From assembly GCA_964636885.1 (NCBI GenBank), contig CAZWVA010000001.1, positions 52,228 to 114,862 of the forward strand: a stretch of DNA of 62,635 nucleotides. Reading direction: 5' to 3'. The notes beneath the pieces were generated by a model, which worked only from the letters and a program-made list of their open reading frames with translations, searched no databases and was not told the DNA's origin. This stretch comes from an uncultured Spirochaetia bacterium. Lineage in GTDB: Bacteria > Desulfobacterota_D > UBA1144 > Nemesobacterales > CSP1-2. Positions 1 to 62,635 of this stretch are shown in pieces. How positions within the stretch are numbered: the first letter of the stretch is position 1; every line of letters starts with the position of its first letter. The position numbers and the translations under genes were made by a program.

Positions 1-3
1 GGG

Positions 4-1047
4 ATGGACGTCGAGCTTGTGCTTCCCTCCTATGGTAATAGCCACACGAGTATATTCGAGTACTACGGTGTCGAACCCCGTTTTAAACTGACCACCCTGC
101 CTTCCTTTAAGGGTTCTAAGGCAAGACACATCGCACACGGGGCCTTTGGTGCCATATACACTGGGTTTAATAGGGGGAAATTTGATCTGGTTATAACGAG
201 GAATATGTTCTATACGTATCTCTCCACGAACCTACTTAAGATTCCCACGATCTATGATGCGCATCATCCGCCTGTGGACGGCGTTGCCCGCTTCGTTTTT
301 AGGTCTTTTAAGGACTCAAAACATCTGGTCAGGTTCTCAACGAACTCAGAGGGATTGGGGAGTATCTATCTCTCTCTTGGGCTTCCGGTTGAGAAACTCG
401 TGGTCGCACATAACGGCGTGGACCTGGAAAGATTCGAGGAATGGGTCTCAAAAGAGGAGGCACGGCACAGGCTTGGGCTTCCGGTTCATAGAAGGATCGT
501 TTGTTACTCTGGAAATTCGTATAGCGGAAGGGGTATAGATTTGCTAATAGAGGTCGCCTTGAGGTTAAAAGACACGCTTTTTCTCATTGTGGGTGGGCTG
601 GAAAGTGATATCGAGAGGTATAGGAGTATCGCCCGAAGTAAAGGAGCCGAGAATTTTCTATTGGCCGGTTTTGTCCCTCATAAAATGGTTCCCCTTTACC
701 TCTATTCGGCCGACCTTCTCGTTATGCCTTATACATCACAGATGACGATTAGAGACGGGACGAGGGCCGTGGAATTCACATCCCCGATAAAGCTATTCGA
801 GTACATGGCGGCATCTCGTCCGATCGTGGCGACGGAGTTGCCCTCTATCAAGGAGGTTCTAAAAGACGGCAGAAACGCCCTCCTCGTGAGACCGGATAGC
901 CCGGATTCTCTTCTTGAGGGTATAAGAAGGGTTTTGGAAGACCGTACACTTGCCGAAAGGCTATCCCTACAGGCGGCCTCGGATGTGAAGAAGTACACCT
1001 GGGAGGAGAGGGTTAAGAGGATTCTAAACGGCCTATGCGATCTTTAA
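4..1047 (+). CDS. Glycosyltransferase family 4 (GT-B), probably 5'-truncated by the window edge
   Basis: HNGVD motif, C-terminal SPIKLFEYMAASRPIVATELPSIKEVL typical of Glycos_transf_1. Confidence 0.85.
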   Translation: MDVELVLPSYGNSHTSIFEYYGVEPRFKLTTLPSFKGSKARHIAHGAFGAIYTGFNRGKFDLVITRNMFYTYLSTNLLKIPTIYDAHHPPVDGVARFVFRSFKDSKHLVRFSTNSEGLGSIYLSLGLPVEKLVVAHNGVDLERFEEWVSKEEARHRLGLPVHRRIVCYSGNSYSGRGIDLLIEVALRLKDTLFLIVGGLESDIERYRSIARSKGAENFLLAGFVPHKMVPLYLYSADLLVMPYTSQMTIRDGTRAVEFTSPIKLFEYMAASRPIVATELPSIKEVLKDGRNALLVRPDSPDSLLEGIRRVLEDRTLAERLSLQAASDVKKYTWEERVKRILNGLCDL

Positions 1048-1260
1048 ATCCACTCTGTTCTAGTGTATCTTTTTTGCCTATTTTTATCTAATAGGTCAGG
1101 GTCTTATGATGACTGTATAGATAGGCGATAGGAAGGCCCTTAGAGCCGTTTTATTCTGTTTTTCCAGGCCCGTTACCTGGGTCCTTCGTTTCACTTAATG
1201 GTAGACTCCGGAAGGGTTTCGTTTTCAATGATTCACGTAGTGAGGCATCTCTAATCCGGG

Positions 1261-1285
1261 GATTTCTCACTTCACTCGAAATGAC
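1261..1285 (+). repeat. REP-like palindromic repeat remnant (GATTTCTC...CGAAATGAC type)
   Basis: GATTTCTCACTTCACTCGAAATGAC resembles the 3' arm of the element at 62091-62168. Confidence 0.4.
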
Positions 1286-1349
1286 ACGGGGTACGGCTGC
1301 TTAAAGCTGGTATGGTATAGATGGCATAGCATGAAGACAGGAGATAGAG

Positions 1350-2840
1350 GTGAACAATCGAATCGGGATCTGGATTGCTCTTGTTCTTTTTTTCCTAGTG
1401 GCTATAAGCGATGGGATTGTAAGGGCGGAGGAATTAGAGGATCGCTTAGGTCCTTTTACCCCTTCTGGTGGAATTCTCTGGGATGGTGAGGGTCGACCGG
1501 GTGACCACAAAGTGAAAGACCTTGGTGTAAAGGAATTTCTGGTAGACACGCTTCTTGGCTATTCCATATGGTGGGCGGGAAGGCTCTTCTATGTGAGGAA
1601 CAAAAGCAGCAGGATATTCGATACATCTTTTTCAGACTGGATTGACCACATTACGGAAGCCCCAGTGGTCGATGATGGGGATGGCTTTGTGACAAACTAT
1701 GTCTATCACCCTATATTTGGTGCCCTGTATTACCTCTATTATAGGAACATGGGACACAGCGTTTGGGCCTCGGCCTTGGGCTCGACTCTTATGAGCACCC
1801 TCTGGGAGTACACCGTGGAGGGACTGGTCGAGACGCCTTCTCTTCCCGACCTTGTTGCGACGCCTGGTCTTGGGATTCCTCTTGGGGTTATGATGGAGAC
1901 CCTCTCCGAATGGCTCATCGAAAGGGATAACGTCCCGGCGAAGATGGGAGGATACGTGCTAAATCCACTCAGGATGTTTATTCGAGATAGGAAGATCGGC
2001 GTACTGAATCCCCTAACGGGTAGTTTTGCGCTTCACGGCCCCTTTACCCTAACACCCAGTAAATCCAGGGCGATCGATCTCTCCTATCCGTTTTTTCTAG
2101 AATCTCCCATCTCACTTGGAAGGGTGACCGCGAGATTTGAGGTGCTTGACGTGGATAGGGAGTTAGGCGGTCAGTTTATTTTCTATTCAATCCGACTCGA
2201 TTTTAATTCCTCTGATAACCTTCTTGGCCTGTACATCAAGGTTCCATACGGAGGTGTAAATGACATAAGGGTTGATGGAGAAGAGATAAGTAACGGGTTT
2301 GAATTCTCAAACATTCTGATCGGGGGAAAGTATCTGTTGATAGATTCCAATGACTTTAGCTTTTCTGGGGGTTTTGAGGTAGTACCCCCCACTGCTTTTA
2401 AGGATAACAAGGACAGGCTAAAGACGATAGTCGGTTTTAGAAGGGACTTTCCCCTCTATCTAACGAATTCGGTGACATTGACCCCCTACGTATCGGCTGG
2501 GGTGATCAAAAAGGGCGTAAGCCTCTTAAGCAGTCTCGGCGTTGATCTCGTCTTTAATGCGGATAGGCTAGAGGGGGATGGTTTTGAAACGAGGATTAAA
2601 TACGGAACTGCGATTGGAGCCAAGATCCCAGTTAAGACCTCTCCTTCCCTTTTTGTCGAGTTTAATGGCTATACCTTTGCCTCATCGAGTCGCATAAAAA
2701 GAACGGATGCGTTTCTCACACCGGGTGTGAGGTTTGGGAAGAAGTACAGCCCGGGCTTTGGGGTGCAGATCCCTCTAGCAGGCTCCTCTACGGATATTGC
2801 CAATGCGAGTTTTATGGTTGATTTCCAGGCCAGGTTCTAG
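1350..2840 (+). CDS. DUF3943-domain protein with probable C-terminal outer-membrane beta-barrel
   Basis: Signal peptide; DGDGFVTNYVYHP..G..YY..R and WEY..E..PS..DL..TP motifs; alternating beta pattern ending in terminal Phe. Confidence 0.65.
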   Translation: MNNRIGIWIALVLFFLVAISDGIVRAEELEDRLGPFTPSGGILWDGEGRPGDHKVKDLGVKEFLVDTLLGYSIWWAGRLFYVRNKSSRIFDTSFSDWIDHITEAPVVDDGDGFVTNYVYHPIFGALYYLYYRNMGHSVWASALGSTLMSTLWEYTVEGLVETPSLPDLVATPGLGIPLGVMMETLSEWLIERDNVPAKMGGYVLNPLRMFIRDRKIGVLNPLTGSFALHGPFTLTPSKSRAIDLSYPFFLESPISLGRVTARFEVLDVDRELGGQFIFYSIRLDFNSSDNLLGLYIKVPYGGVNDIRVDGEEISNGFEFSNILIGGKYLLIDSNDFSFSGGFEVVPPTAFKDNKDRLKTIVGFRRDFPLYLTNSVTLTPYVSAGVIKKGVSLLSSLGVDLVFNADRLEGDGFETRIKYGTAIGAKIPVKTSPSLFVEFNGYTFASSSRIKRTDAFLTPGVRFGKKYSPGFGVQIPLAGSSTDIANASFMVDFQARF

Positions 2841-2868
2841 AGCCGGGCTAAAGGGTGCTATGAGCTGA

Positions 2869-3159
2869 TTATTTCTCTTCTAGCTTGCTTGTAAACTTAT
2901 CTATGGGGATCGCGGCAAGCGTCATGAGCTGAACCGTGCCACGGGAGCCTAGTTCGATTGAGACCCTTGAAATAGTCTCGTTATCCGGGGCCTCGACTAT
3001 ATTCACGAAATCGTATGGGCCGAGTACTGCGTATTGGGCGAGTACCTTGACCCCGCTTTTCTCTAACTCCTTATTTACCTCTTTAATCCGCTCTGGCCTC
3101 ATTTTTACGGTTTTTCTACCCTCGTCCGTTAGGGTGCTGAGCATTACATACGTGGCCAT
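2869..3159 (-). CDS. GYD domain-containing protein
   Basis: MATYVML..LTDEG, LGPYDFVNIVEAPD motif. Confidence 0.85.
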   Translation of the reverse strand: MATYVMLSTLTDEGRKTVKMRPERIKEVNKELEKSGVKVLAQYAVLGPYDFVNIVEAPDNETISRVSIELGSRGTVQLMTLAAIPIDKFTSKLEEK

Positions 3160-3201
3160 ACCTTAATACCTCCTTCACTTTTCTAGCCGAAGCTAAAGAT
3201 G

Positions 3202-3230
3202 ATGATATTACTTACCGTGGACTTTTGCAA
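3202..3230 (-). promoter_or_regulatory. sigma70-type promoter of the GYD gene
   Basis: TTGCAA-17nt-TATCAT on the minus strand. Confidence 0.55.
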
Positions 3231-3361
3231 GGGATTTTTTATTGGGTGTAAGTATAGTGTTTCTAGGTTATTTCTCACGGTTTTTGTTTGACTTTTTAAC
3301 ATATGAGTGTATATTCATCAGCTTCTGATGGACAAAAAACAAAGAAAAAAGGAGGGGGAGA

Positions 3362-3745
3362 TTGAGGGCCTTAGGGAGGCATCTTTTGGTCGAATACCAT
3401 AGGTGTGACCCTAAAATTTTAAACGACTTGGAGAAGATTAAGGGGTTTATGCTCGAAGCGGCTTCCAGAAGCGGAGCTACTGTGCTTGAGTGTTCGTTCC
3501 ACTACTTCACGCCTCAGGGAGTAAGCGGTGTTGTGGTTATCGCTGAGTCTCATCTTGCGATTCATACCTGGCCTGAATATGGCTATGCAGCCGTGGATAT
3601 ATTCACGTGCGGTACGAAAGTCGATCCTTGGACGGCGTTTCACCACATCAAATCGGCTCTGGATTCTAAGGAAACCAGCGTTAATGAGCTTACAAGAGGT
3701 GAGTTTCCACATCTGGGGAGTCGAGCGAGTCGTGTCTCCATATAG
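3362..3745 (+). CDS. speD: S-adenosylmethionine decarboxylase proenzyme (pyruvoyl-dependent, SpeD/SpeH class)
   Basis: [32 protein letters not shown] self-cleavage motif; TTG start with GGAGG RBS. Confidence 0.9.
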
Positions 3746-3964
3746 CTATGGATGACTGGTTATGCATAAGAAGAGTTGATAGCCTTATCCCTGAAGGGAT
3801 GCTCTTTCTAGCGGTTCAGGGCCGCGAGATGGTCTCCAAGACGGGTCTTTTAAGGCACTTAGAATGCACTAGAAGGGGTGTTTTTTGCCCAATGCACGTT
3901 ACCTTAAGAGTCCTATTTGGTCTTTGACCCTCCTTCCTTAGCATCTTCACCTTATGGTAAGAAC

Positions 3965-4294
3965 CTAGACGACTTTTTTGATTATCCTTTCTATCTCGCT
4001 CTTTGGGACGGCTCCTATTATTTGGTCCACTGCTTTTCCGTCCTTAAATAGAATAAGGGTAGGGATACTCCTTATCCTATATCTCATCGTGACTTCCTGG
4101 TTGTCGTCAACGTTTAGTTTTCCTACCTTGAGTCGCCCGTTGTAGGAGGCTGCGATCTCCTCTACCACAGGGGCTATCATCCTGCAAGGGCCACACCAGG
4201 GGGCCCAGAAGTCAACCAAAACCGGTGTATCGCTCTTTAAAACCTCGCTTTCAAAGGTTGAATCGCTTAACTCTACTATCCCTGCGCTTCCCAT
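3965..4294 (-). CDS. trxA: Thioredoxin
   Basis: WCGPC active site, SIPTL cis-Pro loop. Confidence 0.95.
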
Positions 4295-4327
4295 TATGAC
4301 GTCTCCTTAGGGGTATTTGATACCGTT

Positions 4328-4357
4328 ATTATATCTGAATCCAGAGGTACGCTTCAA
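4328..4357 (-). promoter_or_regulatory. sigma70-type promoter of trxA
   Basis: TTGAAG-18nt-TATAAT on the minus strand. Confidence 0.6.
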
Positions 4358-4413
4358 GGACAGAGGTTAGCCGGTAGACCGGTTATAGACCGTGATTCTT
4401 GATTCCGACACAC

Positions 4414-4442
4414 TTGTATTTTTCGAGTTTTCCTGTTATGAT
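4414..4442 (+). promoter_or_regulatory. sigma70-type promoter of hppA
   Basis: TTGTAT-17nt-TATGAT, ~205 nt upstream of the hppA ATG. Confidence 0.6.
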
Positions 4443-4477
4443 TCCCATCCCTAAAACCGAGATATAGCTCTCCAAAA

Positions 4478-4620
4478 GGGATTGGGCTTAGATTTGTTTC
4501 CATATAGATCTAGGACGAAGAGGAAAGCGATACCCGCTTATAGAGTCGGGTCTATGGGTTCAAAGCCAAAACTAGAGGAGGAGGGATTTCCCCTCTCCTA
4601 ACAAATATAAGCCTATCACC
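4478..4620 (+). ncRNA. Putative structured cis-regulatory leader RNA (unassigned family) upstream of hppA
   Basis: Closing stem 4485-4498/4600-4613 (13 of 14 pairs), internal hairpin with K-turn-like GA/GA motif, hairpin 4576-4599. Confidence 0.5.
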
Positions 4621-4647
4621 ATAGAAGGAGAAGGAAAGGAGGAGAAC

Positions 4648-6768
4648 ATGGAGTTTGGCCACGTGTTGCTTGTGATTGTCTTAGGCATAAGCGTGCTTTC
4701 CCTTGCTTTCGCTGGTTACCTGGCTAGGTTTGTGCTTAGCCACGATATGGGAACCTCGGCGATGCAGGAGATAAGCAACGCTATCAAAGAGGGTGCCGAG
4801 GCCTTTCTAAAAAGGCAGTACTCAACCATAATAATGCTGAGTATAGTTCTGGCCGCCCTTATCTTCGTACTCTACTGGTTTGCAAAGGGTGATCCTGACA
4901 TGGCTTGGCGTACCACGGTAGCCTTTCTCTTCGGCGCTGGGTGTTCGGCCCTTGCAGGATATATTGGAATGTGGATCTCAATAAGATCAAACATCCGTAC
5001 GGCGAGTGCGGTTAGATCGAGTCTCGATAGGGCTCTTAAGATATCGCTCCGCGGTGGGGCGGTTTCAGGGATAACGATCGTTGCTATGAGCCTTCTTGGA
5101 GTGGGAATCCTTTTCGTTCTCTACGGTGGATCTTCTAGCGATCCAGAGATCTTAAAAAGGGTTCCATTTTTAATCGTGGGATACGGGTTCGGGGCGAGCT
5201 TCGTTGCGCTTTTTGCCCAGCTTGGTGGCGGTATATATACGAAGGCGGCCGATGTAGGAGCGGACCTAGTGGGTAAGGTGGAGGCCGGGATCCCTGAAGA
5301 TGACCCCAGAAACCCTGCGGTTATAGCTGATCTTGTAGGGGATAACGTGGGCGACTGTGCGGGTCGTGGCGCGGACCTCTTTGAATCCACGGCCGCCGAG
5401 AATATAGGGGCGATGATCCTGGGGGTTGCGCTTTTCCCCCACTTTGGTATAAAGGGGATTCTGTTTCCTCTAGTCGCCCGTGCGTTTGGACTCATTGCCA
5501 GTATGGTAGGAATCGCAACCGTTGGGTTAAAGGACGACAGGGAAGACCCGATGTCGGCCTTAAACCGCGGCTACTACATAGCATGTGTTTTGGCCGCCAT
5601 AGGGTTCTATGTAGCCACCTACTTGCTGCTAAATAACAACCTCTGGCTCTTCCTAGCTGGCGTCATCGGAATCGTGACGAGTATAGTATTCGTCTATATC
5701 ACACAGTACTACACGGAGTATAGATACCGTCCTGTGAAGTTTATCGCCGAGGCGTCTCAAACGGGCCCCGCCACAAACATAATAGCCGGTCTCTCTGTCG
5801 GACTTGAGTGTACGGCCCTTCCCGTAATCGTGATATCGGCCGCCCTGGTTGGGGCGTTCTACTGTGGTGTCTATGGACTTAAGGGGTTTACAGACATTTC
5901 TACAACAGGTGCCGGGCTTTACGGAACCGCTATCGCCACCATGGGAATGCTTGGAACGGCCGCTTACATACTTGCCGAGGATACCTTCGGTCCTATAACC
6001 GATAACGCCGGTGGTATAGTTGAAATGAGCAAGCAGCCAGAGGAGATCAGGAATAAAACGGACAGGTTAGACGCCGTTGGAAACACCACGAAAGCCCTTA
6101 CAAAGGGATACGCAATCGGCTCTGCGGCCCTTGCGGCGTTTCTGCTTTTCTCGGCGTATCTCGATGAGGTGACTCATCTTACGGGTCAGGCCTTCCACTC
6201 CGTTGATATAGCCAAGGTGGAGGTGTTTGTGGGAGGCCTCCTCGGAGCGATGCTCGTTTTTCTGTTTAGTGCCCTTGCTATCCGAGCCGTTGGACGAGCG
6301 GCTTATTACGTGATAAGCGACGTTCGTGCCCAGTTTAAGGAAAATCCCGGAATACTCCAGGGGACCTCAAAACCGAATTACGCAAGGTGCGTCGATATCG
6401 TTACAAAGGGTGCACTAAAGGAGATGGTCCCTCCGGGGATACTTGCCGTCGCCATGCCCATAGTAGTTGGACTGATATTCAAGCAGTTTGGTCTCGGTGC
6501 TGAGACCGTAGCGGCGCTTCTTATGGTCGGAACAATAGGGGGTATCCTAGTTGCGACCATGATGAATAACGGTGGCGGGGCATGGGATAACGCAAAGAAG
6601 TACATTGAAACCGGTATGTACGGTGGGAAGAGGTCTGAAACCCATAAGGCCGCAGTTGTGGGAGATACGGTGGGCGATCCTTTTAAGGATACGGCTGGCC
6701 CTTCGATTCACGTCCTTATAAAGCTCCTCTCCACTATCACACTCGTTCTTGCTCCGCTCTTTATCTAG
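4648..6768 (+). CDS. hppA: Membrane-bound proton-translocating pyrophosphatase, K+-independent type
   Basis: GGGIYTKAADVGADLVGKVE, DNVGD, GGAWDNAKK, GDTVGDPFKDTAGP motifs; GNTTKA (Lys) determinant. Confidence 0.95.
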   Translation: MEFGHVLLVIVLGISVLSLAFAGYLARFVLSHDMGTSAMQEISNAIKEGAEAFLKRQYSTIIMLSIVLAALIFVLYWFAKGDPDMAWRTTVAFLFGAGCSALAGYIGMWISIRSNIRTASAVRSSLDRALKISLRGGAVSGITIVAMSLLGVGILFVLYGGSSSDPEILKRVPFLIVGYGFGASFVALFAQLGGGIYTKAADVGADLVGKVEAGIPEDDPRNPAVIADLVGDNVGDCAGRGADLFESTAAENIGAMILGVALFPHFGIKGILFPLVARAFGLIASMVGIATVGLKDDREDPMSALNRGYYIACVLAAIGFYVATYLLLNNNLWLFLAGVIGIVTSIVFVYITQYYTEYRYRPVKFIAEASQTGPATNIIAGLSVGLECTALPVIVISAALVGAFYCGVYGLKGFTDISTTGAGLYGTAIATMGMLGTAAYILAEDTFGPITDNAGGIVEMSKQPEEIRNKTDRLDAVGNTTKALTKGYAIGSAALAAFLLFSAYLDEVTHLTGQAFHSVDIAKVEVFVGGLLGAMLVFLFSALAIRAVGRAAYYVISDVRAQFKENPGILQGTSKPNYARCVDIVTKGALKEMVPPGILAVAMPIVVGLIFKQFGLGAETVAALLMVGTIGGILVATMMNNGGGAWDNAKKYIETGMYGGKRSETHKAAVVGDTVGDPFKDTAGPSIHVLIKLLSTITLVLAPLFI

Positions 6769-6784
6769 AAGCCAAGAAAAGGAT

Positions 6785-6809
6785 AGGGGTGGGTCTTATA
6801 CCCACCCCT
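6785..6809. terminator. Intrinsic terminator hairpin between convergent hppA and SDR genes
   Basis: Perfect 10-bp stem AGGGGTGGGT/ACCCACCCCT with A-rich tract upstream. Confidence 0.75.
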
Positions 6810-6870
6810 CTAATAATCCTAGTGGTGTGAAAGCCGACATCGGGTTCTTCGTGGTAATCGCGGGGCCTTC

Positions 6871-7632
6871 TTAATAGGCGGTCCAGCCGCCGTCTACAAC
6901 AAGAGTTGCCCCTGTTACGTACTTGGATTCATCGCTTGCCAGATAGAGGAGTGCGTAGGCTATATCGATAGGTTCACCCCTATAGCCCATAGGAACGATC
7001 TGGGCTGCTATCTCATCAAGCCGCTTCTGGGCATCCGGTGGGTTGCCTATGAAGTCCTCGTTCATCTTCGTCTTTATGAATCCTGGGCAGATCGTATTCA
7101 CCCGAATTCCCTCTTTTGCATGGTCTAGGGCGAGACTCCTTGTAAACTGCATTATCGCCCCTTTCGAGGTATTATAGGCAACCGTATTCTGACATCCTAT
7201 AAACCCAAGAACAGATGAGTTATTGATTATGGAAACCCCACCGTTTTTTATCATGTATGGAAGAACGTACTTGCTCATGAGGAAGGTCCCCTTTACGTTA
7301 ATGTCCATTATCTTGTCCCAGGTCTCAAGGGAGGTTGTAACTACGGTTCCAACCTCAAGGATACCCGCATTGTTAAATAGTATATCGATCCTTCCAAACC
7401 TCTTTATGAATTCCTCTACGGTTCTCCTTACATCCTCCTCCTTTGATACATCCCCCGGAAAGGCCACAATTTCGCCGTTTCCATCTGCCTCCCTTACGAC
7501 CTCTTCGATATTCTTCGCGTTTCTTCCCGTGATTCCGACCTTGGCTCCTTCCTTGCAGAAAAGAAGGGCTGTGGCTTTTCCTATACCCTCCCCACCTCCG
7601 GTGATGATCGCTGTTTTACCTTGTAATCTCAT
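6871..7632 (-). CDS. Short-chain dehydrogenase/reductase (FabG-like)
   Basis: TGGGEGIG, NNAG, YNTSK, VDGG motifs. Confidence 0.9.
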   Translation of the reverse strand: MRLQGKTAIITGGGEGIGKATALLFCKEGAKVGITGRNAKNIEEVVREADGNGEIVAFPGDVSKEEDVRRTVEEFIKRFGRIDILFNNAGILEVGTVVTTSLETWDKIMDINVKGTFLMSKYVLPYMIKNGGVSIINNSSVLGFIGCQNTVAYNTSKGAIMQFTRSLALDHAKEGIRVNTICPGFIKTKMNEDFIGNPPDAQKRLDEIAAQIVPMGYRGEPIDIAYALLYLASDESKYVTGATLVVDGGWTAY

Positions 7633-7698
7633 AACGCTTTTACCTCCTTAGTTTATTATCTGTTCTGGGTATGCAATGCCCTGTGCTTTAGTCCTTTT

Positions 7699-9216
7699 CT
7701 ATTCCTTTATCTCCACACCGCTTGCCTGTATAATCGTTCCCCTTGCGCGTTCAAGCCTGGCAAGGGCGATGTTATAAGCCGTAACCGCCCTTATCTCCTG
7801 CGTCCTTGCATCAACGAGGTCCCTTTGTGCCTCTATGACGTCTCTGGTTGTTCCGATTCCCACCTTCAGCCTTTCCTCCTGATTCCTTACCACCTCTTCT
7901 GCAAGCTCTACGGAGGTTTTCGCCGCTTCTATGCTCCTTAGGCTGTTCTGGATCTCCCTTATGGCGTTCCTTACGTCGAGCGTAATGTCGTCTGTAACCT
8001 TCTTGTATGAAATGACACTCCTATCGAGGTCGGCTGAGGCTTTTACGTAGTTCCCTTTGGCCGTCCAGTTGAATATCGGTAGACTGAATACCCCTAAGAC
8101 CTGCCAGGTTGGAAAATCGCCGTTGAATATGCTCCTAAAGGCGTCTGAGGCGCTGTCAAATCGATCTGAGATTGGCCGTTGGGGAATGCCATCTCCGAAT
8201 ATCACACGATTGGGGTTCTCACTGCCGCCAAGACCCTGAAGGTTTAGTATCCCCTGAATGGATAGACTGGGGAGCCTCTGATTTGAAAAAAAGCGCTTTT
8301 GCGTTTCCTTATTCCTTACATCGAGCTTTGCCTGCTCTATCTCCGGTCTCCTTTCAAGGGCTTCCTGAAGGACCTCGCTTTCGTTAAACGACTTAAGGAC
8401 TTCCGTCGGCTTGTCGGTTAAGACGATCCGCTCCGTGAGGGGGATCACGAGTATGTTTTTGAGGTTATCCTCCAAAGCCCTAAGGGTATTTTCGGCATTG
8501 ATCACATCTACCTCCCTTTTTGCTACCTCCGATTTCGCCTCTGTGACCGAGACCGGAGGGAGTACCCCTACCTCTACCTGAATCTCGTTTCTCCTTTGAA
8601 GGTCCTTTGCGAGTTCGAGTGCGGTTTTCTGGTTCTCAAGGTCTTGCCGTGCGGCTACGACGAGCCAGTAGGCCTCTTCGACGTTTAAAAGGGTATCGGA
8701 GATGGTTGTTTCAAGCTCCTTTATCGATATTTCACTTGATCTTTTCGCTACCGTTATGGGAGTTAGGTTTACATCGAGTCCAAAGTTCCTGAGGAGTTCC
8801 TGTCCGATACTGAAGCTAAGTGTTGTAAACCAGCTGGGGCTTAGTGCCTCAACCGGGGAGTTTGTGGTTGTTCTTGTCACGGAGAAATTGAGGAGGTTAT
8901 AAAACGTCCCTGTTGGGAGTGTCCCAGTTATGCCGCTTGAGGCGTTGAACCCCTTGCTCTCAATAGAGCCACTCGAGATAAATGTGCTTGTCGTGGGGTC
9001 TTTAGCGTCTATATAGTATGAGCTCAGGCTTAAGACCGGATCGAATATCCCTTTCTGGGTCTGTATGTCCCCACGGGATATCTCGACGTTCTTTCTTACT
9101 ATCTGTATGTCCCTGTTGTTCTCAAGGGCGATCCTCTTTGCGTCCTGAAGGGAGAGCATGAGGGTGTCTTGTGCTCCTATTAAGGAAAGAAACACCAAAA
9201 ATATCGTTCCGGTCAT
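7699..9216 (-). CDS. TolC family outer membrane efflux protein
   Basis: Signal peptide, two OEP repeats, ALENNRDI and DVIEAQRDL..A....A..AYNIALARLERA motifs. Confidence 0.85.
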   Translation of the reverse strand: MTGTIFLVFLSLIGAQDTLMLSLQDAKRIALENNRDIQIVRKNVEISRGDIQTQKGIFDPVLSLSSYYIDAKDPTTSTFISSGSIESKGFNASSGITGTLPTGTFYNLLNFSVTRTTTNSPVEALSPSWFTTLSFSIGQELLRNFGLDVNLTPITVAKRSSEISIKELETTISDTLLNVEEAYWLVVAARQDLENQKTALELAKDLQRRNEIQVEVGVLPPVSVTEAKSEVAKREVDVINAENTLRALEDNLKNILVIPLTERIVLTDKPTEVLKSFNESEVLQEALERRPEIEQAKLDVRNKETQKRFFSNQRLPSLSIQGILNLQGLGGSENPNRVIFGDGIPQRPISDRFDSASDAFRSIFNGDFPTWQVLGVFSLPIFNWTAKGNYVKASADLDRSVISYKKVTDDITLDVRNAIREIQNSLRSIEAAKTSVELAEEVVRNQEERLKVGIGTTRDVIEAQRDLVDARTQEIRAVTAYNIALARLERARGTIIQASGVEIKE

Positions 9217-9312
9217 TTTACCTTGCCTCCTGGTAGGAGCGGGTTCTTAGATCCACGCCTTTTGGATTAGCTTTGTACCTGGTTCATTACCGTTTTTCAA
9301 GCGATTTCTTCC

Positions 9313-9395
9313 TTGACATAGCAGATGGCAGATGGTAATTTGCTAAGTAAGTAATTACTTACTATATTACATAACAGAGATAGGAAGAATGTCAA
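9313..9395. promoter_or_regulatory. Face-to-face sigma70 promoters (tolC / adaptor operon) with central 18-bp palindromic operator at 9346-9363
   Basis: Plus strand TTGACA(9313)-17-TAATTT; minus strand TTGACA(9395-9390); perfect palindrome AGTAAGTAATTACTTACT between them. Confidence 0.75.
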
Positions 9396-9499
9396 CCGAA
9401 GGGGTTAAGGGATAAGACCCCTGAAAAGGCTAGGTTGGCACCGGAGAATCGGGTACCTTTTTACTATTGATAGGTTTTTAACTAGACCCTTGTGGATTT

Positions 9500-10759
9500 A
9501 TGAATAAAAAGAGACTTTACGTGGGAGTCTTGGTTTTCACACTTTTACTAACCGGATTTATCTACTTAAGAAAAGGGGATAATAGGGAAAAGTACATCAC
9601 TGCAAGGATTGAAAGGGGTAACATATCCGAGATCGTAACGGCTACCGGAACCCTAAGTGCCGTTACGACGGTTGAGGTTGGGAGTCAGATTACGGGAAAA
9701 ATCAAGGCCCTATATGCGGACTTTAACTCCCAGGTTAAGAAGGGACAGGTTGTTGCACAGATAGAGCCGGAGCCGTTTCAGGCCAAGGTAGACAGCGCAA
9801 AGGCGGATCTTGCCGCCGCAAAGGCCGCTGTAGCGATGAGCCGTGCGACCTTGGAAAAGGATAAGGTGAATTTGGAACAGGCAAGGAGAAACCTGAAACG
9901 CATAGAGGAGCTCTACAGAAAGGGAATCGTCTCTGAGAACGAGAGGGATTTGGCCCAGACGAACTACGATTCCGCGGTTGCACAGCTTAAGGCAGACGAG
10001 GCCTCCTACAGGAACGCCATTGCCCAGGTAGAACAAAGGAAGGCTAATCTAGAATCCGCCGAGCTGGACCTCAGCCACACAAAGATCGTCTCCCCTGTTG
10101 ACGGTATCGTAATATCAAGGGATGTCAATGTGGGGCAGACTGTTTCGGCAAGCCTTCAGGCTCCCACCCTCTTCGTAATTGCTGAGAACCTGACCAAGAT
10201 GCAGCTTGATGCAAGTGTTGTAGAAGCGGATATCGGAAAGGTTAGAGTTGGACAGAAGGTGAGTTTTACTGTGGATGCTTACCCGGATAGGACATTTACC
10301 GGGGAGGTTAGGCAGGTTAGAAACGCTCCCATTACACTTCAGAACGTGGTTACATACGACGTGATTATAGATGTTGAAAATACGGATTTAATACTTAAGC
10401 CTGGAATGACCGCCAATGTGTTTATTCTAACGGCGCAGAGGAATGACGTCCTAAAGATACCAAATGCGGCCTTTCGCTTCCGTCCGGATCTAGACGGGGA
10501 GAAGACGGATTCAGGCTACAGAACGGCAGCCGTCAACGAAGGATCCGGGGGTCATAGGGGAGAAAGCGGTGCCTACGTGTGGGTTCTCTCTAAGGACGGC
10601 AAACCAGTTGCCGAACCTGTAAAGACGGGTATCGCGGATTGGAATTTCACAGAGCTTATCGGTGGAAACCTGAAGGAGGGGGACTGGGTAATTACCGGCG
10701 TTTCATCAAAAGAAAGCCGTTCTTCCAGCGATAGGATACCTAGGAGAATCGGTTTTTAA
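9500..10759 (+). CDS. Periplasmic adaptor subunit (MacA-like membrane fusion protein)
   Basis: VGSQITGKI, ISPVDGIV, GQTVSASLQAPTLF, LKPGMTANV motifs. Confidence 0.9.
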   Translation: MNKKRLYVGVLVFTLLLTGFIYLRKGDNREKYITARIERGNISEIVTATGTLSAVTTVEVGSQITGKIKALYADFNSQVKKGQVVAQIEPEPFQAKVDSAKADLAAAKAAVAMSRATLEKDKVNLEQARRNLKRIEELYRKGIVSENERDLAQTNYDSAVAQLKADEASYRNAIAQVEQRKANLESAELDLSHTKIVSPVDGIVISRDVNVGQTVSASLQAPTLFVIAENLTKMQLDASVVEADIGKVRVGQKVSFTVDAYPDRTFTGEVRQVRNAPITLQNVVTYDVIIDVENTDLILKPGMTANVFILTAQRNDVLKIPNAAFRFRPDLDGEKTDSGYRTAAVNEGSGGHRGESGAYVWVLSKDGKPVAEPVKTGIADWNFTELIGGNLKEGDWVITGVSSKESRSSSDRIPRRIGF

Positions 10760-10773
10760 GGTTGGGTTGAGTC

Positions 10774-12099
10774 ATGATTACCTTAATATCCATGTCAGTT
10801 GGGCTCGCCTTTACTGAGCTTAGAAGGAACAAGATGCGCTCATTGCTCACGATGCTCGGCGTTATCATAGGGGTTGGTGCGGTGATTACTATGGTAAGCC
10901 TTGGTCAGGGGGCGAGTAGCTCCATTCAGGATGAGATATCTAGCCTCGGCACAAATATGATCCTCGTGCTTCCTGGAAGTACAACACAGGGAGGGGTGAG
11001 GGCCGGTTCTGGTACGGCTCAAACGCTTACCGTTGAAGATGCCAAGGCGATTGAGAAGCAAATCCCGGCCATTGGAGCGGTGACCTACTCGATACGCGAC
11101 GTCTCACAGGTGATATACGGAAACCAGAACTGGAGTACGGCCATATACGGGGTTACTCCCGAATACTTGATAATTCGTAATTGGGCTCTCGATGCGGGTT
11201 CTTTTTTTACGAAGCGCGATCTAGACAGGGCGGCCAATGTGGCAGTTCTCGGAAGGACGGTCGTTAAGAACCTATTCTTTCCCGGTGACTATCCGGTAGG
11301 CAAGATAATCCGCATAAAGAATTCGCCCTTTAGGGTTATCGGGGTGTTAAGACCGAAGGGCCAGAGCGCCTTCGGGACCGATCAGGACGACGTGGTACTC
11401 ATCCCATTTACAACGGCGGAGAGAAGGGTCTTTGGGGCGTTCCTTCCCGGAAGGATGGTGGGCACTGTAGGGCAATCCGGGGTTCAATTGGGGGGCCAAT
11501 CCGAATCCCAGTCGTTGAATCAATCGATGAAACTTCCGGGAAGGGTAGGAAGCATACAGGTTTCCACCGTGAGCGAGGAGGCGATCCAGGTTGTCATGGA
11601 GCAGATAAGGGATATCCTCCGAACCCGTCACAAACTCCAGCCGGGACAGGAGGACGACTTCACAATCAGGTCCTTGGAGGACATTGCCACGGCTGCAGAG
11701 GCTACAACAAGAACGCTCACTATACTCCTCCTCAGTATCGCCTCCATCTCCCTCATCGTGGGCGGTGTCGGGATTATGAACATAATGCTCGTTTCTGTTA
11801 CGGAGAGAACAAAGGAGATCGGAATCAGGATGGCGGTCGGTGCAAAGAGAAAGGACATACTCCTTCAGTTCTTGATTGAAACCCTGACCCTGAGTCTGAT
11901 AGGAGGGGTTATCGGTATTTTTATCGGGATCCTCAGCTCCGAGATTCTATCATTATCCGCGGGCTGGCCCACCTTGATTTCTGTAGAAGCCATTTTTCTT
12001 TCCTTTATCTTTGCGGCTATTGTGGGAGTGTTTTTTGGGTTTTATCCGGCAAACAAGGCGTCCAACCTTGACCCGATTGAGGCCCTGAGGCATGAGTGA
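10774..12099 (+). CDS. ABC transporter permease (MacB/FtsX-like), without nucleotide-binding domain
   Basis: RSLLTMLGVIIG, GIMNIMLVSVTERTKEIGIRMAVGA, LDPIEALRHE. Confidence 0.9.
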   Translation: MITLISMSVGLAFTELRRNKMRSLLTMLGVIIGVGAVITMVSLGQGASSSIQDEISSLGTNMILVLPGSTTQGGVRAGSGTAQTLTVEDAKAIEKQIPAIGAVTYSIRDVSQVIYGNQNWSTAIYGVTPEYLIIRNWALDAGSFFTKRDLDRAANVAVLGRTVVKNLFFPGDYPVGKIIRIKNSPFRVIGVLRPKGQSAFGTDQDDVVLIPFTTAERRVFGAFLPGRMVGTVGQSGVQLGGQSESQSLNQSMKLPGRVGSIQVSTVSEEAIQVVMEQIRDILRTRHKLQPGQEDDFTIRSLEDIATAAEATTRTLTILLLSIASISLIVGGVGIMNIMLVSVTERTKEIGIRMAVGAKRKDILLQFLIETLTLSLIGGVIGIFIGILSSEILSLSAGWPTLISVEAIFLSFIFAAIVGVFFGFYPANKASNLDPIEALRHE

Positions 12100-12138
12100 G
12101 TTCGGCATAATGGGGTTAATCTCAACCAGTTCCATTCA

Positions 12139-13428
12139 ATGCGACTAAACCTGATACTCCGTGCACTGTGTTATAGGAACTACCGTCTGTTCTTTGTCGG
12201 CCAGAGCGTCTCGCTTATCGGTACCTGGATAACGCAAATAGCAATGGGCTGGCTGGTGTATAGGTTAACCGACTCTGCACTGCTACTAGGAGTGGTTGGG
12301 TTTACGGGTCAAATCCCTATATTCCTTTTAACCCCCTTTGCCGGTGTCTTGGTTGATAGATGGAACCACCGTCGTATCCTGGTTATCACTCAAACGCTTT
12401 CAATGGTGCAGTCCCTGACTTTGGCGGTTCTTACTCTGGGCGGTGTTATTACCGTTTGGCATATAGTCCTATTGAGCCTATTTCAGGGTTTAATCGATGC
12501 CTTTGATATGCCCGTGCGCCAATCCTTCATAGTGGAGATGGTGGAGAATAGAGGCGATCTCGGAAACGCCATAGCTTTAAACTCATCTATGGTAAACGGT
12601 GCCCGTCTCCTCGGGCCTTCCGTAGCCGGGGTTTTGATAGCCACCGTGGGTGAAGGGATGTGTTTTCTCATTGACGGCATTAGTTATCTCGCTGTAATCG
12701 CGGCCTTATTGTCTATGAGGATCACGGTAAAGGAAGCAAAAACCGAGAATACACATGTCCTACGTGGTTTAAGGGAGGGATTCTCCTATGCCTTTGGCTT
12801 TGCACCCATAAGGTCCATCCTGCTCCTCGTTGGTTTGGCGAGTCTCGCTGGAAGGCCGTATCTGGTTCTAATGCCGGCCTTTGCCTCAGCCGTGCTCCAC
12901 GGGGGGCCTCACACCTTTGGTTTCCTTACCGGGGCTTTGTGGGGGGCGATCTATCTTGCATCGCGTAGAAGCGTTCGTGGGTTGGAAAGGGTGATAGCAA
13001 TTGCTACGGGTATATTTGGTGTTGGGCTCATTACTTTCTCTTTATCACGTGTTTTTTGGCTTTCTTTTCTACTGATGCTACTTACCGGTTTTGGTATGAT
13101 GTTACAGATGGCATCGAGTAACACGGTCTTACAGACCATAGTGGACGATGATAAACGCGGGCGAGTAATGAGCCTTTACTCGATGGCCTTTAGGGGTATG
13201 GAACCCTTTGGCAATCTGTTGGCCGGGGGACTAGCCAGTAGGATAGGCGTGTCGGACACCCTACTTATAGGGGGGATCCTCTGTATCGTGGGCTCTATAT
13301 TGTTTGCGAGAAGGCTCTCAGTGCTTAGAGAGATGGTTCGTCCGATCTACGTGAGAAAGGGTATCATTCCGGAGGTGACAAGTGGGATCCGGACGGCAAC
13401 TGGATTAAACGCTCGACCCGAGGGTTAA
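12139..13428 (+). CDS. MFS transporter (DHA3/transmembrane secretion effector-like)
   Basis: 12-TM pattern, GVLVDRWNHRRIL motif A, DDDKRGRVMS. Confidence 0.85.
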   Translation: MRLNLILRALCYRNYRLFFVGQSVSLIGTWITQIAMGWLVYRLTDSALLLGVVGFTGQIPIFLLTPFAGVLVDRWNHRRILVITQTLSMVQSLTLAVLTLGGVITVWHIVLLSLFQGLIDAFDMPVRQSFIVEMVENRGDLGNAIALNSSMVNGARLLGPSVAGVLIATVGEGMCFLIDGISYLAVIAALLSMRITVKEAKTENTHVLRGLREGFSYAFGFAPIRSILLLVGLASLAGRPYLVLMPAFASAVLHGGPHTFGFLTGALWGAIYLASRRSVRGLERVIAIATGIFGVGLITFSLSRVFWLSFLLMLLTGFGMMLQMASSNTVLQTIVDDDKRGRVMSLYSMAFRGMEPFGNLLAGGLASRIGVSDTLLIGGILCIVGSILFARRLSVLREMVRPIYVRKGIIPEVTSGIRTATGLNARPEG

Positions 13429-13474
13429 GGTATGAACGTCTGTATGGATACTTTGTCCCTCATTGTGGTCTTCT

Positions 13475-13528
13475 TTGACATCACGTTCAAAGTAGAGTAG
13501 TATAAAAGTAAGTAAGTGGTTACTTAAT
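13475..13528 (+). promoter_or_regulatory. sigma70 promoter and operator (13511-13528) of the tetR-RND operon
   Basis: TTGACA-17-TAGTAT followed by AGTAAGTGGTTACTTAAT (15/18 identical to the 9346 palindrome). Confidence 0.7.
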
Positions 13529-14152
13529 ATGGTGAAGATGTCGACTGAGAAGATAAAGGTAAACGCACGGGATAGGATACTAGAGACCGCTATCAGGCTC
13601 TTTTCTGAAAGGGGGTTTAACGGTACGACCACAAAGGAGATAGCGGAGGAGGCAGGCGTAAACGAGGCCCTCATATTCCGTTATTTCTCTACTAAGAGGG
13701 AACTCTACGGCGCGATTATAGAAAGAAAGATAGAGGAGGAACCGGGGATCGAGGTTCCGATTGAAACCTATAAGGAGACAAAAGACGACTGGCTCATTTT
13801 TAAATCCATAGCCCTCAGGATGTTCGATTGTGTGGAGAAGGATCCGACTTTCATGAGGCTCCTTTATTTTAGCGCCCTAGAGGGGCACGAGCTATCCGAT
13901 ATGTTTTTTGATACATATGTGGAGTACATAAACATGCTCCTTTCCGACTACATAGAGGGGCGTATATCCGAAGGGGCATTTAAGGGATTAAACCCACTTC
14001 TTGCGGCGCGCGCATTTATAGGGATGGTCGTAAATTACATAATAGTGCAAGAGCTCTTCGGTGAGAAGAAAAAGAAACGGGTTAATAAGGAAGAGGTAAC
14101 AGATACCTTTGTAGAGATCTTCCTTAATGGAATAAAAGAAAAGCAGCAGTAA
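13529..14152 (+). CDS. TetR/AcrR family transcriptional regulator
   Basis: N-terminal HTH: ILETAIRLFSERGFNGTTTKEIAEEAGVNEALIFRYF. Confidence 0.92.
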   Translation: MVKMSTEKIKVNARDRILETAIRLFSERGFNGTTTKEIAEEAGVNEALIFRYFSTKRELYGAIIERKIEEEPGIEVPIETYKETKDDWLIFKSIALRMFDCVEKDPTFMRLLYFSALEGHELSDMFFDTYVEYINMLLSDYIEGRISEGAFKGLNPLLAARAFIGMVVNYIIVQELFGEKKKKRVNKEEVTDTFVEIFLNGIKEKQQ

Positions 14153-14192
14153 TTCTAACACACTGCATATTACATGGGTTTCAGGAAAAACA

Positions 14193-15365
14193 ATGGATCT
14201 ATACTCCCCAATTAATCGGAAAACCCGGTATATCTCCTTACGCATCGGATGTTCGATTGGCCTAGTATCTCTAATCCTGTTTTTGGCGTGCTCTAGTGGA
14301 CACCCACAGCAATCGATACAACCCTCTGTACCCGTAAAGGTCACAACCGTTAGGGAGAGGGATGTGCCGGTTCAGATACATGCCATAGGGAACGTAGAGG
14401 CATACTCCACTGTATCTGTTAAAACCCAGGTCGCTGGTGAGCTCATAGGGGTCTATTTCAAGGAGGGTCAGGAGGTAAAAAAAGGAGACCTCCTATTCTT
14501 GATTGACCCGCGTCCTTTTGAGGCCGCACTCAAACAGGCCGAGGCCAATCTGGCAAAAGACGTGGCTCAGATGAAGAAGGCAGAGGTAGATGCCCGCCGT
14601 TACACTGACCTATTTAAAAAGGGTGTCGTCTCGAGTCAGGACTATGACCAGGTTCGCACCAACTACGAGACCCTTAAGGCTATTGTCAAGGCAGATGAGG
14701 CAGCGGTAAGGAACGCTAAGCTTGAGCTTGAATACTGCTATATACGCTCTCCCATAGACGGGCGAATCGGAAGGCTTATGGTTAACCAGGGTAATATCGT
14801 CAAGGAGAAGGAGACGGTACTTGTGGATATCAACCAGACTAAACCTATATACGTGGGTTTCTCTGTCCCGGAGCAGGAACTGCCTAGAATAAAGAGATAC
14901 ATGGCTCTAGAAGAATTGAGGGTGCAGGCGATTATCCCCAGTGACAAAGACCATCCCGTCACAGGGAAACTGAGCTTTATAAACAACGAGGTGGACACAA
15001 AGACTGGAACGATACTCCTTAAGGCGGTCTTTCCTAACCAAGATGAAACGCTCTGGCCTGGGCAGTTTGTAAATGCCGTTTTGACACTCACAACGCAAAA
15101 AAACGCTCTGGTGATCCCGTCTTCGGCGGTTCAAATGGGGCAGGAGGGGCAGTACGTTTTTGTAGTTAAGCCTGACCTTACAGTCGAATCACGTCCAGTG
15201 GTTGTAGGGGATAGCCTAGAGCAGTGGGTTGTGGTCTCAAAAGGACTCCGGCCTGGAGAGAGGGTTGTGACCGAGGGTCAGCTTTCTCTTGCCCCCGGTG
15301 CCAAGGTGGAGATTAAGAACGGGCCAGAGGGTGCATCCAAAGAGGCTCGAAACGGTACGGGTTAG
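14193..15365 (+). CDS. RND periplasmic adaptor subunit (MdtA-like)
   Basis: VKTQVAGEL, IRSPIDGRIG, LWPGQFVNA, L.PGERVVTEGQ motifs. Confidence 0.9.
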   Translation: MDLYSPINRKTRYISLRIGCSIGLVSLILFLACSSGHPQQSIQPSVPVKVTTVRERDVPVQIHAIGNVEAYSTVSVKTQVAGELIGVYFKEGQEVKKGDLLFLIDPRPFEAALKQAEANLAKDVAQMKKAEVDARRYTDLFKKGVVSSQDYDQVRTNYETLKAIVKADEAAVRNAKLELEYCYIRSPIDGRIGRLMVNQGNIVKEKETVLVDINQTKPIYVGFSVPEQELPRIKRYMALEELRVQAIIPSDKDHPVTGKLSFINNEVDTKTGTILLKAVFPNQDETLWPGQFVNAVLTLTTQKNALVIPSSAVQMGQEGQYVFVVKPDLTVESRPVVVGDSLEQWVVVSKGLRPGERVVTEGQLSLAPGAKVEIKNGPEGASKEARNGTG

Positions 15366-15390
15366 ATATGTAAGGGAGAAGATATGTCCC

Positions 15391-18300
15391 ATGAATATCT
15401 CAGAACTCTTTATCCGCCGCTTCGTTTCAACTACCCTGATTATGTTTGGCATCCTCCTTTTCGGTGTTATGGGATACAGGCTTCTACCTGTAAGCGACCT
15501 TCCGAATGTTGACTTTCCTACCCTTCTAGTAACCGCCAGCCTCCCAGGGGCGAGTCCCGAAACCATGGCTTCATCCGTTGCCACTCCCCTGGAACGGCAG
15601 TTCTCCACCATAGAGGGGCTAAGCTCCATGACCTCTGTTAGCTCCCTGGGCTCCACCCAGATTACGCTCCAGTTTGACCTCGACCGTGATCTCGATGCCG
15701 CTGCTCAGGACGTTCAAACGGCCATCGTTCAAGCCACACCTTTTCTCCCCCAGGATATGCCACAGCCTCCTACATACAAGAAGGTAAACCCTGCCGACCA
15801 GCCGATTCTATACATCGGTGTTACATCCCGGACGCTTCCCCTTTGGGAGCTCAACGAGTATGCGGATACGGTGATAGGCCAGCGCATCTCTATGGTGAAG
15901 AACGTTGCCCAGGTTCAGATCTTCGGTCCACAGAAGTATGCGGTTCGCGTACAACTCGATCCCCACGCCCTTGCCAGCCGAGGGATCGGGATTAACGATG
16001 TGGAAAGTGCTCTAAGGAGCGCCAACGTAAATCTACCAACGGGTACCCTCTACGGTTCCAACAAGGCGTTTACCGTCTTAGCAACCGGACAGCTCTATAA
16101 GGCCGATGCATATCGACCCATTATCGTGGCCTACCGTGACGGTTCTCCTGTGCGTCTTGAAGAGCTAGGGCGGGTAATAGACAGCGTTGAGACCGATAAG
16201 GCCGCAGCCTGGTATGTGGATCGGGAAGGGAGCCAGCGTGCCATAGTGCTCGCCGTACAGCGCCAACCGGGGACAAATACGGTTGAGGTAGCGGATTCCG
16301 TAAAAGGGCTACTCACTAAACTAAAACCCTATATCCCGCCTTCGGTTGAACTGCACATACTCTATGACCGCTCTAAATTCATACGCGAGTCGATTCGAGA
16401 CGTCCAGTTCACTATGGTTTTAACCCTCGTCCTTGTTGTCATGGTGATATTTCTATTCCTGCGGAATACATCTGCTACGGTGATCCCTAGCCTGGCTCTG
16501 CCTTTATCCATCATAGGCACCTTTTCGGTCATGTATATACTCGACTACAGTATGGACAACCTCTCGCTCATGGCTCTAATACTGGCGATTGGGTTCGTGG
16601 TGGATGACGCCATTGTAATGCTCGAAAACATAGTCCGTCATATGGAGATGGGGAAAAAGCCCTTTCAATCGGCGCTTGATGGATCCAGGGAGATAAGTTT
16701 TACCATTCTCTCCATGACCCTTTCCTTGGCTGCGGTGTTTATTCCTGTGCTCTTTATGGGAGGTGTTATTGGAAGACTCTTTCGTGAGTTCTCAGTTACG
16801 ATCTGTGTTGCGATCCTAATCTCCGGCTTTGTCTCTCTAACCCTTACTCCTATGCTCTGCAGTCGATTCCTGCGCCCTCCTTCTGAGGAAAGACACGGTC
16901 GCTTCTATGCTGTCACTGAGCGTTTCTTCGACCGTATGCTCAAGACCTATGAGTGGAGCCTGAGATGGGTTCTAAACCATCGTCTGGCTACTATGGTTGT
17001 TTCCGGGGTCATACTTGTGGTTACCGGATACCTTTATGTTAGGATTCCCAAGGGGTTTATCCCGAATGAGGATAGGAGCATAATCTTTGCCATTACCGAG
17101 GCACAGCAGGGAACCTCCTTTGACAAGATGGTCGAACTTCAAAAGGCCTTGGCCGATATCGCTCGCAAGGACCCGAACATAGTGGAATTCTATTCGAGCG
17201 TTGGCACCTCGAGTATCGCTACGAGTTCCAACCAGGGTGTCATGTTCTTCCATTTGAAACCCCCCTCGGAGCGTAGTTTAAGCGTGGAGGAGGTAATAGA
17301 GGAACTGCGTCCCAAGCTAGCTACGGTTCCTGGTATACGTGTCTTCATGCAAAACCCTCCCACGATCCGTATCGGAGGGCAATTGACAAAGAGCCTGTAC
17401 CAGTTCACCTTGCAGGCGCCAGACACAAAGGAGCTCTATCATTACGCTCCGATATTAGAGGCCAAGATGCGTGCACTTCCCGAGCTCCAGGACGTGACAA
17501 GTGACTTACAGATCAAGAACCCGCAGGTAAATGTCGTGATTCATAGGGACAAGGCGTCTACATACGGGGTCACGGCAGAGCAGATCGAAAACGCTCTCTA
17601 TGGTGCCTACGGCGACCGATGGGTCTCGACTATATACGCGCCAAATAACCAGTATAAGGTCATTATGGAGCTAGAGCCGCAATACCAAATGGACCCTGAT
17701 GCCATGTCCAAACTGTATATAAACTCATCCAATCAGCACCTGGTTCCATTAGATGCCGTAGCAACGCTTACCGAGAGTCTTGGGCCACAGACGATTAACC
17801 ACCTTGGACAGTTTCCCGCAGTTACTATTTCATTTAACCTCAAACAGGGGATCTCTCTCGGTGAGGCCGTGACGAAGGTTAACAAACTTGCGCGTGAAAC
17901 CCTGCCCACAACCATAAGTACCAGCTTTCAGGGTGCGGCCCAGGAGTTTCAATCGTCACTAAAGGGTATGGGACTCCTCCTCCTCTTTGCCATTCTGGTT
18001 ATCTATATGGTGCTTGGAATCCTCTATGAGAGCTTTATCCATCCTCTAACCATTCTATCTGGACTCCCTTCTGCGGGATTCGGGGCTCTCATCACACTTC
18101 TTCTCTTTCGCGCCGAGCTTAACATATACGGCTTTGTGGGTTTAATCATGCTTATAGGAATCGTAAAGAAGAACGCCATAATGCAGATCGACTTCGCACT
18201 GGAGGCCCAGAGAAATGAGGGTAAGAGCCCACTCGATGCGATCTACCAGGGCTGTATCATCCGGTTTCGTCCCATAATGATGACGACCATGGCGGCCCTA

Positions 18301-18576
18301 TTCGGGGCCTTGCCAATCGCGATCGGCTTTGGAGCCGGAGGGGAAGGGCGCCGTCCACTCGGCCTTGCCGTGGTAGGTGGACTACTCTTTTCGCAACTAA
18401 TCACCCTTTATCTTACCCCGGTTGTCTATACGTATATGGATACTTTCCAAGAAAGGATCCAAAAACTCTTCTCTTCAAGGAGAAGAGCGGCAAGAAAGGT
18501 TACCTCCATCTCATTTGACGGGGCCTCCGAGGAACGTCCTCCGGGTGTATCGCCTCCCAGGGGAAGATCGAAGTGA
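15391..18576 (+). CDS. RND efflux permease (MdtB/MdtC-like, AcrB family); likely start ATG at 15391
   Basis: MNISELFIRR, GASPETMASSVATPLERQF, GFVVDDAIVMLENI, GIVKKNAIMQIDF, RFRPIMMTT. Confidence 0.92.
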   Translation: MNISELFIRRFVSTTLIMFGILLFGVMGYRLLPVSDLPNVDFPTLLVTASLPGASPETMASSVATPLERQFSTIEGLSSMTSVSSLGSTQITLQFDLDRDLDAAAQDVQTAIVQATPFLPQDMPQPPTYKKVNPADQPILYIGVTSRTLPLWELNEYADTVIGQRISMVKNVAQVQIFGPQKYAVRVQLDPHALASRGIGINDVESALRSANVNLPTGTLYGSNKAFTVLATGQLYKADAYRPIIVAYRDGSPVRLEELGRVIDSVETDKAAAWYVDREGSQRAIVLAVQRQPGTNTVEVADSVKGLLTKLKPYIPPSVELHILYDRSKFIRESIRDVQFTMVLTLVLVVMVIFLFLRNTSATVIPSLALPLSIIGTFSVMYILDYSMDNLSLMALILAIGFVVDDAIVMLENIVRHMEMGKKPFQSALDGSREISFTILSMTLSLAAVFIPVLFMGGVIGRLFREFSVTICVAILISGFVSLTLTPMLCSRFLRPPSEERHGRFYAVTERFFDRMLKTYEWSLRWVLNHRLATMVVSGVILVVTGYLYVRIPKGFIPNEDRSIIFAITEAQQGTSFDKMVELQKALADIARKDPNIVEFYSSVGTSSIATSSNQGVMFFHLKPPSERSLSVEEVIEELRPKLATVPGIRVFMQNPPTIRIGGQLTKSLYQFTLQAPDTKELYHYAPILEAKMRALPELQDVTSDLQIKNPQVNVVIHRDKASTYGVTAEQIENALYGAYGDRWVSTIYAPNNQYKVIMELEPQYQMDPDAMSKLYINSSNQHLVPLDAVATLTESLGPQTINHLGQFPAVTISFNLKQGISLGEAVTKVNKLARETLPTTISTSFQGAAQEFQSSLKGMGLLLLFAILVIYMVLGILYESFIHPLTILSGLPSAGFGALITLLLFRAELNIYGFVGLIMLIGIVKKNAIMQIDFALEAQRNEGKSPLDAIYQGCIIRFRPIMMTTMAALFGALPIAIGFGAGGEGRRPLGLAVVGGLLFSQLITLYLTPVVYTYMDTFQERIQKLFSSRRRAARKVTSISFDGASEERPPGVSPPRGRSK

Positions 18577-18627
18577 ATGCTTTCATGAAAATCCCACACT
18601 CTTCAGTAAAAGGACATATGATCTAAG

Positions 18628-19485
18628 ATGGAATCGAGAGGATACAGAGAAGCCGGATTTGGAATCGCCAGGGATGGTTTTATAGAGGTTAACGGTTTAA
18701 AACTCCATTATATCGACTGGGGGGATCACGGGAAACCCACCATCCTCCTTCTACACGGGGCGTGCGCCCATGCGCACTGGTGGGATTTCTTTGCCCTTTC
18801 CCTTTATGAGGACTATCGCGTAATAGCCCTCGATCAGCGCGGGCACGGCGACAGTGAGTGGGCAAGTCCACCCGCTTACCGGACCCTCGACTACGTAGGT
18901 GATATAGGTGGGGTTATAGAAGGACTTGGACTAAGAGATGTCTTCCTCATAGGCCACTCGATGGGCGGACATAACAGCATGGTCTATGGGGGTATAAGCG
19001 GGTCAAGGAGACTCAGGGGCTTAGTCGTGGTGGATTCGCTTGCCTACGTGAACCTTGAGGAAGAGGATTTCTATAAGAGGCTAAAGGAGAGACCGCTTCC
19101 AATATACAATACGCTGGAGGAGGCGATAGAGAGGTTCAGGCTCGTTCCGGAAGAGACCCTTGCATCCGAGGATACGCTTAGGCATATCGCCTATCATTCG
19201 GTTAAGAGGTTGCCCGGCGGCAAGTGGGCGCTTAAGTTCGATAAGAACGCATTCCTCCTCTGGTCTCCACTGGATGCAAGGGACTATGTCGGCAATATAA
19301 GGTGCCCCGTGCTCTTTATAAGGGGAGAAAAGAGCCCCGTGGTCTCAAGGGAGCACGTCGAGGAGATAGTAGGGCTGTGTCGAAGTGGTAGCCTTAGGGA
19401 GATAAGTATGGCCTATCATCACGTTTTCCTCGATAACGAGGCAGAGTTTAAGTTTGTGGTAGAAGACTTCCTCCGTAGCCTTTAG
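18628..19485 (+). CDS. Alpha/beta fold hydrolase
   Basis: LLHG, DQRGHGDS, GHSMGG nucleophile elbow, C-terminal HH. Confidence 0.88.
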   Translation: MESRGYREAGFGIARDGFIEVNGLKLHYIDWGDHGKPTILLLHGACAHAHWWDFFALSLYEDYRVIALDQRGHGDSEWASPPAYRTLDYVGDIGGVIEGLGLRDVFLIGHSMGGHNSMVYGGISGSRRLRGLVVVDSLAYVNLEEEDFYKRLKERPLPIYNTLEEAIERFRLVPEETLASEDTLRHIAYHSVKRLPGGKWALKFDKNAFLLWSPLDARDYVGNIRCPVLFIRGEKSPVVSREHVEEIVGLCRSGSLREISMAYHHVFLDNEAEFKFVVEDFLRSL

Positions 19486-19537
19486 GTCGTGAGTAATGTT
19501 ATATGGAGTTTAAAACAATTCAACAACTATCAAAAAT

Positions 19538-19700
19538 TTAGATTCGGTCTTTGATTGTACTCCAGGTAATTGAAGGTCTCATTTTTTCCCGGCACAGTCT
19601 CTTAAGAATAGATCAATTAACTCTTTGATAAGGAATGTCCATTTCTGCAGCAAGCCTCTTAAAGTAATCAATCGTCTCGTAATTTGCTTTTTTGAGTTTT
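19538..19700 (-). pseudogene. Frameshifted BrnA/CopG-like antitoxin remnant
   Basis: Minus strand reads ETIDYFKRLAAEMDIPYQR then, after a frameshift, LIDLFLRDCAGKKMRPSITW. Confidence 0.55.
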
Positions 19701-19718
19701 TTAGTATAGGGGTTTTAT

Positions 19719-19740
19719 GGCGGTTCGTGAACCGCCCTAC
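19719..19740. repeat. GTAG-family REP palindrome (partial)
   Basis: GGCGGTTCGTGAACCGCCCTAC. Confidence 0.65.
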
Positions 19741-19847
19741 GATTTATTGATTTGACTTGTGCAAGGAGTCGGATAGATTCTATTCCCTGTGATTCATTCC
19801 ATGATTTAAAGGGTCTTAAAAGGGCTCTATAAAGGAGGGATTTAGAG

Positions 19848-21269
19848 ATGCAGAAAGAAGGGTTCAGAATCGAAACCGATTCTATGGGGGAGATGGAGGT
19901 TCCCGCTTCCGCTTACTACGGTGCCCAGACGGCAAGGGCGATAGAGAACTTCCCTATAAGCGGAATCCGTTTCCCAAGGCAGTTTATAAGGGCGATGGGG
20001 ATGATAAAATTCGCCGCGGCAGAGGTAAACATGGAGCTTGGGCTCCTTACTAAAAAGGTGGGCAGGGCTATAACCAAAGCGGCAAAAGAGGTGATAGAGG
20101 GAAGATTAGATGACCACTTCGTCCTCGACATATTCCAGACGGGTTCCGGAACCTCGACAAACATGAACACAAACGAGGTCATTGCGAACCGTGCGAATGA
20201 GATCCTTGGAGGGAAGATAGGGGATAGGAGACCGGTTCATCCGAACGACCATGTGAACATGGGGCAATCCAGTAACGACGTGATCCCTACGGCGATCCAC
20301 GTATCCGCACTCGAATTGATTGAGAAGGGGCTTTTACCGGCGCTTAAGAGGCTTCAGGCGGCACTCGCCAAAAAGGCAAGGGAGTTTGACAGGATCGTGA
20401 AGATAGGACGCACCCACCTTCAAGATGCGACCCCTATCAGGCTCGGACAGGAATTCAGCGGATACGCAAGCCAGATCGAGCACGGGATAAGAAGGATAGA
20501 GAATGTGAAGAAACACCTCTCTGAGCTTGCCATTGGTGGGACTGCCGTAGGAACCGGGGTGAACTCCCATCCTGAGTTTGGAAGACGCATGGCGAAGAAG
20601 CTGAGTCAGATGACGGGGGTCAGTTTCAAGGAGGCGGAGAATCACTTTGAGGCACAGGCGGCAAAGGACGCCGTGGTTGAGGCAAGCGGTGCGCTAAAAA
20701 CGGTCGCGGTAAGCCTCATGAAAATAGCAAACGACATAAGGTGGCTTGGAAGTGGACCCCGTTGCGGTATAGGGGAGATTATGCTTCCCCCGGTTCAGCC
20801 TGGCTCATCCATAATGCCTGGTAAGGTAAACCCTGTTATAGCCGAGTCGGTCTGCCAGGTAGCGGCACAGGTCATAGGAAACGACGTGGCTATCACAGTG
20901 GGGGGGCAATCCGGGAACTTTGAACTAAACGTGATGATGCCCCTTATGGCCCATAACCTCCTCCAGTCCATAGTCCTCCTGACAAACGTCTCTAATGTCT
21001 TTACAGACAAGTGTATAGTCGGTATCAAGGCCGATAGGAAGAGATGTGAGAATATGATCGAGCAGAGCCTTGCCATGTGTACGGTACTTGCCCCTATAAT
21101 CGGTTATGATGCCGCCGCAAAGCTCGCCAAGGAGGCGTATGAGACGGGGAAGACGGTAAGACAGGTCGCCCTTGAGAAGAAGGTTCTTCCCGAAGACGAA
21201 CTCAATAGGGTTCTTGACCCCTGGTCTATGACAGTACCGGGAGTTACGAGTTGGAGCGCAGGTGGATAG
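19848..21269 (+). CDS. fumC: Class II fumarate hydratase
   Basis: RIETDSMG, QTGSGTSTNMN, GRTHLQDATP, GSSIMPGKVNP. Confidence 0.93.
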   Translation: MQKEGFRIETDSMGEMEVPASAYYGAQTARAIENFPISGIRFPRQFIRAMGMIKFAAAEVNMELGLLTKKVGRAITKAAKEVIEGRLDDHFVLDIFQTGSGTSTNMNTNEVIANRANEILGGKIGDRRPVHPNDHVNMGQSSNDVIPTAIHVSALELIEKGLLPALKRLQAALAKKAREFDRIVKIGRTHLQDATPIRLGQEFSGYASQIEHGIRRIENVKKHLSELAIGGTAVGTGVNSHPEFGRRMAKKLSQMTGVSFKEAENHFEAQAAKDAVVEASGALKTVAVSLMKIANDIRWLGSGPRCGIGEIMLPPVQPGSSIMPGKVNPVIAESVCQVAAQVIGNDVAITVGGQSGNFELNVMMPLMAHNLLQSIVLLTNVSNVFTDKCIVGIKADRKRCENMIEQSLAMCTVLAPIIGYDAAAKLAKEAYETGKTVRQVALEKKVLPEDELNRVLDPWSMTVPGVTSWSAGG

Positions 21270-21299
21270 ATAGAACGGTTGGTTATCTGAGATTCCGGA

Positions 21300-21327
21300 G
21301 TAGGGGCGATTCATAAATCGTCCCTAC
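21300..21327. repeat. GTAG-family REP palindrome
   Basis: GTAGGGGCGATTCATAAATCGTCCCTAC hairpin with GTAG/CTAC ends. Confidence 0.75.
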
Positions 21328-21355
21328 CATAGAGTCCCGAGGAGGATAAAAAGGG

Positions 21356-22141
21356 ATGAACGTAAAGAGGCTTTTTGACCTTACAGGCCAAGTGGCCATA
21401 GTTACGGGCGGGTACACCGGGATAGGGAGGCAGATGGCAGAAGGGCTTGCAGAAGCCGGAGCAGATCTCGTTATATGTGCAAGGAATCTTGAGGGATGCC
21501 ATCAGGCAGCAGAGGAGATCAGTAAAAGTACGGGGGTTAAAACCCTTCCTCTTAGATGCGATGTTGGAAGTCCTACCGATGTGGAGGCCGCAGTAAAGGA
21601 AACACTAAATATATTCGGGAAGATAGACATACTCGTTAATAACGCCGGGATAGCGATGGGCGGACTCCCCGAGGATACGGAGCTCAAGGATTGGGAAAGC
21701 GTGCTAAGGGTGAACCTAACGGGGACATTTCTTTGCTGCAGGGAGGTGGGGAGGTTTATGATTAAGGCAAGAAGGGGGAAGATCATTAACGTAGCCTCGA
21801 TAATGGGATTTCAGACCACGGGGCTTGTAAGCGCTCCTGCCTACGTAACGACCAAAGGAGGAATTATCGCCCTTACAAGGGACCTCGCCGTGAGGTGGAT
21901 TTGCCATAACATAAACGTAAACGCCATAGCCCCGGGCTGGTTTCCGACTAATATGACAGACCCCGTTCTTAGCCAGGATAAGATGGGAAAGGGAGACGAA
22001 CTCCTTCGCTCTATTCCAGCAGGGAGGTTTGGCGGGGAAGACGACCTCAAGGGGGTTACGGTTCTCCTCGCCTCCACGGCATCGGATTACATAGTGGGGC
22101 AGGTAATAGTCGTAGACGGTGGTACACTGGCCAGGTATTAG
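21356..22141 (+). CDS. Short-chain dehydrogenase/reductase (gluconate 5-dehydrogenase-like)
   Basis: TGGYTGIG, NNAG, YVTTKGG, PGWFPT. Confidence 0.88.
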   Translation: MNVKRLFDLTGQVAIVTGGYTGIGRQMAEGLAEAGADLVICARNLEGCHQAAEEISKSTGVKTLPLRCDVGSPTDVEAAVKETLNIFGKIDILVNNAGIAMGGLPEDTELKDWESVLRVNLTGTFLCCREVGRFMIKARRGKIINVASIMGFQTTGLVSAPAYVTTKGGIIALTRDLAVRWICHNINVNAIAPGWFPTNMTDPVLSQDKMGKGDELLRSIPAGRFGGEDDLKGVTVLLASTASDYIVGQVIVVDGGTLARY

Positions 22142-22155
22142 AATCCCAACGGTTA

Positions 22156-22569
22156 CTAATCTACTATGGGTGTGGCTCCCAAGATCTCTATCCGGCTCGG
22201 ATTCATAAACTGGGATGCAACGCCAAGGGGTGTACCCCCCTTTAGATAGGTTTCCTTGCTATGAGGAGGCAGGGTGATTGGCAGTATCCCGGTCTCTTGG
22301 CTTATCGTTATACCCTCCTGGGAGGGCGATGTAGAGGTGTAGTATACCCTTATCCTAATGTTTCTATAGGCTACATCACCCGTATTCTCGATTGTGACGT
22401 GATGGATGATAGCTACCGCACTCCATGTCGCATAGATGTACCAGTCGGTAATCCTTATATACCACTCCGGGTGCTGAATCATAGGGTTTTTGCTTCCAGT
22501 TTCATTGGCTTTTACGACTGTAGTTAAAAGACAGAGTGCTATCAAAGCCTTTCTCCCTATCTGTTTCAT
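22156..22569 (-). CDS. Hypothetical secreted beta-sandwich protein (FxLYD-like)
   Basis: Signal peptide; VTIENTGDVAYRNIRIRVYY, LPPHSKET pattern. Confidence 0.5.
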   Translation of the reverse strand: MKQIGRKALIALCLLTTVVKANETGSKNPMIQHPEWYIRITDWYIYATWSAVAIIHHVTIENTGDVAYRNIRIRVYYTSTSPSQEGITISQETGILPITLPPHSKETYLKGGTPLGVASQFMNPSRIEILGATPIVD

Positions 22570-22752
22570 TGCCGTTTATTCGAGTTTATGCCCTTAATGG
22601 CATTTCGATTCTTTAATCGGTGATAAGAAACTACTGCGCTGGGGTTTATTCCTAAATCGAATCTTCAAAAACCATAAAAGCCTGTGTTTGTTCTATCACA
22701 TTATACAATAAAAGGTGTTATTCTAGAATGACGCCTCTTCATGGAGTGAACT

Positions 22753-23274
22753 ATGAGGAATCTCCTATGGGGACTATTGGCGGGCTTTACGGCGACTTTG
22801 GTAATGACCGTCGCTATGTCTTTAGGGCGCTTCTATTTGGGAACCCCCTTTATTCCCGAACTCATCGCTCAGGGGCTGTTTTTAAATGACTCAACCGATT
22901 CGTTCGGTTTCTCATCCTCTGTTCTTGGAGATTACCCAACATACAAAGCCCTTGCCTTGGCATTTGCGGTTTACTTATTGACTGGATCCGTTCTTGGATC
23001 GGTTTTCTTCTGTATTTGGAAGGCGATAGAATTTAAGGTTCCGATTTTACTTGCGCTTCTCTATTCCTCTCTCCTCTGGTTTCTCTTGTCGTCTCTATTC
23101 CTTCCACTTCTCGGTTTTGGATTTTTCGGAAGGTTCTTTGCAGGAGTTCCGGTAATCCTGGAGGCGGCACTCCTTGTTTCTTATTTTGTCTACGGCCTTA
23201 TTCTGTATCTATTTTCTCTCGGAGTGGAGAAAAAAAGTAGGACGAGAAGGGCATTAGAGGCAAAGACGGAATAA
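22753..23274 (+). CDS. Hypothetical membrane protein (4-5 TM)
   Basis: Hydrophobic segments; N-terminal GLLAGFTATLVMTVAM..PFIPELIA. Confidence 0.5.
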   Translation: MRNLLWGLLAGFTATLVMTVAMSLGRFYLGTPFIPELIAQGLFLNDSTDSFGFSSSVLGDYPTYKALALAFAVYLLTGSVLGSVFFCIWKAIEFKVPILLALLYSSLLWFLLSSLFLPLLGFGFFGRFFAGVPVILEAALLVSYFVYGLILYLFSLGVEKKSRTRRALEAKTE

Positions 23275-23278
23275 CGAT

Positions 23279-23609
23279 GGAGGTTTTTAGGTTTGGGATG
23301 GGGCCTCTTCTTATGATTCAACCCGTGGTTCCGTGTCTACGTGGATAGTAAACATAACTAGAAGCAGGGCGATTGATGGATTGCGAATCCTGAGTTTCAG
23401 AAAGTTCGATAACGAGATAAACGAGGAAAGGATAAGCCACAAACTGGACTTTATAAGAATAATATGAAGAGAGGGATGAAAGAAAGACCGTAATTCAAAA
23501 AGCACTGGATGCCCTGCCCAAAGAGCAGGGGATTGCCATAGAGATGGTTTACTTTGAAGGATTCACCCATATTGAGATCGCAAAGAAGCGGGTTTTCCCT
23601 CTTTCTTAA
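23279..23609 (+). pseudogene. ECF sigma factor remnant (SigK-like)
   Basis: Broken frames give VWDGASSYDSTRGSVSTWIVNITRSRAIDGLR (region 2) and ALDALPKEQGIAIEMVYFEGFTHIEIAK (region 4). Confidence 0.7.
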
Positions 23610-23903
23610 GTCACCTAGGCCGTGGGTAGGCCTTACGGACAGGTGTGCGGCTTAAAAAAATCCGAAATCGGATTTTCAGCGTATATCCCAACACGAGGGA
23701 ATCATTCTGGGGAATTGGAATCACGGATATAGAATAATATGGACTATTTTCAAGTACCTATATAATAGCGAATTATGAATTCACTCAGCGACCGCCACCA
23801 GCGAGGGGACAATTGGTACCTGAATACCATTTGCTTTATATCTCCCCTGTGTTTTATATTTAAGGTATGAGAGAGAAGAAGGAAGAAAAACGGGGGAAAG
23901 AAA

Positions 23904-24254
23904 ATGACAGGAAAGACTCCAAGGAAACCCTCTAAGGGTCTTAAAGAGGGCGGTATTAAGAAGGAATACCTAAAGTCCAAGCCCGTGTGCAAGGTTACTT
24001 TCAAACTACCAAAGGAGGCGGCACCAGAGGCTAAAGGCGTAACAATCGTCGGGGATTTTAATAACTGGAATAGAGAGGCAACACCGATGAGGAGGCTTAA
24101 AAACGGTGATTTCACGGTAACTCTGAACTTGGAAACCGGAAGGGAGTACAGGTTCAAATATCTCATTGATGGCAAACGCTGGGAAAACGACTGGCACGCG
24201 GATAGGTATGAGCCGAATATCTACGGAACGGATGATTCTGTAGTGGTTATTTGA
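23904..24254 (+). CDS. Stand-alone isoamylase early-set / CBM48 glycogen-binding domain protein
   Basis: CKVTFKLP, IVGDFNNWN, EYRFKYLIDG..WENDW.AD motifs. Confidence 0.8.
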   Translation: MTGKTPRKPSKGLKEGGIKKEYLKSKPVCKVTFKLPKEAAPEAKGVTIVGDFNNWNREATPMRRLKNGDFTVTLNLETGREYRFKYLIDGKRWENDWHADRYEPNIYGTDDSVVVI

Positions 24255-24364
24255 TCATGAGTCTCTTTTTATATCTCCTCTCTTATTCTTAAGAGTGGAT
24301 TCCATGGGCTGTATTATTTCTTCACCTAAATGGAAATACCGATAAATTGCCTCATGTCTCTTAA

Positions 24365-24796
24365 ATGGAAGGAGGGATTTAAACGAGGGAAGAGTGGCCT
24401 TTATCGTCCCTTCTAGCTTCGACTATGTTGCCCCAGAGTGGGGCGTATGACGTGCCGGAGGGATAGCGGTTCCTCTCTGCGTTACCCATCCCGATAGGGA
24501 GTTGGAATACGTACTCGATTGACAGTCAAGCGGTACTCCGCACCCATCTCAATATACTGGAGTGCGCCGTTGTTGGGATAAGGGATCCGGAATGGGGGAG
24601 CGCGTCTCCGCCTGCTTGTACTCAAGGATGGATGTACATTAACCCTTGAGTCGCTTAGGCGGTGGGCAAGGGAAAGGCTTGCCGTATATAAGATACAACT
24701 CAGATGTTGGTGCTTGACAAACTCCCCCGTAATGCGATGGACAAGGTCACAAAGCCAGAGGTGGTTCGTCTATTTGAGGTCTCGGGTTCCCCTTAA
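24365..24796 (+). pseudogene. Internally deleted acyl-CoA synthetase (MatB/ACSF3-like) remnant
   Basis: RVAFIVPSSFDYV..WGV*RAGGIAVPLCVTHPDRELEYVLD joined to RLAVYKI..LVLDKLPRNAMDKV.K. Confidence 0.7.
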
Positions 24797-27700
24797 TGGG
24801 ACCGTCTCTCCTTCATTCTAATCAGGTATTTCCTTCCCTCCTCGGCAAGGAAGATAAGCGGGGTGAATAGGAATAGAAAAGCCCAATCCACGGGATTCAG
24901 AGAAGAGGTATGAAATACCTTTTGAAGAGGAGGGAGATAGACGATCATGCCTATTAGAAGAATCTCAACCACAATTCCAAGGAGAACCAGACGGTTACTT
25001 AGAAGACCCGTTTTAAATACAGACTCCCTTTCCGTACGGCAGGCAAAGACGTTTCCAATCTGAGTTGCTATTATCCCTGCAAGACACATGGTCGTGGCCT
25101 TTAGGTATATCGGGCCGAGTGGTGTTAATTCCGTTCCGGGACGCCATCCAGAGGAGTAATAGGCAAATAGGTAACCCGACATGCAGGCCACGGCTTCAAT
25201 GATTCCCAGAAAACAATAGGCCCTAAGGAGTAGCGGCAGGTCTAAGAGCCTTTTCTTTAAGGATCTGGGGGGTTGATTCATAATACCCGGTTCGGGATGT
25301 TCGGCTCCTAGTCCAAGAGCGGGGATGAGGTCGGTACCGAGGTCAACGGCCAATATCTGCATTATAGTAAGGGGCAAGGGGATCTTAAGGAGGACAAAGA
25401 GGATAAAGGGGACTATTTCGGGAACATTGGAGGCAAATATGTAGGTCACGAATTTCTTTATATTTGAGTATATGGCTCTTCCCTCCTCGATCCCGGAGAC
25501 TATGCTCGCAAAGTTGTCATCTGTAAGGATTATGGTTGCGGCCTCCCTTGCGACGTCTGTGCCGCGAAGACCCATTGCGATGCCAACGTGCGCCTTTTTA
25601 AGGGCCGGGGCGTCATTAACACCGTCTCCCGTGACTGCAACTACCTCTCCCATCTCCTTGAGTGTATCCACTATCCTCATCTTGTGCCCTGGGGAAACCC
25701 TCGCAAATATGACCTCTTTTCCCCTGAGGGCCTCTCTTAACTCTTCGTCCTTCATTTCGTTAATATCCGTCCCCGTGATTATACGCACATCTCCGTCCTT
25801 TACCAAACCGATTTCCCTTGCGATGGATAGTGCAGTAAGACCGTAGTCGCCTGTAATCATAATGATTCTGATCCCGGCGCTCCGACAAAGGCTTACGGCC
25901 CCAGGAACCTCGGGGCGGGGAGGATCCATCATGCCCGTAAGCCCTACGAATGTGAGTCCGCCTTCAACCTCACTTACGGAATAAGTACGCTTTTTCTCCA
26001 CCTCTTTATAGGCCAGGCCGAGGACCCTTAGCCCCTCCCTGGCGAAGTCATCGAGATGCCGTAGGATGGTGCTTCGGATCTCGTCCGTTAAGGGATGTCT
26101 TTTACCGTCCAGGTAAACAGAGTCGCAAAGGGAGAGGACCTCGCGAGGTGCCCCTTTTACGTTGGCCGAGGCTCTATCACCACCTAAATCGTTTATGGTT
26201 GACATGCGCTTCCTTACCGAATCGAAGGAGAGTTGAAAGATCCTGGGATTCCTATTCCTTATCTCCCTGTAGTCGAGGCCCGCCTTCTTGGCAAGCACAA
26301 GAAGCGCTCCCTCCGTTGGGTCGCCCGCGATGCCCCAGAGTGGTTTTTCCTCTGTGGGTGGGAGGAGCTCTGCGTTATTGGAAAGGATACCTATACTGAG
26401 AGGTACCTTTATTCCCAGGGATACTATATCTTTCTCTGATAGGGGGGAGCCGTTATATAGTATCTCTCCGGTTGGCTCATAGCCAGCTCCCTTTATCTCA
26501 AATAGCCTGTTATTAAACCAGAGCTTTACTACGCTTACCTGATTCTTGGTAAGTGTGCCGGTCTTATCCGTGCAGATAACCGTTGTGCACCCAAGTGTTT
26601 CTACGGAGGAGAGGCGTTTTACTATTACATGTCTATTTGCCATTCTCTGTACGGCCATGGCGAGCGCCAGGCTCACCGTGGGCAGAAGCCCCTCTGGGAC
26701 GTTAGCAACGATGATCCCTATTGCGAATATAAAGCTCTCAAAGGCTGTAAGATGGGCGATGTGATTGCCGAGGAAGAAGAATAAGATCCCCATACTCAGG
26801 GCCAAGACACTTACCACCTTGGTTACCCTTACCATCTCCTTCTGAAGTGGGCTTAGCTCCTCCTTTATAACCTGGGTGAGCCTTGCGATCTTTCCTATCT
26901 CTGAGTGCATCCCAGTGGCAATAACTATGGCCTTCCCATATCCGGAGAGGATGCTCGTTCCTCCAAAAACGAGATTCGGCATCTCGGTCCAAAGGAAATT
27001 CCTACCATCAAAAACCGGCTCGGCTATCTTGTATATAGGCCGTGATTCCCCTGTAAGGGCGGAGTTATCGACACGCATATCATAGGCCTCAAAGAGTCTC
27101 CCATCCGCTGGCACCCTATCTCCCTCTTCAAGGAGTATTACGTCTCCAGGAACTATTTGGGAGGTTGGTATCTTCTTTTCCTCCCCTCCCCTTAAGACGA
27201 GGCTGTAGGATGGGATGAGTTCCCTAAGGGCCTCGACGGCCTTTTCAGCCTTGTATTCCTGCAGGAAGGAAAATGCCCCGTTAACTAAGATGACGGCGAG
27301 AATCGCCCAACCGAGCTGTGGCATTTTGGCTATAAAGGCTAGGATCCCAGCTACCCAAAGGAGTACCGCAAAAAAATTTGTGAGGTTTGCCATGAAGCGG
27401 AGAAAAAGGGGTTTCCCCTGGATTCTCTCAAGCGCATTTAGTCCGTACTTATGGAGCCTCCTTTTTGCCTCTTCTTCGGTGAGCCCTTCTTTGGTTGTTC
27501 CGAGTTCAAGCAAGATCTCCTCTATAGAGAGGTTTATGTATACGTCTAGTCCCATTCTTTCCGCATTGAGGATCTCATACATCAACTCCTCCCTGCTGTT
27601 TGCGGAGAGAAGGGCGTCGCGTATTCTCTTATTCTGGAAGAGCCCCTCCGCTTTTGAGAGGATCTGAAGGTAGGCTTCGCTCTCCTCTAGTGGGGACAAA

Positions 27701-28005
27701 AAGAGGAATAGGATTCGTATGGTTCTTTTCCCTTTGGGCTCGAACTCCACACCAGACCTCGATACGGCCAAACAGGCAACCGCTTTCTCTATCCCTTCAA
27801 CCATGGCGTGTAGTAGCGCCACCCCGTCCAGTAGGGTAATGGATATGCCCTTTTCCTTACCCAGGAGTGTAATCATCCCTTCTGGATTCTCGATCCTTCC
27901 GGCCTTGTATAGTGTGTTTACGAGTTCCCTAATCGCTTCTTCTTTTCCACTTGCCTTGAGGTTGGGTTCGATTGTGTTTTTATCCAATATGTCTGAGATC
28001 TTCAT
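24793..28005 (-). CDS. Cation-transporting P-type ATPase (type II, Na/K-like) with N-terminal PTS EIIA-like domain
   Basis: DKTGTLT, TGES, GDGVND; TM motifs VANVPEGL, SNVPE, DLGTD; first ~150 aa resemble PTS_EIIA_2 with GVALLH. Confidence 0.88.
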   Translation of the reverse strand: MKISDILDKNTIEPNLKASGKEEAIRELVNTLYKAGRIENPEGMITLLGKEKGISITLLDGVALLHAMVEGIEKAVACLAVSRSGVEFEPKGKRTIRILFLFLSPLEESEAYLQILSKAEGLFQNKRIRDALLSANSREELMYEILNAERMGLDVYINLSIEEILLELGTTKEGLTEEEAKRRLHKYGLNALERIQGKPLFLRFMANLTNFFAVLLWVAGILAFIAKMPQLGWAILAVILVNGAFSFLQEYKAEKAVEALRELIPSYSLVLRGGEEKKIPTSQIVPGDVILLEEGDRVPADGRLFEAYDMRVDNSALTGESRPIYKIAEPVFDGRNFLWTEMPNLVFGGTSILSGYGKAIVIATGMHSEIGKIARLTQVIKEELSPLQKEMVRVTKVVSVLALSMGILFFFLGNHIAHLTAFESFIFAIGIIVANVPEGLLPTVSLALAMAVQRMANRHVIVKRLSSVETLGCTTVICTDKTGTLTKNQVSVVKLWFNNRLFEIKGAGYEPTGEILYNGSPLSEKDIVSLGIKVPLSIGILSNNAELLPPTEEKPLWGIAGDPTEGALLVLAKKAGLDYREIRNRNPRIFQLSFDSVRKRMSTINDLGGDRASANVKGAPREVLSLCDSVYLDGKRHPLTDEIRSTILRHLDDFAREGLRVLGLAYKEVEKKRTYSVSEVEGGLTFVGLTGMMDPPRPEVPGAVSLCRSAGIRIIMITGDYGLTALSIAREIGLVKDGDVRIITGTDINEMKDEELREALRGKEVIFARVSPGHKMRIVDTLKEMGEVVAVTGDGVNDAPALKKAHVGIAMGLRGTDVAREAATIILTDDNFASIVSGIEEGRAIYSNIKKFVTYIFASNVPEIVPFILFVLLKIPLPLTIMQILAVDLGTDLIPALGLGAEHPEPGIMNQPPRSLKKRLLDLPLLLRAYCFLGIIEAVACMSGYLFAYYSSGWRPGTELTPLGPIYLKATTMCLAGIIATQIGNVFACRTERESVFKTGLLSNRLVLLGIVVEILLIGMIVYLPPLQKVFHTSSLNPVDWAFLFLFTPLIFLAEEGRKYLIRMKERRSH

Positions 28006-28055
28006 CTCTTAGTGGCCTCTTGGATCTCGGTCTTGGGTTTTTTCATTCCCATGGA

Positions 28056-28071
28056 TGCAAAAAGGAGACCA
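28056..28071 (-). promoter_or_regulatory. sigma54 (-24/-12) promoter of the P-type ATPase
   Basis: TGGTCT-CCTTT-TTGCA, exact GG-N10-GC spacing. Confidence 0.6.
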
Positions 28072-28178
28072 AAGGTCGTGTTATTAAGGTTTATACCCTC
28101 TTTTCTACTATAATCTCCCTTTTTCCGGTTTCCTTTGGGATTATAATCTCCATAAAGCCCGGTAGAAGAGAGGTCTTC

Positions 28179-28202
28179 TGTAAGATTTTCTGACACCTGA
28201 CA
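28179..28202. promoter_or_regulatory. Upstream activator-like palindrome, site 1
   Basis: TGTAAGATTTTCTGACA followed by CCTGACA. Confidence 0.75.
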
Positions 28203-28244
28203 CCTTCTTAAGCCTTAATCCCAACAAAATAGTACAGATTCCAT

Positions 28245-28260
28245 TGGCATTCTTCTTGCA
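28245..28260 (+). promoter_or_regulatory. sigma54 promoter of the CBS-cco-cba operon
   Basis: TGGCAT-TCTTC-TTGCA. Confidence 0.8.
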
Positions 28261-28297
28261 AATTTTGAAGAAACGACTAGGTTGAGAGGCCTACAAA

Positions 28298-28678
28298 ATG
28301 ATCGTAAAGAAATACATGACCCCAAATCCCGTTACCGTGACCCCTGAAGATGACGTTAGGGCCACATTCAATCTGCTATTTGAACACGGTTTTCGTCAGG
28401 CTCCGGTGGTTAAGGATGGAAAGCTTGTAGGCATAGTTACGGACAGGGATCTGCGAACGGCCATTGCACACATAACCCCCGAGTCCCATATTACCGTAGG
28501 AGATGTTATGACATCTGACCCTATTACCGTTACTGAGTATACGAGTATAGAAAAGGCCGCTCGAATGATCTGCCATCACAAGTTCAACGCCCTACCGGTT
28601 ACCTCCGATATGGGTGAATTGGTGGGGATTATAACTACGATCGATATACTCGAAGGTTTACTTGATGTCTATGTGTAG
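28298..28678 (+). CDS. CBS domain-containing protein (AcuB-like)
   Basis: Two CBS repeats: MTPNPVTV, PVVKDGKLVGIVTDRDLR, LVGIITTIDIL. Confidence 0.9.
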   Translation: MIVKKYMTPNPVTVTPEDDVRATFNLLFEHGFRQAPVVKDGKLVGIVTDRDLRTAIAHITPESHITVGDVMTSDPITVTEYTSIEKAARMICHHKFNALPVTSDMGELVGIITTIDILEGLLDVYV

Positions 28679-28779
28679 GAAGAAACCGTCGAATAGAAGG
28701 GATGAGATCCACGTAATAAGACGGAGAGAAAGGGACCGGCTGCCAGTGCTGGGTGTTTATGAAGGGAGAGTACGGTTAG

Positions 28780-31245
28780 GTGAAAGAGATACGAGAAACT
28801 CTGTGTCCTCCTAGCGCGGGTTACACTCTCAACCAACCCTTAGAACAAACCCACTGCTTTCACTGCGGCGATGAGCTTGTTCCCTCGAGAGTAGTGGAAT
28901 CGAATGGTAGGCTTTTCTGTTGCACGGGCTGCCGCTCCGTTTATGAACTCCTGCATCAACTAGGTCTTGACGACTTCTATAGGCTAAAGGAAGCGCTGTA
29001 TAAAGAGGAAGTAAGACCGCCGATCGATCCGGATTCCTCAGAGAGCTATGAGTATCTCAATCAGGATAACTTTATAAAACTCTATACGACCGAGGAATCC
29101 CCGCTCACGATGGATTTCTATATCGAGGGGATTCACTGTGCCGCCTGCCTTTGGCTCATAGAGAAGATCCCCGATACCGTGCCAGACGTTGAATCTGTTT
29201 CCCTTAACATGTCCACGAACGTGGCCGAGGTGACCTTTAAGAAGGGGGGGATGTTTTCAGCCTTTCCCGAAACGGTAAAGAGGTTTGGCTATAGGGCCCA
29301 TCCCATAAGGGTCGGTGAAGAGGCTAAAGGGCTTAGGAAAAGGGAGAACAGAAGGTCTCTTATTCGCTTAGGGGTTGCAGCGGCTTGCGCCGGGAATATA
29401 ATGTTACTCTCTGCGGCCATATACTCGGGTGCCACGGGTGTATTTGCCGAGCAGTTTGCGCTACTAAACCTTATACTGGCCATTCCTGTAGTTACGTATA
29501 GCGCCTTTCCGTTTTATAGAAGCGTGCTTTCTTCCTTGAGGGCAAGGCGTGCAACCGTTGATATACCTATCGTATTTGTCATCGTATCGGGCTTTGTCCT
29601 AAGCGCTTATAATTACCTGAGAGGTAGCGACCGGATTTACTTCGACTCAATAACTACCTTTATATTCCTTCTCCTTTCGAGTAGGTATTTCTTAAGAAGC
29701 GTTCAGGAGAGGATATCGGAGAGAGAGTCTTTTAATAGGGGTCTCTTCTCTTTGAACCGGGTTCTCGTATGGGATCATAAGACCCAGCAGTACTTCTTTC
29801 AACCAATAGGAGATCTTAAACCCGGGGACAGGATAAAACTGACAAAGGGAGACCGTATTCCAGCCGATGGCAAGCTCCTGTCTTTTAGTGTCCAGTTAAA
29901 CCTCTCCGTTCTTACCGGAGAGAATATACCTCAAACGGTTTTGAAGGATGGTGATGTGTTTGCGGGCTCGATAATCGAGTCTGAGGAGGCCATTATAGAG
30001 GTAATAAAGACGGGTAGACAAACGCGCATAGGTGGAATACTGAATGAGGTCGAGAGAAACTATAAGAGCAGATTCGGTTTTTCCACATACAGTGATAGGT
30101 ATGCAACTGTATTTACCTCACTTGTCGGAATAATCGCCACCGCCTCGTTTCTCACCCTCTCTTCGATCTACGGTTCCTCGGAGGGCTTAAATAGGGTAAT
30201 CGCCTTTATCCTGATTGCCTGTCCTTGCGCCTTTGTCTTTGCACTTCCCCTCTCGCTCGGTTTATCCCTCAAGTCGGCGATTGAAAGCGGGTTTCTCGTT
30301 AAGGACATAGGGGTCTTTGAGAAGCTCCAGCGCCTAAGAAACGTGTTCTTTGACAAGACGGGTACCCTAACAAAAGGGGTATTCAGGATACTACACTGGG
30401 ACGTTGCGGGGTTATCCCAGGAGGACGTTGCGGCTATACTCGCTATAGAAAGGCAGTCCAACCATCCAATAGCCCGTGCCATAGTGAGTTATCTTTCGGA
30501 TAGGATGCTGATCCTACCAGATGTAAGGGACTTTAAACATATCTATTCAAAGGGAATAGAGGCAAAGGTAAACGGCCATATTTATAGATTCGAATCCGAG
30601 AGGGACATGAACCATAAGGGTGATATAAACAAGGTCATAACGACGAGGGTACTCATATATAGGGACGAAGAGCCGATCTCGGAGGTTTTGTTGGGGGATT
30701 CCTTAAAGGAAGATGCCAAATACGTTATAGGTGAGCTTAAGGCTAGAGGTCTCAACGTCTATATACTCTCAGGTGATAAGGAAGAGAGCGTAAAAGGGGT
30801 TGCGGAGAGGCTTTCTATTCCTCAAGAAAACGTTTTCTGGGAGAAGACCCCTGAAGAGAAGTCTGGGATCATTAAAAGCAACGGGAACTCGATGATGGTG
30901 GGGGATGGGTTAAACGACGCCGGGGCACTATCGTCGGCGTATATAGGCGTTGCCATACAGGGAAGCGTAGAGGAGAGTCTCAAGGTATCGGACGTTTACG
31001 TATTAAACAACGATCTATTTACTATTTTGGATTTTCTGGATCACGGAAGTGCCACCGTACAAACGATAAAGCGAAACAGGGTTTTCTCAATCGTCTATAA
31101 CATGACGGCTGGGACCCTCGCCCTACTGGGTTACATAAATCCCCTCATTGCGGCTGTACTTATGCCCTTAAGCTCACTTCTACTCATAAGCTCGACCCTA
31201 TACGGAAAAAGCAGGTCCAGGGTGAGAGAGAGGGTTTATTCATGA
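28780..31245 (+). CDS. ccoI: Copper-translocating P1B-type ATPase of the cbb3 cluster (CcoI/FixI)
   Basis: N-terminal CFHCG and CCTGC, HCAAC HMA, ACPCA, DKTGTLT; adjacent to ccoS/ccoN. Confidence 0.85.
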   Translation: MKEIRETLCPPSAGYTLNQPLEQTHCFHCGDELVPSRVVESNGRLFCCTGCRSVYELLHQLGLDDFYRLKEALYKEEVRPPIDPDSSESYEYLNQDNFIKLYTTEESPLTMDFYIEGIHCAACLWLIEKIPDTVPDVESVSLNMSTNVAEVTFKKGGMFSAFPETVKRFGYRAHPIRVGEEAKGLRKRENRRSLIRLGVAAACAGNIMLLSAAIYSGATGVFAEQFALLNLILAIPVVTYSAFPFYRSVLSSLRARRATVDIPIVFVIVSGFVLSAYNYLRGSDRIYFDSITTFIFLLLSSRYFLRSVQERISERESFNRGLFSLNRVLVWDHKTQQYFFQPIGDLKPGDRIKLTKGDRIPADGKLLSFSVQLNLSVLTGENIPQTVLKDGDVFAGSIIESEEAIIEVIKTGRQTRIGGILNEVERNYKSRFGFSTYSDRYATVFTSLVGIIATASFLTLSSIYGSSEGLNRVIAFILIACPCAFVFALPLSLGLSLKSAIESGFLVKDIGVFEKLQRLRNVFFDKTGTLTKGVFRILHWDVAGLSQEDVAAILAIERQSNHPIARAIVSYLSDRMLILPDVRDFKHIYSKGIEAKVNGHIYRFESERDMNHKGDINKVITTRVLIYRDEEPISEVLLGDSLKEDAKYVIGELKARGLNVYILSGDKEESVKGVAERLSIPQENVFWEKTPEEKSGIIKSNGNSMMVGDGLNDAGALSSAYIGVAIQGSVEESLKVSDVYVLNNDLFTILDFLDHGSATVQTIKRNRVFSIVYNMTAGTLALLGYINPLIAAVLMPLSSLLLISSTLYGKSRSRVRERVYS

Positions 31246-31427
31246 ACATACTCTTTTTAACGCTTGCGATCTCAATGGCGATAGCCCTCGTCTTTTTAGT
31301 GGCCTTTATATGGGCGACCAAAAAGGGGCAGTACGATGATCTAATAACCCCTAGCCATAGGATACTGATAGATGATTTTGAGACAAAAAAGAACCGGAAA
31401 GAGAAGGAGGATAAAGTAAATGGTTGA
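31242..31427 (+). CDS. ccoS: cbb3-type oxidase assembly protein
   Basis: AFIWATKKGQYDDL..P..RILIDD. Confidence 0.9.
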   Translation: MNILFLTLAISMAIALVFLVAFIWATKKGQYDDLITPSHRILIDDFETKKNRKEKEDKVNG

Positions 31428-33582
31428 CAGGAGTGAAGTCAACGGCAAATCGATAGAGAGGGTCATCTATGACGATGATATCGTAAAGAGTTTCCTCTTT
31501 GCGACGATCCTCTGGGGAGCGGCGGCTTTTCTTGTGGGTTTGCTGGTGGCACTTGAACTCGCCTTTTGGAAGGCCAATCTCGATCTTCCGTGGCTGACAT
31601 TTGGAAGGATTCGACCACTTCACACGAATGCGGCGATTTTCGCCTTTGGTGGGAATATCATTTTTGCGGGGACTTACCATTCGATTCAAAGACTGCTTAA
31701 GACGCGCTTATATTCGGATATTCTGAGTAGGATCCACTTCTGGGGCTGGCAGCTTATCATCGTGGCGGCCCTAATCACCCTGCCCCTTGGGTATTCTCAA
31801 GGCAAAGAGTATGCGGAGCTTGAGTGGCCGATCGATATCGCAATCGCCTTGGTTTGGGTAATCTTTGGTGTTAACTTCTTTGGAACCATAGCCATAAGGA
31901 GGGTGAAACACCTATATGTGGCTATATGGTTCTATATCGCTACGATAATAACGGTAGCGGTACTACATATAGTAAATTCCATCGAGATCCCCGTAGGTTT
32001 TCTGAAGAGCTATCCCGTCTATGCTGGGGTACAGGACGCCCTTGTTCAATGGTGGTATGGACACAATGCTGTGGCCTTCTTCCTTACCACCCCCTTTCTG
32101 GGACTCATGTATTATTACGTTCCAAAGGCCGCCAATCGACCGATATACAGTTACAAATTGTCTATAGTCCATTTCTGGTCCCTGGTTTTCATATACATAT
32201 GGGCCGGGCCTCACCATCTGCTGAATTCGGCACTCCCGGACTGGGCACAGACCCTTGGAATGATCTTCAGTCTCATGCTGTGGGCGCCAAGCTGGGGAGG
32301 GATGATAAACGGGCTCCTCACGCTTAGAGGGGCATGGGAAAGGCTTCGCACGGATCCGATAATAAAGTTTCTGGCCGTAGCCGTAACGTTCTATGGAATG
32401 TCGACGTTTGAAGGGCCTCTTATGTCCATTAAGTCGGTAAATTCGCTTGCTCATTATACGGACTGGATCATCGCCCATGTCCATGGGGGTACGCTCGGAT
32501 GGAACGGTTTTCTTACGTTTGGGATTATCTACTATCTTGTGCCTAAGCTCTGGAATAACAATATGTATAGCCAAAGACTCATGAACGCCCACTTCTGGAT
32601 AGGTTTCTTGGGGATTCTTCTCTACTATATCTCGATGTGGGCAAGCGGTATCACACAGGGGCTAATGTGGAGAGCAGTTGATGGGAACGGTCAACTCGTT
32701 TACCCAGACTTTGTTGAGACCGTTATGAGAATCATCCCGCTCTACTACGTAAGGTTTCTTGGTGGAACGCTTTATATCGTTGGTTTCTTCCTTCTGATCT
32801 ACAACGTTTGGGTGACCATTAAAACCGCTCCTCGGGAAGGAAGGGTTGCAACCGTTATTGAGGTTACTCCGTCCAAGGCCGAAGCACTAGGTACAGGCCA
32901 TAGAAAACTCGAGGCACTAGGAGCCGTGTTTTCGGTTCTACTCTTTATATCCATTGCGGTCGGATCCATTATTGAGATAATTCCGACCCTTTCTATCCAC
33001 AAATACCTTCCTGCCACATCCAAAACAAGGCCTTATACCCCGCTTGAGCTTGCCGGTAGGGATATCTATATCAAGGAGGGTTGCTATGTATGCCATTCGC
33101 AGATGGTAAGAAAACTGTCGTTTGATGTTCTCAGATTCGGACCAAACTCTACGATAGAGGAATCCATGTACGACAGGCCATTTCAGTGGGGGTCAAAAAG
33201 AACAGGTCCTGATCTGGCAAGGGTTGGGGTGAAATATCCGGATATGTGGCATTATCGCCATATGATGAATCCAAGGGATATTACTCCAAACTCGATTATG
33301 CCTTCGTACCCATGGCTTGCCGAGAGAAAAATAGACTATATCTCCCTAAGAAAAAAGCTGAGCGTCATGAAGCGACTCGGCGTCCCCTATAAGGATGACG
33401 AGGTAGCAAATGCCGATATCGATGCCGAGAAGGAGGCCGAAAGGATATATGAGGGTCTTATCACTCAGGATCCGTCGCTTAAGGGGATAAAAGACAAGGA
33501 GATCATCGCCCTTATTTCGTACTTGCAATCCCTGGGCAAGAGAACCACCCAACAACAGGAGGTGTCAAGATCAACCAGATAG
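31420..33582 (+). CDS. ccoN: Fused cbb3-type cytochrome c oxidase subunits I/II (CcoN-CcoO)
   Basis: FGRIRPLHTN, WWYGHNAVAFFLT, WAGPHHL, AHVH; CcoO part with CYVCHSQMVR and WGSKRTGPDLAR. Confidence 0.95.
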   Translation: MVDRSEVNGKSIERVIYDDDIVKSFLFATILWGAAAFLVGLLVALELAFWKANLDLPWLTFGRIRPLHTNAAIFAFGGNIIFAGTYHSIQRLLKTRLYSDILSRIHFWGWQLIIVAALITLPLGYSQGKEYAELEWPIDIAIALVWVIFGVNFFGTIAIRRVKHLYVAIWFYIATIITVAVLHIVNSIEIPVGFLKSYPVYAGVQDALVQWWYGHNAVAFFLTTPFLGLMYYYVPKAANRPIYSYKLSIVHFWSLVFIYIWAGPHHLLNSALPDWAQTLGMIFSLMLWAPSWGGMINGLLTLRGAWERLRTDPIIKFLAVAVTFYGMSTFEGPLMSIKSVNSLAHYTDWIIAHVHGGTLGWNGFLTFGIIYYLVPKLWNNNMYSQRLMNAHFWIGFLGILLYYISMWASGITQGLMWRAVDGNGQLVYPDFVETVMRIIPLYYVRFLGGTLYIVGFFLLIYNVWVTIKTAPREGRVATVIEVTPSKAEALGTGHRKLEALGAVFSVLLFISIAVGSIIEIIPTLSIHKYLPATSKTRPYTPLELAGRDIYIKEGCYVCHSQMVRKLSFDVLRFGPNSTIEESMYDRPFQWGSKRTGPDLARVGVKYPDMWHYRHMMNPRDITPNSIMPSYPWLAERKIDYISLRKKLSVMKRLGVPYKDDEVANADIDAEKEAERIYEGLITQDPSLKGIKDKEIIALISYLQSLGKRTTQQQEVSRSTR

Positions 33583-33743
33583 CCTTATCGTACTACGGGA
33601 ATAAAGAGATAGTTGTCGTCGCTCTCATAATATTCTTTGTGGTGTTTATAGGTTTGGTTATTTGGGTACACCTAAAACCGAATCAGAAGATCTATGAAGA
33701 GCTAGAACGATTACCATTAGAAAGCGAGGAGGACAAGAGATGA
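33570..33743 (+). CDS. ccoQ: cbb3-type oxidase subunit 3; no canonical start codon, probable ATC start
   Basis: Frame reads (I)NQIALSYYGNKEIVVVALIIFFVVFIGLVIWVHLKPNQKIYEELERLPLESEEDKR*; single TM plus LPL motif, between ccoO and ccoP; AGGAGG at 33557-33562. Confidence 0.8.
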   Translation: MNQIALSYYGNKEIVVVALIIFFVVFIGLVIWVHLKPNQKIYEELERLPLESEEDKR

Positions 33744-34321
33744 GTGATACAAGGCAGGAGGAAGGCAAATTAATAGAGGGTCATGAATACGACGGTATTA
33801 GAGAACTAAACAATCCGCTTCCTGGCTGGTGGTTAATGACCTTTTACATCACCATAATCTTTGCCGTCGTCTACTTCACATATTATCATCTTCTTGGAGG
33901 CCCCACGCTCGACCAAGAGCTCGCTCAAAAGATGGGTGAGATTAAGGCCGCAAGAACCGAGGCGGAGAAGACTAAAGGGGTAAAATCCGAAGAGGAACTC
34001 AGGGCCCTTCTTAATAATCGGGAGGTTCTGGCACAGGGTAAAGCCGAGTTTACCGCAAAGTGTACCCCGTGTCATGGAAACAACGGACAGGGTGTTATCG
34101 GGCCGAACCTAACAGATGACTACTGGATACACGGCGACGGAAGGATTTCCTCAATACTGGGAATCATTAATGAGGGGGTGCCTGACAAGGGAATGCCTCC
34201 CTGGAAGGGGGTCATTTCCCCTGATCTTATGGAAAAGGTGGCGGTATACGTCTACAGCCTTCATGGTACAAACCCTGAAGGGGCAAAACCGCCACAGGGG
34301 GTGAAGGTAGAGTACAGATGA
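33740..34321 (+). CDS. ccoP: cbb3-type oxidase subunit III (monoheme)
   Basis: GHEYDGIRELNNPLPGWW, CTPCH, GPNLTDDYWIHG, GMPPW. Confidence 0.92.
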   Translation: MSDTRQEEGKLIEGHEYDGIRELNNPLPGWWLMTFYITIIFAVVYFTYYHLLGGPTLDQELAQKMGEIKAARTEAEKTKGVKSEEELRALLNNREVLAQGKAEFTAKCTPCHGNNGQGVIGPNLTDDYWIHGDGRISSILGIINEGVPDKGMPPWKGVISPDLMEKVAVYVYSLHGTNPEGAKPPQGVKVEYR

Positions 34322-35781
34322 AGGTACTGGATCAAAGGAATCTACCCGAAGAGAGATTGGCCACCCTGGATGAGTCTGGAAAAAGGGTTTATATATTCCC
34401 GGCTCAGGTAAAAGGTCTATACAGACGCTGGAGGACGATAGTCCAGGTTATCCTCGTTCTTCTTTTTCTCTTTCTCCCATGGGTTAAGATCGGTGGCCAC
34501 CAGGCGGTGCTTCTGGATATATCCCAGAGAAGGTTCGCGATCTTTGGTCTGACATTCTGGGCTCACGACGGTCCCCTTATCTTCTTCATACTGGCGGCAC
34601 TTGCAATAGGGCTTGCCTTTGTAACCGCCATATGGGGAAGAATCTGGTGTGGTTGGGCCTGTCCACAAACGGTGTTTATAGACGGTATCTTCAGGCGTAT
34701 CGAGTACTGGGTCATTGGAAGCCACATAAAGCAGATAAACCTGGCAAGGTCTCCCTGGAACGGAGAAAAAATCGTCAAGTACTCCATAGTATGGTTTCTC
34801 TTTACGGTTGTAAGCCTCGTCATTGCCCACAGCTTCCTCGCCTATTTTGTAGAGGTCGAGAGACTCGTAGAGATGACTCAACACAGTCCCTACGAGAACT
34901 GGACTGTGTTCCTTATAATGGCTTTCATAACGGCGGTTCTTCTCTTTGACTTCGGGTGGTTCAGGGAACAGTTCTGTATCATCATGTGTCCTTATGGAAG
35001 GTTTCAATCCGTGTTAATGGACGACGATTCGCTTACCGTTTCTTACGATCCCCGTAGGGGAGAGCCCCGCAGGGGAACGGCAAAGCCGGGGGAGGCTGAA
35101 GGAGATTGTATAGACTGTTACAGGTGTGTGATGGTATGCCCCACCGGAATAGACATAAGAAGGGGCTTACAGATGGAATGTATCGGCTGTACGGCGTGCA
35201 TTGACGCATGCGACGAGGTTATGGAGAAAATCGGTAAGCCAAAGAGGCTTATAAGATACGCCACGGGAAACAGCCTAAAGGGGATAAGATCCAGGGTGCT
35301 AAGGCCAAGAGTGGTGATCTATTCCGTGATTCTTGTTATCGTACTATCTCTATTGGCGATTAACGTTTCAAGGCGTGAGGATATTGTGGTAACCATCTTG
35401 AGAGCTCAGGACACGCCATACCAGATCATAATGGATGAAGAGGAGGAGGCCGATGAAGGGGATGAAGATGAGAAAAACGGTGATCTAGAGGTCATAAATC
35501 ACTTTAAAGTCCACCTGAAGAATCAGACCTTTGATGATGCCGACCTGGAAATCGTGGTTCCTGAGGTGTGGAGAGAAAAGCACGTTGAGGTCATCTCTCA
35601 AACCGATTCTATAGATCTTGAGGCCGGAAGGGACCTCACTGTTCATTTCTTCATAAAATTCCCAAGCGGAATAACGTCTAAGACTGGAAAACAACCCATA
35701 AAGCTCATCTTTATGGATTCCAAAAGGAACCAAATAAAATCGGTAAAGGAAATAAATCTTGTCGGACCTAGCTCATTTTAA
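34318..35781 (+). CDS. ccoG: Cytochrome c oxidase accessory 4Fe-4S protein (FixG)
   Basis: GRIWCGWACPQTVF, CPYGRFQS, CIDCYRCVMVCPTGIDIRRG.Q.ECIGCTACIDAC. Confidence 0.92.
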   Translation: MKVLDQRNLPEERLATLDESGKRVYIFPAQVKGLYRRWRTIVQVILVLLFLFLPWVKIGGHQAVLLDISQRRFAIFGLTFWAHDGPLIFFILAALAIGLAFVTAIWGRIWCGWACPQTVFIDGIFRRIEYWVIGSHIKQINLARSPWNGEKIVKYSIVWFLFTVVSLVIAHSFLAYFVEVERLVEMTQHSPYENWTVFLIMAFITAVLLFDFGWFREQFCIIMCPYGRFQSVLMDDDSLTVSYDPRRGEPRRGTAKPGEAEGDCIDCYRCVMVCPTGIDIRRGLQMECIGCTACIDACDEVMEKIGKPKRLIRYATGNSLKGIRSRVLRPRVVIYSVILVIVLSLLAINVSRREDIVVTILRAQDTPYQIIMDEEEEADEGDEDEKNGDLEVINHFKVHLKNQTFDDADLEIVVPEVWREKHVEVISQTDSIDLEAGRDLTVHFFIKFPSGITSKTGKQPIKLIFMDSKRNQIKSVKEINLVGPSSF

Positions 35782-36478
35782 CCGTTTAGTAAGCGAATGG
35801 TCCTTTCTCTCTATTTCGGTTGGCGTATTTATAGCCAGCGTCCTGGGGAGTTCACATTGCGTGTCTATGTGCGGTCCTATTGCCATCACTGTGAATAACG
35901 AGAGCGGATATCTGGGATTCTACCATCTGGGGCGTTTACTGAGCTATCTCATACTAGGGGCGTTAGCCGGTTCTTTTGGAGGGGCATTGCTTTCAAGTAA
36001 ATACCAAATTGTCTCAATCTCTTCTGCCGTTCTAATATCGGTTTTCTTTATTTTCACGGGCTACAGGCTCATAAGGCAGAAACCCTTGGATCTATTCTTT
36101 TTTAAGAAACTGAGTCCCCTTTTATTCACCCCAGCAAGATGGGCTAGGGCACAGAAACCGGCACTGAAATCACTCACAATCGGTGCTATAAACGGTTTTC
36201 TTCCCTGCGGATGGCTTTATGTATTTGTGCTAGGCTCCATAGCCACGAAAGAACCGCTATATAGCGCCGTACTGCTTGCGGTTTTCTGGTTGGGAACGGT
36301 TCCCGCTCTAACCATATTCCCGATCTTTTACAAAAGGATATTGGGTAGGCTCCCTAGGAGACTAAATCAGATAGCCGGGGTAATCCTCGTAGTCGTTGGA
36401 TTAGTGAACGTTTTACTCATCGTTCTAACTCGTGTAATGCCGGTCACCCATTCCATCCACAATATACATCACCATTGA
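35759..36478 (+). CDS. Sulfite exporter TauE/SafE (DsbD_2) family membrane protein of cbb3 clusters
   Basis: HCVSMCGP, YHLGRLLSY, GFLPCGWLY, FWLGTVP. Confidence 0.85.
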   Translation: MSDLAHFNRLVSEWSFLSISVGVFIASVLGSSHCVSMCGPIAITVNNESGYLGFYHLGRLLSYLILGALAGSFGGALLSSKYQIVSISSAVLISVFFIFTGYRLIRQKPLDLFFFKKLSPLLFTPARWARAQKPALKSLTIGAINGFLPCGWLYVFVLGSIATKEPLYSAVLLAVFWLGTVPALTIFPIFYKRILGRLPRRLNQIAGVILVVVGLVNVLLIVLTRVMPVTHSIHNIHHH

Positions 36479-36567
36479 TCAGAGACATTTATGGTGATTC
36501 TACGTTGAAATTCGATAACATCGGATTTAAAATAGACTAGCCAAAACCTTTTTCAAGGGGAGGAGAT

Positions 36568-36690
36568 ATGGAAAGGGAGAAAAGGGAATTTAAGCCTGTA
36601 GGGGCCATGGTCTTTTTCATCTTTATTATAATCCTTTTTGCCCTTATGTGGTTCTCTGTCTATCTGGTAAATCTCGCCGAGGGGAGGTAG
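36568..36690 (+). CDS. cbaD: ba3-type oxidase subunit IIa (40 aa, missed by the ORF track)
   Basis: MEREKREFKPVGAMVFFIFIIILFALMWFSVYLVNLAEGR; KPxGA...W..VY pattern, RBS GGAGGAG, directly before subunit II. Confidence 0.8.
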   Translation: MEREKREFKPVGAMVFFIFIIILFALMWFSVYLVNLAEGR

Positions 36691-36693
36691 GAG

Positions 36694-37170
36694 ATGAAGG
36701 TAGACCCTTTTGAAAAGATCGCTATTTTTGTTGGTGGCGTGCTTCTGGTCGCCTTTCTCATAGCGATAGTCTATGCCAACTTTGGTTGGGGTATAAAGAT
36801 CCCCTCATGTGAAGCGGATACGAAGCCCTTTACAAAGGGGGCCTTCATTGAGAGCGGTCCACGGTCCTACGAGGTGCACATATTGACCAAGATGTGGTAT
36901 TTCGATATGGGGGATAACAGGAATGAAATCACCATTCCCGTTGGCTCAAGGGTAACCTTCTTTGTTACGAGCGGTGATGTCATACACGGTGTTAAGATTC
37001 CAAGCAAGAACATAAACATGATGGCCATCCCTGGAGTGGTCGGTAGACTGGAAACCACATTCGATAAGCCCGGGGAGTACATGGTTATCTGCCATGAGTA
37101 CTGTGGAATAGGACACCAGGGTATGTATGGGAAGGTAAGGGTCACCGAAGAGGTGGCCACAGGTAGGTGA
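36694..37170 (+). CDS. cbaB: ba3-type (family B) cytochrome c oxidase subunit II
   Basis: DVIHG and CHEYCGIGHQGM CuA ligands, one N-terminal TM. Confidence 0.9.
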   Translation: MKVDPFEKIAIFVGGVLLVAFLIAIVYANFGWGIKIPSCEADTKPFTKGAFIESGPRSYEVHILTKMWYFDMGDNRNEITIPVGSRVTFFVTSGDVIHGVKIPSKNINMMAIPGVVGRLETTFDKPGEYMVICHEYCGIGHQGMYGKVRVTEEVATGR

Positions 37171-37196
37171 TGGTATGGTCTTCAAGGAGGGAAGCC

Positions 37197-38831
37197 ATGG
37201 ACAGAATAAGGTCTTTGACTCTCTGGCATTGGTATATAGGATTTGCGGCTTTATTCCTCGGCCTGTTTTTTGGCTTGAGACAGTCTCTAGCCAGAGCTGG
37301 TATCCTGTCTAACTATGATTACTATCAGGGGCTAACCCTCCACGGCGTGCTAAATGCCCTGGTTTTTACGATCTTCTTCATAGTTGGGTTCCTCTATCTA
37401 ACGACTGAGAAATCCCTGAAAAGACCCCTTAAGACCTACGGGCTTGCCTGGTTAGGCTTCTGGGTCATTCTCATAGGCACCGTTTTGGCGGCGGTGCCGA
37501 TACTGACAAAGAGGGCAAGCGTCCTTTATACCTTCTACCCACCTCTTATGGCCCATCCGAGCTTCTATATAGGGCTTGCATTGGTGGTTGTAGGCTCTTG
37601 GATCTCTGCCCTTGTGGTTTTACTTACCTACTTGGATTGGAGAAAAGAGAACCCAGGTATGAGAATCCCGCTTATGTTTGTGGCAACCGCTACCACCTAC
37701 ATCCTCTGGTTTATCGCGACAATAGGTGTGGCAATCGAGGTTCTTTTTCTCCTTATACCGTGGTCTTTAGGATGGGTGAAGGAAACGAATCCCCTCCTTG
37801 CGAGGACCCTCTTTTGGTACTTCGGCCATCCTCTGGTTTACTTCTGGCTTATGCCCGCCTACCTGACCTGGTATACCATAATGCCTAGGGTAGCGGGCGG
37901 TAAGCTCTACAGCGACCCCATGGCTAGGCTTGCCTTTGTACTCTTTATAGTGTTTTCCATGCCTGTAGGAACCCATCATCAGTTTGCCGACCCAGGTATA
38001 AGTACGGATTGGAAAGCCCTCCATACCTTCTTCACCTTCCTTGTAACCTTTCCGAGTTTATTGACGGCTTTTAATCTAGCAGCCTCTCTCGAGTATGCGG
38101 GAAAAAGCAACGGTGGAAGCGGTCTCTTCGGCTGGTGGACAAGGTTACCATACGGTGATCCGGTCTTTGCCTGTTTCATCTCGGCCATGGTCCTTTTTAT
38201 ATTCGGTGGGATAAGTGGCATAGTAAACGCCTCTTATAACGTGAATATGGTCGTCCACAACACCTCTTTCGTATTCGGCCATTTCCACCTTACAATAGGT
38301 TCGGCGGTCTCCCTTACGTTCTTTGGACTCGTCTACCTTATCCTTCCTCAGCTATCTAGGAGGGAGCTCTTGAGCAAGAGACTCGCTTTGTTCCAGGCCT
38401 ATACCTGGCTTTTAGGCATGCTCATATTTTCCTTTGCAAATATGGCCGCTGGAAGGATGGGGGTTCCTAGGAGAACCGATCTTGGGATCGCCACGTACCA
38501 TTTCCCACCTATTGTGGATCACCTTGAAAAGGTATCGGCCGTAGGTGGTGTTATACTCTATATGAGTTCCCTGATCTTCTATGTGGTGTTTGTTGGAACC
38601 CTTTTCTTTGCGAAGAAAAAAGAGGAGGACTCTATTACCCTACCCATAACAGAGGCCTATCAAACGGAGGCGGAGGCCCCTAGGATATTCGATAGGTGGA
38701 GGGTGTGGATAGGAATTGCGGTCGTTCTCATACTTATAGCATACGCACCTGTGTTACAACAGGTCCTCGGCGTCTCGCCGTTTGCTTCCCCAGGATACGA
38801 TCCAAAATTACCGGTGCCTATACCGAGATAG
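37197..38831 (+). CDS. cbaA: ba3-type (family B) cytochrome c oxidase subunit I; likely start ATG at 37197
   Basis: YYQGLTLHGVLN, FWYFGHPLVYFW, HHQFADPG, VHNT..V.GHFHLT, GVPRR. Confidence 0.92.
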   Translation: MDRIRSLTLWHWYIGFAALFLGLFFGLRQSLARAGILSNYDYYQGLTLHGVLNALVFTIFFIVGFLYLTTEKSLKRPLKTYGLAWLGFWVILIGTVLAAVPILTKRASVLYTFYPPLMAHPSFYIGLALVVVGSWISALVVLLTYLDWRKENPGMRIPLMFVATATTYILWFIATIGVAIEVLFLLIPWSLGWVKETNPLLARTLFWYFGHPLVYFWLMPAYLTWYTIMPRVAGGKLYSDPMARLAFVLFIVFSMPVGTHHQFADPGISTDWKALHTFFTFLVTFPSLLTAFNLAASLEYAGKSNGGSGLFGWWTRLPYGDPVFACFISAMVLFIFGGISGIVNASYNVNMVVHNTSFVFGHFHLTIGSAVSLTFFGLVYLILPQLSRRELLSKRLALFQAYTWLLGMLIFSFANMAAGRMGVPRRTDLGIATYHFPPIVDHLEKVSAVGGVILYMSSLIFYVVFVGTLFFAKKKEEDSITLPITEAYQTEAEAPRIFDRWRVWIGIAVVLILIAYAPVLQQVLGVSPFASPGYDPKLPVPIPR

Positions 38832-38840
38832 GGGGAGAGA

Positions 38841-39413
38841 ATGAAGGGGTTTATAGTTCTACTGTGTATAGTCCTTTGGGCATGTGATTCCGGGCTGCCT
38901 ATAAAAGGAGAGTTTCCCGATATACCTCTAAGGGATCAGGATGGGAGGGAATTCACCTTTTCCCAGCTTAGAGGGAAGGTCTTGGTGGTAAGCTACATAT
39001 ACACCAACTGCCCTGATGTGTGCCACATTATAGGCGCCAGGATGAACGCGTTTAAGAAGAGATTAGACGAGAGTGGTATAGAGGATAGGGTTTATTTTGT
39101 GTCAATAACCCTTGATCCTAAAAGGGATACGCCGGAGGTACTTAAGGCTCATGCCAAGATGATGAAATTGGATCTTAGCAACTGGGTCTTTGTGACCGGG
39201 GATGAGAACGCCATTAATTCAACGATACGGGTGGCGGGGATGGAGGCTATAAAAGGTCCCATTGAGTACTCCGCAAGCGGCCAGGTTTCCTACTCGATAA
39301 CCCATATGGACAGAATAAGCCTGGTGGATGAAAGGGGAAGGATAAGGAAGCACTATAAGGGCAGTGCGTTTGATATGGACGGGCTTTTAAAGGATATAAA
39401 GGGTCTCCTATGA
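38841..39413 (+). CDS. SCO family copper chaperone (lipoprotein)
   Basis: LWAC lipobox-like, YTNCPDVC, ITHMD. Confidence 0.88.
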   Translation: MKGFIVLLCIVLWACDSGLPIKGEFPDIPLRDQDGREFTFSQLRGKVLVVSYIYTNCPDVCHIIGARMNAFKKRLDESGIEDRVYFVSITLDPKRDTPEVLKAHAKMMKLDLSNWVFVTGDENAINSTIRVAGMEAIKGPIEYSASGQVSYSITHMDRISLVDERGRIRKHYKGSAFDMDGLLKDIKGLL

Positions 39414-39479
39414 CATCCCATGCCGGTTCTTCTATCCGTCTTAAATTAAGACGACTTCCGTCAGATTGATCTTATATTT

Positions 39480-40440
39480 TTTATACACGGCTCTACCCAT
39501 AGCGTAACGTCTCGGAATCTCCTTTCGATTCAACGGATATAATTTTACGACACCTGGCTTTTTCCCCAACCCCTGGAAAAGGAGCGTTGACTTCATAACG
39601 ACCGGTGAAAGACACGGGGTTATCGAGGTCTTTTATCCCGAGGAGAAGGGGTTGGAGCTTGAGGTCATCTTTTAGTGGAAGAGGTAAGCCTTATCAACTC
39701 TCTATCGGAGATGGTCTCTTCCTTCCTCGATCGCAGGGTTATGGAGGATGTCCTTAAAGAGAACCTCGTTAGACTAACAAAAAGGAGGCCGTTACGAATC
39801 TATAATCAGCACGGTTACTCGTAGCGTCCATCAGTCTCTGGATCTTCAAGAGGTGCTTGAAAACGCCGTTAAAGCGATTAGCGAGAACGTGGATGGAGTG
39901 GAGAAGTCTCAATCTACCTGGTTGTTGAGAGAGAAGAGGGGGAAGCCGAGGTACGTTTATTGGCCCCGCCGGAAGGGAAGAGGGGTGGCAATAGGGAACA
40001 CCCAGGCACTGGAAGCGCTGAGAAGAAGCGAAGGGAGGTATAGCGACCTCGTTAACGAGGTAAACGGCGGCCTCTTTACGATTGACGATCTCCCAGTTGG
40101 ACGGGGAGGGCTTATACTCGTAATCGACGACGAGATCTCGGTTAGGGAGATTACGAGGGTAACGTTGGAAACATACGGGTATAGGGTAGTTACTGCAAGC
40201 GACGGGGCAGAGACAATAACGTTATATGCGAAAATAAAATAAGGGGAAGGTAAGGGCTGTCATACTCGATATATGGTGCCTATTATGGTGGACGGCTCCG
40301 TTTGCACCAAAGCGCTTAAGAGGATCGACCCTGGGGTAAATATCATAGCGGTAAGCGGGTTTAAGGAGAACGTTGGGTACGCACTGGTTACCGCTACAGA
40401 AGCGGACGCCTTTTTACAGACATACGATCGGCCGTTGTAA
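39480..40440 (+). pseudogene. Collapsed hybrid sensor kinase/response regulator remnant (GAF plus receiver fragments)
   Basis: Frameshifted pieces: TVTRSVHQSLDLQEVLENAV (GAF), LILVIDDEISVREITRVTLETYGYRVVTASDG and MVP..DG....ALKRIDPGVNIIAVSG (REC); no kinase core. Confidence 0.7.
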
Positions 40441-40459
40441 GATTTTCTTACATCTGACA
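40436..40459. promoter_or_regulatory. Upstream activator-like palindrome, site 2
   Basis: TGTAAGATTTTCTTACA followed by TCTGACA. Confidence 0.75.
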
Positions 40460-40501
40460 TCCCTCTCTTATACAACCACATAGAATGTAAAAGGATTTCA
40501 T

Positions 40502-40517
40502 CGGCACCTTTCTTGCA
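40502..40517 (+). promoter_or_regulatory. sigma54 promoter of the second CBS gene
   Basis: CGGCAC-CTTTC-TTGCA. Confidence 0.75.
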
Positions 40518-40570
40518 CCTTCCCCTTGCGGAAAGGGCGGGGTTTAGGCTATGAAGGGAGGTGAAAGGAC

Positions 40571-41179
40571 ATGCTTGTAAAGAACTGTATGACTCCGGAC
40601 CCTATCACCGTAAGGCCGGAGGACGGTGTTAATCGTACCCTCGATTTACTGAGGAAGAACCGTATCCGCCAGGCTCCTGTGGTTAAAGATGGTAAACTGG
40701 TTGGTATCGTTACAGATGGGGATCTGCGCGCCGCCGTTTTGCGCCAAGGCATTACCACAATAGGCGACGCCATGAGCTCCCCTCCCATTACCATATCCGA
40801 GGATGCGACCCTAGAGGGAGCAGCTAAGATGATCCGCGATTTTAAGTTTAATGCGCTTCCCGTTCTTTCCAGGAGGGGCGAACTCGTAGGGATTATAACC
40901 GTTACGGATGTTCTCGATGGGTTGCTAAAGCTTTTGGGGTTTCACGAGGAGCCCGTTCGGGTCATGGTTAAGATACCGGAGGGTGTGGATGTATATGAGA
41001 TACTAAAGGTGCTTAAGGTATGCTCTGACAGGATCGTGTCATTCAGTTCCTCTACAGAGTGCTATGATACCTTCTACTTCTGGCTTATCGGATGTGACTT
41101 CGATAGGCTGGATAGAAAGCTCAGGGAAAAGAGATTAAACGTTACCGTTAACTACCCTAGAACCCACGACGATAATTGA
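40571..41179 (+). CDS. CBS domain protein with C-terminal ACT-like extension (AcuB-like)
   Basis: MTPDPITV, RQAPVVKDGKLVGIVTDGDLR, LVGIITVTDVL. Confidence 0.85.
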   Translation: MLVKNCMTPDPITVRPEDGVNRTLDLLRKNRIRQAPVVKDGKLVGIVTDGDLRAAVLRQGITTIGDAMSSPPITISEDATLEGAAKMIRDFKFNALPVLSRRGELVGIITVTDVLDGLLKLLGFHEEPVRVMVKIPEGVDVYEILKVLKVCSDRIVSFSSSTECYDTFYFWLIGCDFDRLDRKLREKRLNVTVNYPRTHDDN

Positions 41180-41211
41180 CGCTTACCGGGTTCGACCTCG
41201 AATCCTACTTA

Positions 41212-42021
41212 TCAAATATCCTTTCTCTCGAAGATAAGGATAGCCATAAAGAGTGGGATAAAAAGCCAAGCGAGAAGAACCACCAGAGAAATTACCATGC
41301 CCATGGGGCTTCCAAATGTCCTACCCAACACCGCTCCCGCAGGCCCTACGAGTGCCGCGCTTCCAAGCGACATGATAAAAGTCGTTCTTACCAAATCGGC
41401 GGGGTTTAGAAAGAGAAGGGCTATGATTATACCTCCAAAGGCGAGGGTTAGGCCTACCAGGATAAAATCGTATATGATTACAAACCAGAACCAGAGCATG
41501 AAACTTATCCCAATAGACCTTGCCTTCTCTCCTAAGGCTATTGAGACGAGGGAGGCGATTGAGAGGAAGATGAGGGAGAGTAAAACGGAGAGAAGAACAA
41601 GGAACAGGAAGTGTGAGCTCTCCTCGTAGCCTATGTTTAAACCGAGGATAAAACCTGCCGAGATAAAACCAAGAAGAAGGGTCGCCGTAACGGCCGTTCC
41701 GAGGCCGAGATACTTTCCCAACACAGCCTCTTTTCGACTAATGGGTTGAATTAAGAGCAGCTCCCACGACTCCCTTGCCCCGGTGAAGCTATTTGCCCCC
41801 ATTATAAGCGCCATAAGGGGAACGAGGATTAGGACTAGGTTTAGCAGGCTTACGGCGGGTTTCAAGAACGTGTTACCCCCGCCTCCTATGATTCCAGAAT
41901 AGGACACGGTTGAGTCGAGAAGGATAAAAAGAAGGGCAAAAAAGAAAAACCACCTGTTTCTTATGGCGTCCAGAAACTCCCTTTTGGCGATTACGTAAAC
42001 GATTCTAATATCGGTATCCAT
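41212..42021 (-). CDS. nosY: NosY ABC permease
   Basis: IAKREFLDAIRNRW, WELLLIQPISR....GKYLG, LNPADLVR; in nos cluster. Confidence 0.9.
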   Translation of the reverse strand: MDTDIRIVYVIAKREFLDAIRNRWFFFFALLFILLDSTVSYSGIIGGGGNTFLKPAVSLLNLVLILVPLMALIMGANSFTGARESWELLLIQPISRKEAVLGKYLGLGTAVTATLLLGFISAGFILGLNIGYEESSHFLFLVLLSVLLSLIFLSIASLVSIALGEKARSIGISFMLWFWFVIIYDFILVGLTLAFGGIIIALLFLNPADLVRTTFIMSLGSAALVGPAGAVLGRTFGSPMGMVISLVVLLAWLFIPLFMAILIFERKDI

Positions 42022-42460
42022 GCCTTTCCTTCCAGTCCATCTTAAGAAGGGATTCGAGACGCATGGCCTTGCCTCCGGTTTTATCCGCCGTTTCTTTTGC
42101 CTTGATCGGGTCCTTAAACGCTATGATCCCGTATCCCATGGGCGTGTGGATCTCAGGGGAGATAACGAAGTGGGCTTCCTCTCCCTTTATCCACGTTGCG
42201 CCACCAAAATCCATTACCCAGAAGCGGGTTTTCTCGGGGCTAAGATTATTGGCTTGGGCGTAGGCAAACATGCACCCTATGTCATCGAATTTATGGGCTT
42301 TTCCCTTATCTATGATCTCCGCGGAATAACGAAAGTCACTTATAATCATTCGACAGTTTTCACACATGTCTATTCCCCTATTTATGGGAACGGGGGAGTC
42401 ATTTGATCGACAACCCGCTATAAGTAACAGGGAAAAAAGAGGGATCGCTATCCTATAAAT
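42005..42460 (-). CDS. nosL: NosL copper-chaperone lipoprotein; probable ATT start at 42460
   Basis: C..C.M.I, FDDIGC, HTPMGYG motifs; the frame extends upstream to (I)YRIAIPLFSLLLIAG-C lipobox with no ATG/GTG/TTG. Confidence 0.88.
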   Translation of the reverse strand: MYRIAIPLFSLLLIAGCRSNDSPVPINRGIDMCENCRMIISDFRYSAEIIDKGKAHKFDDIGCMFAYAQANNLSPEKTRFWVMDFGGATWIKGEEAHFVISPEIHTPMGYGIIAFKDPIKAKETADKTGGKAMRLESLLKMDWKERHGYRY

Positions 42461-43361
42461 CGGAATCTCCCTCCGTGTATTTGATGAATATCTCTTCGAG
42501 TGAAGGGTCTTCTGTCCAGAAATCCAATATGTTGAACCCGTTTTCCAACAGGGCTTTAATCACCCTTGTCTTATCCCTAGGTGATATAAGACACCTTAGG
42601 TTCCTTCCTCTAATCTCCGCGTCCTTTGCTCCGAGATCCTCGACGAGTTTAATCCCCATTGGGCTCGGATTCTCGAGTACCACCTCTAGAATCGAGCCCA
42701 TCTTAAGCCTGGTCCTTAGTCCTTCCAGTGTATCGAGTGCAACGATCCTTCCCCGAACCAGTATGGCTATCCTCTCGGCGAGCTCCTCTATGTAGCTCAG
42801 TATATGGGATGAGAGGAGGATGGTTTTCCCCCTTCTCTTTTCTTCCCTTATGAGCCTTTTAAAGGCGATCCTCCCCTCCGGGTCCAGGCTGATCGTGGGC
42901 TCGTCCAGTATGAGAATAGGAGGGTCGGAGATAATCGCCTGTGCAAGGGCCAGCCTCTGGATCATTCCACCCGAGAGCGCTCCCACCTTCTTATTCCTCT
43001 GTTCCAGGATCCCCACGGCTCTAAGTACGTCTTCCGGTCTTTTGTTATTCGTGCCCCTTAGCTCGCTATAGAATTCTATGACCTCAAACACGCTGAGGTT
43101 TTCATGAAAGGAGATCCTCTGAGGAACGTATCCTATCCTCTTTTTTATCTCCTTCTGGTTCTTGCTTACCTCTATATTATCAACGAGTATCCTCCCTTCG
43201 GTAGGATGTATAAGGCCTAGAACGGCATTTAGAAGCGTGGTCTTCCCCGCCCCGTTTGGACCGACTATGGCAAAGGTTTCGCCTCTTTGCACCTCAAGAG
43301 AGACCCCTTGGAGCGCCCTTGTGTTTCTATAATCCTTTACGAGGTTCTCAATCCTTATCAT
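42453..43361 (-). CDS. nosF: NosF ABC ATPase
   Basis: GPNGAGKT, LSGGMIQRL, LILDEP; between nosD and nosL. Confidence 0.9.
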   Translation of the reverse strand: MIRIENLVKDYRNTRALQGVSLEVQRGETFAIVGPNGAGKTTLLNAVLGLIHPTEGRILVDNIEVSKNQKEIKKRIGYVPQRISFHENLSVFEVIEFYSELRGTNNKRPEDVLRAVGILEQRNKKVGALSGGMIQRLALAQAIISDPPILILDEPTISLDPEGRIAFKRLIREEKRRGKTILLSSHILSYIEELAERIAILVRGRIVALDTLEGLRTRLKMGSILEVVLENPSPMGIKLVEDLGAKDAEIRGRNLRCLISPRDKTRVIKALLENGFNILDFWTEDPSLEEIFIKYTEGDSDL

Positions 43362-44658
43362 TTTTCGTCCCTTCGTTAGTCCAAACGGGGTTCATTAGAG
43401 GATAAGGGTCTTCGATTTCAACGGGGTTTAGTACGGGAATAATCCTCTCTGCAAACTCAAGTGCCTTCATGCCGGGGCTTTCCATAAAGACCGTGAGGTC
43501 GGGGTAGCGCTTCATCAGATATGAAAGGAGCTTCACCGGTTTGTAGGGGATGTCTCCGATTCCGTCTCCATCTAGATCGTATCCGTTATACCCCTTGTAG
43601 TCGCTCCAGTAGTTTCCGGTTGAGTCCTTAAAAAACCGGTTTGTCGTGCGGTCTGTATCGGTCATCACCTGATACGTGTTGTCTAGAAAGTCGTTCCCAT
43701 ATATCGTATTATCGTTGGAGCTGGAAAACAGGTCAATTGCCCAACCGTTTTGTAAAAACACGTTTCCGGTAAAAACGTTCCTATTGGCATCGTCCATAAA
43801 GACCCCCACCGTATTATTGGATATTATGTTTCCTCTGGCAAGTGTGTCGTTTAGGGATTTAAGAAGCATACCGAACCCGTTTGGACCGAGGTTGTTTTTA
43901 AAGGCGTTTTTTCTAAGAACGATGTTTTTAGAATACATAATCGCGCTTCCGGTTCCGTTTCTCTCAAATGTGTTTTCCTCGAATGTGTTGTCATCCGAGT
44001 ACATATAGTGTAGACCGTATCTCACGTTTCTCTCACAGTGATTCCCTCTTATGGAGTTGCCGGGTGAGAACTCTACGTATATCCCATCCCTGTGCTTTAC
44101 TATGTGGTTTCCCTCGATCGTGTTATTTGGCGACTTCCAGAGGTGAATCCCGTTTCCGTTTTCCTCTTCTGTCGTATAATCCGCTCTTCCATAAGACGTG
44201 TTATTCCTGATCGTGTTGCCGGAAGATGAGTAGAGGTATACGCCTATTATAACGTCCTCGAGTTTGTTCTCTTCGATTATGACCCCTCTTGAATTTGCTA
44301 TCTTTATTCCGCTTTCGTCTTTTAGAAGATCGCCCCCACTTCTTCTTATAGTAAAGCCTTTAATCAAAACCCCGTCAGCCTCTATTCTTATGACGTCGCC
44401 CTTATATCCGCCGTCGATTACGGGTTGATTTTCCCCGATGAGAAACACCTTTTTATCTAGGACTATATTCTCCCTGTACACTCCTTCCTTAACGACTATC
44501 GTGTCGCCTTCGGCTGAGTTCCGGAGTGCTTCTGTGATTGAGGAATAGGCCGATCCTTTTCCTACGGTGATCTCCCCGGCAATTGATTCTGCCCGGAGAG
44601 CGATAAGGGAGATTAAGCCCGTAATTACTATAATCGCTTCTGCCTTGATTCGAGCCAT
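43348..44658 (-). CDS. nosD: Nitrous oxide reductase maturation protein
   Basis: Beta-helix repeats, GNGIHLW, RYGLHYMYSDDN, GNYWSDY.GYDLDGDGIGDIPY.P. Confidence 0.93.
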   Translation of the reverse strand: MARIKAEAIIVITGLISLIALRAESIAGEITVGKGSAYSSITEALRNSAEGDTIVVKEGVYRENIVLDKKVFLIGENQPVIDGGYKGDVIRIEADGVLIKGFTIRRSGGDLLKDESGIKIANSRGVIIEENKLEDVIIGVYLYSSSGNTIRNNTSYGRADYTTEEENGNGIHLWKSPNNTIEGNHIVKHRDGIYVEFSPGNSIRGNHCERNVRYGLHYMYSDDNTFEENTFERNGTGSAIMYSKNIVLRKNAFKNNLGPNGFGMLLKSLNDTLARGNIISNNTVGVFMDDANRNVFTGNVFLQNGWAIDLFSSSNDNTIYGNDFLDNTYQVMTDTDRTTNRFFKDSTGNYWSDYKGYNGYDLDGDGIGDIPYKPVKLLSYLMKRYPDLTVFMESPGMKALEFAERIIPVLNPVEIEDPYPLMNPVWTNEGTKNDKD

Positions 44659-45242
44659 ACTATTATCGGTCCGAGTATAGCCGCAAAACCCATGAGTATT
44701 GCACCGGAGCCCGGAAGGCTTATAACCTTAAAGTTTGCGATCTGTTTTACCCCGATGATGTTCGGTGTAAAAGGATCCATTTTTATCGCGGCTTGTGGGT
44801 TGAGGTTGTGGCCATACTCATAGAGCCATCTGTAGAAGTCCCCTAGCATGAAGACCCCAAACAGGATAAATAGGATCCATCCTATAGTGGCGAAATGCCA
44901 TCTTCCTACGATTGCAGAGAGGAGAGCAAGTACACTAAAGGCGATGATCGTAAAGGGAAGCCACTTAAACTCCTTGAATTCGTCGGGTCTTATCTCGTGC
45001 ATCCCTATATAGTGGTTAAGGGCGTTAATTATCTTGGGGGTATCGTTTGTTAGGTCGAGTTCCGGGTTATACTCCGTCAATTTGTTTGCGTATATGTACA
45101 TCCTTACACCTTTCGGATACTGTGGGGCTACAAGCGTTACCGTCCATATTGGAAGGACTATGGCGGGTATAATAGAAAGAGCCGCAATAACTATAAGAAT
45201 CCGAGCCTGCTTTGATAAGCGACCTGAAAGGACGTTGACCAT
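44628..45242 (-). CDS. nosB: NosB-like membrane protein of clade II nos clusters
   Basis: APQYPKG..M.I, INALNHYIGM, WLYEYGHNL...A.IK. Confidence 0.8.
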   Translation of the reverse strand: MVNVLSGRLSKQARILIVIAALSIIPAIVLPIWTVTLVAPQYPKGVRMYIYANKLTEYNPELDLTNDTPKIINALNHYIGMHEIRPDEFKEFKWLPFTIIAFSVLALLSAIVGRWHFATIGWILFILFGVFMLGDFYRWLYEYGHNLNPQAAIKMDPFTPNIIGVKQIANFKVISLPGSGAILMGFAAILGPIIVWLESRQKRL

Positions 45243-45264
45243 TTTCTTATGATACCTCCCTCAA

Positions 45265-45314
45265 TAAAAAATTGAAGAGGGGAAGGGCGAAAAGAAAAAG
45301 GCCTCCCCTCCTCT
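45265..45314 (-). terminator. Terminator-like hairpin between nosZ and nosB
   Basis: Minus strand GAGGAGGGGAGGC...GCCCTTCCCCTCTT followed by a T-run. Confidence 0.55.
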
Positions 45315-45320
45315 ATTGGT

Positions 45321-47153
45321 TTACTTGGAGCCTTTAGAGGCTACTTCGATATAGCCCTGCATCTCTTGGTGGAGGGCCGAACAGAAGTTTGTGCAGTAAA
45401 AGGGATAGATACCCGGCTTCTCTGCGATCCACTTAACCGTTTTCGTTTCCCCTGGATCTACCTGCATATCTATATTTGAGAAGTTGATCCCAAATCCATG
45501 CGTTATGTCGTTATCCTGTTCGATGTTTGTAACGTGGAAGTACACGGTGTCTCCCTCTTCAACCTTGATGATATCGGGTGTGAAGTGGCTTCTTATGGCG
45601 ATCATGTAAACATCCACCTTATTCCCGTTTCTTTCAATGCGTGCCTGCTCTGGGCTCTTTATCATATTTGGGTCCTTGTTCTCCTCCAGCGGGTATATCT
45701 TCTGGGGGTTTACGAGTCTTGCGTTGATTATCTGACCGTAGTGTGGCTCAACCTGGGTAGGAAAGTCAAGAAGCATTTCCATCTTCTTGCCCGTTATATC
45801 GATGAGCTGTGCGCTCTCCGGGTAGGAGGGGCCAACAGGAAGGTATCTGTCCTTTGCCAGTTTATTCAAGGCGAGCATGTACTTACCCTCTGGGTGCACC
45901 GTATCTCCATGGGCGACGGCGAGGTGCCCTATGGCATAGTAGACCGGGATCTTATCCACGACTTCCCATGTCCCAAGCTTCCACTTGGCAATCGCAGAAT
46001 CTACAAAAAGGGATGTGTATGCGTATCCTTTGTCGTCAAACTGTGTATGAAGTGGACCAAGTCCTACAGGAACCTCGGCGACCCTAACGGATTCGTATTT
46101 GATTATCGGTATCCCCATGGCATCTCCGTCGAAGTCACCTTTCTTTATGGCCTCCTGCATCTTCTCAAAGCTGTGTACGACTGCTACAGCGGCGAGTTTC
46201 CCTCCACCGACTATATACTTCCCGTCAGGGGAGACATCTGCGCCGTGCGGGCTTTTCGGGGTGGGAAGAAGATACACTATACCCTTTACCTCTTGCGGGT
46301 CAATGACCTTGACTCCGTTAATCTCCTTGTATTTCCCCTCTTTAATCGCCTCTTCCGCGGCCTTCCAGTTTACGGCGGCAATAAAGTCTCTGTCTTTCTG
46401 GGAGGCCCCGACCTCTAGTTCCTTATACGCCATCTCGGTGTTGTAAGAGCTAAAGAACGCCCAGCCGTAGCTTACCTGCTTCCCGGCATCGGCCAGGTCG
46501 TAATCGAAGGGCGGCATCAGGATCTGAAAGGCGTTTTCCATGTGCCCTGTATTCTTATCCACACTTACAAAGGCGATTACACCCTTAAAGTTCTCCTTGT
46601 AGCTTTCTATTGAAACATCGCGGTTCGGTACGGGAACCGAAAACCTGGTTGCACCGACCACGTATTCCGTGTTTGGTGTGACAAATGGGCTTGCGTGGTT
46701 TCCAGACACATTGGGAACTTGTATTATCTCCTCTGTGGTGAATGTCTTAAGATTTATGCGGGCTATTCGTGCGCTGTTATTGTCGTTTATAAAAAGCCAT
46801 CTCCCGTCGTAATCTCCGTTTGTCTCCGAGAGGGCGGGGTGATGGGCGTCGCCCCAGGTGTAGCCACCCAGTATGCTTTTACTCTCTTCATCGATGCCCC
46901 ATCCTATGGCTGGATCGGGTGTAAAAACTGGTATCACCCTTAGTAGCCTTCCAGACGGAAGTCCATAGACCGCTATCTGACCGGAATGGCCACCTGAGAG
47001 AAAGGCATAGTAGCTATCGTACTTTCCCGGAGGGACATAGACCTTTTCCGCCGGGCTCTCCTTTCCTTTACAGGCAAAGAGAAGCCCGATAAAGACAAAA
47101 AGGACGGAGAGACATAAAAAGCTCGCTCTGTTTCTAAGACTCATAGATCTCAT
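45321..47153 (-). CDS. nosZ: Sec-dependent (clade II) nitrous oxide reductase with lipoprotein-type signal
   Basis: WGDAHH, GNH, KSPHG, GLGPLH, EPH CuZ ligands; CTNFCSALHQEM CuA; no twin-Arg, LFA-C lipobox. Confidence 0.95.
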   Translation of the reverse strand: MRSMSLRNRASFLCLSVLFVFIGLLFACKGKESPAEKVYVPPGKYDSYYAFLSGGHSGQIAVYGLPSGRLLRVIPVFTPDPAIGWGIDEESKSILGGYTWGDAHHPALSETNGDYDGRWLFINDNNSARIARINLKTFTTEEIIQVPNVSGNHASPFVTPNTEYVVGATRFSVPVPNRDVSIESYKENFKGVIAFVSVDKNTGHMENAFQILMPPFDYDLADAGKQVSYGWAFFSSYNTEMAYKELEVGASQKDRDFIAAVNWKAAEEAIKEGKYKEINGVKVIDPQEVKGIVYLLPTPKSPHGADVSPDGKYIVGGGKLAAVAVVHSFEKMQEAIKKGDFDGDAMGIPIIKYESVRVAEVPVGLGPLHTQFDDKGYAYTSLFVDSAIAKWKLGTWEVVDKIPVYYAIGHLAVAHGDTVHPEGKYMLALNKLAKDRYLPVGPSYPESAQLIDITGKKMEMLLDFPTQVEPHYGQIINARLVNPQKIYPLEENKDPNMIKSPEQARIERNGNKVDVYMIAIRSHFTPDIIKVEEGDTVYFHVTNIEQDNDITHGFGINFSNIDMQVDPGETKTVKWIAEKPGIYPFYCTNFCSALHQEMQGYIEVASKGSK

Positions 47154-47181
47154 CTTATTTACCTCCTTTTTATGCAGTTAA

Positions 47182-47655
47182 CTAGTCTTTTTCTTTATGT
47201 TGTTCGGTTTCCCCTTTTGCTTGGGAATCCTTCATCCTAAAATACATGATGATTGCCTGGGCTTCTTCAGGAGTGACGTTCTGATTGGGCATCCTTACCA
47301 TATATGTTGCGAGTAGCTCTCTGGCTATAGGATCCTTTTCGAGCATGACCTCTGGGTGAAGGATCTGATTTGCAATCCAATCGAGATTCCGTCTCTCCGT
47401 AACGCCGGCAAGATCAGGGCCTGTGCGTTTTCCCTGCCCGATTGTATGACATGCCGAACAGCCCTTGGTCTGAAATAGCTCTTCCCCTTTCTCTGCGAGT
47501 TCATGGTCGATTGGAGGGGGTGCCTTCGCCTCTTCCTCATGGGTTATCTCTTGCTTTGCCTCACCGACTTCTGTTCCCTCTTCTTCCTTGCCCTTACAGG
47601 ATATCAGAATTACTAGGAGAACCGCAACGGCTAACGTTAGGCCCTTTCTTCTCAA
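47182..47655 (-). CDS. Monoheme cytochrome c lipoprotein upstream of nosZ
   Basis: LIS-C lipobox, CSACH, GPDLAGVT, MPNQN. Confidence 0.88.
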   Translation of the reverse strand: MRRKGLTLAVAVLLVILISCKGKEEEGTEVGEAKQEITHEEEAKAPPPIDHELAEKGEELFQTKGCSACHTIGQGKRTGPDLAGVTERRNLDWIANQILHPEVMLEKDPIARELLATYMVRMPNQNVTPEEAQAIIMYFRMKDSQAKGETEQHKEKD

Positions 47656-47697
47656 TTGTCTTACCTCCTTTTTTCGACCGCTTTTCTAGGGAATATG

Positions 47698-47713
47698 TGC
47701 AATCCTTATGCCA
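47698..47713 (-). promoter_or_regulatory. sigma54 promoter of the nos operon
   Basis: TGGCAT-AAGGA-TTGCA. Confidence 0.8.
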
Positions 47714-47757
47714 GATAGAAGACCCTGTAATCGTTGTATTTTAAAAAGTCCGAAGGG

Positions 47758-47781
47758 TGTAAGGTGTCGGATAATCTGACA
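47758..47781. promoter_or_regulatory. Upstream activator-like palindrome, site 3
   Basis: TGTAAGG then TGTCGGATAATCTGACA. Confidence 0.75.
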
Positions 47782-47788
47782 CTTATAT

Positions 47789-47802
47789 AGTGAGCGCTCA
47801 CT
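47789..47802. promoter_or_regulatory. TetR-type operator next to the nos enhancer
   Basis: Perfect palindrome AGTGAGCGCTCACT; related copy at 48395-48414. Confidence 0.65.
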
Positions 47803-47808
47803 CATCGG

Positions 47809-48414
47809 TTATGCCTCTAAAACCCTAATCGCTGAGTTTGCAACTTCGGCTATGGTTCTACCATAGTCAAGGCCAATGAGACCGCTATTAAAGAAGAGAA
47901 TCGTTCTTGTTATCATTCCTATTACCATCGCCGCTCCCAGGTTCTCATCTATCTTTCTGAAATCTCCTTTTTCGATTCCAAGGCGTATTACTTCCACAAA
48001 GATATCTTTGGGTTTCGGCTTCTCTTCTGGAATCCTTCCCAGCTCTGTAAGGTGTGCTTCCATTATGTATGAGTATGCCTTAGGCTGGTTCTTTGCAAAA
48101 TCAAAAAAGTTTTGAATTAGAACCCTTAGCTTCTCCTTTGGATCGGTGTAGTTGCTTGTGTTTTCTACTAGTTTTTCTCTAAACGTGTCCATATTGCTGA
48201 TAAAAAGCTTAAGGGCAAGGTCATCTTTGCTTTTAAAGTGTTTGTATATGGTTCCCTCTGCTATACCGGCTTTTCTTGCTATCTCCCTCGTTGTAGTGCC
48301 TTTTATCCCCTTCTTTATGAACAGGCTAAGGGCGATATTAAGTATCCTATTCTTTGAATCCAAGAGGCTTCTCTTCTTTCTAATGGCTCTTCTGGCAAGT
48401 GAGTGATTACCCAT
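47809..48414 (-). CDS. TetR/AcrR family regulator (alternative TTG start at 48363)
   Basis: ILNIALSLFIKKGIKGTTTREIARKAGIAEGTIYKHFKSKDDL HTH. Confidence 0.9.
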   Translation of the reverse strand: MGNHSLARRAIRKKRSLLDSKNRILNIALSLFIKKGIKGTTTREIARKAGIAEGTIYKHFKSKDDLALKLFISNMDTFREKLVENTSNYTDPKEKLRVLIQNFFDFAKNQPKAYSYIMEAHLTELGRIPEEKPKPKDIFVEVIRLGIEKGDFRKIDENLGAAMVIGMITRTILFFNSGLIGLDYGRTIAEVANSAIRVLEA

Positions 48415-48432
48415 TCTTAATCGTTGACGAAT

Positions 48433-48448
48433 CGCAACCAGTGTGCCA
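48433..48448 (-). promoter_or_regulatory. sigma54 promoter of the TetR gene
   Basis: TGGCAC-ACTGG-TTGCG. Confidence 0.75.
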
Positions 48449-48491
48449 GTTGGAAGGCTCGGCGATTATTGGATTTTGATATTAAGTGTGA

Positions 48492-48515
48492 TGTAAGATG
48501 TCAGGGAATCAGACG
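48492..48515. promoter_or_regulatory. Upstream activator-like palindrome, site 4 (degenerate)
   Basis: TGTAAGA then TGTCAGGGAATCAGACG. Confidence 0.6.
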
Positions 48516-48605
48516 GAATAATATTAAGTGTTTGCAACGACTGCCCTCTTGGGGGTACTGTTTTTTTGATAGAATTGGGGTTAATACCATTAGGAGGGTA
48601 TAGCT

Positions 48606-48888
48606 ATGAAAAAGGGCGTTATAGAGATCTCATTCATTCTAATATTGTCCGTTGTGTTTCTCGGAGTCTTCTAGGTTGCTAAACCCGGAAATCCAGAGAC
48701 CCCTAGGGATGAAAAAAGCCCTGCTGCTCCCGTTGCAAATGTCACCATTGTCCTATACGGACCGGTATTGCTGAGGGACGCCTCGTATTTATCGGTGAGG
48801 GGGGAGGCATTGATGGAAAGGTAAATCCGGATTTAAAGGTAAAGCTCGGGGATGTGGTTCAAGTGATCCTCATCAATGGTGAGGGATG
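48606..48888 (+). pseudogene. nirK: 5' remnant of a copper nitrite reductase with N-terminal cupredoxin domain
   Basis: RBS and ATG at 48606, signal peptide, TAG at 48672, 2-nt frameshift near 48755, then RTGIAEGRLVFIGEGGGIDGKVNPDLKVKLGDVVQVILINGEG, cut off at ~48888. Confidence 0.7.
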
Positions 48889-49982
48889 TTTGGGTTTTTT
48901 ATTGGCTTAGCCTCTCTCCTGCTCAAATATACGGTATTTCCGAGAAAGAGAAGAATGGCAATGGCGTTAAGTAGACCTCCCCACTTGCGTCCTAATGGCC
49001 ACTCTAGTAGATCCCCCGTTATCCGAAGGATCAAAGAGATGTGGAGTAGAGCGAGGTGTGCATAAAAGGGTAGATGAAGGGTTAAAAATCTCGGTAAACC
49101 CAGAACTGCCGGAAATATAACGGGTGCGTGTGCGAATATCATCGAAAATACAAACCCGATAAAGATCGAATGTAATATGGCATCGTAGTAAAACCCCGAT
49201 GTCATGCCTCCAAGGAAAACCTCCAACAGCCCACCTAATCCGAGCCACACGTAACCTATGATTAGGCTCAGGGCTATAAATCGGCTTAACCCTTCTTGGT
49301 TCACGGTACGTCGCGCGATATCAAAGCGTAAGAGCCATAGGGCCAAGGCGACCATTCCTATACCCGTAACCTGCACTCCAGCGCTAAAGGCTCTAGTTAC
49401 CAGGATGACACCGAGTATAAAGAGAGAGGCGGCAAGGATAAAAGCCGCTTTACCCCTATTGGATATTTGAAGCATACGGCTGATCTCCAGTCTCTCTCCG
49501 GAGATGGTTAATACCAAGAATCCGATCCACCATATAGCGACCTTATAGAAAGGGAACCCCAAGAGCCAAAGCCCGTTTCCTATGAGCCAGAAGGAGGCCC
49601 CGATCGTGATGACAACCGAGTAAAGGGTAAGGTGGTTATAAAAGATAACCGCTAGAAGGAATACCAAGCCGGCGCTACTTAGGGTCATAAGGGTTATTCC
49701 AAATGGGTCGGGTGTACCCGCTACTAATGCCAGAGCGCCCACTCCACTTAGAAGGGGAACCGCATACGCCCATCTGAGGTTTGAGGCCACCGCCCGCTCA
49801 AGACCTATAAGGGTTCCTAAGAAGCCAGAGACCATAAGGGGGCCGTGGAAAGAAGGTAAGCTTAGCCTGAATAAAGGCAACTCCAATCCGAGGCGAAAAA
49901 GCCCCATCCAGAGCCCGATGAGAAGGGCAAAGCCTCCGAGGACCATTATGAGTAGGCGAAACCCTATTTTCTTCTCCTCCAT
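48873..49982 (-). CDS. NnrS-like polytopic membrane protein
   Basis: HGPLMVSGFLGTLIGLERA, LTISGERLE, YDAILHSIFIGFVFSMIFAHAP. Confidence 0.65.
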   Translation of the reverse strand: MEEKKIGFRLLIMVLGGFALLIGLWMGLFRLGLELPLFRLSLPSFHGPLMVSGFLGTLIGLERAVASNLRWAYAVPLLSGVGALALVAGTPDPFGITLMTLSSAGLVFLLAVIFYNHLTLYSVVITIGASFWLIGNGLWLLGFPFYKVAIWWIGFLVLTISGERLEISRMLQISNRGKAAFILAASLFILGVILVTRAFSAGVQVTGIGMVALALWLLRFDIARRTVNQEGLSRFIALSLIIGYVWLGLGGLLEVFLGGMTSGFYYDAILHSIFIGFVFSMIFAHAPVIFPAVLGLPRFLTLHLPFYAHLALLHISLILRITGDLLEWPLGRKWGGLLNAIAILLFLGNTVYLSRREAKPIKNPNIPHH

Positions 49983-50329
49983 ACGGGTCTTGTGTCGTTG
50001 GGTTCTCTCGATTTAATGAGAAGAAGAAGCATTAGGAGAGGGGTCTTGGCCTGTACGGCGTGTCTAAGTCCGGGAGACATGTTCACCCATGCCCCGGCCT
50101 GGGCCTCTATGGAATCCTCTCCCAGTTTAAGCCGTGCTTCCCCTTTGATTATATGGATGGTGGCCGGCATTAAGGAGGTGTGCTCTGAGAGTTCCTGTCC
50201 CTCATCAAAACCGAAGAGTATGGCCTTTAGATACTCATCGTTATGAAGGGTACGGCTTATAATGCCGTTTTTAGGGATCTCTCCAATCTCTTTGGATAGA
50301 TCTCCAATATAGTTATAGTCATTACCCAT
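49964..50329 (-). CDS. Cupin domain protein
   Basis: FGFDEGQELSEHT...A..HIIKGEA, LRHAVQAK. Confidence 0.85.
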   Translation of the reverse strand: MGNDYNYIGDLSKEIGEIPKNGIISRTLHNDEYLKAILFGFDEGQELSEHTSLMPATIHIIKGEARLKLGEDSIEAQAGAWVNMSPGLRHAVQAKTPLLMLLLLIKSREPNDTRPVWRRRK

Positions 50330-50348
50330 AGTCTACCTCCATAGATCT

Positions 50349-50852
50349 TTAACTAAGCATTACGGCGCAGATGAGTACCATGATCCCTAAGAGGGCGTTT
50401 ATCCTTGCAAGCCATGATACGTATCTTCGGTTCCTCTCTATTCTCAAATTGGAATCGGGGTTTGATGTGCCACTACCATGAAGGGCGATTAACCTGGGAC
50501 CCAGGACGAAATCGTGGATAGCGCTTAAGACAAGCATAATGGAGACGAGGATCGCCTTTACTGTAAGCGTCCTTCCAAAATAGGAAGAGAAGAGCGATCC
50601 ACTTGAGATCATCTCCACGGTGACCCCGCGGTTTAGTGCGTTAAGCACACCGGTTACGAGCAATATGGGTACGGCTATCCAACTCACAGTCCGGAATCTC
50701 CTTGCGATGTTGGAGAGGATCTCTATGCGCTGATGGGGCTCCAGGTTTCTCAAAACCGGGACGATAACGAGAGCTATAAAGAACATTCCCCCCAGCCATA
50801 TGATAGCAGAAAGGATGTGTATGAGGACAATCGAGTTATGAAAAAGGTTCAT
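50349..50852 (-). CDS. CopD/DUF4149-like membrane protein (alternative start 50897)
   Basis: HILSAIIWLGGMFF..V.P, HDFVLGP. Confidence 0.75.
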   Translation of the reverse strand: MNLFHNSIVLIHILSAIIWLGGMFFIALVIVPVLRNLEPHQRIEILSNIARRFRTVSWIAVPILLVTGVLNALNRGVTVEMISSGSLFSSYFGRTLTVKAILVSIMLVLSAIHDFVLGPRLIALHGSGTSNPDSNLRIERNRRYVSWLARINALLGIMVLICAVMLS

Positions 50853-50884
50853 GGTGATTCTCGCTCTTAGGTTCTTTCGGCTTT

Positions 50885-51250
50885 TTAAGAAGACCATCTA
50901 TAAGTAACTACGGTAGCGTTATTGTGCTTCTCATCTCTTGCGCTGTAAACCAGTGTGAGATTTCCTCTTTTAGCCATATCAACGAGATTCAAAAGAGCGT
51001 TTCTTTTCCCTTCTTTTCTAAGCTCCTCTATGTACCTCTTTTGGAACTCCTCCCATCGAGAGGGGTCGTGAGAAAACCACCTTCTAAGCTCTCTACTAGG
51101 GGCGACCTCCTTCAACCAAAGGTCGATCTTAACCTCCTCCTTCTTTAAACCCCTCGGCCACAACCCATCGATAAGGACACGTATCCTGTCCTCTTTCTCC
51201 GCTTTATCGTAAACCCTCTTTGTTTTAACCATTTGCGGTTTCTCCCTCAA
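50885..51250 (-). CDS. DUF488 (YeaO-like) protein
   Basis: KRVY, RVLIDGLWPRG..KE, WLKEVAPS.ELRRWF.HDP, LTLVYSARDEKHNNA. Confidence 0.88.
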   Translation of the reverse strand: MREKPQMVKTKRVYDKAEKEDRIRVLIDGLWPRGLKKEEVKIDLWLKEVAPSRELRRWFSHDPSRWEEFQKRYIEELRKEGKRNALLNLVDMAKRGNLTLVYSARDEKHNNATVVTYRWSS

Positions 51251-51265
51251 TCGAGTAGGGTTCGG

Positions 51266-51631
51266 TTACCGTCCTCTCTTCTCCTTTATATAAAGCCTTA
51301 GATTCAGAACATCCGTTAGGACGGATAAGGTCACCGCTATGGTGGTGACTATTACATGTGTCTTAGTATCCCCGCCTTTTCCTTCTATGTTCATAAGGCC
51401 ACTCCAAAAGGCACCGACTAGGAATAGAACCGAGACGAAGTTCATTTGAGATGCCGATGCGTTTAATACATGGCATAAAACCGAAACGGCAATGGCAGTG
51501 ATTCCAACCCCTATGTGTGAATCGCTAGGGAGTAATCCTAGGTAGACCGTGGCTCCAGAAAAGAGACCGCCCAAGAGAGTTATAATCGATATTAAACTCA
51601 AGACCGATAACCACAATCCTTTGTTGCCCAT
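51266..51631 (-). CDS. Hypothetical membrane protein
   Basis: Four short hydrophobic segments with His residues; no family recognised. Confidence 0.5.
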   Translation of the reverse strand: MGNKGLWLSVLSLISIITLLGGLFSGATVYLGLLPSDSHIGVGITAIAVSVLCHVLNASASQMNFVSVLFLVGAFWSGLMNIEGKGGDTKTHVIVTTIAVTLSVLTDVLNLRLYIKEKRGR

Positions 51632-51670
51632 CGTTAATGGCTTTTTGGAGTACCCGATTTTGTACTTTTC

Positions 51671-52099
51671 CTACGTTTGTTTTCCCACGGGTCGCACCCG
51701 TGACCACATATTATACACAAAGAGAAACCCCGCTACTGCCTGCGACAGGGCACCTAAGACGACCAACAAATCAAATACCCTTGAATCGGTGTAAGAAGTG
51801 ATAACCTCACAGATAAAGCGGGTTGTTGTTCCTAATGTGAGAAACCAATAGATCCCTTCCGCCAGTCTGGGGCTGTAATCGGTTTCTTCCCTTGGGCGGG
51901 GGAACATCCAGATAGATACACCCATTATGAGGGACATCAAAAAACCAAAGAGCAGTATATGGACATGTGCGGTGATAAACTGGGGATGGGGCCAGCTACC
52001 CAGGATGTGTTTTCTCACGATCATATATAGGCCAAGGAGCAGGCCAACCATGAAGAAGATGAAACCCGTCTTTATGTACCGCCTTGCTAGTTCGGGCAT
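51671..52099 (-). CDS. Small heme-copper-oxidase-subunit-I-like / NnrS-related membrane protein
   Basis: AHVHILLFGF....IMGV..WMFPR, four TMs. Confidence 0.65.
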   Translation of the reverse strand: MPELARRYIKTGFIFFMVGLLLGLYMIVRKHILGSWPHPQFITAHVHILLFGFLMSLIMGVSIWMFPRPREETDYSPRLAEGIYWFLTLGTTTRFICEVITSYTDSRVFDLLVVLGALSQAVAGFLFVYNMWSRVRPVGKQT

Positions 52100-52156
52100 T
52101 TATGGCCTTATGTGTTCTCGGTCTATTGGATTCCTTCAATTATACCCAATATTAAA

Positions 52157-52186
52157 ATGGGCATGACCCATGGTGGCCATGCCCAT
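52157..52186 (-). terminator. Intrinsic terminator downstream of the beta-barrel gene
   Basis: ATGGGCATG/CATGCCCAT stem followed by TTTT on the minus strand. Confidence 0.65.
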
Positions 52187-52225
52187 CATTACTGATACAA
52201 GAGAGGAAAGGTTTTATAGGCTGGT

Positions 52226-52888
52226 CTAGAACCTGAATCCGAGCCTTCCGCCAAAGGTGCCATAGGCACCATTATCCCTGTTAACCCAGTTGAAACGGCC
52301 TTCGGCTCCGACAAAGATCCTTTCGGTGATGTTAAAGTCTACTCCTCCACCCACATGCAACCCTAGTTCTACATTTCCCTGCCCGGATGGGAAACCTCTA
52401 TCCTTGAGTGGATCGGGTTGAGGGGCTATACCACCCGGAAGATCCCCTGGGTCTGTGTCGTTTAGGAATATGTCGATTCCAGGGCCAGCTAGTACAAATG
52501 GTTGGACTATGTGTGAGGCAAGGAGTTTGTATTTTAATCCGAGGAGTATCGTAACCGTGGTTAGATCGACACTTGTCTGTACGGGAAGTGCTCCGGGTAC
52601 CAGGGCATTAACGGTTGGCTCAACCGTAAAGTTATCATCCGTTTTTGCCAGTCCGATGTTTACGAGTCCGAGAAGCCTCCCCGGACCTAATTCGAGAAGC
52701 GGAAGCCCAATCTCACCAGCTAAATACCAACCCAAATCCGTTTTAAAAGGCCCCGCCTGTGCACCAATGGTTAAGGCAAACTCCCCTCCCATAGGTTCCT
52801 TCTCCTCGGCATGCGTGACCCAGGTTGTGAGATAAAGGGTTAGGCAGATAACGACAGCGGTCATACTACCCAGGTATGTCCTTCTCAT
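52226..52888 (-). CDS. Small outer-membrane beta-barrel protein (OmpA/OmpW-like)
   Basis: Signal peptide, alternating beta strands, GLHVGGGVDF, terminal GFRF. Confidence 0.75.
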   Translation of the reverse strand: MRRTYLGSMTAVVICLTLYLTTWVTHAEEKEPMGGEFALTIGAQAGPFKTDLGWYLAGEIGLPLLELGPGRLLGLVNIGLAKTDDNFTVEPTVNALVPGALPVQTSVDLTTVTILLGLKYKLLASHIVQPFVLAGPGIDIFLNDTDPGDLPGGIAPQPDPLKDRGFPSGQGNVELGLHVGGGVDFNITERIFVGAEGRFNWVNRDNGAYGTFGGRLGFRF

Positions 52889-52930
52889 ATCGATGATCCC
52901 TCCTTTGAGATTATTTTGGGTAGAACGGAT

Positions 52931-52946
52931 TACAATTCGTATGCCA
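52931..52946 (-). promoter_or_regulatory. sigma54-like promoter of the beta-barrel gene (variant -12)
   Basis: TGGCAT-ACGAA-TTGTA. Confidence 0.55.
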
Positions 52947-52999
52947 TGTAAGAAATCAAGTAATCATAAATAGTTGTGAGAAACTATAAGATCGAAAAC

Positions 53000-53023
53000 C
53001 GTCTTATACTCTGACATCTGACA
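53000..53023. promoter_or_regulatory. Upstream activator-like palindrome, site 5
   Basis: CGTCTTATACTCTGACA followed by TCTGACA. Confidence 0.6.
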
Positions 53024-53295
53024 GAGGGTCATGATGGGTCCCACCCCCCTCTTGTATTTTTACGGGTTCTTAAATTCCGTTCGGTTTTTTATCAGGACAC
53101 AAACCTCAAAAAGCGGCCCCAGTTCTTAGGGTCTTCTGGTTATATTTGAAACACGTTGCTTACATTTGAAACAGAATAGTTTCTATAAAAGATCTGCTCT
53201 ATGAGGAGTGGTGGGTTGAGAAAAAGTGAATAGTCTGCTATTCTTTCTTGTTCTTTCCACAATTTCTAAGGGAATTCGGGAAGATACCGTGATTT

Positions 53296-53311
53296 TGGCA
53301 TAAACCTTGCA
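53296..53311 (+). promoter_or_regulatory. sigma54 promoter of the siroheme reductase
   Basis: TGGCAT-AAACC-TTGCA. Confidence 0.8.
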
Positions 53312-53339
53312 AACTCTGAAGATACAAGGAGGGGTGGCT

Positions 53340-55565
53340 ATGAGTGTAAATGAGGTAAAGATATGGGAGCAAATAGACATAAACAAGGGCTCCGATGTGA
53401 CGAGCGAACTCAACGAGTACGAGGAGATCATAAATAAACTCTACAGGGGTGAGATACATCCTGAAAGGTTTAAATCATACCGTCTTCTTTTTGGAACATA
53501 TGGGGTAAGACACCAGGGCGAGGGGATTCATATGCAGAGGATAAAGGTGCCGAGTGGGTTTATAACCTCTGAGCAACTCCGCACGATAGCGGATGTCGTT
53601 GAGAAATACGCCGGGTCAGGGCATGGGCATCTCACAACGAGGCAGGATATTCAGCTTCACTTTGTGAGACTCGAAAACGTGCCCTCCCTTTTAAGGGAGC
53701 TTGCAAGGGTTGGGATAACGACTCGAGAGGCATGCGGAAACACCGTGAGGAATGTGACTTCATCTTACCTATCAGGGATCTGTCCCGACGAGGTTTTTGA
53801 TACCTTGCCCTACGCCTTATACACAACGAGGTATTTCCTGAGACATACCCTAACATCGACCCTTCCAAGAAAATTCAAGATAGCGTTTTCGGAATGTGAA
53901 AACGACCATGCAATGGTGAGGATCCACGATATAGGGTGTGTTGCTCAAAAGAGACAGAACGGAAAAGATATATACGGTTTTAAGGTCTATGTCGGTGGTG
54001 GTCTGGGTGCTATTCCTTTTTACGCAAAACCTATAGTCGATTTTGTGTCTGTTGATGAGTTCTATCCGCTTGCAGAGGCGATAATCAGGATATTTCACGA
54101 ACACGGAACGGAGGAGAGGAAAAACAAAAACAAGGCGAGAATCAAATTCCTTATAGCGAGAATCGGTTTTGATAGATTCAGGGAGCTCGTTATGGCGGAG
54201 TTTGAACGGGTCAAAAGACTAAAACCCGTAAAGGAGGACCTCGAAAGATACGTGGAGGGTTTCCCGAAACCAGCTCCCGGTAGGAACGGCAGGGAGGACG
54301 GCGGGGAGAATACGAGGCGACTCAAGAATCCGGTTCATAAACCGGACCCCAAGGACGATCTCTACAGGCTGTTCCTTCAAAAATACACTTTCAGGCAGAA
54401 GCAAGAGGGATACTTTGGGGTTTATGTAAAGCCGCCCATAGGAAACCTAAAACCCAAGGAGTTTAGGTTTGTTGCAGATCTCTCTGAGCTCTACGGGGCG
54501 GGTTACGTTAGGATAACACCCCATCAGAAGATCCTTTTGCCATGGGTTGGGGAGGAGTTCCTTTATGATGTTCATACAGAACTGAGAGAACGGGGGTTTA
54601 TAGGTGGCATAAATGAGGCCATGCGGGAGATCGTATCCTGTCCGGGTGCCTTTTCATGCAAACTCGCCGTGACCCATCCATACAACCTGGCGGAGTACAT
54701 AGGCGAGAGGGTCAAGGACCTGGGAGGGGTACGTATCAACATATCCGGTTGTCCAAATAGCTGCGGACAGCACCATGTGGGCGATATAGGGTTTTATGGA
54801 GCGTCGACAAAGGTTGGAGGTAGACTCGCGCCCCATTATGTTGTTATGGTAGGTGGTAATCCATTCAAGCAGATGGAGAGATACGGTCAGGTTATAGGCA
54901 AAGTTCCCGCAAAGAACGCACATCTTTTCGTTAAGGCCGTTGTCGATTTCTGGAAGGAGAACAAAAAGGATGGAGAGGAGTTTTTCGAGTTTACCGACAG
55001 GGTCGGTCTTGACTCCTTTAGACGCGTCCTTGCCCCATTTGCGAAGGCCGATCCCAATGACCCTGAGATCTATGCGGAGCCCGGTATAGGCGAGGACTTT
55101 AAGATGGAGGCCGAGGCTAGGGGAGAATGTATGGGAAGCCTTCTCGACATCATGGCGGTAAACCTGTTTGACTCCATAAGGAACGTATATGAGGCCGAAG
55201 ACGATATGAAGGAAGGAAACTGGAAAGAGGTGAAGAGGAAGTGCCTGGATTCGATACCGAAGTGTGCAAGGATGTATATCTACCTTGACGGCATTGAACT
55301 CCAGGAGGAAGAAGAGATACTAAGTGAGTTTGTCACAAAGATAGTGCCCAGGGGCTGGCTTTGCCACGACTGGTCTGATATAAAGGAGAAATACATGGAA
55401 TGGAGGGACGCCGAGGTTTCAAAAGCCCTCGCTGAGGAGATATACAACTACACAAGGGATCTCGTTAAGGATTGTGACAAGGCGTTTGTAAGATTACAGC
55501 CCGACCTTAAGATTCAAGCGTGCATAAAAGGGAGAGGGGAAGAATCGCATATCCCAGGAGAATAG
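53340..55565 (+). CDS. Siroheme/4Fe-4S nitrite/sulfite reductase (NirA/CysI family) with C-terminal helical extension; start ATG at 53340
   Basis: HLTTRQDIQLH, TTREACGNTVRNV, LPRKFKIA, SCPG..SC and NISGCPNSCGQH ligands. Confidence 0.88.
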   Translation: MSVNEVKIWEQIDINKGSDVTSELNEYEEIINKLYRGEIHPERFKSYRLLFGTYGVRHQGEGIHMQRIKVPSGFITSEQLRTIADVVEKYAGSGHGHLTTRQDIQLHFVRLENVPSLLRELARVGITTREACGNTVRNVTSSYLSGICPDEVFDTLPYALYTTRYFLRHTLTSTLPRKFKIAFSECENDHAMVRIHDIGCVAQKRQNGKDIYGFKVYVGGGLGAIPFYAKPIVDFVSVDEFYPLAEAIIRIFHEHGTEERKNKNKARIKFLIARIGFDRFRELVMAEFERVKRLKPVKEDLERYVEGFPKPAPGRNGREDGGENTRRLKNPVHKPDPKDDLYRLFLQKYTFRQKQEGYFGVYVKPPIGNLKPKEFRFVADLSELYGAGYVRITPHQKILLPWVGEEFLYDVHTELRERGFIGGINEAMREIVSCPGAFSCKLAVTHPYNLAEYIGERVKDLGGVRINISGCPNSCGQHHVGDIGFYGASTKVGGRLAPHYVVMVGGNPFKQMERYGQVIGKVPAKNAHLFVKAVVDFWKENKKDGEEFFEFTDRVGLDSFRRVLAPFAKADPNDPEIYAEPGIGEDFKMEAEARGECMGSLLDIMAVNLFDSIRNVYEAEDDMKEGNWKEVKRKCLDSIPKCARMYIYLDGIELQEEEEILSEFVTKIVPRGWLCHDWSDIKEKYMEWRDAEVSKALAEEIYNYTRDLVKDCDKAFVRLQPDLKIQACIKGRGEESHIPGE

Positions 55566-55625
55566 TCGGGTTCTTCTCTACGCTTATGAGATGACCTCTA
55601 GTAGGAATCTCTAGGCCAGGCTCTT

Positions 55626-55859
55626 TTAGGTTTCATCTATCTTCCTTTGCCTTAGAAGGGATCTTAGAGAAAGCCTTAGAAGGAGTAATAGAATTGGAGG
55701 GCGAAGAAACATCTTGATAAGGCGCCAAAGGTCGCTTGAGCCCAGGTAGATGACAGACTCCCATACCCCTATCTGCGCCTTTAAGGTAACGGAGTCCCCT
55801 TCTACACTCGCATCCTTTACCATCACCTCAAAGTCACCGGAGGGACTAGAAACCTTCAA
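55626..55859 (-). CDS. Hypothetical protein
   Basis: Short ORF downstream of the ferredoxin; no family recognised. Confidence 0.5.
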   Translation of the reverse strand: MKVSSPSGDFEVMVKDASVEGDSVTLKAQIGVWESVIYLGSSDLWRLIKMFLRPPILLLLLRLSLRSLLRQRKIDET

Positions 55860-55878
55860 TGTAGTGTCCTCAAACCGT

Positions 55879-56100
55879 TCACACTAAGATGGTTCGCCAT
55901 TTCCCCACCTTCTCGTCCCCACTCGCTTCTATCCATTGCATACGAATGCATCCTACAGGACAGGGTTCAATACAATGCTCTTTGCTTCCACATCTATCCG
56001 GTTGGATTAGGACTGCCACACCATTAACCATCTCAAGGCATTTGGGACCACAGGCCTCCACGCATATACACAGTAATCCGTATCCACGACAGGTATCCAT
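55879..56100 (-). CDS. 4Fe-4S ferredoxin-like protein with atypical Cys motifs
   Basis: CRGYGLLCICVEACGP and CGSKEHCIEPCP. Confidence 0.65.
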   Translation of the reverse strand: MDTCRGYGLLCICVEACGPKCLEMVNGVAVLIQPDRCGSKEHCIEPCPVGCIRMQWIEASGDEKVGKWRTILV

Positions 56101-56136
56101 TTTTTAGCGAAACCCTTTTCATCTTTAAGAAGGCTA

Positions 56137-56152
56137 AGCAATTTGCGTACCA
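56137..56152 (-). promoter_or_regulatory. sigma54 promoter of the ferredoxin gene
   Basis: TGGTAC-GCAAA-TTGCT. Confidence 0.75.
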
Positions 56153-56202
56153 GGGATTTCACAGGATTTCGCTAGTATTTTGGGATTGATCCGTTGTAGA
56201 GA

Positions 56203-56226
56203 TGTCAGATGTCTTATTTTCTTACA
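56203..56226. promoter_or_regulatory. Upstream activator-like palindrome, site 6
   Basis: TGTCAGA then TGTCTTATTTTCTTACA. Confidence 0.7.
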
Positions 56227-56293
56227 GATTTAGGTGGGTACCCACATTTAAGATTCAAATGGTTTTCTATGGCCTTTCAAACGACCGAATCAC

Positions 56294-56309
56294 TGGCATA
56301 TAGTTTGCT
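56294..56309 (+). promoter_or_regulatory. sigma54 promoter of bioB
   Basis: TGGCAT-ATAGT-TTGCT. Confidence 0.8.
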
Positions 56310-56363
56310 TATCTAGGTTCCACCACATAAAACAAATAGCGATGTATAGAGAGGGAGAATAAG

Positions 56364-57353
56364 ATGACCGAAGACCTGATTAGACGCCTAAAGAAGAAAC
56401 TCCTTAAAGATGAGGAGCCTCTTACCTTCGATGAGGCTTACAATCTCGCCCTTCTTCAAGGGGAATACCTCTTCGATCTTATCGGTCTTTCATACAGGGT
56501 AAAGGAGAAATACAATAAAAGAGGTGTATACCTCTGTAGCATTATAAGTGCCAAAACGGGTGCCTGTTCTGAGAACTGTGCCTTCTGCGCGCAATCCGCC
56601 CACAGTGAATCGCCAGTTTCTGCTCACCCGATGATGGATCCTCCGGAGATACTCAAGGTGGCAAGGGAGGCCGAAGGGTCCGGAGCCTCCGAGTTCTGTA
56701 TCGTAACAAGCGGAAGGGGACCCGATAAAAGGACTTTTAAAAGGGTTCTAGACGCCGTTTATCTGATACGTAGCCATACGGGTCTCAGCGTTGGGTGTTC
56801 CCTCGGTATCCTGACAGAAGAGCAGGCTAGGCTTCTTTTCAAGGCGGGGGTGAATCGCTATAACCATAACCTTGAAGCCTCGCGGAGCTTCTTTCCCAGT
56901 ATCTGCTCAACCCACACGTATGAGGAGCGTCTTAGAACCGCATATCTGGTTAAGGAGAACGGAATGGAGCTCTGTTGTGGCGGGATCTTCGGTATGGGAG
57001 AATCCCTAGAGCAAAGGATCGAACTGGCTTTTGAACTTCGGGAACTCAATCCGACCCTGGTTCCCATAAACTTTCTTAATCCGCGTCCCGGCACCGCCCT
57101 GGCTACGAGGCCTTTACTCACGCCTTTTGATGCCATAAGTATAGTCGCTCTCTTTAGGCTTATCCTTCCTAGGAGTATCCTCATATGCGCCGGAGGGAGA
57201 GAGGTGGTGCTTGGAAACCTCCAGCCCTTGGCCCTCCTTGCAGGAGCCAATGCCCTTATAGCGGGAAACTATCTCACAACCCCCGGACGCTTGCCAAAGG
57301 AGGATATTCAAATGATCGGGGATTTGGAATTGCCCGTTCTAAAGCACGGATAG
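56364..57353 (+). CDS. bioB: Biotin synthase
   Basis: SAKTGACSENCAFCAQS, YNHNLE, LCCGGIFGMGE, VPINFL, GNYLTTPG. Confidence 0.92.
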   Translation: MTEDLIRRLKKKLLKDEEPLTFDEAYNLALLQGEYLFDLIGLSYRVKEKYNKRGVYLCSIISAKTGACSENCAFCAQSAHSESPVSAHPMMDPPEILKVAREAEGSGASEFCIVTSGRGPDKRTFKRVLDAVYLIRSHTGLSVGCSLGILTEEQARLLFKAGVNRYNHNLEASRSFFPSICSTHTYEERLRTAYLVKENGMELCCGGIFGMGESLEQRIELAFELRELNPTLVPINFLNPRPGTALATRPLLTPFDAISIVALFRLILPRSILICAGGREVVLGNLQPLALLAGANALIAGNYLTTPGRLPKEDIQMIGDLELPVLKHG

Positions 57354-57394
57354 CTAACCAAGCGTGGGTCCGGGTTCTTTTGGAAAGAGTAGGT

Positions 57395-57880
57395 CTATAG
57401 CCGAATCTCCACCTTATACCCAAAGGCTACCCCGTTATCGATCAACCTGATCGTCTCTGGGATGACCTTAAAGAATCGAACATCTTCTATCCTCGACGAG
57501 AAACCGCTGTCTCCAAAGAAGAGCTTTACAAATGGATGTTTCTCCGAGTAGGCCTTTATCGCCTTGGGTAATTCCTCCTCAGGGACCCTGTATGCCTTTC
57601 CCTTTATCTGCAGTCCCTTAATCGTCCTCCATTCCGAGTGGTCTTTATTAATCGTAATGGCCACATTGGGGTTTCGAGATAGGTTTATAGAGTGGTCGGA
57701 TTTTGGGCTTGAGATGAAGTATATGGTAAGCCCGTCATTTGCGTAGAAAAGAGAGGCCGCAAAAGGGGTATCGTCCCTCGATGTTGCAAGGGTGATTGTG
57801 TTGTGTCTATTGAGGAGTTCCAAAATGGTTTCTCTTACGCATTCATGTGTGTTTTTATTCATCTCTTGCATGATGAGCAA
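57395..57880 (-). CDS. Pyridoxamine 5'-phosphate oxidase-like (split barrel) protein
   Basis: TITLAT, PFAASLFYA, SSPKSDH..NL..NP.VA.TI, IKGLQIKG. Confidence 0.8.
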   Translation of the reverse strand: MLIMQEMNKNTHECVRETILELLNRHNTITLATSRDDTPFAASLFYANDGLTIYFISSPKSDHSINLSRNPNVAITINKDHSEWRTIKGLQIKGKAYRVPEEELPKAIKAYSEKHPFVKLFFGDSGFSSRIEDVRFFKVIPETIRLIDNGVAFGYKVEIRL

Positions 57881-58302
57881 TAGCCGTAGAGTTCGACCTT
57901 ATGATTGGTAATCTCAAAGTCGTTAAGCCTTGCTACCTCTTTTGAATAACGCTCAATCCTCTCATCTTCAAACTCCGTTATCCTTCCACACCCAATGCAG
58001 ATAAGATGGTCGTGATGCTCTCCCTCGAACTTGACGGGTTCGTATCTGGTTCGTCCCTCGCCGAAATCCCTCTCAAAGGCCAGACCGCACTCCTTAAAGA
58101 GCTTTAGCGTCCTATAGATAGTGGTATATCCGATTTTGGGAGAGAGCCTTCTTACCCTTTCATAGAGCTCTTCTACCGTCATGTGGAGGCCGGGATAACT
58201 GAAGAACTCGTTAAAGATAATGCTCCTCTGCCTCGTGGATTTAAGGCGTTTTTTGGCTATGTATTCGTCGAATACCTTTTTCCTCTTATCTGTGGGCTTC
58301 AA
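57859..58302 (-). CDS. fur: Fur family transcriptional regulator
   Basis: LKSTRQR, TIYRTLKLF, HHDHLICIGCG, LYGYCSSC. Confidence 0.9.
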   Translation of the reverse strand: MKPTDKRKKVFDEYIAKKRLKSTRQRSIIFNEFFSYPGLHMTVEELYERVRRLSPKIGYTTIYRTLKLFKECGLAFERDFGEGRTRYEPVKFEGEHHDHLICIGCGRITEFEDERIERYSKEVARLNDFEITNHKVELYGYCSSCKR

Positions 58303-58318
58303 TGGTATTCTCTTTTAA

Positions 58319-58334
58319 AGCAAAGTTTGTGCCA
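58319..58334 (-). promoter_or_regulatory. sigma54 promoter of the Fur gene
   Basis: TGGCAC-AAACT-TTGCT. Confidence 0.75.
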
Positions 58335-58386
58335 TACGCGGCTCTTTATTCCCCCTAGGGTTCTCTTTTAGATCGAATACCGTGGG

Positions 58387-58411
58387 TGTCAGATTGTAAG
58401 ATTATCTGACA
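58387..58411. promoter_or_regulatory. Upstream activator-like palindrome, site 7
   Basis: TGTCAGAT then TGTAAGATTATCTGACA. Confidence 0.8.
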
Positions 58412-58523
58412 GAATTATGCTCATATAGAAGATGGGCATATTGGCTTCTCGAGTACAAAAGGGGCGATTCCTTTTCAGTTGTTTACTGGGATCTCCACTG
58501 CCGAATCGAAGGACAACCGTTAG

Positions 58524-58539
58524 TGGCACACAAATTGCT
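58524..58539 (+). promoter_or_regulatory. sigma54 promoter of the radical SAM gene
   Basis: TGGCAC-ACAAA-TTGCT. Confidence 0.8.
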
Positions 58540-58566
58540 GTTTTGAATGGCGAGGATTAGCCAAAA

Positions 58567-59679
58567 GTGACAAAGAGAGACAACCAGTTTGATTTCTCTC
58601 TCACTCCATTCATCGTGATCTGGGAGGTAACCCAGGCGTGTGATCTTGCCTGTATTCACTGTAGGGCAAAGGCAAGACCATGGCGGGACCCGCGTGAGCT
58701 TACAACGGAGGAGGGACGCCGCCTAATAGACGAGATAAAAGGGTTCGGGTCGCCCCTTTTTGTACTCACCGGGGGCGATCCTGTAAAGAGGGAAGACCTG
58801 TATGATCTAATCGACTATAGCGTTGGCAGAGGGCTTAGAACCACTGTTTCTCCAAGCGTAACCCCCCTCCTTACAAGGGAGGCGATTAGGAGATTCAAGG
58901 AATCCGGGGTATCAAGGGTTGCTATAAGCCTCGATGGTTCCCGTCCAGAGATCCACGATTCCTTTAGAGGTGTAATGGGGAGCTTCAGTTGGACTTTAAA
59001 GGCGATAGGGGACTGCGTTGAGGAGAGGATCCCTCTTCAGATAAACACAACCGTAACGAGGTATAACTTTAGGGATCTAGAGGATATTGCTTCACTTATT
59101 AAGGACTTCGACAATGTGGTTCTATGGAGCGTGTTTTTCCTCGTTCCCACTGGTAGAGGAAAGAAGGAGGATGAGATCTCCCCGGATGAATACGAGGCCG
59201 CCTTCCATAAGATGTACGAGTTATCAAAAACCATGCCTTACGACATAAAGTCCACAGAGGCCCCCCATTATAGAAGGCTATTCATACAGAGAACGCTTGC
59301 CGATTCGAGAAGCGCTACTCAACCCACTCCCGTGGACAAGGTGAAGGTTAAATGGACAGATCCCATAGGGAGGGCATCGAGAGGGATAAACGATGGAAAC
59401 GGATTCGTGTTTGTGTCACATACGGGGGAGGTCTTTCCGAGTGGTTTCCTTCCCATTTCTGCGGGTAATGTAAAGAAAAGGAGCATCGTGGATATATATA
59501 GGAACTCTCCACTCTTTAGGGAATTAAGGGATTATACGAGATTCAAGGGGAAGTGCGGGGTCTGCGAGTTTAAGCGTATCTGCGGGGGTTCGAGGGCAAG
59601 GGCGTTTGCCGTAACGGGCGACTATATGGAATCCGAACCGTATTGTGTTTACATACCCAGGAACTACAAAACGGAATAA
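58567..59679 (+). CDS. Radical SAM/SPASM protein (NirJ/AhbD-like, TIGR04053-type)
   Basis: IWEVTQACDLACIHCRA, TGGDP, SPASM KGKCGVCEFKRICGGSRARAFA..GD...SEPYC. Confidence 0.85.
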   Translation: MTKRDNQFDFSLTPFIVIWEVTQACDLACIHCRAKARPWRDPRELTTEEGRRLIDEIKGFGSPLFVLTGGDPVKREDLYDLIDYSVGRGLRTTVSPSVTPLLTREAIRRFKESGVSRVAISLDGSRPEIHDSFRGVMGSFSWTLKAIGDCVEERIPLQINTTVTRYNFRDLEDIASLIKDFDNVVLWSVFFLVPTGRGKKEDEISPDEYEAAFHKMYELSKTMPYDIKSTEAPHYRRLFIQRTLADSRSATQPTPVDKVKVKWTDPIGRASRGINDGNGFVFVSHTGEVFPSGFLPISAGNVKKRSIVDIYRNSPLFRELRDYTRFKGKCGVCEFKRICGGSRARAFAVTGDYMESEPYCVYIPRNYKTE

Positions 59680-59868
59680 TCTTAAGTACGGTGAGTTAAA
59701 CTAAGAAGTGAACTTATCTAACAATACTACACAATAGTACAATCGACTTAGTGGGTACGATTCCTAAAAGTCTAGCAACGGTTATAAACTGTCCTTAATT
59801 TGTTGTGAGGAAAAATTCGTTCAAGAAAGAAATCCATTGTCACTTGTTTTTTTCCCACGATTAGATAT

Positions 59869-59917
59869 TTGACATCCAGGAAATTAGTTCTAAAATATTA
59901 TAGAATTTTCTATAATA
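59869..59917 (+). promoter_or_regulatory. sigma70 promoter with ArsR-type inverted-repeat operator (59896-59917)
   Basis: TTGACA-16-TAAAAT; perfect 10-2-10 TATTATAGAA-TT-TTCTATAATA. Confidence 0.7.
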
Positions 59918-59929
59918 CTATATGACGGA

Positions 59930-60307
59930 TTGTTAATAAATGTGAAGGAGAAGAAAGTGGAAAATATAGAAAAGCGGATTTATGAATTACATGCCTCAAT
60001 GTGTAAGGTTTTTTCCAATCCAAAGAGATTGGAGATAATAAATATCCTTCGTGAGGGAGAGATGAACGTTGGCGAGCTTTCAAAGAAATTGGGCGTTTCT
60101 ATAGGAAATCTATCTCAGCATCTCAATATGATGAAGGAGCGTGGCATCTTGAACAGTAGGAAGGAAGGAAATGTCGTTTATTATAGGCTTGCCAACTCAA
60201 AGATGCTTAAAGCCTTTGATATCCTTCGGGAGATTCTTTTTGAGCGGATATCGAGGGAGGGAGCTTTAATTCGTGAGGCTAAAAATAATCTTGGAAGGAG
60301 GTTTTAG
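59930..60307 (+). CDS. ArsR/SmtB family regulator
   Basis: CKVFSNPKRLEIINIL, LSQHL..M...GIL..RKEG..VYYRL. Confidence 0.9.
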   Translation: MLINVKEKKVENIEKRIYELHASMCKVFSNPKRLEIINILREGEMNVGELSKKLGVSIGNLSQHLNMMKERGILNSRKEGNVVYYRLANSKMLKAFDILREILFERISREGALIREAKNNLGRRF

Positions 60308-60658
60308 ATGGGAACGGTGACTATAGTGCTAAACGATGCACCTTATGGAATTGAGAAAGCTTGGAATGCCTTAAGATTAGCCGCTGCCCTTCTGGTTTCT
60401 GAAGAAAAGGTCAACATCTTCCTTCTAGGTGATGCTGTCATTGCAGCTAAAGCGGGCCAGGAAACACCAAAGGGATATTACAACTTAGGAGAGATGATAA
60501 AGGATATTTTGTCAAAAGGTGGTATAGTTAAGGCTTGTGGGACATGCATAAAATCGAGGGGAATAAAAGCTGAAGAGCTGGTAGAAGGGGTTAATGTGGG
60601 AAGAATGTTAGAGCTGGCTAATTGGGTTAAGGAAAGCGACAAGGTTTTAACTTTTTAA
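60308..60658 (+). CDS. DsrE/YchN family sulfur-relay protein
   Basis: NDAPYG.E...NALRLA, FLLGDAV, ACGTC..SRG. Confidence 0.88.
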   Translation: MGTVTIVLNDAPYGIEKAWNALRLAAALLVSEEKVNIFLLGDAVIAAKAGQETPKGYYNLGEMIKDILSKGGIVKACGTCIKSRGIKAEELVEGVNVGRMLELANWVKESDKVLTF

Positions 60659-60775
60659 ATAGGTTTAAGGGCTTCCAAGGAGGTGCTGAATAGAGATACT
60701 CGTTAGCGTCATTGGGTTTCTCCGCTTTATGGCAACTCCATTATATATTGGTACTAAAAAATAAGGAGTGGAATC

Positions 60776-61921
60776 GTGGGTAAAAGGATCGTCGTCTTAG
60801 GTGGTGGAACAGGTGGGTTGGTTGTTGCAAATCGGTTGCGTAAGGCATTGACTAAGGATAATGATGTTATCCTTATAGATAAAGAGAAAAATCATCTTTT
60901 CTCTCCATCCTTGCTCTGGTTGATGGTTGGGTGGCGTGGGGAGGAGAAGATCCAAAAGCCTCTTTCCCTTTTGCAAAAGAAAGGAATCAGGTTTATCAAC
61001 GCCTTAGTACAAAAAATAGACTTCGAAAACAGAATAGTATTTACCTCTCAGGGAGATGTATCTTTTGACTATCTCGTTATTACTCTTGGAGCAAGCACTT
61101 TTCCAGAAAAAATTCCCAGTTTTTTAGAATCTGCTTACAACCTCTATGATTTAGAGGGTACCAAGAAAATACGAGAAAAAATAGCGAACTTTGATAAGGG
61201 TCGGCTCGTCGTCCTTATTACGTCCACACCGTTTAAGTGCCCCGCAGCACCTTACGAGGCAGCTTTAATTCTATCTGCATATTTTACCAAAAGGCGAAGA
61301 GATGTAGAAATAGAAGTATTTACTCCTGAACCATTACCAATGCCTGTTGCAGGTCCAGAGATTGGCAATATGGTGGTGTCTTTGCTTCAAAGCAGAGAGA
61401 TTCGCTTTACACCTCAGTATCAAGTGGTTAAGATAGACCCGGCTAAAAAAGAAGCTATTTTTCAAGACGAGAAAACACTCTCCTACGACCTTCTCATTGG
61501 TATTCCTCCCCATGGTTTACCTTCGGTTTTAAAAGATTCTCCCATATTAGGTGAAAGTGGGTGGGTAAAGGTAAATCCAAGAACACTTGAGACTGTGTTT
61601 GAAAACGTTTATGCGCTTGGTGATGTAACAGCGATTCCGCTTCCTGTCGGAAGACTACTTCCCAAGGCAGGGGTTTTTGCTCATTTCCAAGCCGAAGTGG
61701 TGGCACATAATATCGCGGCAAAAATAAATGGGATGTCTTCTAAGAAGGAATTTAATGGTAGAGGATACTGTTTTATCGAATTGGGAGATGGCAGAGCCGC
61801 GTATGCCAGCGGGAACTTTTATGCCGAGCCAAGACCCGTGGTGGATGTGAAAAAACCATCAGTGCTATGGCACTGGGGAAAGGTTCTATTTGAAAAGTGG
61901 TGGCTCTGGAGATGGTTTTAA
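60776..61921 (+). CDS. Sulfide:quinone oxidoreductase-like flavoprotein
   Basis: LGGGTGG Rossmann fold, FKCPAAPYE, ALGDV, PKAG, GYCFIELG. Confidence 0.75.
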   Translation: MGKRIVVLGGGTGGLVVANRLRKALTKDNDVILIDKEKNHLFSPSLLWLMVGWRGEEKIQKPLSLLQKKGIRFINALVQKIDFENRIVFTSQGDVSFDYLVITLGASTFPEKIPSFLESAYNLYDLEGTKKIREKIANFDKGRLVVLITSTPFKCPAAPYEAALILSAYFTKRRRDVEIEVFTPEPLPMPVAGPEIGNMVVSLLQSREIRFTPQYQVVKIDPAKKEAIFQDEKTLSYDLLIGIPPHGLPSVLKDSPILGESGWVKVNPRTLETVFENVYALGDVTAIPLPVGRLLPKAGVFAHFQAEVVAHNIAAKINGMSSKKEFNGRGYCFIELGDGRAAYASGNFYAEPRPVVDVKKPSVLWHWGKVLFEKWWLWRWF

Positions 61922-61963
61922 AATATGATAATTGGATGAAAATATCCAAATCTTTTACAGGGA

Positions 61964-62080
61964 TTGCAAGTGGCAAAGAGGGTTCTTAGACCGTATGGGT
62001 ACATGATTATTGGAATGATTGATAGAGAAAGTCCTCCGGGCAAGGTTTATGAATCCAGAAAGAATACCAGCAGATTGATT
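61964..62080 (+). pseudogene. C-terminal fragment of a class I SAM-dependent methyltransferase
   Basis: AKRVLRPYGYMIIGMIDRES..GK.YE; N-terminal motif I absent. Confidence 0.45.
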
Positions 62081-62090
62081 CTACAAACCT

Positions 62091-62168
62091 GTCACCCTGA
62101 ACCCTTCGTCTCACTCAAAGGTAAATTCCGCAAAGGGTCTCTTTATGAGATTCTTCACTTCGAATGAC
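62091..62168. repeat. REP-like palindromic element (GTCA.CCTGA...GAGATTCTTC...GAATGAC type)
   Basis: GTCA/TGAC ends and internal GAGATTCTTC arm. Confidence 0.5.
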
Positions 62169-62248
62169 ATGAGAAGGGTGTCTATGTTAGTAAACGTAAT
62201 TGTAGGCCGCTCTATTATATCGCGAGGCTTAGCAAGTACTTAGTCTTC

Positions 62249-62635
62249 CTAACTCATGTGTCTTATAGCTCTCTTCTTATACTCATAGTAAAGAACGGGC
62301 ACCATCGTTCTTGAGAGAAGAGTAGCGGCTACCTCTCCAGCCATGAGAGATATAGCCATACCCTGAAATATCGGGTCGAAAAGGATAACCGATGAGCCTA
62401 CGACCACTGCAGAAGCCGTAAGTAGCATGGGTCTAAACCTTATCACCCCAGCATCGATAACGGCTTCTTTTAGGGGTCTTCCTTCTGAGAGTTTTAGTTC
62501 TATAAAGTCTACAAGTATAATTGAGTTCCTTACCACTATTCCCGCTCCGGCGATGAATCCGATCATTGAAGTTGCCGTGAAAAAGGCTCCGAGGAGGGCG
62601 TGTCCGGGAAGGATCCCTATAAGGGATAGCGGAAT
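62249..62635 (-). CDS. 3' end of an AcrB/CzcA-family RND permease (continues beyond the window)
   Basis: [34 protein letters not shown]. Confidence 0.85.

Follow-up and report, generated by a model that had tools for sequence, protein, structure and literature searches.

A TetR-family regulator encoded beside a clade II nos operon very likely controls N2O reduction in this bacterium, as judged from conserved palindromes with the layout of operator sites at its own promoter and beside the enhancer of the nos operon. We hypothesize that the protein is probably a ligand-released repressor, which would regulate its own gene and gate the enhancer-dependent transcription of nos. The features in question within the window, i.e. 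the whole stretch of 62,635 nucleotides that was analysed, are collected in Table 1.

Table 1. Positions of the nos and tetR features, of the predicted operators and of the second TetR gene in the window
Feature	Position	Strand	Sequence, basis or remark
tetR, 201-aa TetR/AcrR-family regulator	47809-48414	minus	PF00440, AlphaFold2 fold, orthologue family
Perfect 14-bp palindrome of the preliminary description	47789-47802		AGTGAGCGCTCACT; begins 6 nt past the tetR stop codon (TAA, 47811-47809, minus strand)
O_nos, predicted operator core	47791-47804		TGAGT-GAGC-GCTCA (minus strand); overlaps the palindrome at 47789-47802; weight-matrix score 15.6 bits
O_tetR, predicted autoregulatory operator core	48400-48413		TGGGT-AATC-ACTCA (minus strand); weight-matrix score 20.6 bits
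UAS_nos, enhancer-like inverted repeat	47765-47781		TGTCGGATAATCTGACA (TGTCAGATTATCCGACA on the minus strand), then CCTTACA
UAS_tetR, enhancer-like repeat	48499-48515		TGTCAGGGAATCAGACG (plus strand), then TCTTACA on the minus strand; conserved in close relatives
Sigma54-type promoter of cytC-nosZ	47698-47713	minus	TGGCATAAGGATTGC (47713-47699) / TGGCATAAGGATTGCA; -24 GG and -12 GC elements; conserved in relatives
Sigma54-type promoter of tetR	48434-48448	minus	TGGCACACTGGTTGC; conserved in L161, L163, L164, L166, L081, L087
Monohaem c-type cytochrome, first gene of the nos operon	47182-47655	minus	PF00034; before nosZ in all related loci
nosZ, Sec-dependent (clade II) nitrous-oxide reductase	45321-47153	minus	TIGR04246, 951.5 bits against a cut-off of 625; PF18764
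nosB	44628-45242	minus	204-aa membrane ORF; assigned by position and by homologues in related nos clusters
nosD	43348-44658	minus	Pfam NosD
nosF	42453-43361	minus	Pfam ABC_tran
nosL	42005-42367	minus	Pfam NosL
nosY	41212-42021	minus	Pfam ABC2_membrane_2
Second TetR of the window	13529-14152		

The assignment of the gene to the TetR family, already made in the preliminary description, was confirmed by a match of residues 24-68 to PF00440 (TetR_N; E = 4.1e-17, 62.1 bits against a cut-off of 24) and by an AlphaFold2 model (mean pLDDT 92.5) with the canonical nine-helix TetR fold. When this model was compared with the PDB by Foldseek, all top matches were TetR regulators, with TM scores of 0.6-0.76. 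The protein belongs to a tight orthologue family (46-97% identity), in which the helix-turn-helix is almost invariant and His121, Glu124, and Lys134 of the ligand domain are nearly invariant. The reading frame from the ATG start codon is open in all close relatives, where indels occur in multiples of three. An alternative start at TTG 48363, which would place O_tetR in the 5' UTR, was rejected, as this start is not conserved in the related loci L161 or L163.

Both tetR and the cytC-nosZBDFLY operon are preceded by a sigma54-type promoter, in each case with -24 GG and -12 GC elements at the canonical spacing. The pattern TGGCA-N6-TTGC was matched seven times in the window against 0.24 expected, and the enhancer-like motif five times against 0.29 expected; the enhancer motif (TGTC-N9-GACA type) is present at four sigma54 promoters of the window (28180, 47765, 48499, and 58396). 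UAS_nos lies 68 nt upstream of the cytC-nosZBDFLY promoter and is invariant in alignment A2, the distance from UAS_tetR to its promoter equals that at nos, and the enhancer-promoter spacing is fixed at 66-68 nt in nine loci. The same enhancer and a sigma54 promoter were thus found at tetR and at nos, in agreement with the earlier claim that one activator induces both. No Sigma54_activat (AAA+ bEBP) domain was detected in the scanned ORFs of the window (most of at least 150 aa, several shorter), so that the gene of the enhancer-binding activator is probably located in another part of the genome. A fragmented ORF with a receiver domain (39853-40242) is the only bEBP-related feature in the window.

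The two sites pointed out in the preliminary description were both recovered. The perfect palindrome AGTGAGCGCTCACT lies 7 bp from the enhancer-like repeat TGTCGGATAATCTGACA, as stated there, since the coordinates (47789-47802 and 47765-47781) and the arithmetic are correct; the corresponding gap from the predicted O_nos core is 9 bp. The related site GCAAGTGAGTGATTACCCAT (48395-48414), which is identical to TATAGTGAGCGCTCACTCAT at 13 of 20 positions, is likewise present just 3' of the sigma54 promoter of tetR, where it overlaps the tetR ATG (48414-48412). The predicted O_tetR core within it is placed at about +10 to +23 from the predicted transcription start of tetR, overlapping the start codon. 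This copy of O_tetR has one mismatch, and part of the site is inside the coding sequence. Taken within the window alone, neither site stands out, and the weight comes from the relatives. The window contains seven perfect 14-bp palindromes where 3.7 ± 2.3 are expected, which is only about a two-fold enrichment, and a search of the window with the 14-mer at up to three mismatches did not recover the site at 48395-48414. As the palindrome count and the mismatch search lend no weight to the second site, within-window statistics were rejected as the sole support and comparative footprinting was used instead.

The related loci (designated here by L numbers) were gathered as contigs encoding TetR relatives; a scan of metagenome contigs with the TetR alignment missed the closest ones. 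Orthologues of tetR with 35-97% identity carry T[G/A]AGT-N4-ACT[C/T]A at their own promoters, and they span Thermodesulfobacteriota/Dadabacteria, KSB1, Calditrichota, and Bacteroidota. The palindrome is located directly 3' of the tetR promoter, be it of the sigma70 or the sigma54 type, in about 40 loci, which are most of the orthologous ones scanned. When one mismatch at most was allowed, 88 matches occurred in 474 kb, 47 of them inside the 130-nt segments upstream of tetR, which make up 1.5% of that sequence. At the position orthologous to O_tetR, L161 and L081 have the perfect TGAGT-AATC-ACTCA. Furthermore, a weight matrix trained on 26 tetR-upstream sites from other genomes, with the window left out, placed both O_nos and O_tetR among the five best matches in 62.6 kb; shuffled sequence gave a maximum of 10.6 ± 3.0 bits and 0.1 matches per shuffle at or above 15.6 bits. 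From this phylogenetic footprinting, we infer that TetR would bind T[G/A]AGT-N4-ACT[C/T]A palindromes as a dimer.

The motif is present at the nos promoter, beside the same enhancer, also in 11 non-redundant relatives (loci with the motif at nos: the window, L161/162, L163, L166/167, L001, L085, L087, L088, L094, L170, and L171). The gene upstream of it in L001 is copD and not tetR, and the nos operon of L170 and L171 ends with tetR, 7.5 kb downstream of the motif; as these three loci lack tetR upstream, the motif is an element of the nos promoter rather than of the tetR 3' end. At the nos promoters of L003, L081, and L172, the operator is degenerate or missing, and in L171 its arms are 8 bp apart instead of the usual 4. 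No operator was found in the fetched stretches of loci in which tetR follows nosL (L004-L008, L084, and L091), and the nos promoter lies outside those stretches. The proposal that the two sites of the window are related is borne out by this comparison, in which both fall into one conserved operator family that tracks TetR across many genomes, at tetR and at nos promoters. The palindrome first described does overlap the conserved operator, but it lies 2 bp out of the conserved register (47791-47804). Its exact sequence is not kept among the relatives, since the centre is CA and not CG in L161 and L001. A 20-bp register centred on that palindrome (7-0-7 arms) was also rejected, because L087/L094 (ATGTGAGT-GGGT-ACTCACAT) and all autoregulatory sites fix a 5-4-5 layout.

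The preliminary description had also made its proposal dependent on the linkage of tetR and nos. This synteny is kept among close relatives: tetR is adjacent to or within the nos cluster in about 19 of 24 non-redundant loci (at least 48% identity). In the remaining loci, tetR lies beside NnrS, hemerythrin, RIC/ScdA, NirK-like or NarG-like genes, and the outer flanking genes of the tetR-nos loci vary.

According to the model that we consider probable, TetR would serve as a dedicated regulator of N-oxide respiration. Bound to O_tetR, it would repress its own gene, and the position of this site is the usual one for negative autoregulation. Bound to O_nos, it may hinder the assembly or the productive looping of the enhancer-binding activator. 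The nos genes would be switched on only if the activator, presumably encoded outside the window, is active and a ligand has released TetR. As the same enhancer would also drive tetR in the window and the closest relatives, a feed-forward wiring with negative feedback is predicted there. The wiring appears simpler in other lineages. In some of them, the putative operator stands at the start of a sigma70-driven tetR-cytC operon, and further lineages appear to have a single operator at the nos promoter of an operon that ends with tetR. The incoherent feed-forward loop proposed earlier is thus consistent with the wiring in the window and in some relatives, but it is not general because of the sigma70-type tetR promoters in L001, L003, L082, L085, and L172, where the operator abuts the -10 element or the transcription start in a geometry that speaks for repression, and because of the arrangements in L164/L165, which are without a separate nos promoter, and in L170/L171.

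The geometry of the nos site bears on how such gating could work. The operator is distal to the enhancer, i.e. on its far side from the promoter, and the centres of the two elements are either 22.5-26.5 or 44.5 bp apart, classes that differ by about two helical turns. The regularity of this architecture, together with the fixed enhancer-promoter distance, speaks for the model. An enhancer-distal operator is in a non-classical position for occlusion, and the spacing of 44.5 bp (L085, L087, L088, and L094) is too long for simple steric exclusion of one activator dimer; both observations speak against the gating model. The block of activator binding suggested in the preliminary description may take place, as the arrangement fits anti-activation, but it fits co-activation as well. 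It is unlikely, in our estimate, that TetR represses its own gene and at the same time serves the enhancer-binding protein at the nos site as a co-activator or an architectural partner. Such a role has a precedent in the TetR-type LuxR and HapR at the qrr promoters of Vibrio, and it would agree with an operator that lies upstream of the enhancer, neither between enhancer and promoter nor over the promoter, and with the two spacing classes, which suggest a face-specific contact over occlusion. However, the site is in a repressing position at every tetR promoter, and the genes that directly follow tetR behind the operator-covered promoter include a cytochrome c gene in L082 and a cytochrome c gene and then the nos genes in L164. 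Moreover, a NarG-like gene in L002 has the operator between its enhancer and its promoter, the match of the protein to the model of the LuxR/HapR activators reached 24.5 bits against a cut-off of 350, and most characterised TetR-family proteins are repressors.

The palindromes could also be bound by another factor, such as the second TetR of the window or some other protein, with the nos-adjacent TetR having its targets elsewhere; this we regard as improbable. The putative operators of the second TetR, TAAGTAATTACTTA at 9348 and TAAGTGGTTACTTA at 13513, share the arrangement of half-sites and reach scores at least as high on the same matrix (26.9 and 15.9 bits, respectively), so cross-recognition between the sites of the two proteins is possible. 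Nevertheless, the arms of these sites read TAAGT/ACTTA, in contrast to the TGAGT/ACTCA of the nos and tetR sites in the clade, and the two proteins share only the helix-turn-helix (43% identity over 49 aa). In dozens of genomes, the motif accompanies an orthologue of the nos-adjacent TetR and stands at the promoter of that orthologue, and the distant orthologues are related over their full length to the nos TetR, which is not so for the second TetR. That the palindrome is a product of chance or the terminator of tetR, and the 13/20 site a coincidence, seems extremely improbable and is in our view already refuted by the comparative data. The weak enrichment of 14-bp palindromes in the window, the start of the palindrome so close behind the tetR stop codon, and the failure of the mismatch search to find the second site would be expected from it, but the element is kept in nos promoters without an upstream tetR (L001, L170, and L171) and the matrix scores lie above those of shuffled sequence. 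It is also unlikely that the related loci are mis-assembled copies of a single sequence, because their proteins are only 48-92% identical. A terminator was rejected, as the palindrome is followed by ATATAAG and not by a run of T, and the terminator scan does not call it. An RNA element was rejected as well, with a predicted fold no better than that of shuffled sequences (z = +0.30) and no Rfam match.

A broader reading of the repressor model, which we consider rather doubtful although worth stating, is that this TetR may be the master repressor of an N-oxide regulon in Dadabacteria/Thermodesulfobacteriota and a new class of sensor for nitrosative or N-oxide signals, layered onto a sigma54 enhancer so that two independent signals would be needed for N2O reduction. 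It might then play the role that NsrR, NnrR, and DNR have elsewhere, over a regulon of nosZ, NnrS/DUF1858, RIC/ScdA, hemerythrins, a NirK-like copper oxidase, and a Tat-exported NarG-like reductase. HrtR is a haem-sensing TetR, and by analogy the sensing might rely on a cofactor on His121, Glu124, and Lys134, possibly haem.

Apart from NosZ, no biological sink for the greenhouse gas N2O is known, and we are aware of little information on how clade II nosZ genes, which dominate many soils and sediments, are switched on. A Dadabacteria/Thermodesulfobacteriota group that is known here only from metagenome-assembled genomes gains a concrete and testable candidate for a nos regulator, a small TetR protein whose purification should be straightforward, together with a defined predicted operator (TGAGT-N4-ACTCA) and a defined promoter architecture in which the operator is followed by the enhancer and then by the sigma54 promoter. 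If its ligand can be identified, it would reveal the cellular signal that licenses N2O reduction in these organisms, and the TetR-operator pair could double as a biosensor part. The arrangement would also be a naturally occurring example of a TetR-type protein that acts at a sigma54 enhancer, and as such useful for understanding anti-activation.

Among known systems, the regulators of nos and other N-oxide genes comprise NosR/NirI, the Crp/Fnr-type NnrR, DNR, and NssR, the Rrf2-type NsrR, and the bEBP NorR. The nos TetR resembles them in its putative targets (nosZ, NnrS, RIC/ScdA-type hemerythrins, nir, and nar) and in a shared palindrome before these genes, but it comes from a different protein family. 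For clade II nosZ, the literature retrieved here indicates control only by regulators of the Crp/Fnr type (e.g. PMC11539149). Our literature search found no TetR-family regulator of nos, in line with the statement in the preliminary description that no such control is established; one retrieved paper (PMC4794192) was discarded as irrelevant, as its 'TetR' matches were words such as 'tetrathionate'.

With the classical TetR, QacR, and AcrR, the protein shares a TetR_N helix-turn-helix and an all-helical ligand-binding domain, as well as a predicted palindromic operator of about 14-20 bp at its own promoter and at the adjacent target operon, release by a ligand being presumed. It differs from them in that its putative target is a clade II N2O-reductase operon with N-oxide/NO-stress genes and not efflux or catabolism, and in that both promoters in the window are sigma54-dependent, with the target operator beside the enhancer and not over the promoter. 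The closest solved structures are acyl-CoA-sensing TetRs of the FadR/YsiA type (Bacillus FadR 3whb/3whc, AibR 5k7z, FasR 6o6n, and Thermus PfmR 3vpr), which match residues 22-174 with E of about 1e-13 and TM scores of about 0.65-0.75 at an identity of only about 22%. The best NCBIfam match is also Bacillus FadR (NF053878), with 66.9 bits against a cut-off of 200. The neighbourhood of tetR comprises nos, NnrS, hemerythrin, and RIC genes and no fatty-acid (fad) genes. The resemblance to acyl-CoA-binding TetRs is weak and not decisive, and acyl-CoA is a weak lead as the ligand. In Vibrio quorum sensing, the TetR-type proteins LuxR/HapR act beside LuxO sites at the sigma54-dependent qrr promoters. 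Their homology with the nos TetR is at the family level only (NF040929, with the 24.5 bits given above), they activate at qrr, and their biology is quorum sensing instead of N2O respiration. On the other hand, both cases would have in common a TetR-fold protein whose site adjoins a sigma54 enhancer, within a feedback loop.

In the window, the tetR gene and the cytochrome c-nosZ genes are both preceded by a σ54-type promoter and the same enhancer, a TGTC-N9-GACA-type inverted repeat and presumed activator site. The enhancer-to-promoter spacing is fixed at 66–68 nt, and the nos repeat begins 68 nt before its promoter does. The positions and arithmetic of the palindrome, repeats, promoters and 13/20 site in the preliminary description were all correct on re-checking. 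The tetR ATG lies about 8–10 nt from the predicted σ54 transcription start and has no Shine-Dalgarno sequence (48412–48423); the operator sequence that overlaps them leaves little freedom in the first five codons, which read MGNHS (MSNHS in relatives).

Features of the tetR-nos locus and of other regions in the window
Feature	Position	Strand	Remarks
tetR	48414→47809	minus	201 aa, TetR family, PF00440
Intergenic region, tetR to cytochrome c gene			153 bp, minus-strand gene order
Monohaem cytochrome c gene	47655→47182	minus	
nosZ	47153→45321	minus	Sec-dependent clade II type; TIGR04246 951.5 bits, cut-off 625
nosB, nosD, nosF, nosL, nosY	to 41212	minus	after nosZ
Palindrome AGTGAGCGCTCACT	47789–47802		begins 6 nt past tetR stop codon
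Inverted repeat (enhancer) TGTCGGATAATCTGACA	47765–47781		7 bp from AGTGAGCGCTCACT
σ54-type promoter of cytC-nosZ TGGCATAAGGATTGC	47713→47699	minus	
σ54-type promoter of tetR	48448→48434	minus	
Enhancer-like repeat of tetR promoter	48499–48515		same repeat as at nos
13/20 site	48395–48414		overlaps tetR ATG
Putative operator core, nos	47791–47804	minus	TGAGT-GAGC-GCTCA, one arm mismatch
Putative operator core, tetR	48413→48400		TGGGT-AATC-ACTCA
Second TetR-family gene	13529–14152		207 aa, TetR_N + TetR_C_7; σ70-like promoter
Palindrome GTAAGTAAGTGGTTACTTA	13510–13528		just ahead of second TetR start
Perfect 16-bp palindrome GTAAGTAATTACTTAC	9347–9362		between efflux and HlyD/MacB/MFS genes
Outer-membrane efflux gene	7699–9216	minus	
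HlyD/MacB/MFS genes	9500–13428		
HlyD + AcrB genes	14193–18576		
Broken receiver domain	39853–40570	plus	…LILVIDDEISVREITRV…YAKIK*
Cupredoxin-like fragments	48606–48890	plus	MKKGVIEISFILILSVVFLGVF*; other frame …KVKLGDVVQVILINGEG

On window evidence, the palindrome is hardly beyond chance: seven perfect 14-bp palindromes were observed in the whole window against 3.7 ± 2.3 expected, and a window search found no second copy of the 14-mer at up to three mismatches. The σ54-type promoters (7 observed, 0.24 expected) and enhancer-like repeats (5 observed, 0.29 expected) are strongly enriched. A terminator was considered for the palindrome and rejected, with no T-run following, no call by the terminator scan, an RNA fold z of +0.30 and no Rfam match.

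Among relatives, a palindrome lies directly downstream of the gene's own promoter in nearly every TetR orthologue, with σ70-type (TTGACA…TATAAT) and σ54-type promoters alike (e.g., AGTGAGTGATTACTCACT in L001, TGAGTAATCACTCA in L161, GTAAGTAAACACTTAC in L012 and TGAGTGAGTACTCA in L087, all loci of relatives). The common core of these putative operators is T[G/A]AGT-N4-ACT[C/T]A. Across 474 kb of loci from relatives, a search allowing one mismatch or fewer gave 88 matches: 47 fell in the 130-nt windows upstream of tetR (1.5% of the sequence), and a further 11 lay upstream of cytC-nosZ. A weight matrix trained exclusively on tetR-upstream sites of other genomes gave 20.6 bits to the tetR site of the window and 15.6 bits to the nos site; shuffled sequence peaked at 10.6 ± 3.0 bits, with 15.6 reached by 0.1 hits per shuffle. 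The family keeps its helix-turn-helix, GIKxTTTREIAxKAGIAEGTIYKHFKSK, almost unchanged, which fits a conserved operator.

The operator element stands beside the conserved enhancer at the nos promoters of the window, L161/162, L163, L166/167, L001, L085, L087, L088 and L094. It also occurs at those of L170 and L171, where tetR is 7.5 kb downstream at the operon end, and in L001 the gene upstream of the element is copD; the element therefore belongs to the nos promoter and is no by-product of the tetR 3′ end, a point for which L170 and L171 matter most. The site of L087 and L094, ATGTGAGT-GGGT-ACTCACAT, fixes the register and thus places the nos core of the window 2 bp off the palindrome first described, the two overlapping because GAGTGAG has a 4-nt periodicity. 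Since L161 and L001 have CA and not CG at the center, the palindrome is not conserved in its perfect form. At the tetR core, orthologous positions are perfect in L161 and L081.

The region of the second TetR is probably an efflux regulon, and the half-site layout of its operator matches that of the nos TetR operator. Cross-talk between the second TetR and the nos-TetR sites is conceivable, as the TAAGT-N4-ACTTA palindromes at its promoter and in the efflux intergenic region have the same layout and rank highest, third and fifth on the nos-TetR matrix. However, the two regulators share the helix-turn-helix only (43% identity over 49 aa), and full-length similarity links the distant orthologues to the nos TetR, not to the second one; there is thus good support for attributing the TGAGT-type sites to the nos TetR.

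The orthologue group is sharply bounded, with about 78 clusters at 46–97% identity before a drop to 35%, and its named members come from metagenome-assembled genomes of Thermodesulfobacteriota, Deltaproteobacteria and Candidatus Dadabacteria. Genomic and metagenomic loci retrieved for these relatives fall into several arrangements. The order tetR-cytC-nosZ, with unrelated genes farther upstream, recurs in L003, L081, L085, L087, L094 and L161–L167; tetR is the last operon gene after nosZ-…-nosL in L004–L008, L084, L091, L170 and L171. In L001 and L172, a tetR-headed cluster (hemerythrin, NnrS/DUF1858, ferredoxin, RIC/ScdA, hemerythrin, NirK-like oxidase, CopD) runs into cytC-nosZ, whereas L082, L083, L168 and L002 lack nos, their tetR lying by NnrS, hemerythrin or RIC genes or by a NarG-like gene with a Tat signal. 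As nos linkage was found in about 19 of 24 non-redundant loci (at least 48% identity), the association on which the preliminary description had staked its proposal survives. Full-length homologues that are more distant (35–46% identity), from KSB1, Calditrichota and Bacteroidota, stand instead ahead of a cassette with genes for a ferredoxin, an EamA transporter and a metallo-beta-lactamase-fold protein.

We hypothesize that TetR would bind both operator-like sites of this one conserved family, repress its own gene from a site spanning roughly +10 to +23 relative to the predicted transcription start, inside the open-complex footprint, and hamper assembly or looping of the activator at nos. A repressor sign is supported by the arrangement of four loci: in L082 and L164 a cytochrome c gene directly follows the operator-covered tetR promoter (nos next in L164), in L002 the operator lies between enhancer and promoter, and in L003 a half-site lies just past the −12 element. 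LuxR and HapR act as co-activators at qrr promoters, and co-activation by TetR at nos would fit the distal operator position and the two-turn spacing classes (operator-to-enhancer centers 22.5–26.5 bp or 44.5 bp apart) equally well; we consider it rather unlikely. With TetR as repressor, the proposed feed-forward loop, in which the activator drives tetR and nos and TetR represses both, matches the wiring of the window, L161, L163, L166, L081 and L087, but it is not universal.

The closest solved relatives are the acyl-CoA-binding regulators FadR, AibR, FasR and PfmR (E ~1e-13, TM ~0.7, ~22% identity), and the FadR model scored far under its cut-off (66.9 vs. 200 bits). The gene neighborhoods point to an N-oxide or nitrosative-stress signal over acyl-CoA, because the neighbors are NnrS, RIC/ScdA, hemerythrin, NirK-like, NarG-like and nos genes. 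Three residues of the ligand domain, His121, Glu124 and Lys134, hardly vary. A minus-strand block at 48873–52099 (COX1-like 142-aa protein, 121-aa membrane protein, DUF488, CopD, cupin, 369-aa membrane protein) recurs by this TetR family in L002, L083, L164 and L172, interleaved there with NnrS/DUF1858, hemerythrin, RIC/ScdA and NirK-like oxidase genes; it is a conserved N-oxide/copper neighborhood. In the gap separating the tetR promoter region from the gene of the 369-aa membrane protein, signal-peptide-bearing cupredoxin-like fragments are interrupted by a stop codon and frameshifts, likely a pseudogene or assembly error.

The σ54 promoters and repeat define a regulon also covering a Cu-ATPase/cbb3-oxidase cluster (28245), a nitrite/sulfite-reductase-like gene (53296) and radical-SAM genes (56294, 58320, 58524). 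These five further promoters (58320 on the minus strand), which also precede a PNPOx-like gene, include two with the same enhancer-like repeat (28180, 58396); none has the TetR operator. The match at 53296–53310 overlaps the mechanically listed TTG start (53307) of the 752-aa NIR_SIR ORF, so the true start codon must lie farther downstream. No activator gene was found among the window ORFs scanned, which took in most of at least 150 aa and several shorter ones. Beside the CBS-domain gene that lies downstream from nosY is a response-regulator receiver domain, disrupted by a frameshift and an in-frame stop, that is too small for the missing enhancer-binding protein. In L002 ('Bacterium HR37', 660–790), the operator GAGTGAACGCTCACT is flanked by an enhancer-like repeat on one side and, on the other, by the σ54 promoter of a Tat-signal (RRSFLK) NarG-like molybdoenzyme gene, and the TetR regulon there may reach to nitrate reduction.

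The TetR-nos link is directly testable and bears on the control of N2O reduction. The earlier remark that no established TetR control of nos was known agrees with our full-text literature searches, in which no TetR regulator of nos or nnrS turned up; the sole paper returned that deals with how clade II nosZ is regulated indicates control of the Crp/Fnr type (PMC11539149). In fold and likely mode of action, the nos-adjacent TetR is ordinary for its family; what is new is its predicted regulon of clade II nos and NO-stress genes, and its placement at a σ54 enhancer.

Follow-up and report, generated by a model that had tools for sequence, protein, structure and literature searches.

A likely remnant of a three-domain nirK gene beside an intact clade II nos cluster

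We analysed a window of 62,635 nucleotides, the whole stretch of DNA considered here, which carries an intact clade II (Sec-type) nos cluster on the minus strand. The cluster (41212..47655) comprises the genes for a cytochrome c, nosZ, a 204-aa membrane protein, nosD, nosF, nosL and nosY, and is headed by the gene of a TetR-family regulator (47809..48414, minus strand) that is 88% identical in the nearest sister genome. The NosZ scores 951 bits against the Sec-type model TIGR04246 (cut-off 625), and the cluster test assigned the locus to clade II. To the right of the interval that follows the TetR gene, a 369-aa membrane protein, a cupin, CopD, a DUF488 protein, a 121-aa open reading frame (ORF) and a 142-aa COX1-like ORF are all encoded on the minus strand. 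Genes located farther out encode a sirohaem reductase that resembles NirA, oxidases of the cbb3 and ba3 types, and copper-handling functions; nor, nirS and nar are all absent from the 62 kb. Public records label the lineage as Thermodesulfobacteriota or Candidatus Dadabacteria.

Between the TetR gene, from which it diverges, and the gene of the 369-aa membrane protein, on which it converges, we identified what is very probably a remnant of nirK on the plus strand (48606-48886), a stub of ~280 bases that corresponds to codons 1-93 of ~470-490. It is preceded by upstream, 5′ untranslated DNA (48528..48605; homology to the sister contig L091 stops at 48527), which includes an AGGAGG ribosome-binding site (RBS; 48592-48597) 8 nt 5′ of the ATG at 48606. 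Codons 1-22 (48606..48671) encode a signal peptide with a hydrophobic N-terminus, MKKGVIEISFILILSVVFLGVF, that aligns from Met1 with the intact NirK of the relative L178. The next codon is a TAG nonsense codon (48672..48674), resulting from a G to A change at 48673; it is TGG in contigs L001-L006 and TAG in L089 and L090. The linker and the start of the cupredoxin domain continue in the original frame (VAKPGNPETPRDEKSPAAPVANVTIV.., 48675..48753), as judged from the alignment with L178 NirK, and beyond the TAG this frame reads VAKPGNPETPRDEKSPAAPVANVTIVL. A tandem duplication of TA (TATA, 48754..48757), where a single TA is found in relatives and in outgroup nirK genes, adds 2 nt and produces a +2 frameshift. 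The remaining cupredoxin segment lies in the shifted frame (RTGIAEGRLVFIGEGGGIDGKVNPDLKVKLGDVVQVILINGEG, 48758..48886) and matches 6tfd, 2dv6, the protein P0125 and the nirK of L097. At the junction (48886..48887) the nirK homology stops and the antisense of the membrane-protein gene tail starts; read-through gives CLGFLLA and a TAG (48887..48910, with the stop at 48908-48910), which is antisense to the 3′ end of the membrane-protein ORF and not derived from nirK. The ORF listing has no plus-strand ORF longer than 40 aa over the stub. No gene is called there in the window, and the 100-aa ORF called at this place in L001-L006 has no family match. The RBS, ATG, signal peptide, nonsense codon and TA-duplication frameshift described in the first-pass annotation are all present in the sequence. 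That annotation ran from 48606 to 48888; its start is correct, and its end has to be moved to 48886, where the GEG codons finish.

Aligned with intact nirK genes, the stub DNA loses its match immediately after AATGGTGAGGG, the point at which the intact genes proceed with GCTGAGCATGAT (A-E-H-D). The stub ends at GEG, and intact relatives read GEG-AE-H-D, so that the first T1Cu ligand, a His, lies two codons further on; the proposal that the gene was cut just before this Cu-ligand His is borne out. The His of AEHD and the downstream C-x4-H-x4-M make up the standard cupredoxin ligand set. The T1CuN ligands of the tethered domain (His...Cys-x4-His-x4-Met) are not found in the stub, from which the Cys/His/Met segment is absent, nor are the T1Cu and T2Cu ligands of the catalytic core (e.g. 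HSVDFH). Its frame is interrupted by the TAG (48672-48674), the +2 frameshift (48754-48757) and the truncation at 48886. When full-length NirKs were compared with the window by tblastn, the only match was at 48755-48886, with no NirK core anywhere else, and neither tblastn nor low-stringency blastn recovered the missing part of nirK from the window or the sister contig.

For homology searches, the stub was repaired by reading through the stop and removing the extra TA, which yields a 93-aa peptide. This peptide has only two significant matches in the PDB, 6tfd (E 8e-15) and 2dv6 (E 1e-14), and aligns to their N-terminal residues ~11-77. The two structures are the enzymes of Hyphomicrobium denitrificans 1NES1 and A3151, and represent the two solved N-terminal cupredoxin-tethered CuNiRs (PMC7201279). 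Their signal peptide, linker and first half of the tethered cupredoxin match the stub residue for residue, with the shared motif LRTGIAEGRMVYIGVGGDIDxxVNPxLxVxEGExVQxxLxNGEG. In contrast to the Hyphomicrobium enzymes, to which it is ~55% identical, the stub has 93 codons left, a frame that is broken twice, and none of the T1CuN ligands, the linker or the catalytic T1Cu/T2Cu core.

Full-length matches to the Hyphomicrobium enzymes are encoded by the stub's intact relatives L098 and L178. The nirK of L098 (Ga0209810_1000903) is intact at 494 aa, matches 6tfd over its full length (E 1e-186), scores 378 bits against the NirK equivalog model TIGR02376 (cut-off 296 bits) and is 69% identical to the stub over 62 residues. 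L178 (GTDB representative contig CAYMEO010000019.1) encodes an intact NirK of 469 aa that scores 365 bits against the same model. The stub aligns to it from Met1 to GEG, signal peptide included, with 57 of 97 residues identical (59%; E 2e-31). In nucleotide sequence, the stub and the nirK of L097 share 80% identity over 130 nt. P0001, the 100-aa ORF of L001-L006, has no match to TIGR02376. Searches of Pfam and NCBIfam with the repaired stub gave no match; this blank is uninformative either way, because the NirK models in those collections cover the catalytic core only.

A HMMER search of 1.84 billion proteins returned 325 matches at E<=1e-3, 44 of them at E<=1e-10; together with the PDB matches, this is a similarity that greatly exceeds chance. 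A word-indexed protein search with the 70-aa stub returned two proteins only. An exact-pattern scan of the GTDB representatives, among which the source genome is not a species representative, found no copy of the stub. Forty-eight of the 149 best matches fit the NirK equivalog model and 58 fit generic cupredoxin models only. The closest are P0125 and P0281, which share 40 of 51 domain residues with the stub, every other match sharing at most 34 of 51. P0282, a member of the same clade that is 71% identical to P0125, runs on into the NirK linker SISRDPTDLPPPIGKRPP, and this nearest clade reaches the core with HSVDFH. The copy of P0125 in L096 also runs on into NirK sequence, past one in-frame stop. 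Among the 80 metagenome loci with the most stub-like domain, a NirK core follows ~200 nt downstream in the same orientation at 75; the remaining five either run into the end of their contig or are themselves truncated.

Domains of this type are not confined to NirK, and the domain alone is no proof of nirK. The stub might instead derive from the gene of a free-standing small blue-copper protein of ~150 aa. At least 15 seemingly complete proteins of 146-198 aa were found in a representative search, each consisting of the signal peptide, the linker and the domain and ending directly after GHRQAGMEGxLIV, and the 58 matches limited to generic cupredoxin models count in favour of such an origin. 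These proteins are, however, more distant from the stub (~30 of 51 residues or less) and mostly carry NGDG..HD, whereas the nearest clade (P0125, P0281, P0282, L098 and L178) is fused to NirK, as are the 75 loci above. The stub is, moreover, colinear with L178 NirK from the start codon through the signal peptide, and is not a complete ~150-aa protein closer to free-standing cupredoxins than to any NirK. We consider a free-standing origin very unlikely. With a signal peptide, a linker and a cupredoxin containing TGIAEGR...NGEG, and with NirKs as its nearest homologues, the stub falls in the HdNiR class, and we conclude with high confidence that it is what remains, at the 5′ end, of a dead three-domain nirK whose N-terminus carried a tethered cupredoxin. 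This identity and class had been proposed in the first-pass annotation; the PDB matches, the NirK-fused nearest clade and the L178 alignment agree with it, and the non-NirK best matches that would have spoken against it did not appear, the closest homologues all being true NirKs.

Some of the related loci are irregular in their own right. The nirK closest to the stub, in L096 (5039-5863; GCA_037025185.1), has an in-frame stop at codon 144 (VIGK*ASS), a position occupied by Gly in L098 and P0282. Either this nirK is decaying as well, or the stop is a sequencing error. In the soil-metagenome contigs L160 (~2440-2640) and L170 (~2590-2790), cupredoxin-nirK homology is lost after AEHDIVFAD, and in a third such contig, L176 (~8000-8300), it is fused after AGDF to permease-like sequence. 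Stubs of nirK, or else chimeric joins, may occur fairly often.

At least eight further contigs (L001-L006, L089 and L090) share the 48886/48887 junction. In L089 (JGI 3300035183) and L090 (Logan SRR11727984), the TAG and the extra TA are identical to those of the window. In L001-L006, which are Logan contigs from six different sequencing runs, the locus is 98.6% identical and has the same junction, with TGG in place of TAG and a single TA; these contigs hold the unbroken 100-aa ORF P0001, which ends ...INGEGCLGFLLA. The six are identical to one another and therefore represent one population. Outgroup nirK genes also have one TA at the duplication site. As the junction is common to both populations and the TAG and extra TA occur in one only, the truncation is ancestral, and the other two lesions are later and private. 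The nonsense codon and TA duplication noted in the first reading are thus real and derived.

Frameshifted genes do occur in metagenome assemblies, and many of the NirK matches in the databases are visibly garbled; the truncation, stop and frameshift could accordingly be sequencing or assembly artefacts that conceal an intact gene. Against this, the junction recurs in the eight or more further contigs, which were assembled separately by JGI and Logan, L089 and L090 show the TAG and the extra TA again, and no NirK core lies in the window. The probability of such an artefact is negligible, and assembly error does not account for the lesions. Between the two populations, the stub has diverged by 2.0%, compared with 1.6-2.1% for intergenic DNA and 0.25-2.1% for neighbouring genes. 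This divergence is neutral-like, as in intergenic DNA, and lies at the top of the range of the neighbouring genes. A truncation followed by a TGG-to-TAG change and a TA duplication is the pattern predicted by neutral decay.

The gene that converges on the stub (48873..49982, minus strand) encodes a 369-aa membrane protein with 12-13 helices (AlphaFold2 pLDDT 85). The ORF ends ...NPNIPHH-TGA with its stop at 48875-48873, and the (I)PHH and TGA lie on antisense nirK DNA (48873-48886). Because the nirK homology reaches 48886 and the stop is at 48873-48875, the last 3-4 codons and the stop are necessarily new and were made by the fusion. The idea that this ORF now reads into the relic for its stop was therefore right, its TGA and last 3-4 codons being antisense nirK. 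The family comprises 7,625 homologues of ~360 aa, which vary in their C-terminal tails; the length of the window protein is normal for the family. Members were found in Nitrospira, Chloroflexota, Methylomirabilis, Binatia and others, and 119 of 120 listed homologues have no Pfam domain recorded. His46, His271, His285 and His314 are invariant.

The name NnrS-like, given to this ORF at first, did not fare as well. Searches of Pfam and NCBIfam with the ORF gave no match (E<=10 or E<=0.1), including none to NnrS, and hhalign against the genuine NnrS of L178 gave a probability of 25% (E 8e-4, 118 columns). Like NnrS (PF05940), the 369-aa protein spans the membrane several times, has conserved histidines and is in some cases encoded beside nirK, and there is a weak profile match around H271...HAP. 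Unlike NnrS, it has a predicted fold nearer to heme-copper oxidase subunit I and NO reductase (NOR): the AlphaFold2 model has TM scores of 0.63-0.69 to subunit I of the cbb3 oxidase and to NO reductases, which it resembles most closely. Any relation to NnrS is remote at best.

Within 1.5 kb of the 369-aa family gene at 80 loci, we counted cupin 15 times, the COX1-like 142-aa ORF 11 times, CopD 7 times and nirK 6 times. In L030, L036 and L084, a nirK of the stub's clade lies directly upstream of a member of this family, and in L096, L097, L098 and L099 nirK lies between a homologue of the 121-aa ORF and CopD. As nirK of the stub's clade is repeatedly found beside the 121-aa ORF, CopD and the 369-aa family, the set of genes around the stub is a recurrent companion of nirK. 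In a Methylomirabilis genome (L023, 6604-6725), tblastn gave a short match to the last ~40 residues of NirK, immediately upstream of a 369-aa family member; this match may be another nirK fragment.

Both L178 and L098, which have the nearest full-length genes, place nirK beside CopD; in L178, whose NosZ is 87% identical to that of the window, the intact nirK also adjoins the nos cluster, 1.1 kb upstream of nosZ. The L178 order on one strand is acetate kinase, COX1-142, TetR, hemerythrin, NnrS-DUF1858, a ScdA-type di-iron protein, hemerythrin, intact nirK, a 142-aa ORF, CopD, cytochrome c, nosZ and the rest of nos. This order indicates that intact nirK and NO-stress genes do adjoin nos in a relative. 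The L178 and L098 genes differ from the stub in being complete, in scoring above the NirK equivalog cut-off and in their gene order and orientation: the nirK of L178 shares its strand with nosZ, but the stub of the window points away from TetR-nosZ. The nearest sister genome (JGI Ga0137716_10001009, L007/L091) encodes flanking proteins that are 80-92% identical on both sides. Its DNA homology to the window stops sharply at 48527, coming from inside TetR, and at ~48917. In place of the 390-bp interval with the nirK stub, it has a 9.7-kb block (L007 11124-21116 / L091 1-8246) with genes for Rrf2, a cytochrome c, narGHJI and an MFS protein and two small ORFs (one of 95 aa and one, CMD-family, of 79 aa). 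This slot holds no trace of nirK in the sister, and in L092 it has a hemerythrin gene and no TetR. The block that stands in the place of the stub suggests a variable slot for N-oxide modules. No relative seen has an intact nirK in the exact slot and orientation of the window. Of the relatives compared for an intact nirK at the syntenic position, L178 has nirK adjoining nos, but in another orientation and order, and the sister has nar in the slot instead.

We propose that one ancestral deletion or rearrangement removed all of nirK beyond a point two codons ahead of the first copper ligand. The lost part would amount to at least 1.13 kb and comprise the remainder of the tethered domain, the linker and the entire catalytic core with its T1Cu and T2Cu sites. 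The same event would have joined the stub to the 3′ end of the convergent membrane-protein gene, which now ends with (I)PHH-TGA on antisense nirK. The truncated 100-codon ORF is still unbroken in one sampled population, and the lineage of the window later gained the TGG-to-TAG nonsense mutation and the tandem TA duplication. We infer that this very site was once occupied by a full-length nirK, whose loss deprived the cell of NirK-type nitrite reduction. Because the nirK of L178 is on the nosZ strand and in another gene order, a simple deletion in place is likewise a matter of inference.

Alternatively, the stub could have been left behind by a larger rearrangement, or by a cassette exchange, at a variable slot that separates nos from the membrane-gene cluster, through inversion, illegitimate recombination or replacement of a neighbouring module, in which case full-length nirK may never have stood here in this orientation. 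The contents of the slot differ in every relative seen (the stub; Rrf2-nar-MFS; hemerythrin; the NnrS/ScdA/hemerythrin/nirK block), the position of nirK between the 121-aa-ORF homologue and CopD in L096-L099 is a different one, and the homology of the flanks to the sister ends abruptly at 48527 and ~48917, all of which would fit such an exchange. On the other hand, the stub retains its RBS, its start codon and 78 nt of private upstream DNA, as an in-place 3′ deletion would leave them, and no IS element, repeat or integrase was found near it in the window. We regard a rearrangement of this kind as possible, if rather unlikely. It is similarly only a tentative suggestion that the slot between the TetR/cytochrome c/nosZ cluster and the COX1-like/CopD/cupin/membrane clusters is a site of recurrent N-oxide-module exchange, with the stub as the scar of a swap. 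The modules swapped there would, just as tentatively, be nirK with NO-stress genes, narGHJI with Rrf2, or hemerythrin.

The 100-aa ORF is unbroken in six contigs and has an RBS and a signal peptide, and could in principle still encode a secreted peptide; a retained nirK promoter could likewise drive antisense transcription into the membrane-protein gene. However, the ORF is without all four copper ligands and half of the beta-sandwich, the lineage of the window has accumulated two knock-outs while the flanking genes are intact, and the six contigs are identical and count as one population. A scan for promoters and terminators around the stub gave no signal above shuffled controls. Residual function of either type is thus highly improbable. 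The stub is an ordinary pseudogene and an example of the modularity of denitrification, with no new element or mechanism, and it leaves the understanding of the NirK enzyme and of the denitrification pathway unchanged.

Genomes with nosZ and without a nitrite reductase are common and important as N2O sinks, and their origin by gene loss is usually deduced from presence/absence tables. Thirty percent of nosZ genomes lack nir, and these are mainly clade II (Graf et al. 2014, PMC4250227). Like such non-denitrifying N2O reducers, the window combines an intact clade II nos cluster with the absence of a functional nir; unlike them, it retains a physical nir remnant that is still visible, the reading here being that of the 62-kb window and of 10-kb flanks in relatives. 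It is plausible that the organism is a denitrifier turning into a non-denitrifying, N2O-only reducer. The loss is visible as a dated series, from intact nirK by nos, through a truncated and open ORF, to a truncated stub with a nonsense codon and a frameshift. Our literature search found no paper on nirK pseudogenes beside clade II nosZ. Short-read or primer surveys that target the N-terminal domain could count the stub as nirK.

Three further features of the window were considered. The ba3-type (B-family) oxidase pair, a CuA subunit and a 554-aa subunit I (36694-38831, plus strand), is flanked by cbb3 accessory genes and SCO1; in the sister contig L091, no gene separates DsbD_2 from SCO1. A role of the 554-aa COX1 with its CuA subunit as an NO reductase was ruled out, given matches to 7deg and 1ehk at E 1e-128 or better. 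The 142-aa COX1-like ORF (51671-52099, minus strand) matches only the first ~150 positions of COX1 and looks fragment-like. We nevertheless do not regard it as a second relic, as the ORF has the same length in at least five lineages, with identities of 86% in the sister, 68% in L097 and 70% in L178; its conservation suggests that it is probably a real small membrane protein and no relic. Finally, a response-regulator receiver domain (39853-40440, plus strand) is split into a 129-aa ORF (...DGAETITLYAKIK*) and a 55-aa ORF in another frame (MVPIMVDG...). Indels of 1 nt at 40230 and 40272 separate the two populations here, and the segment, of ~1.1 kb, is absent from the sister. The split response regulator is probably a second decaying gene.
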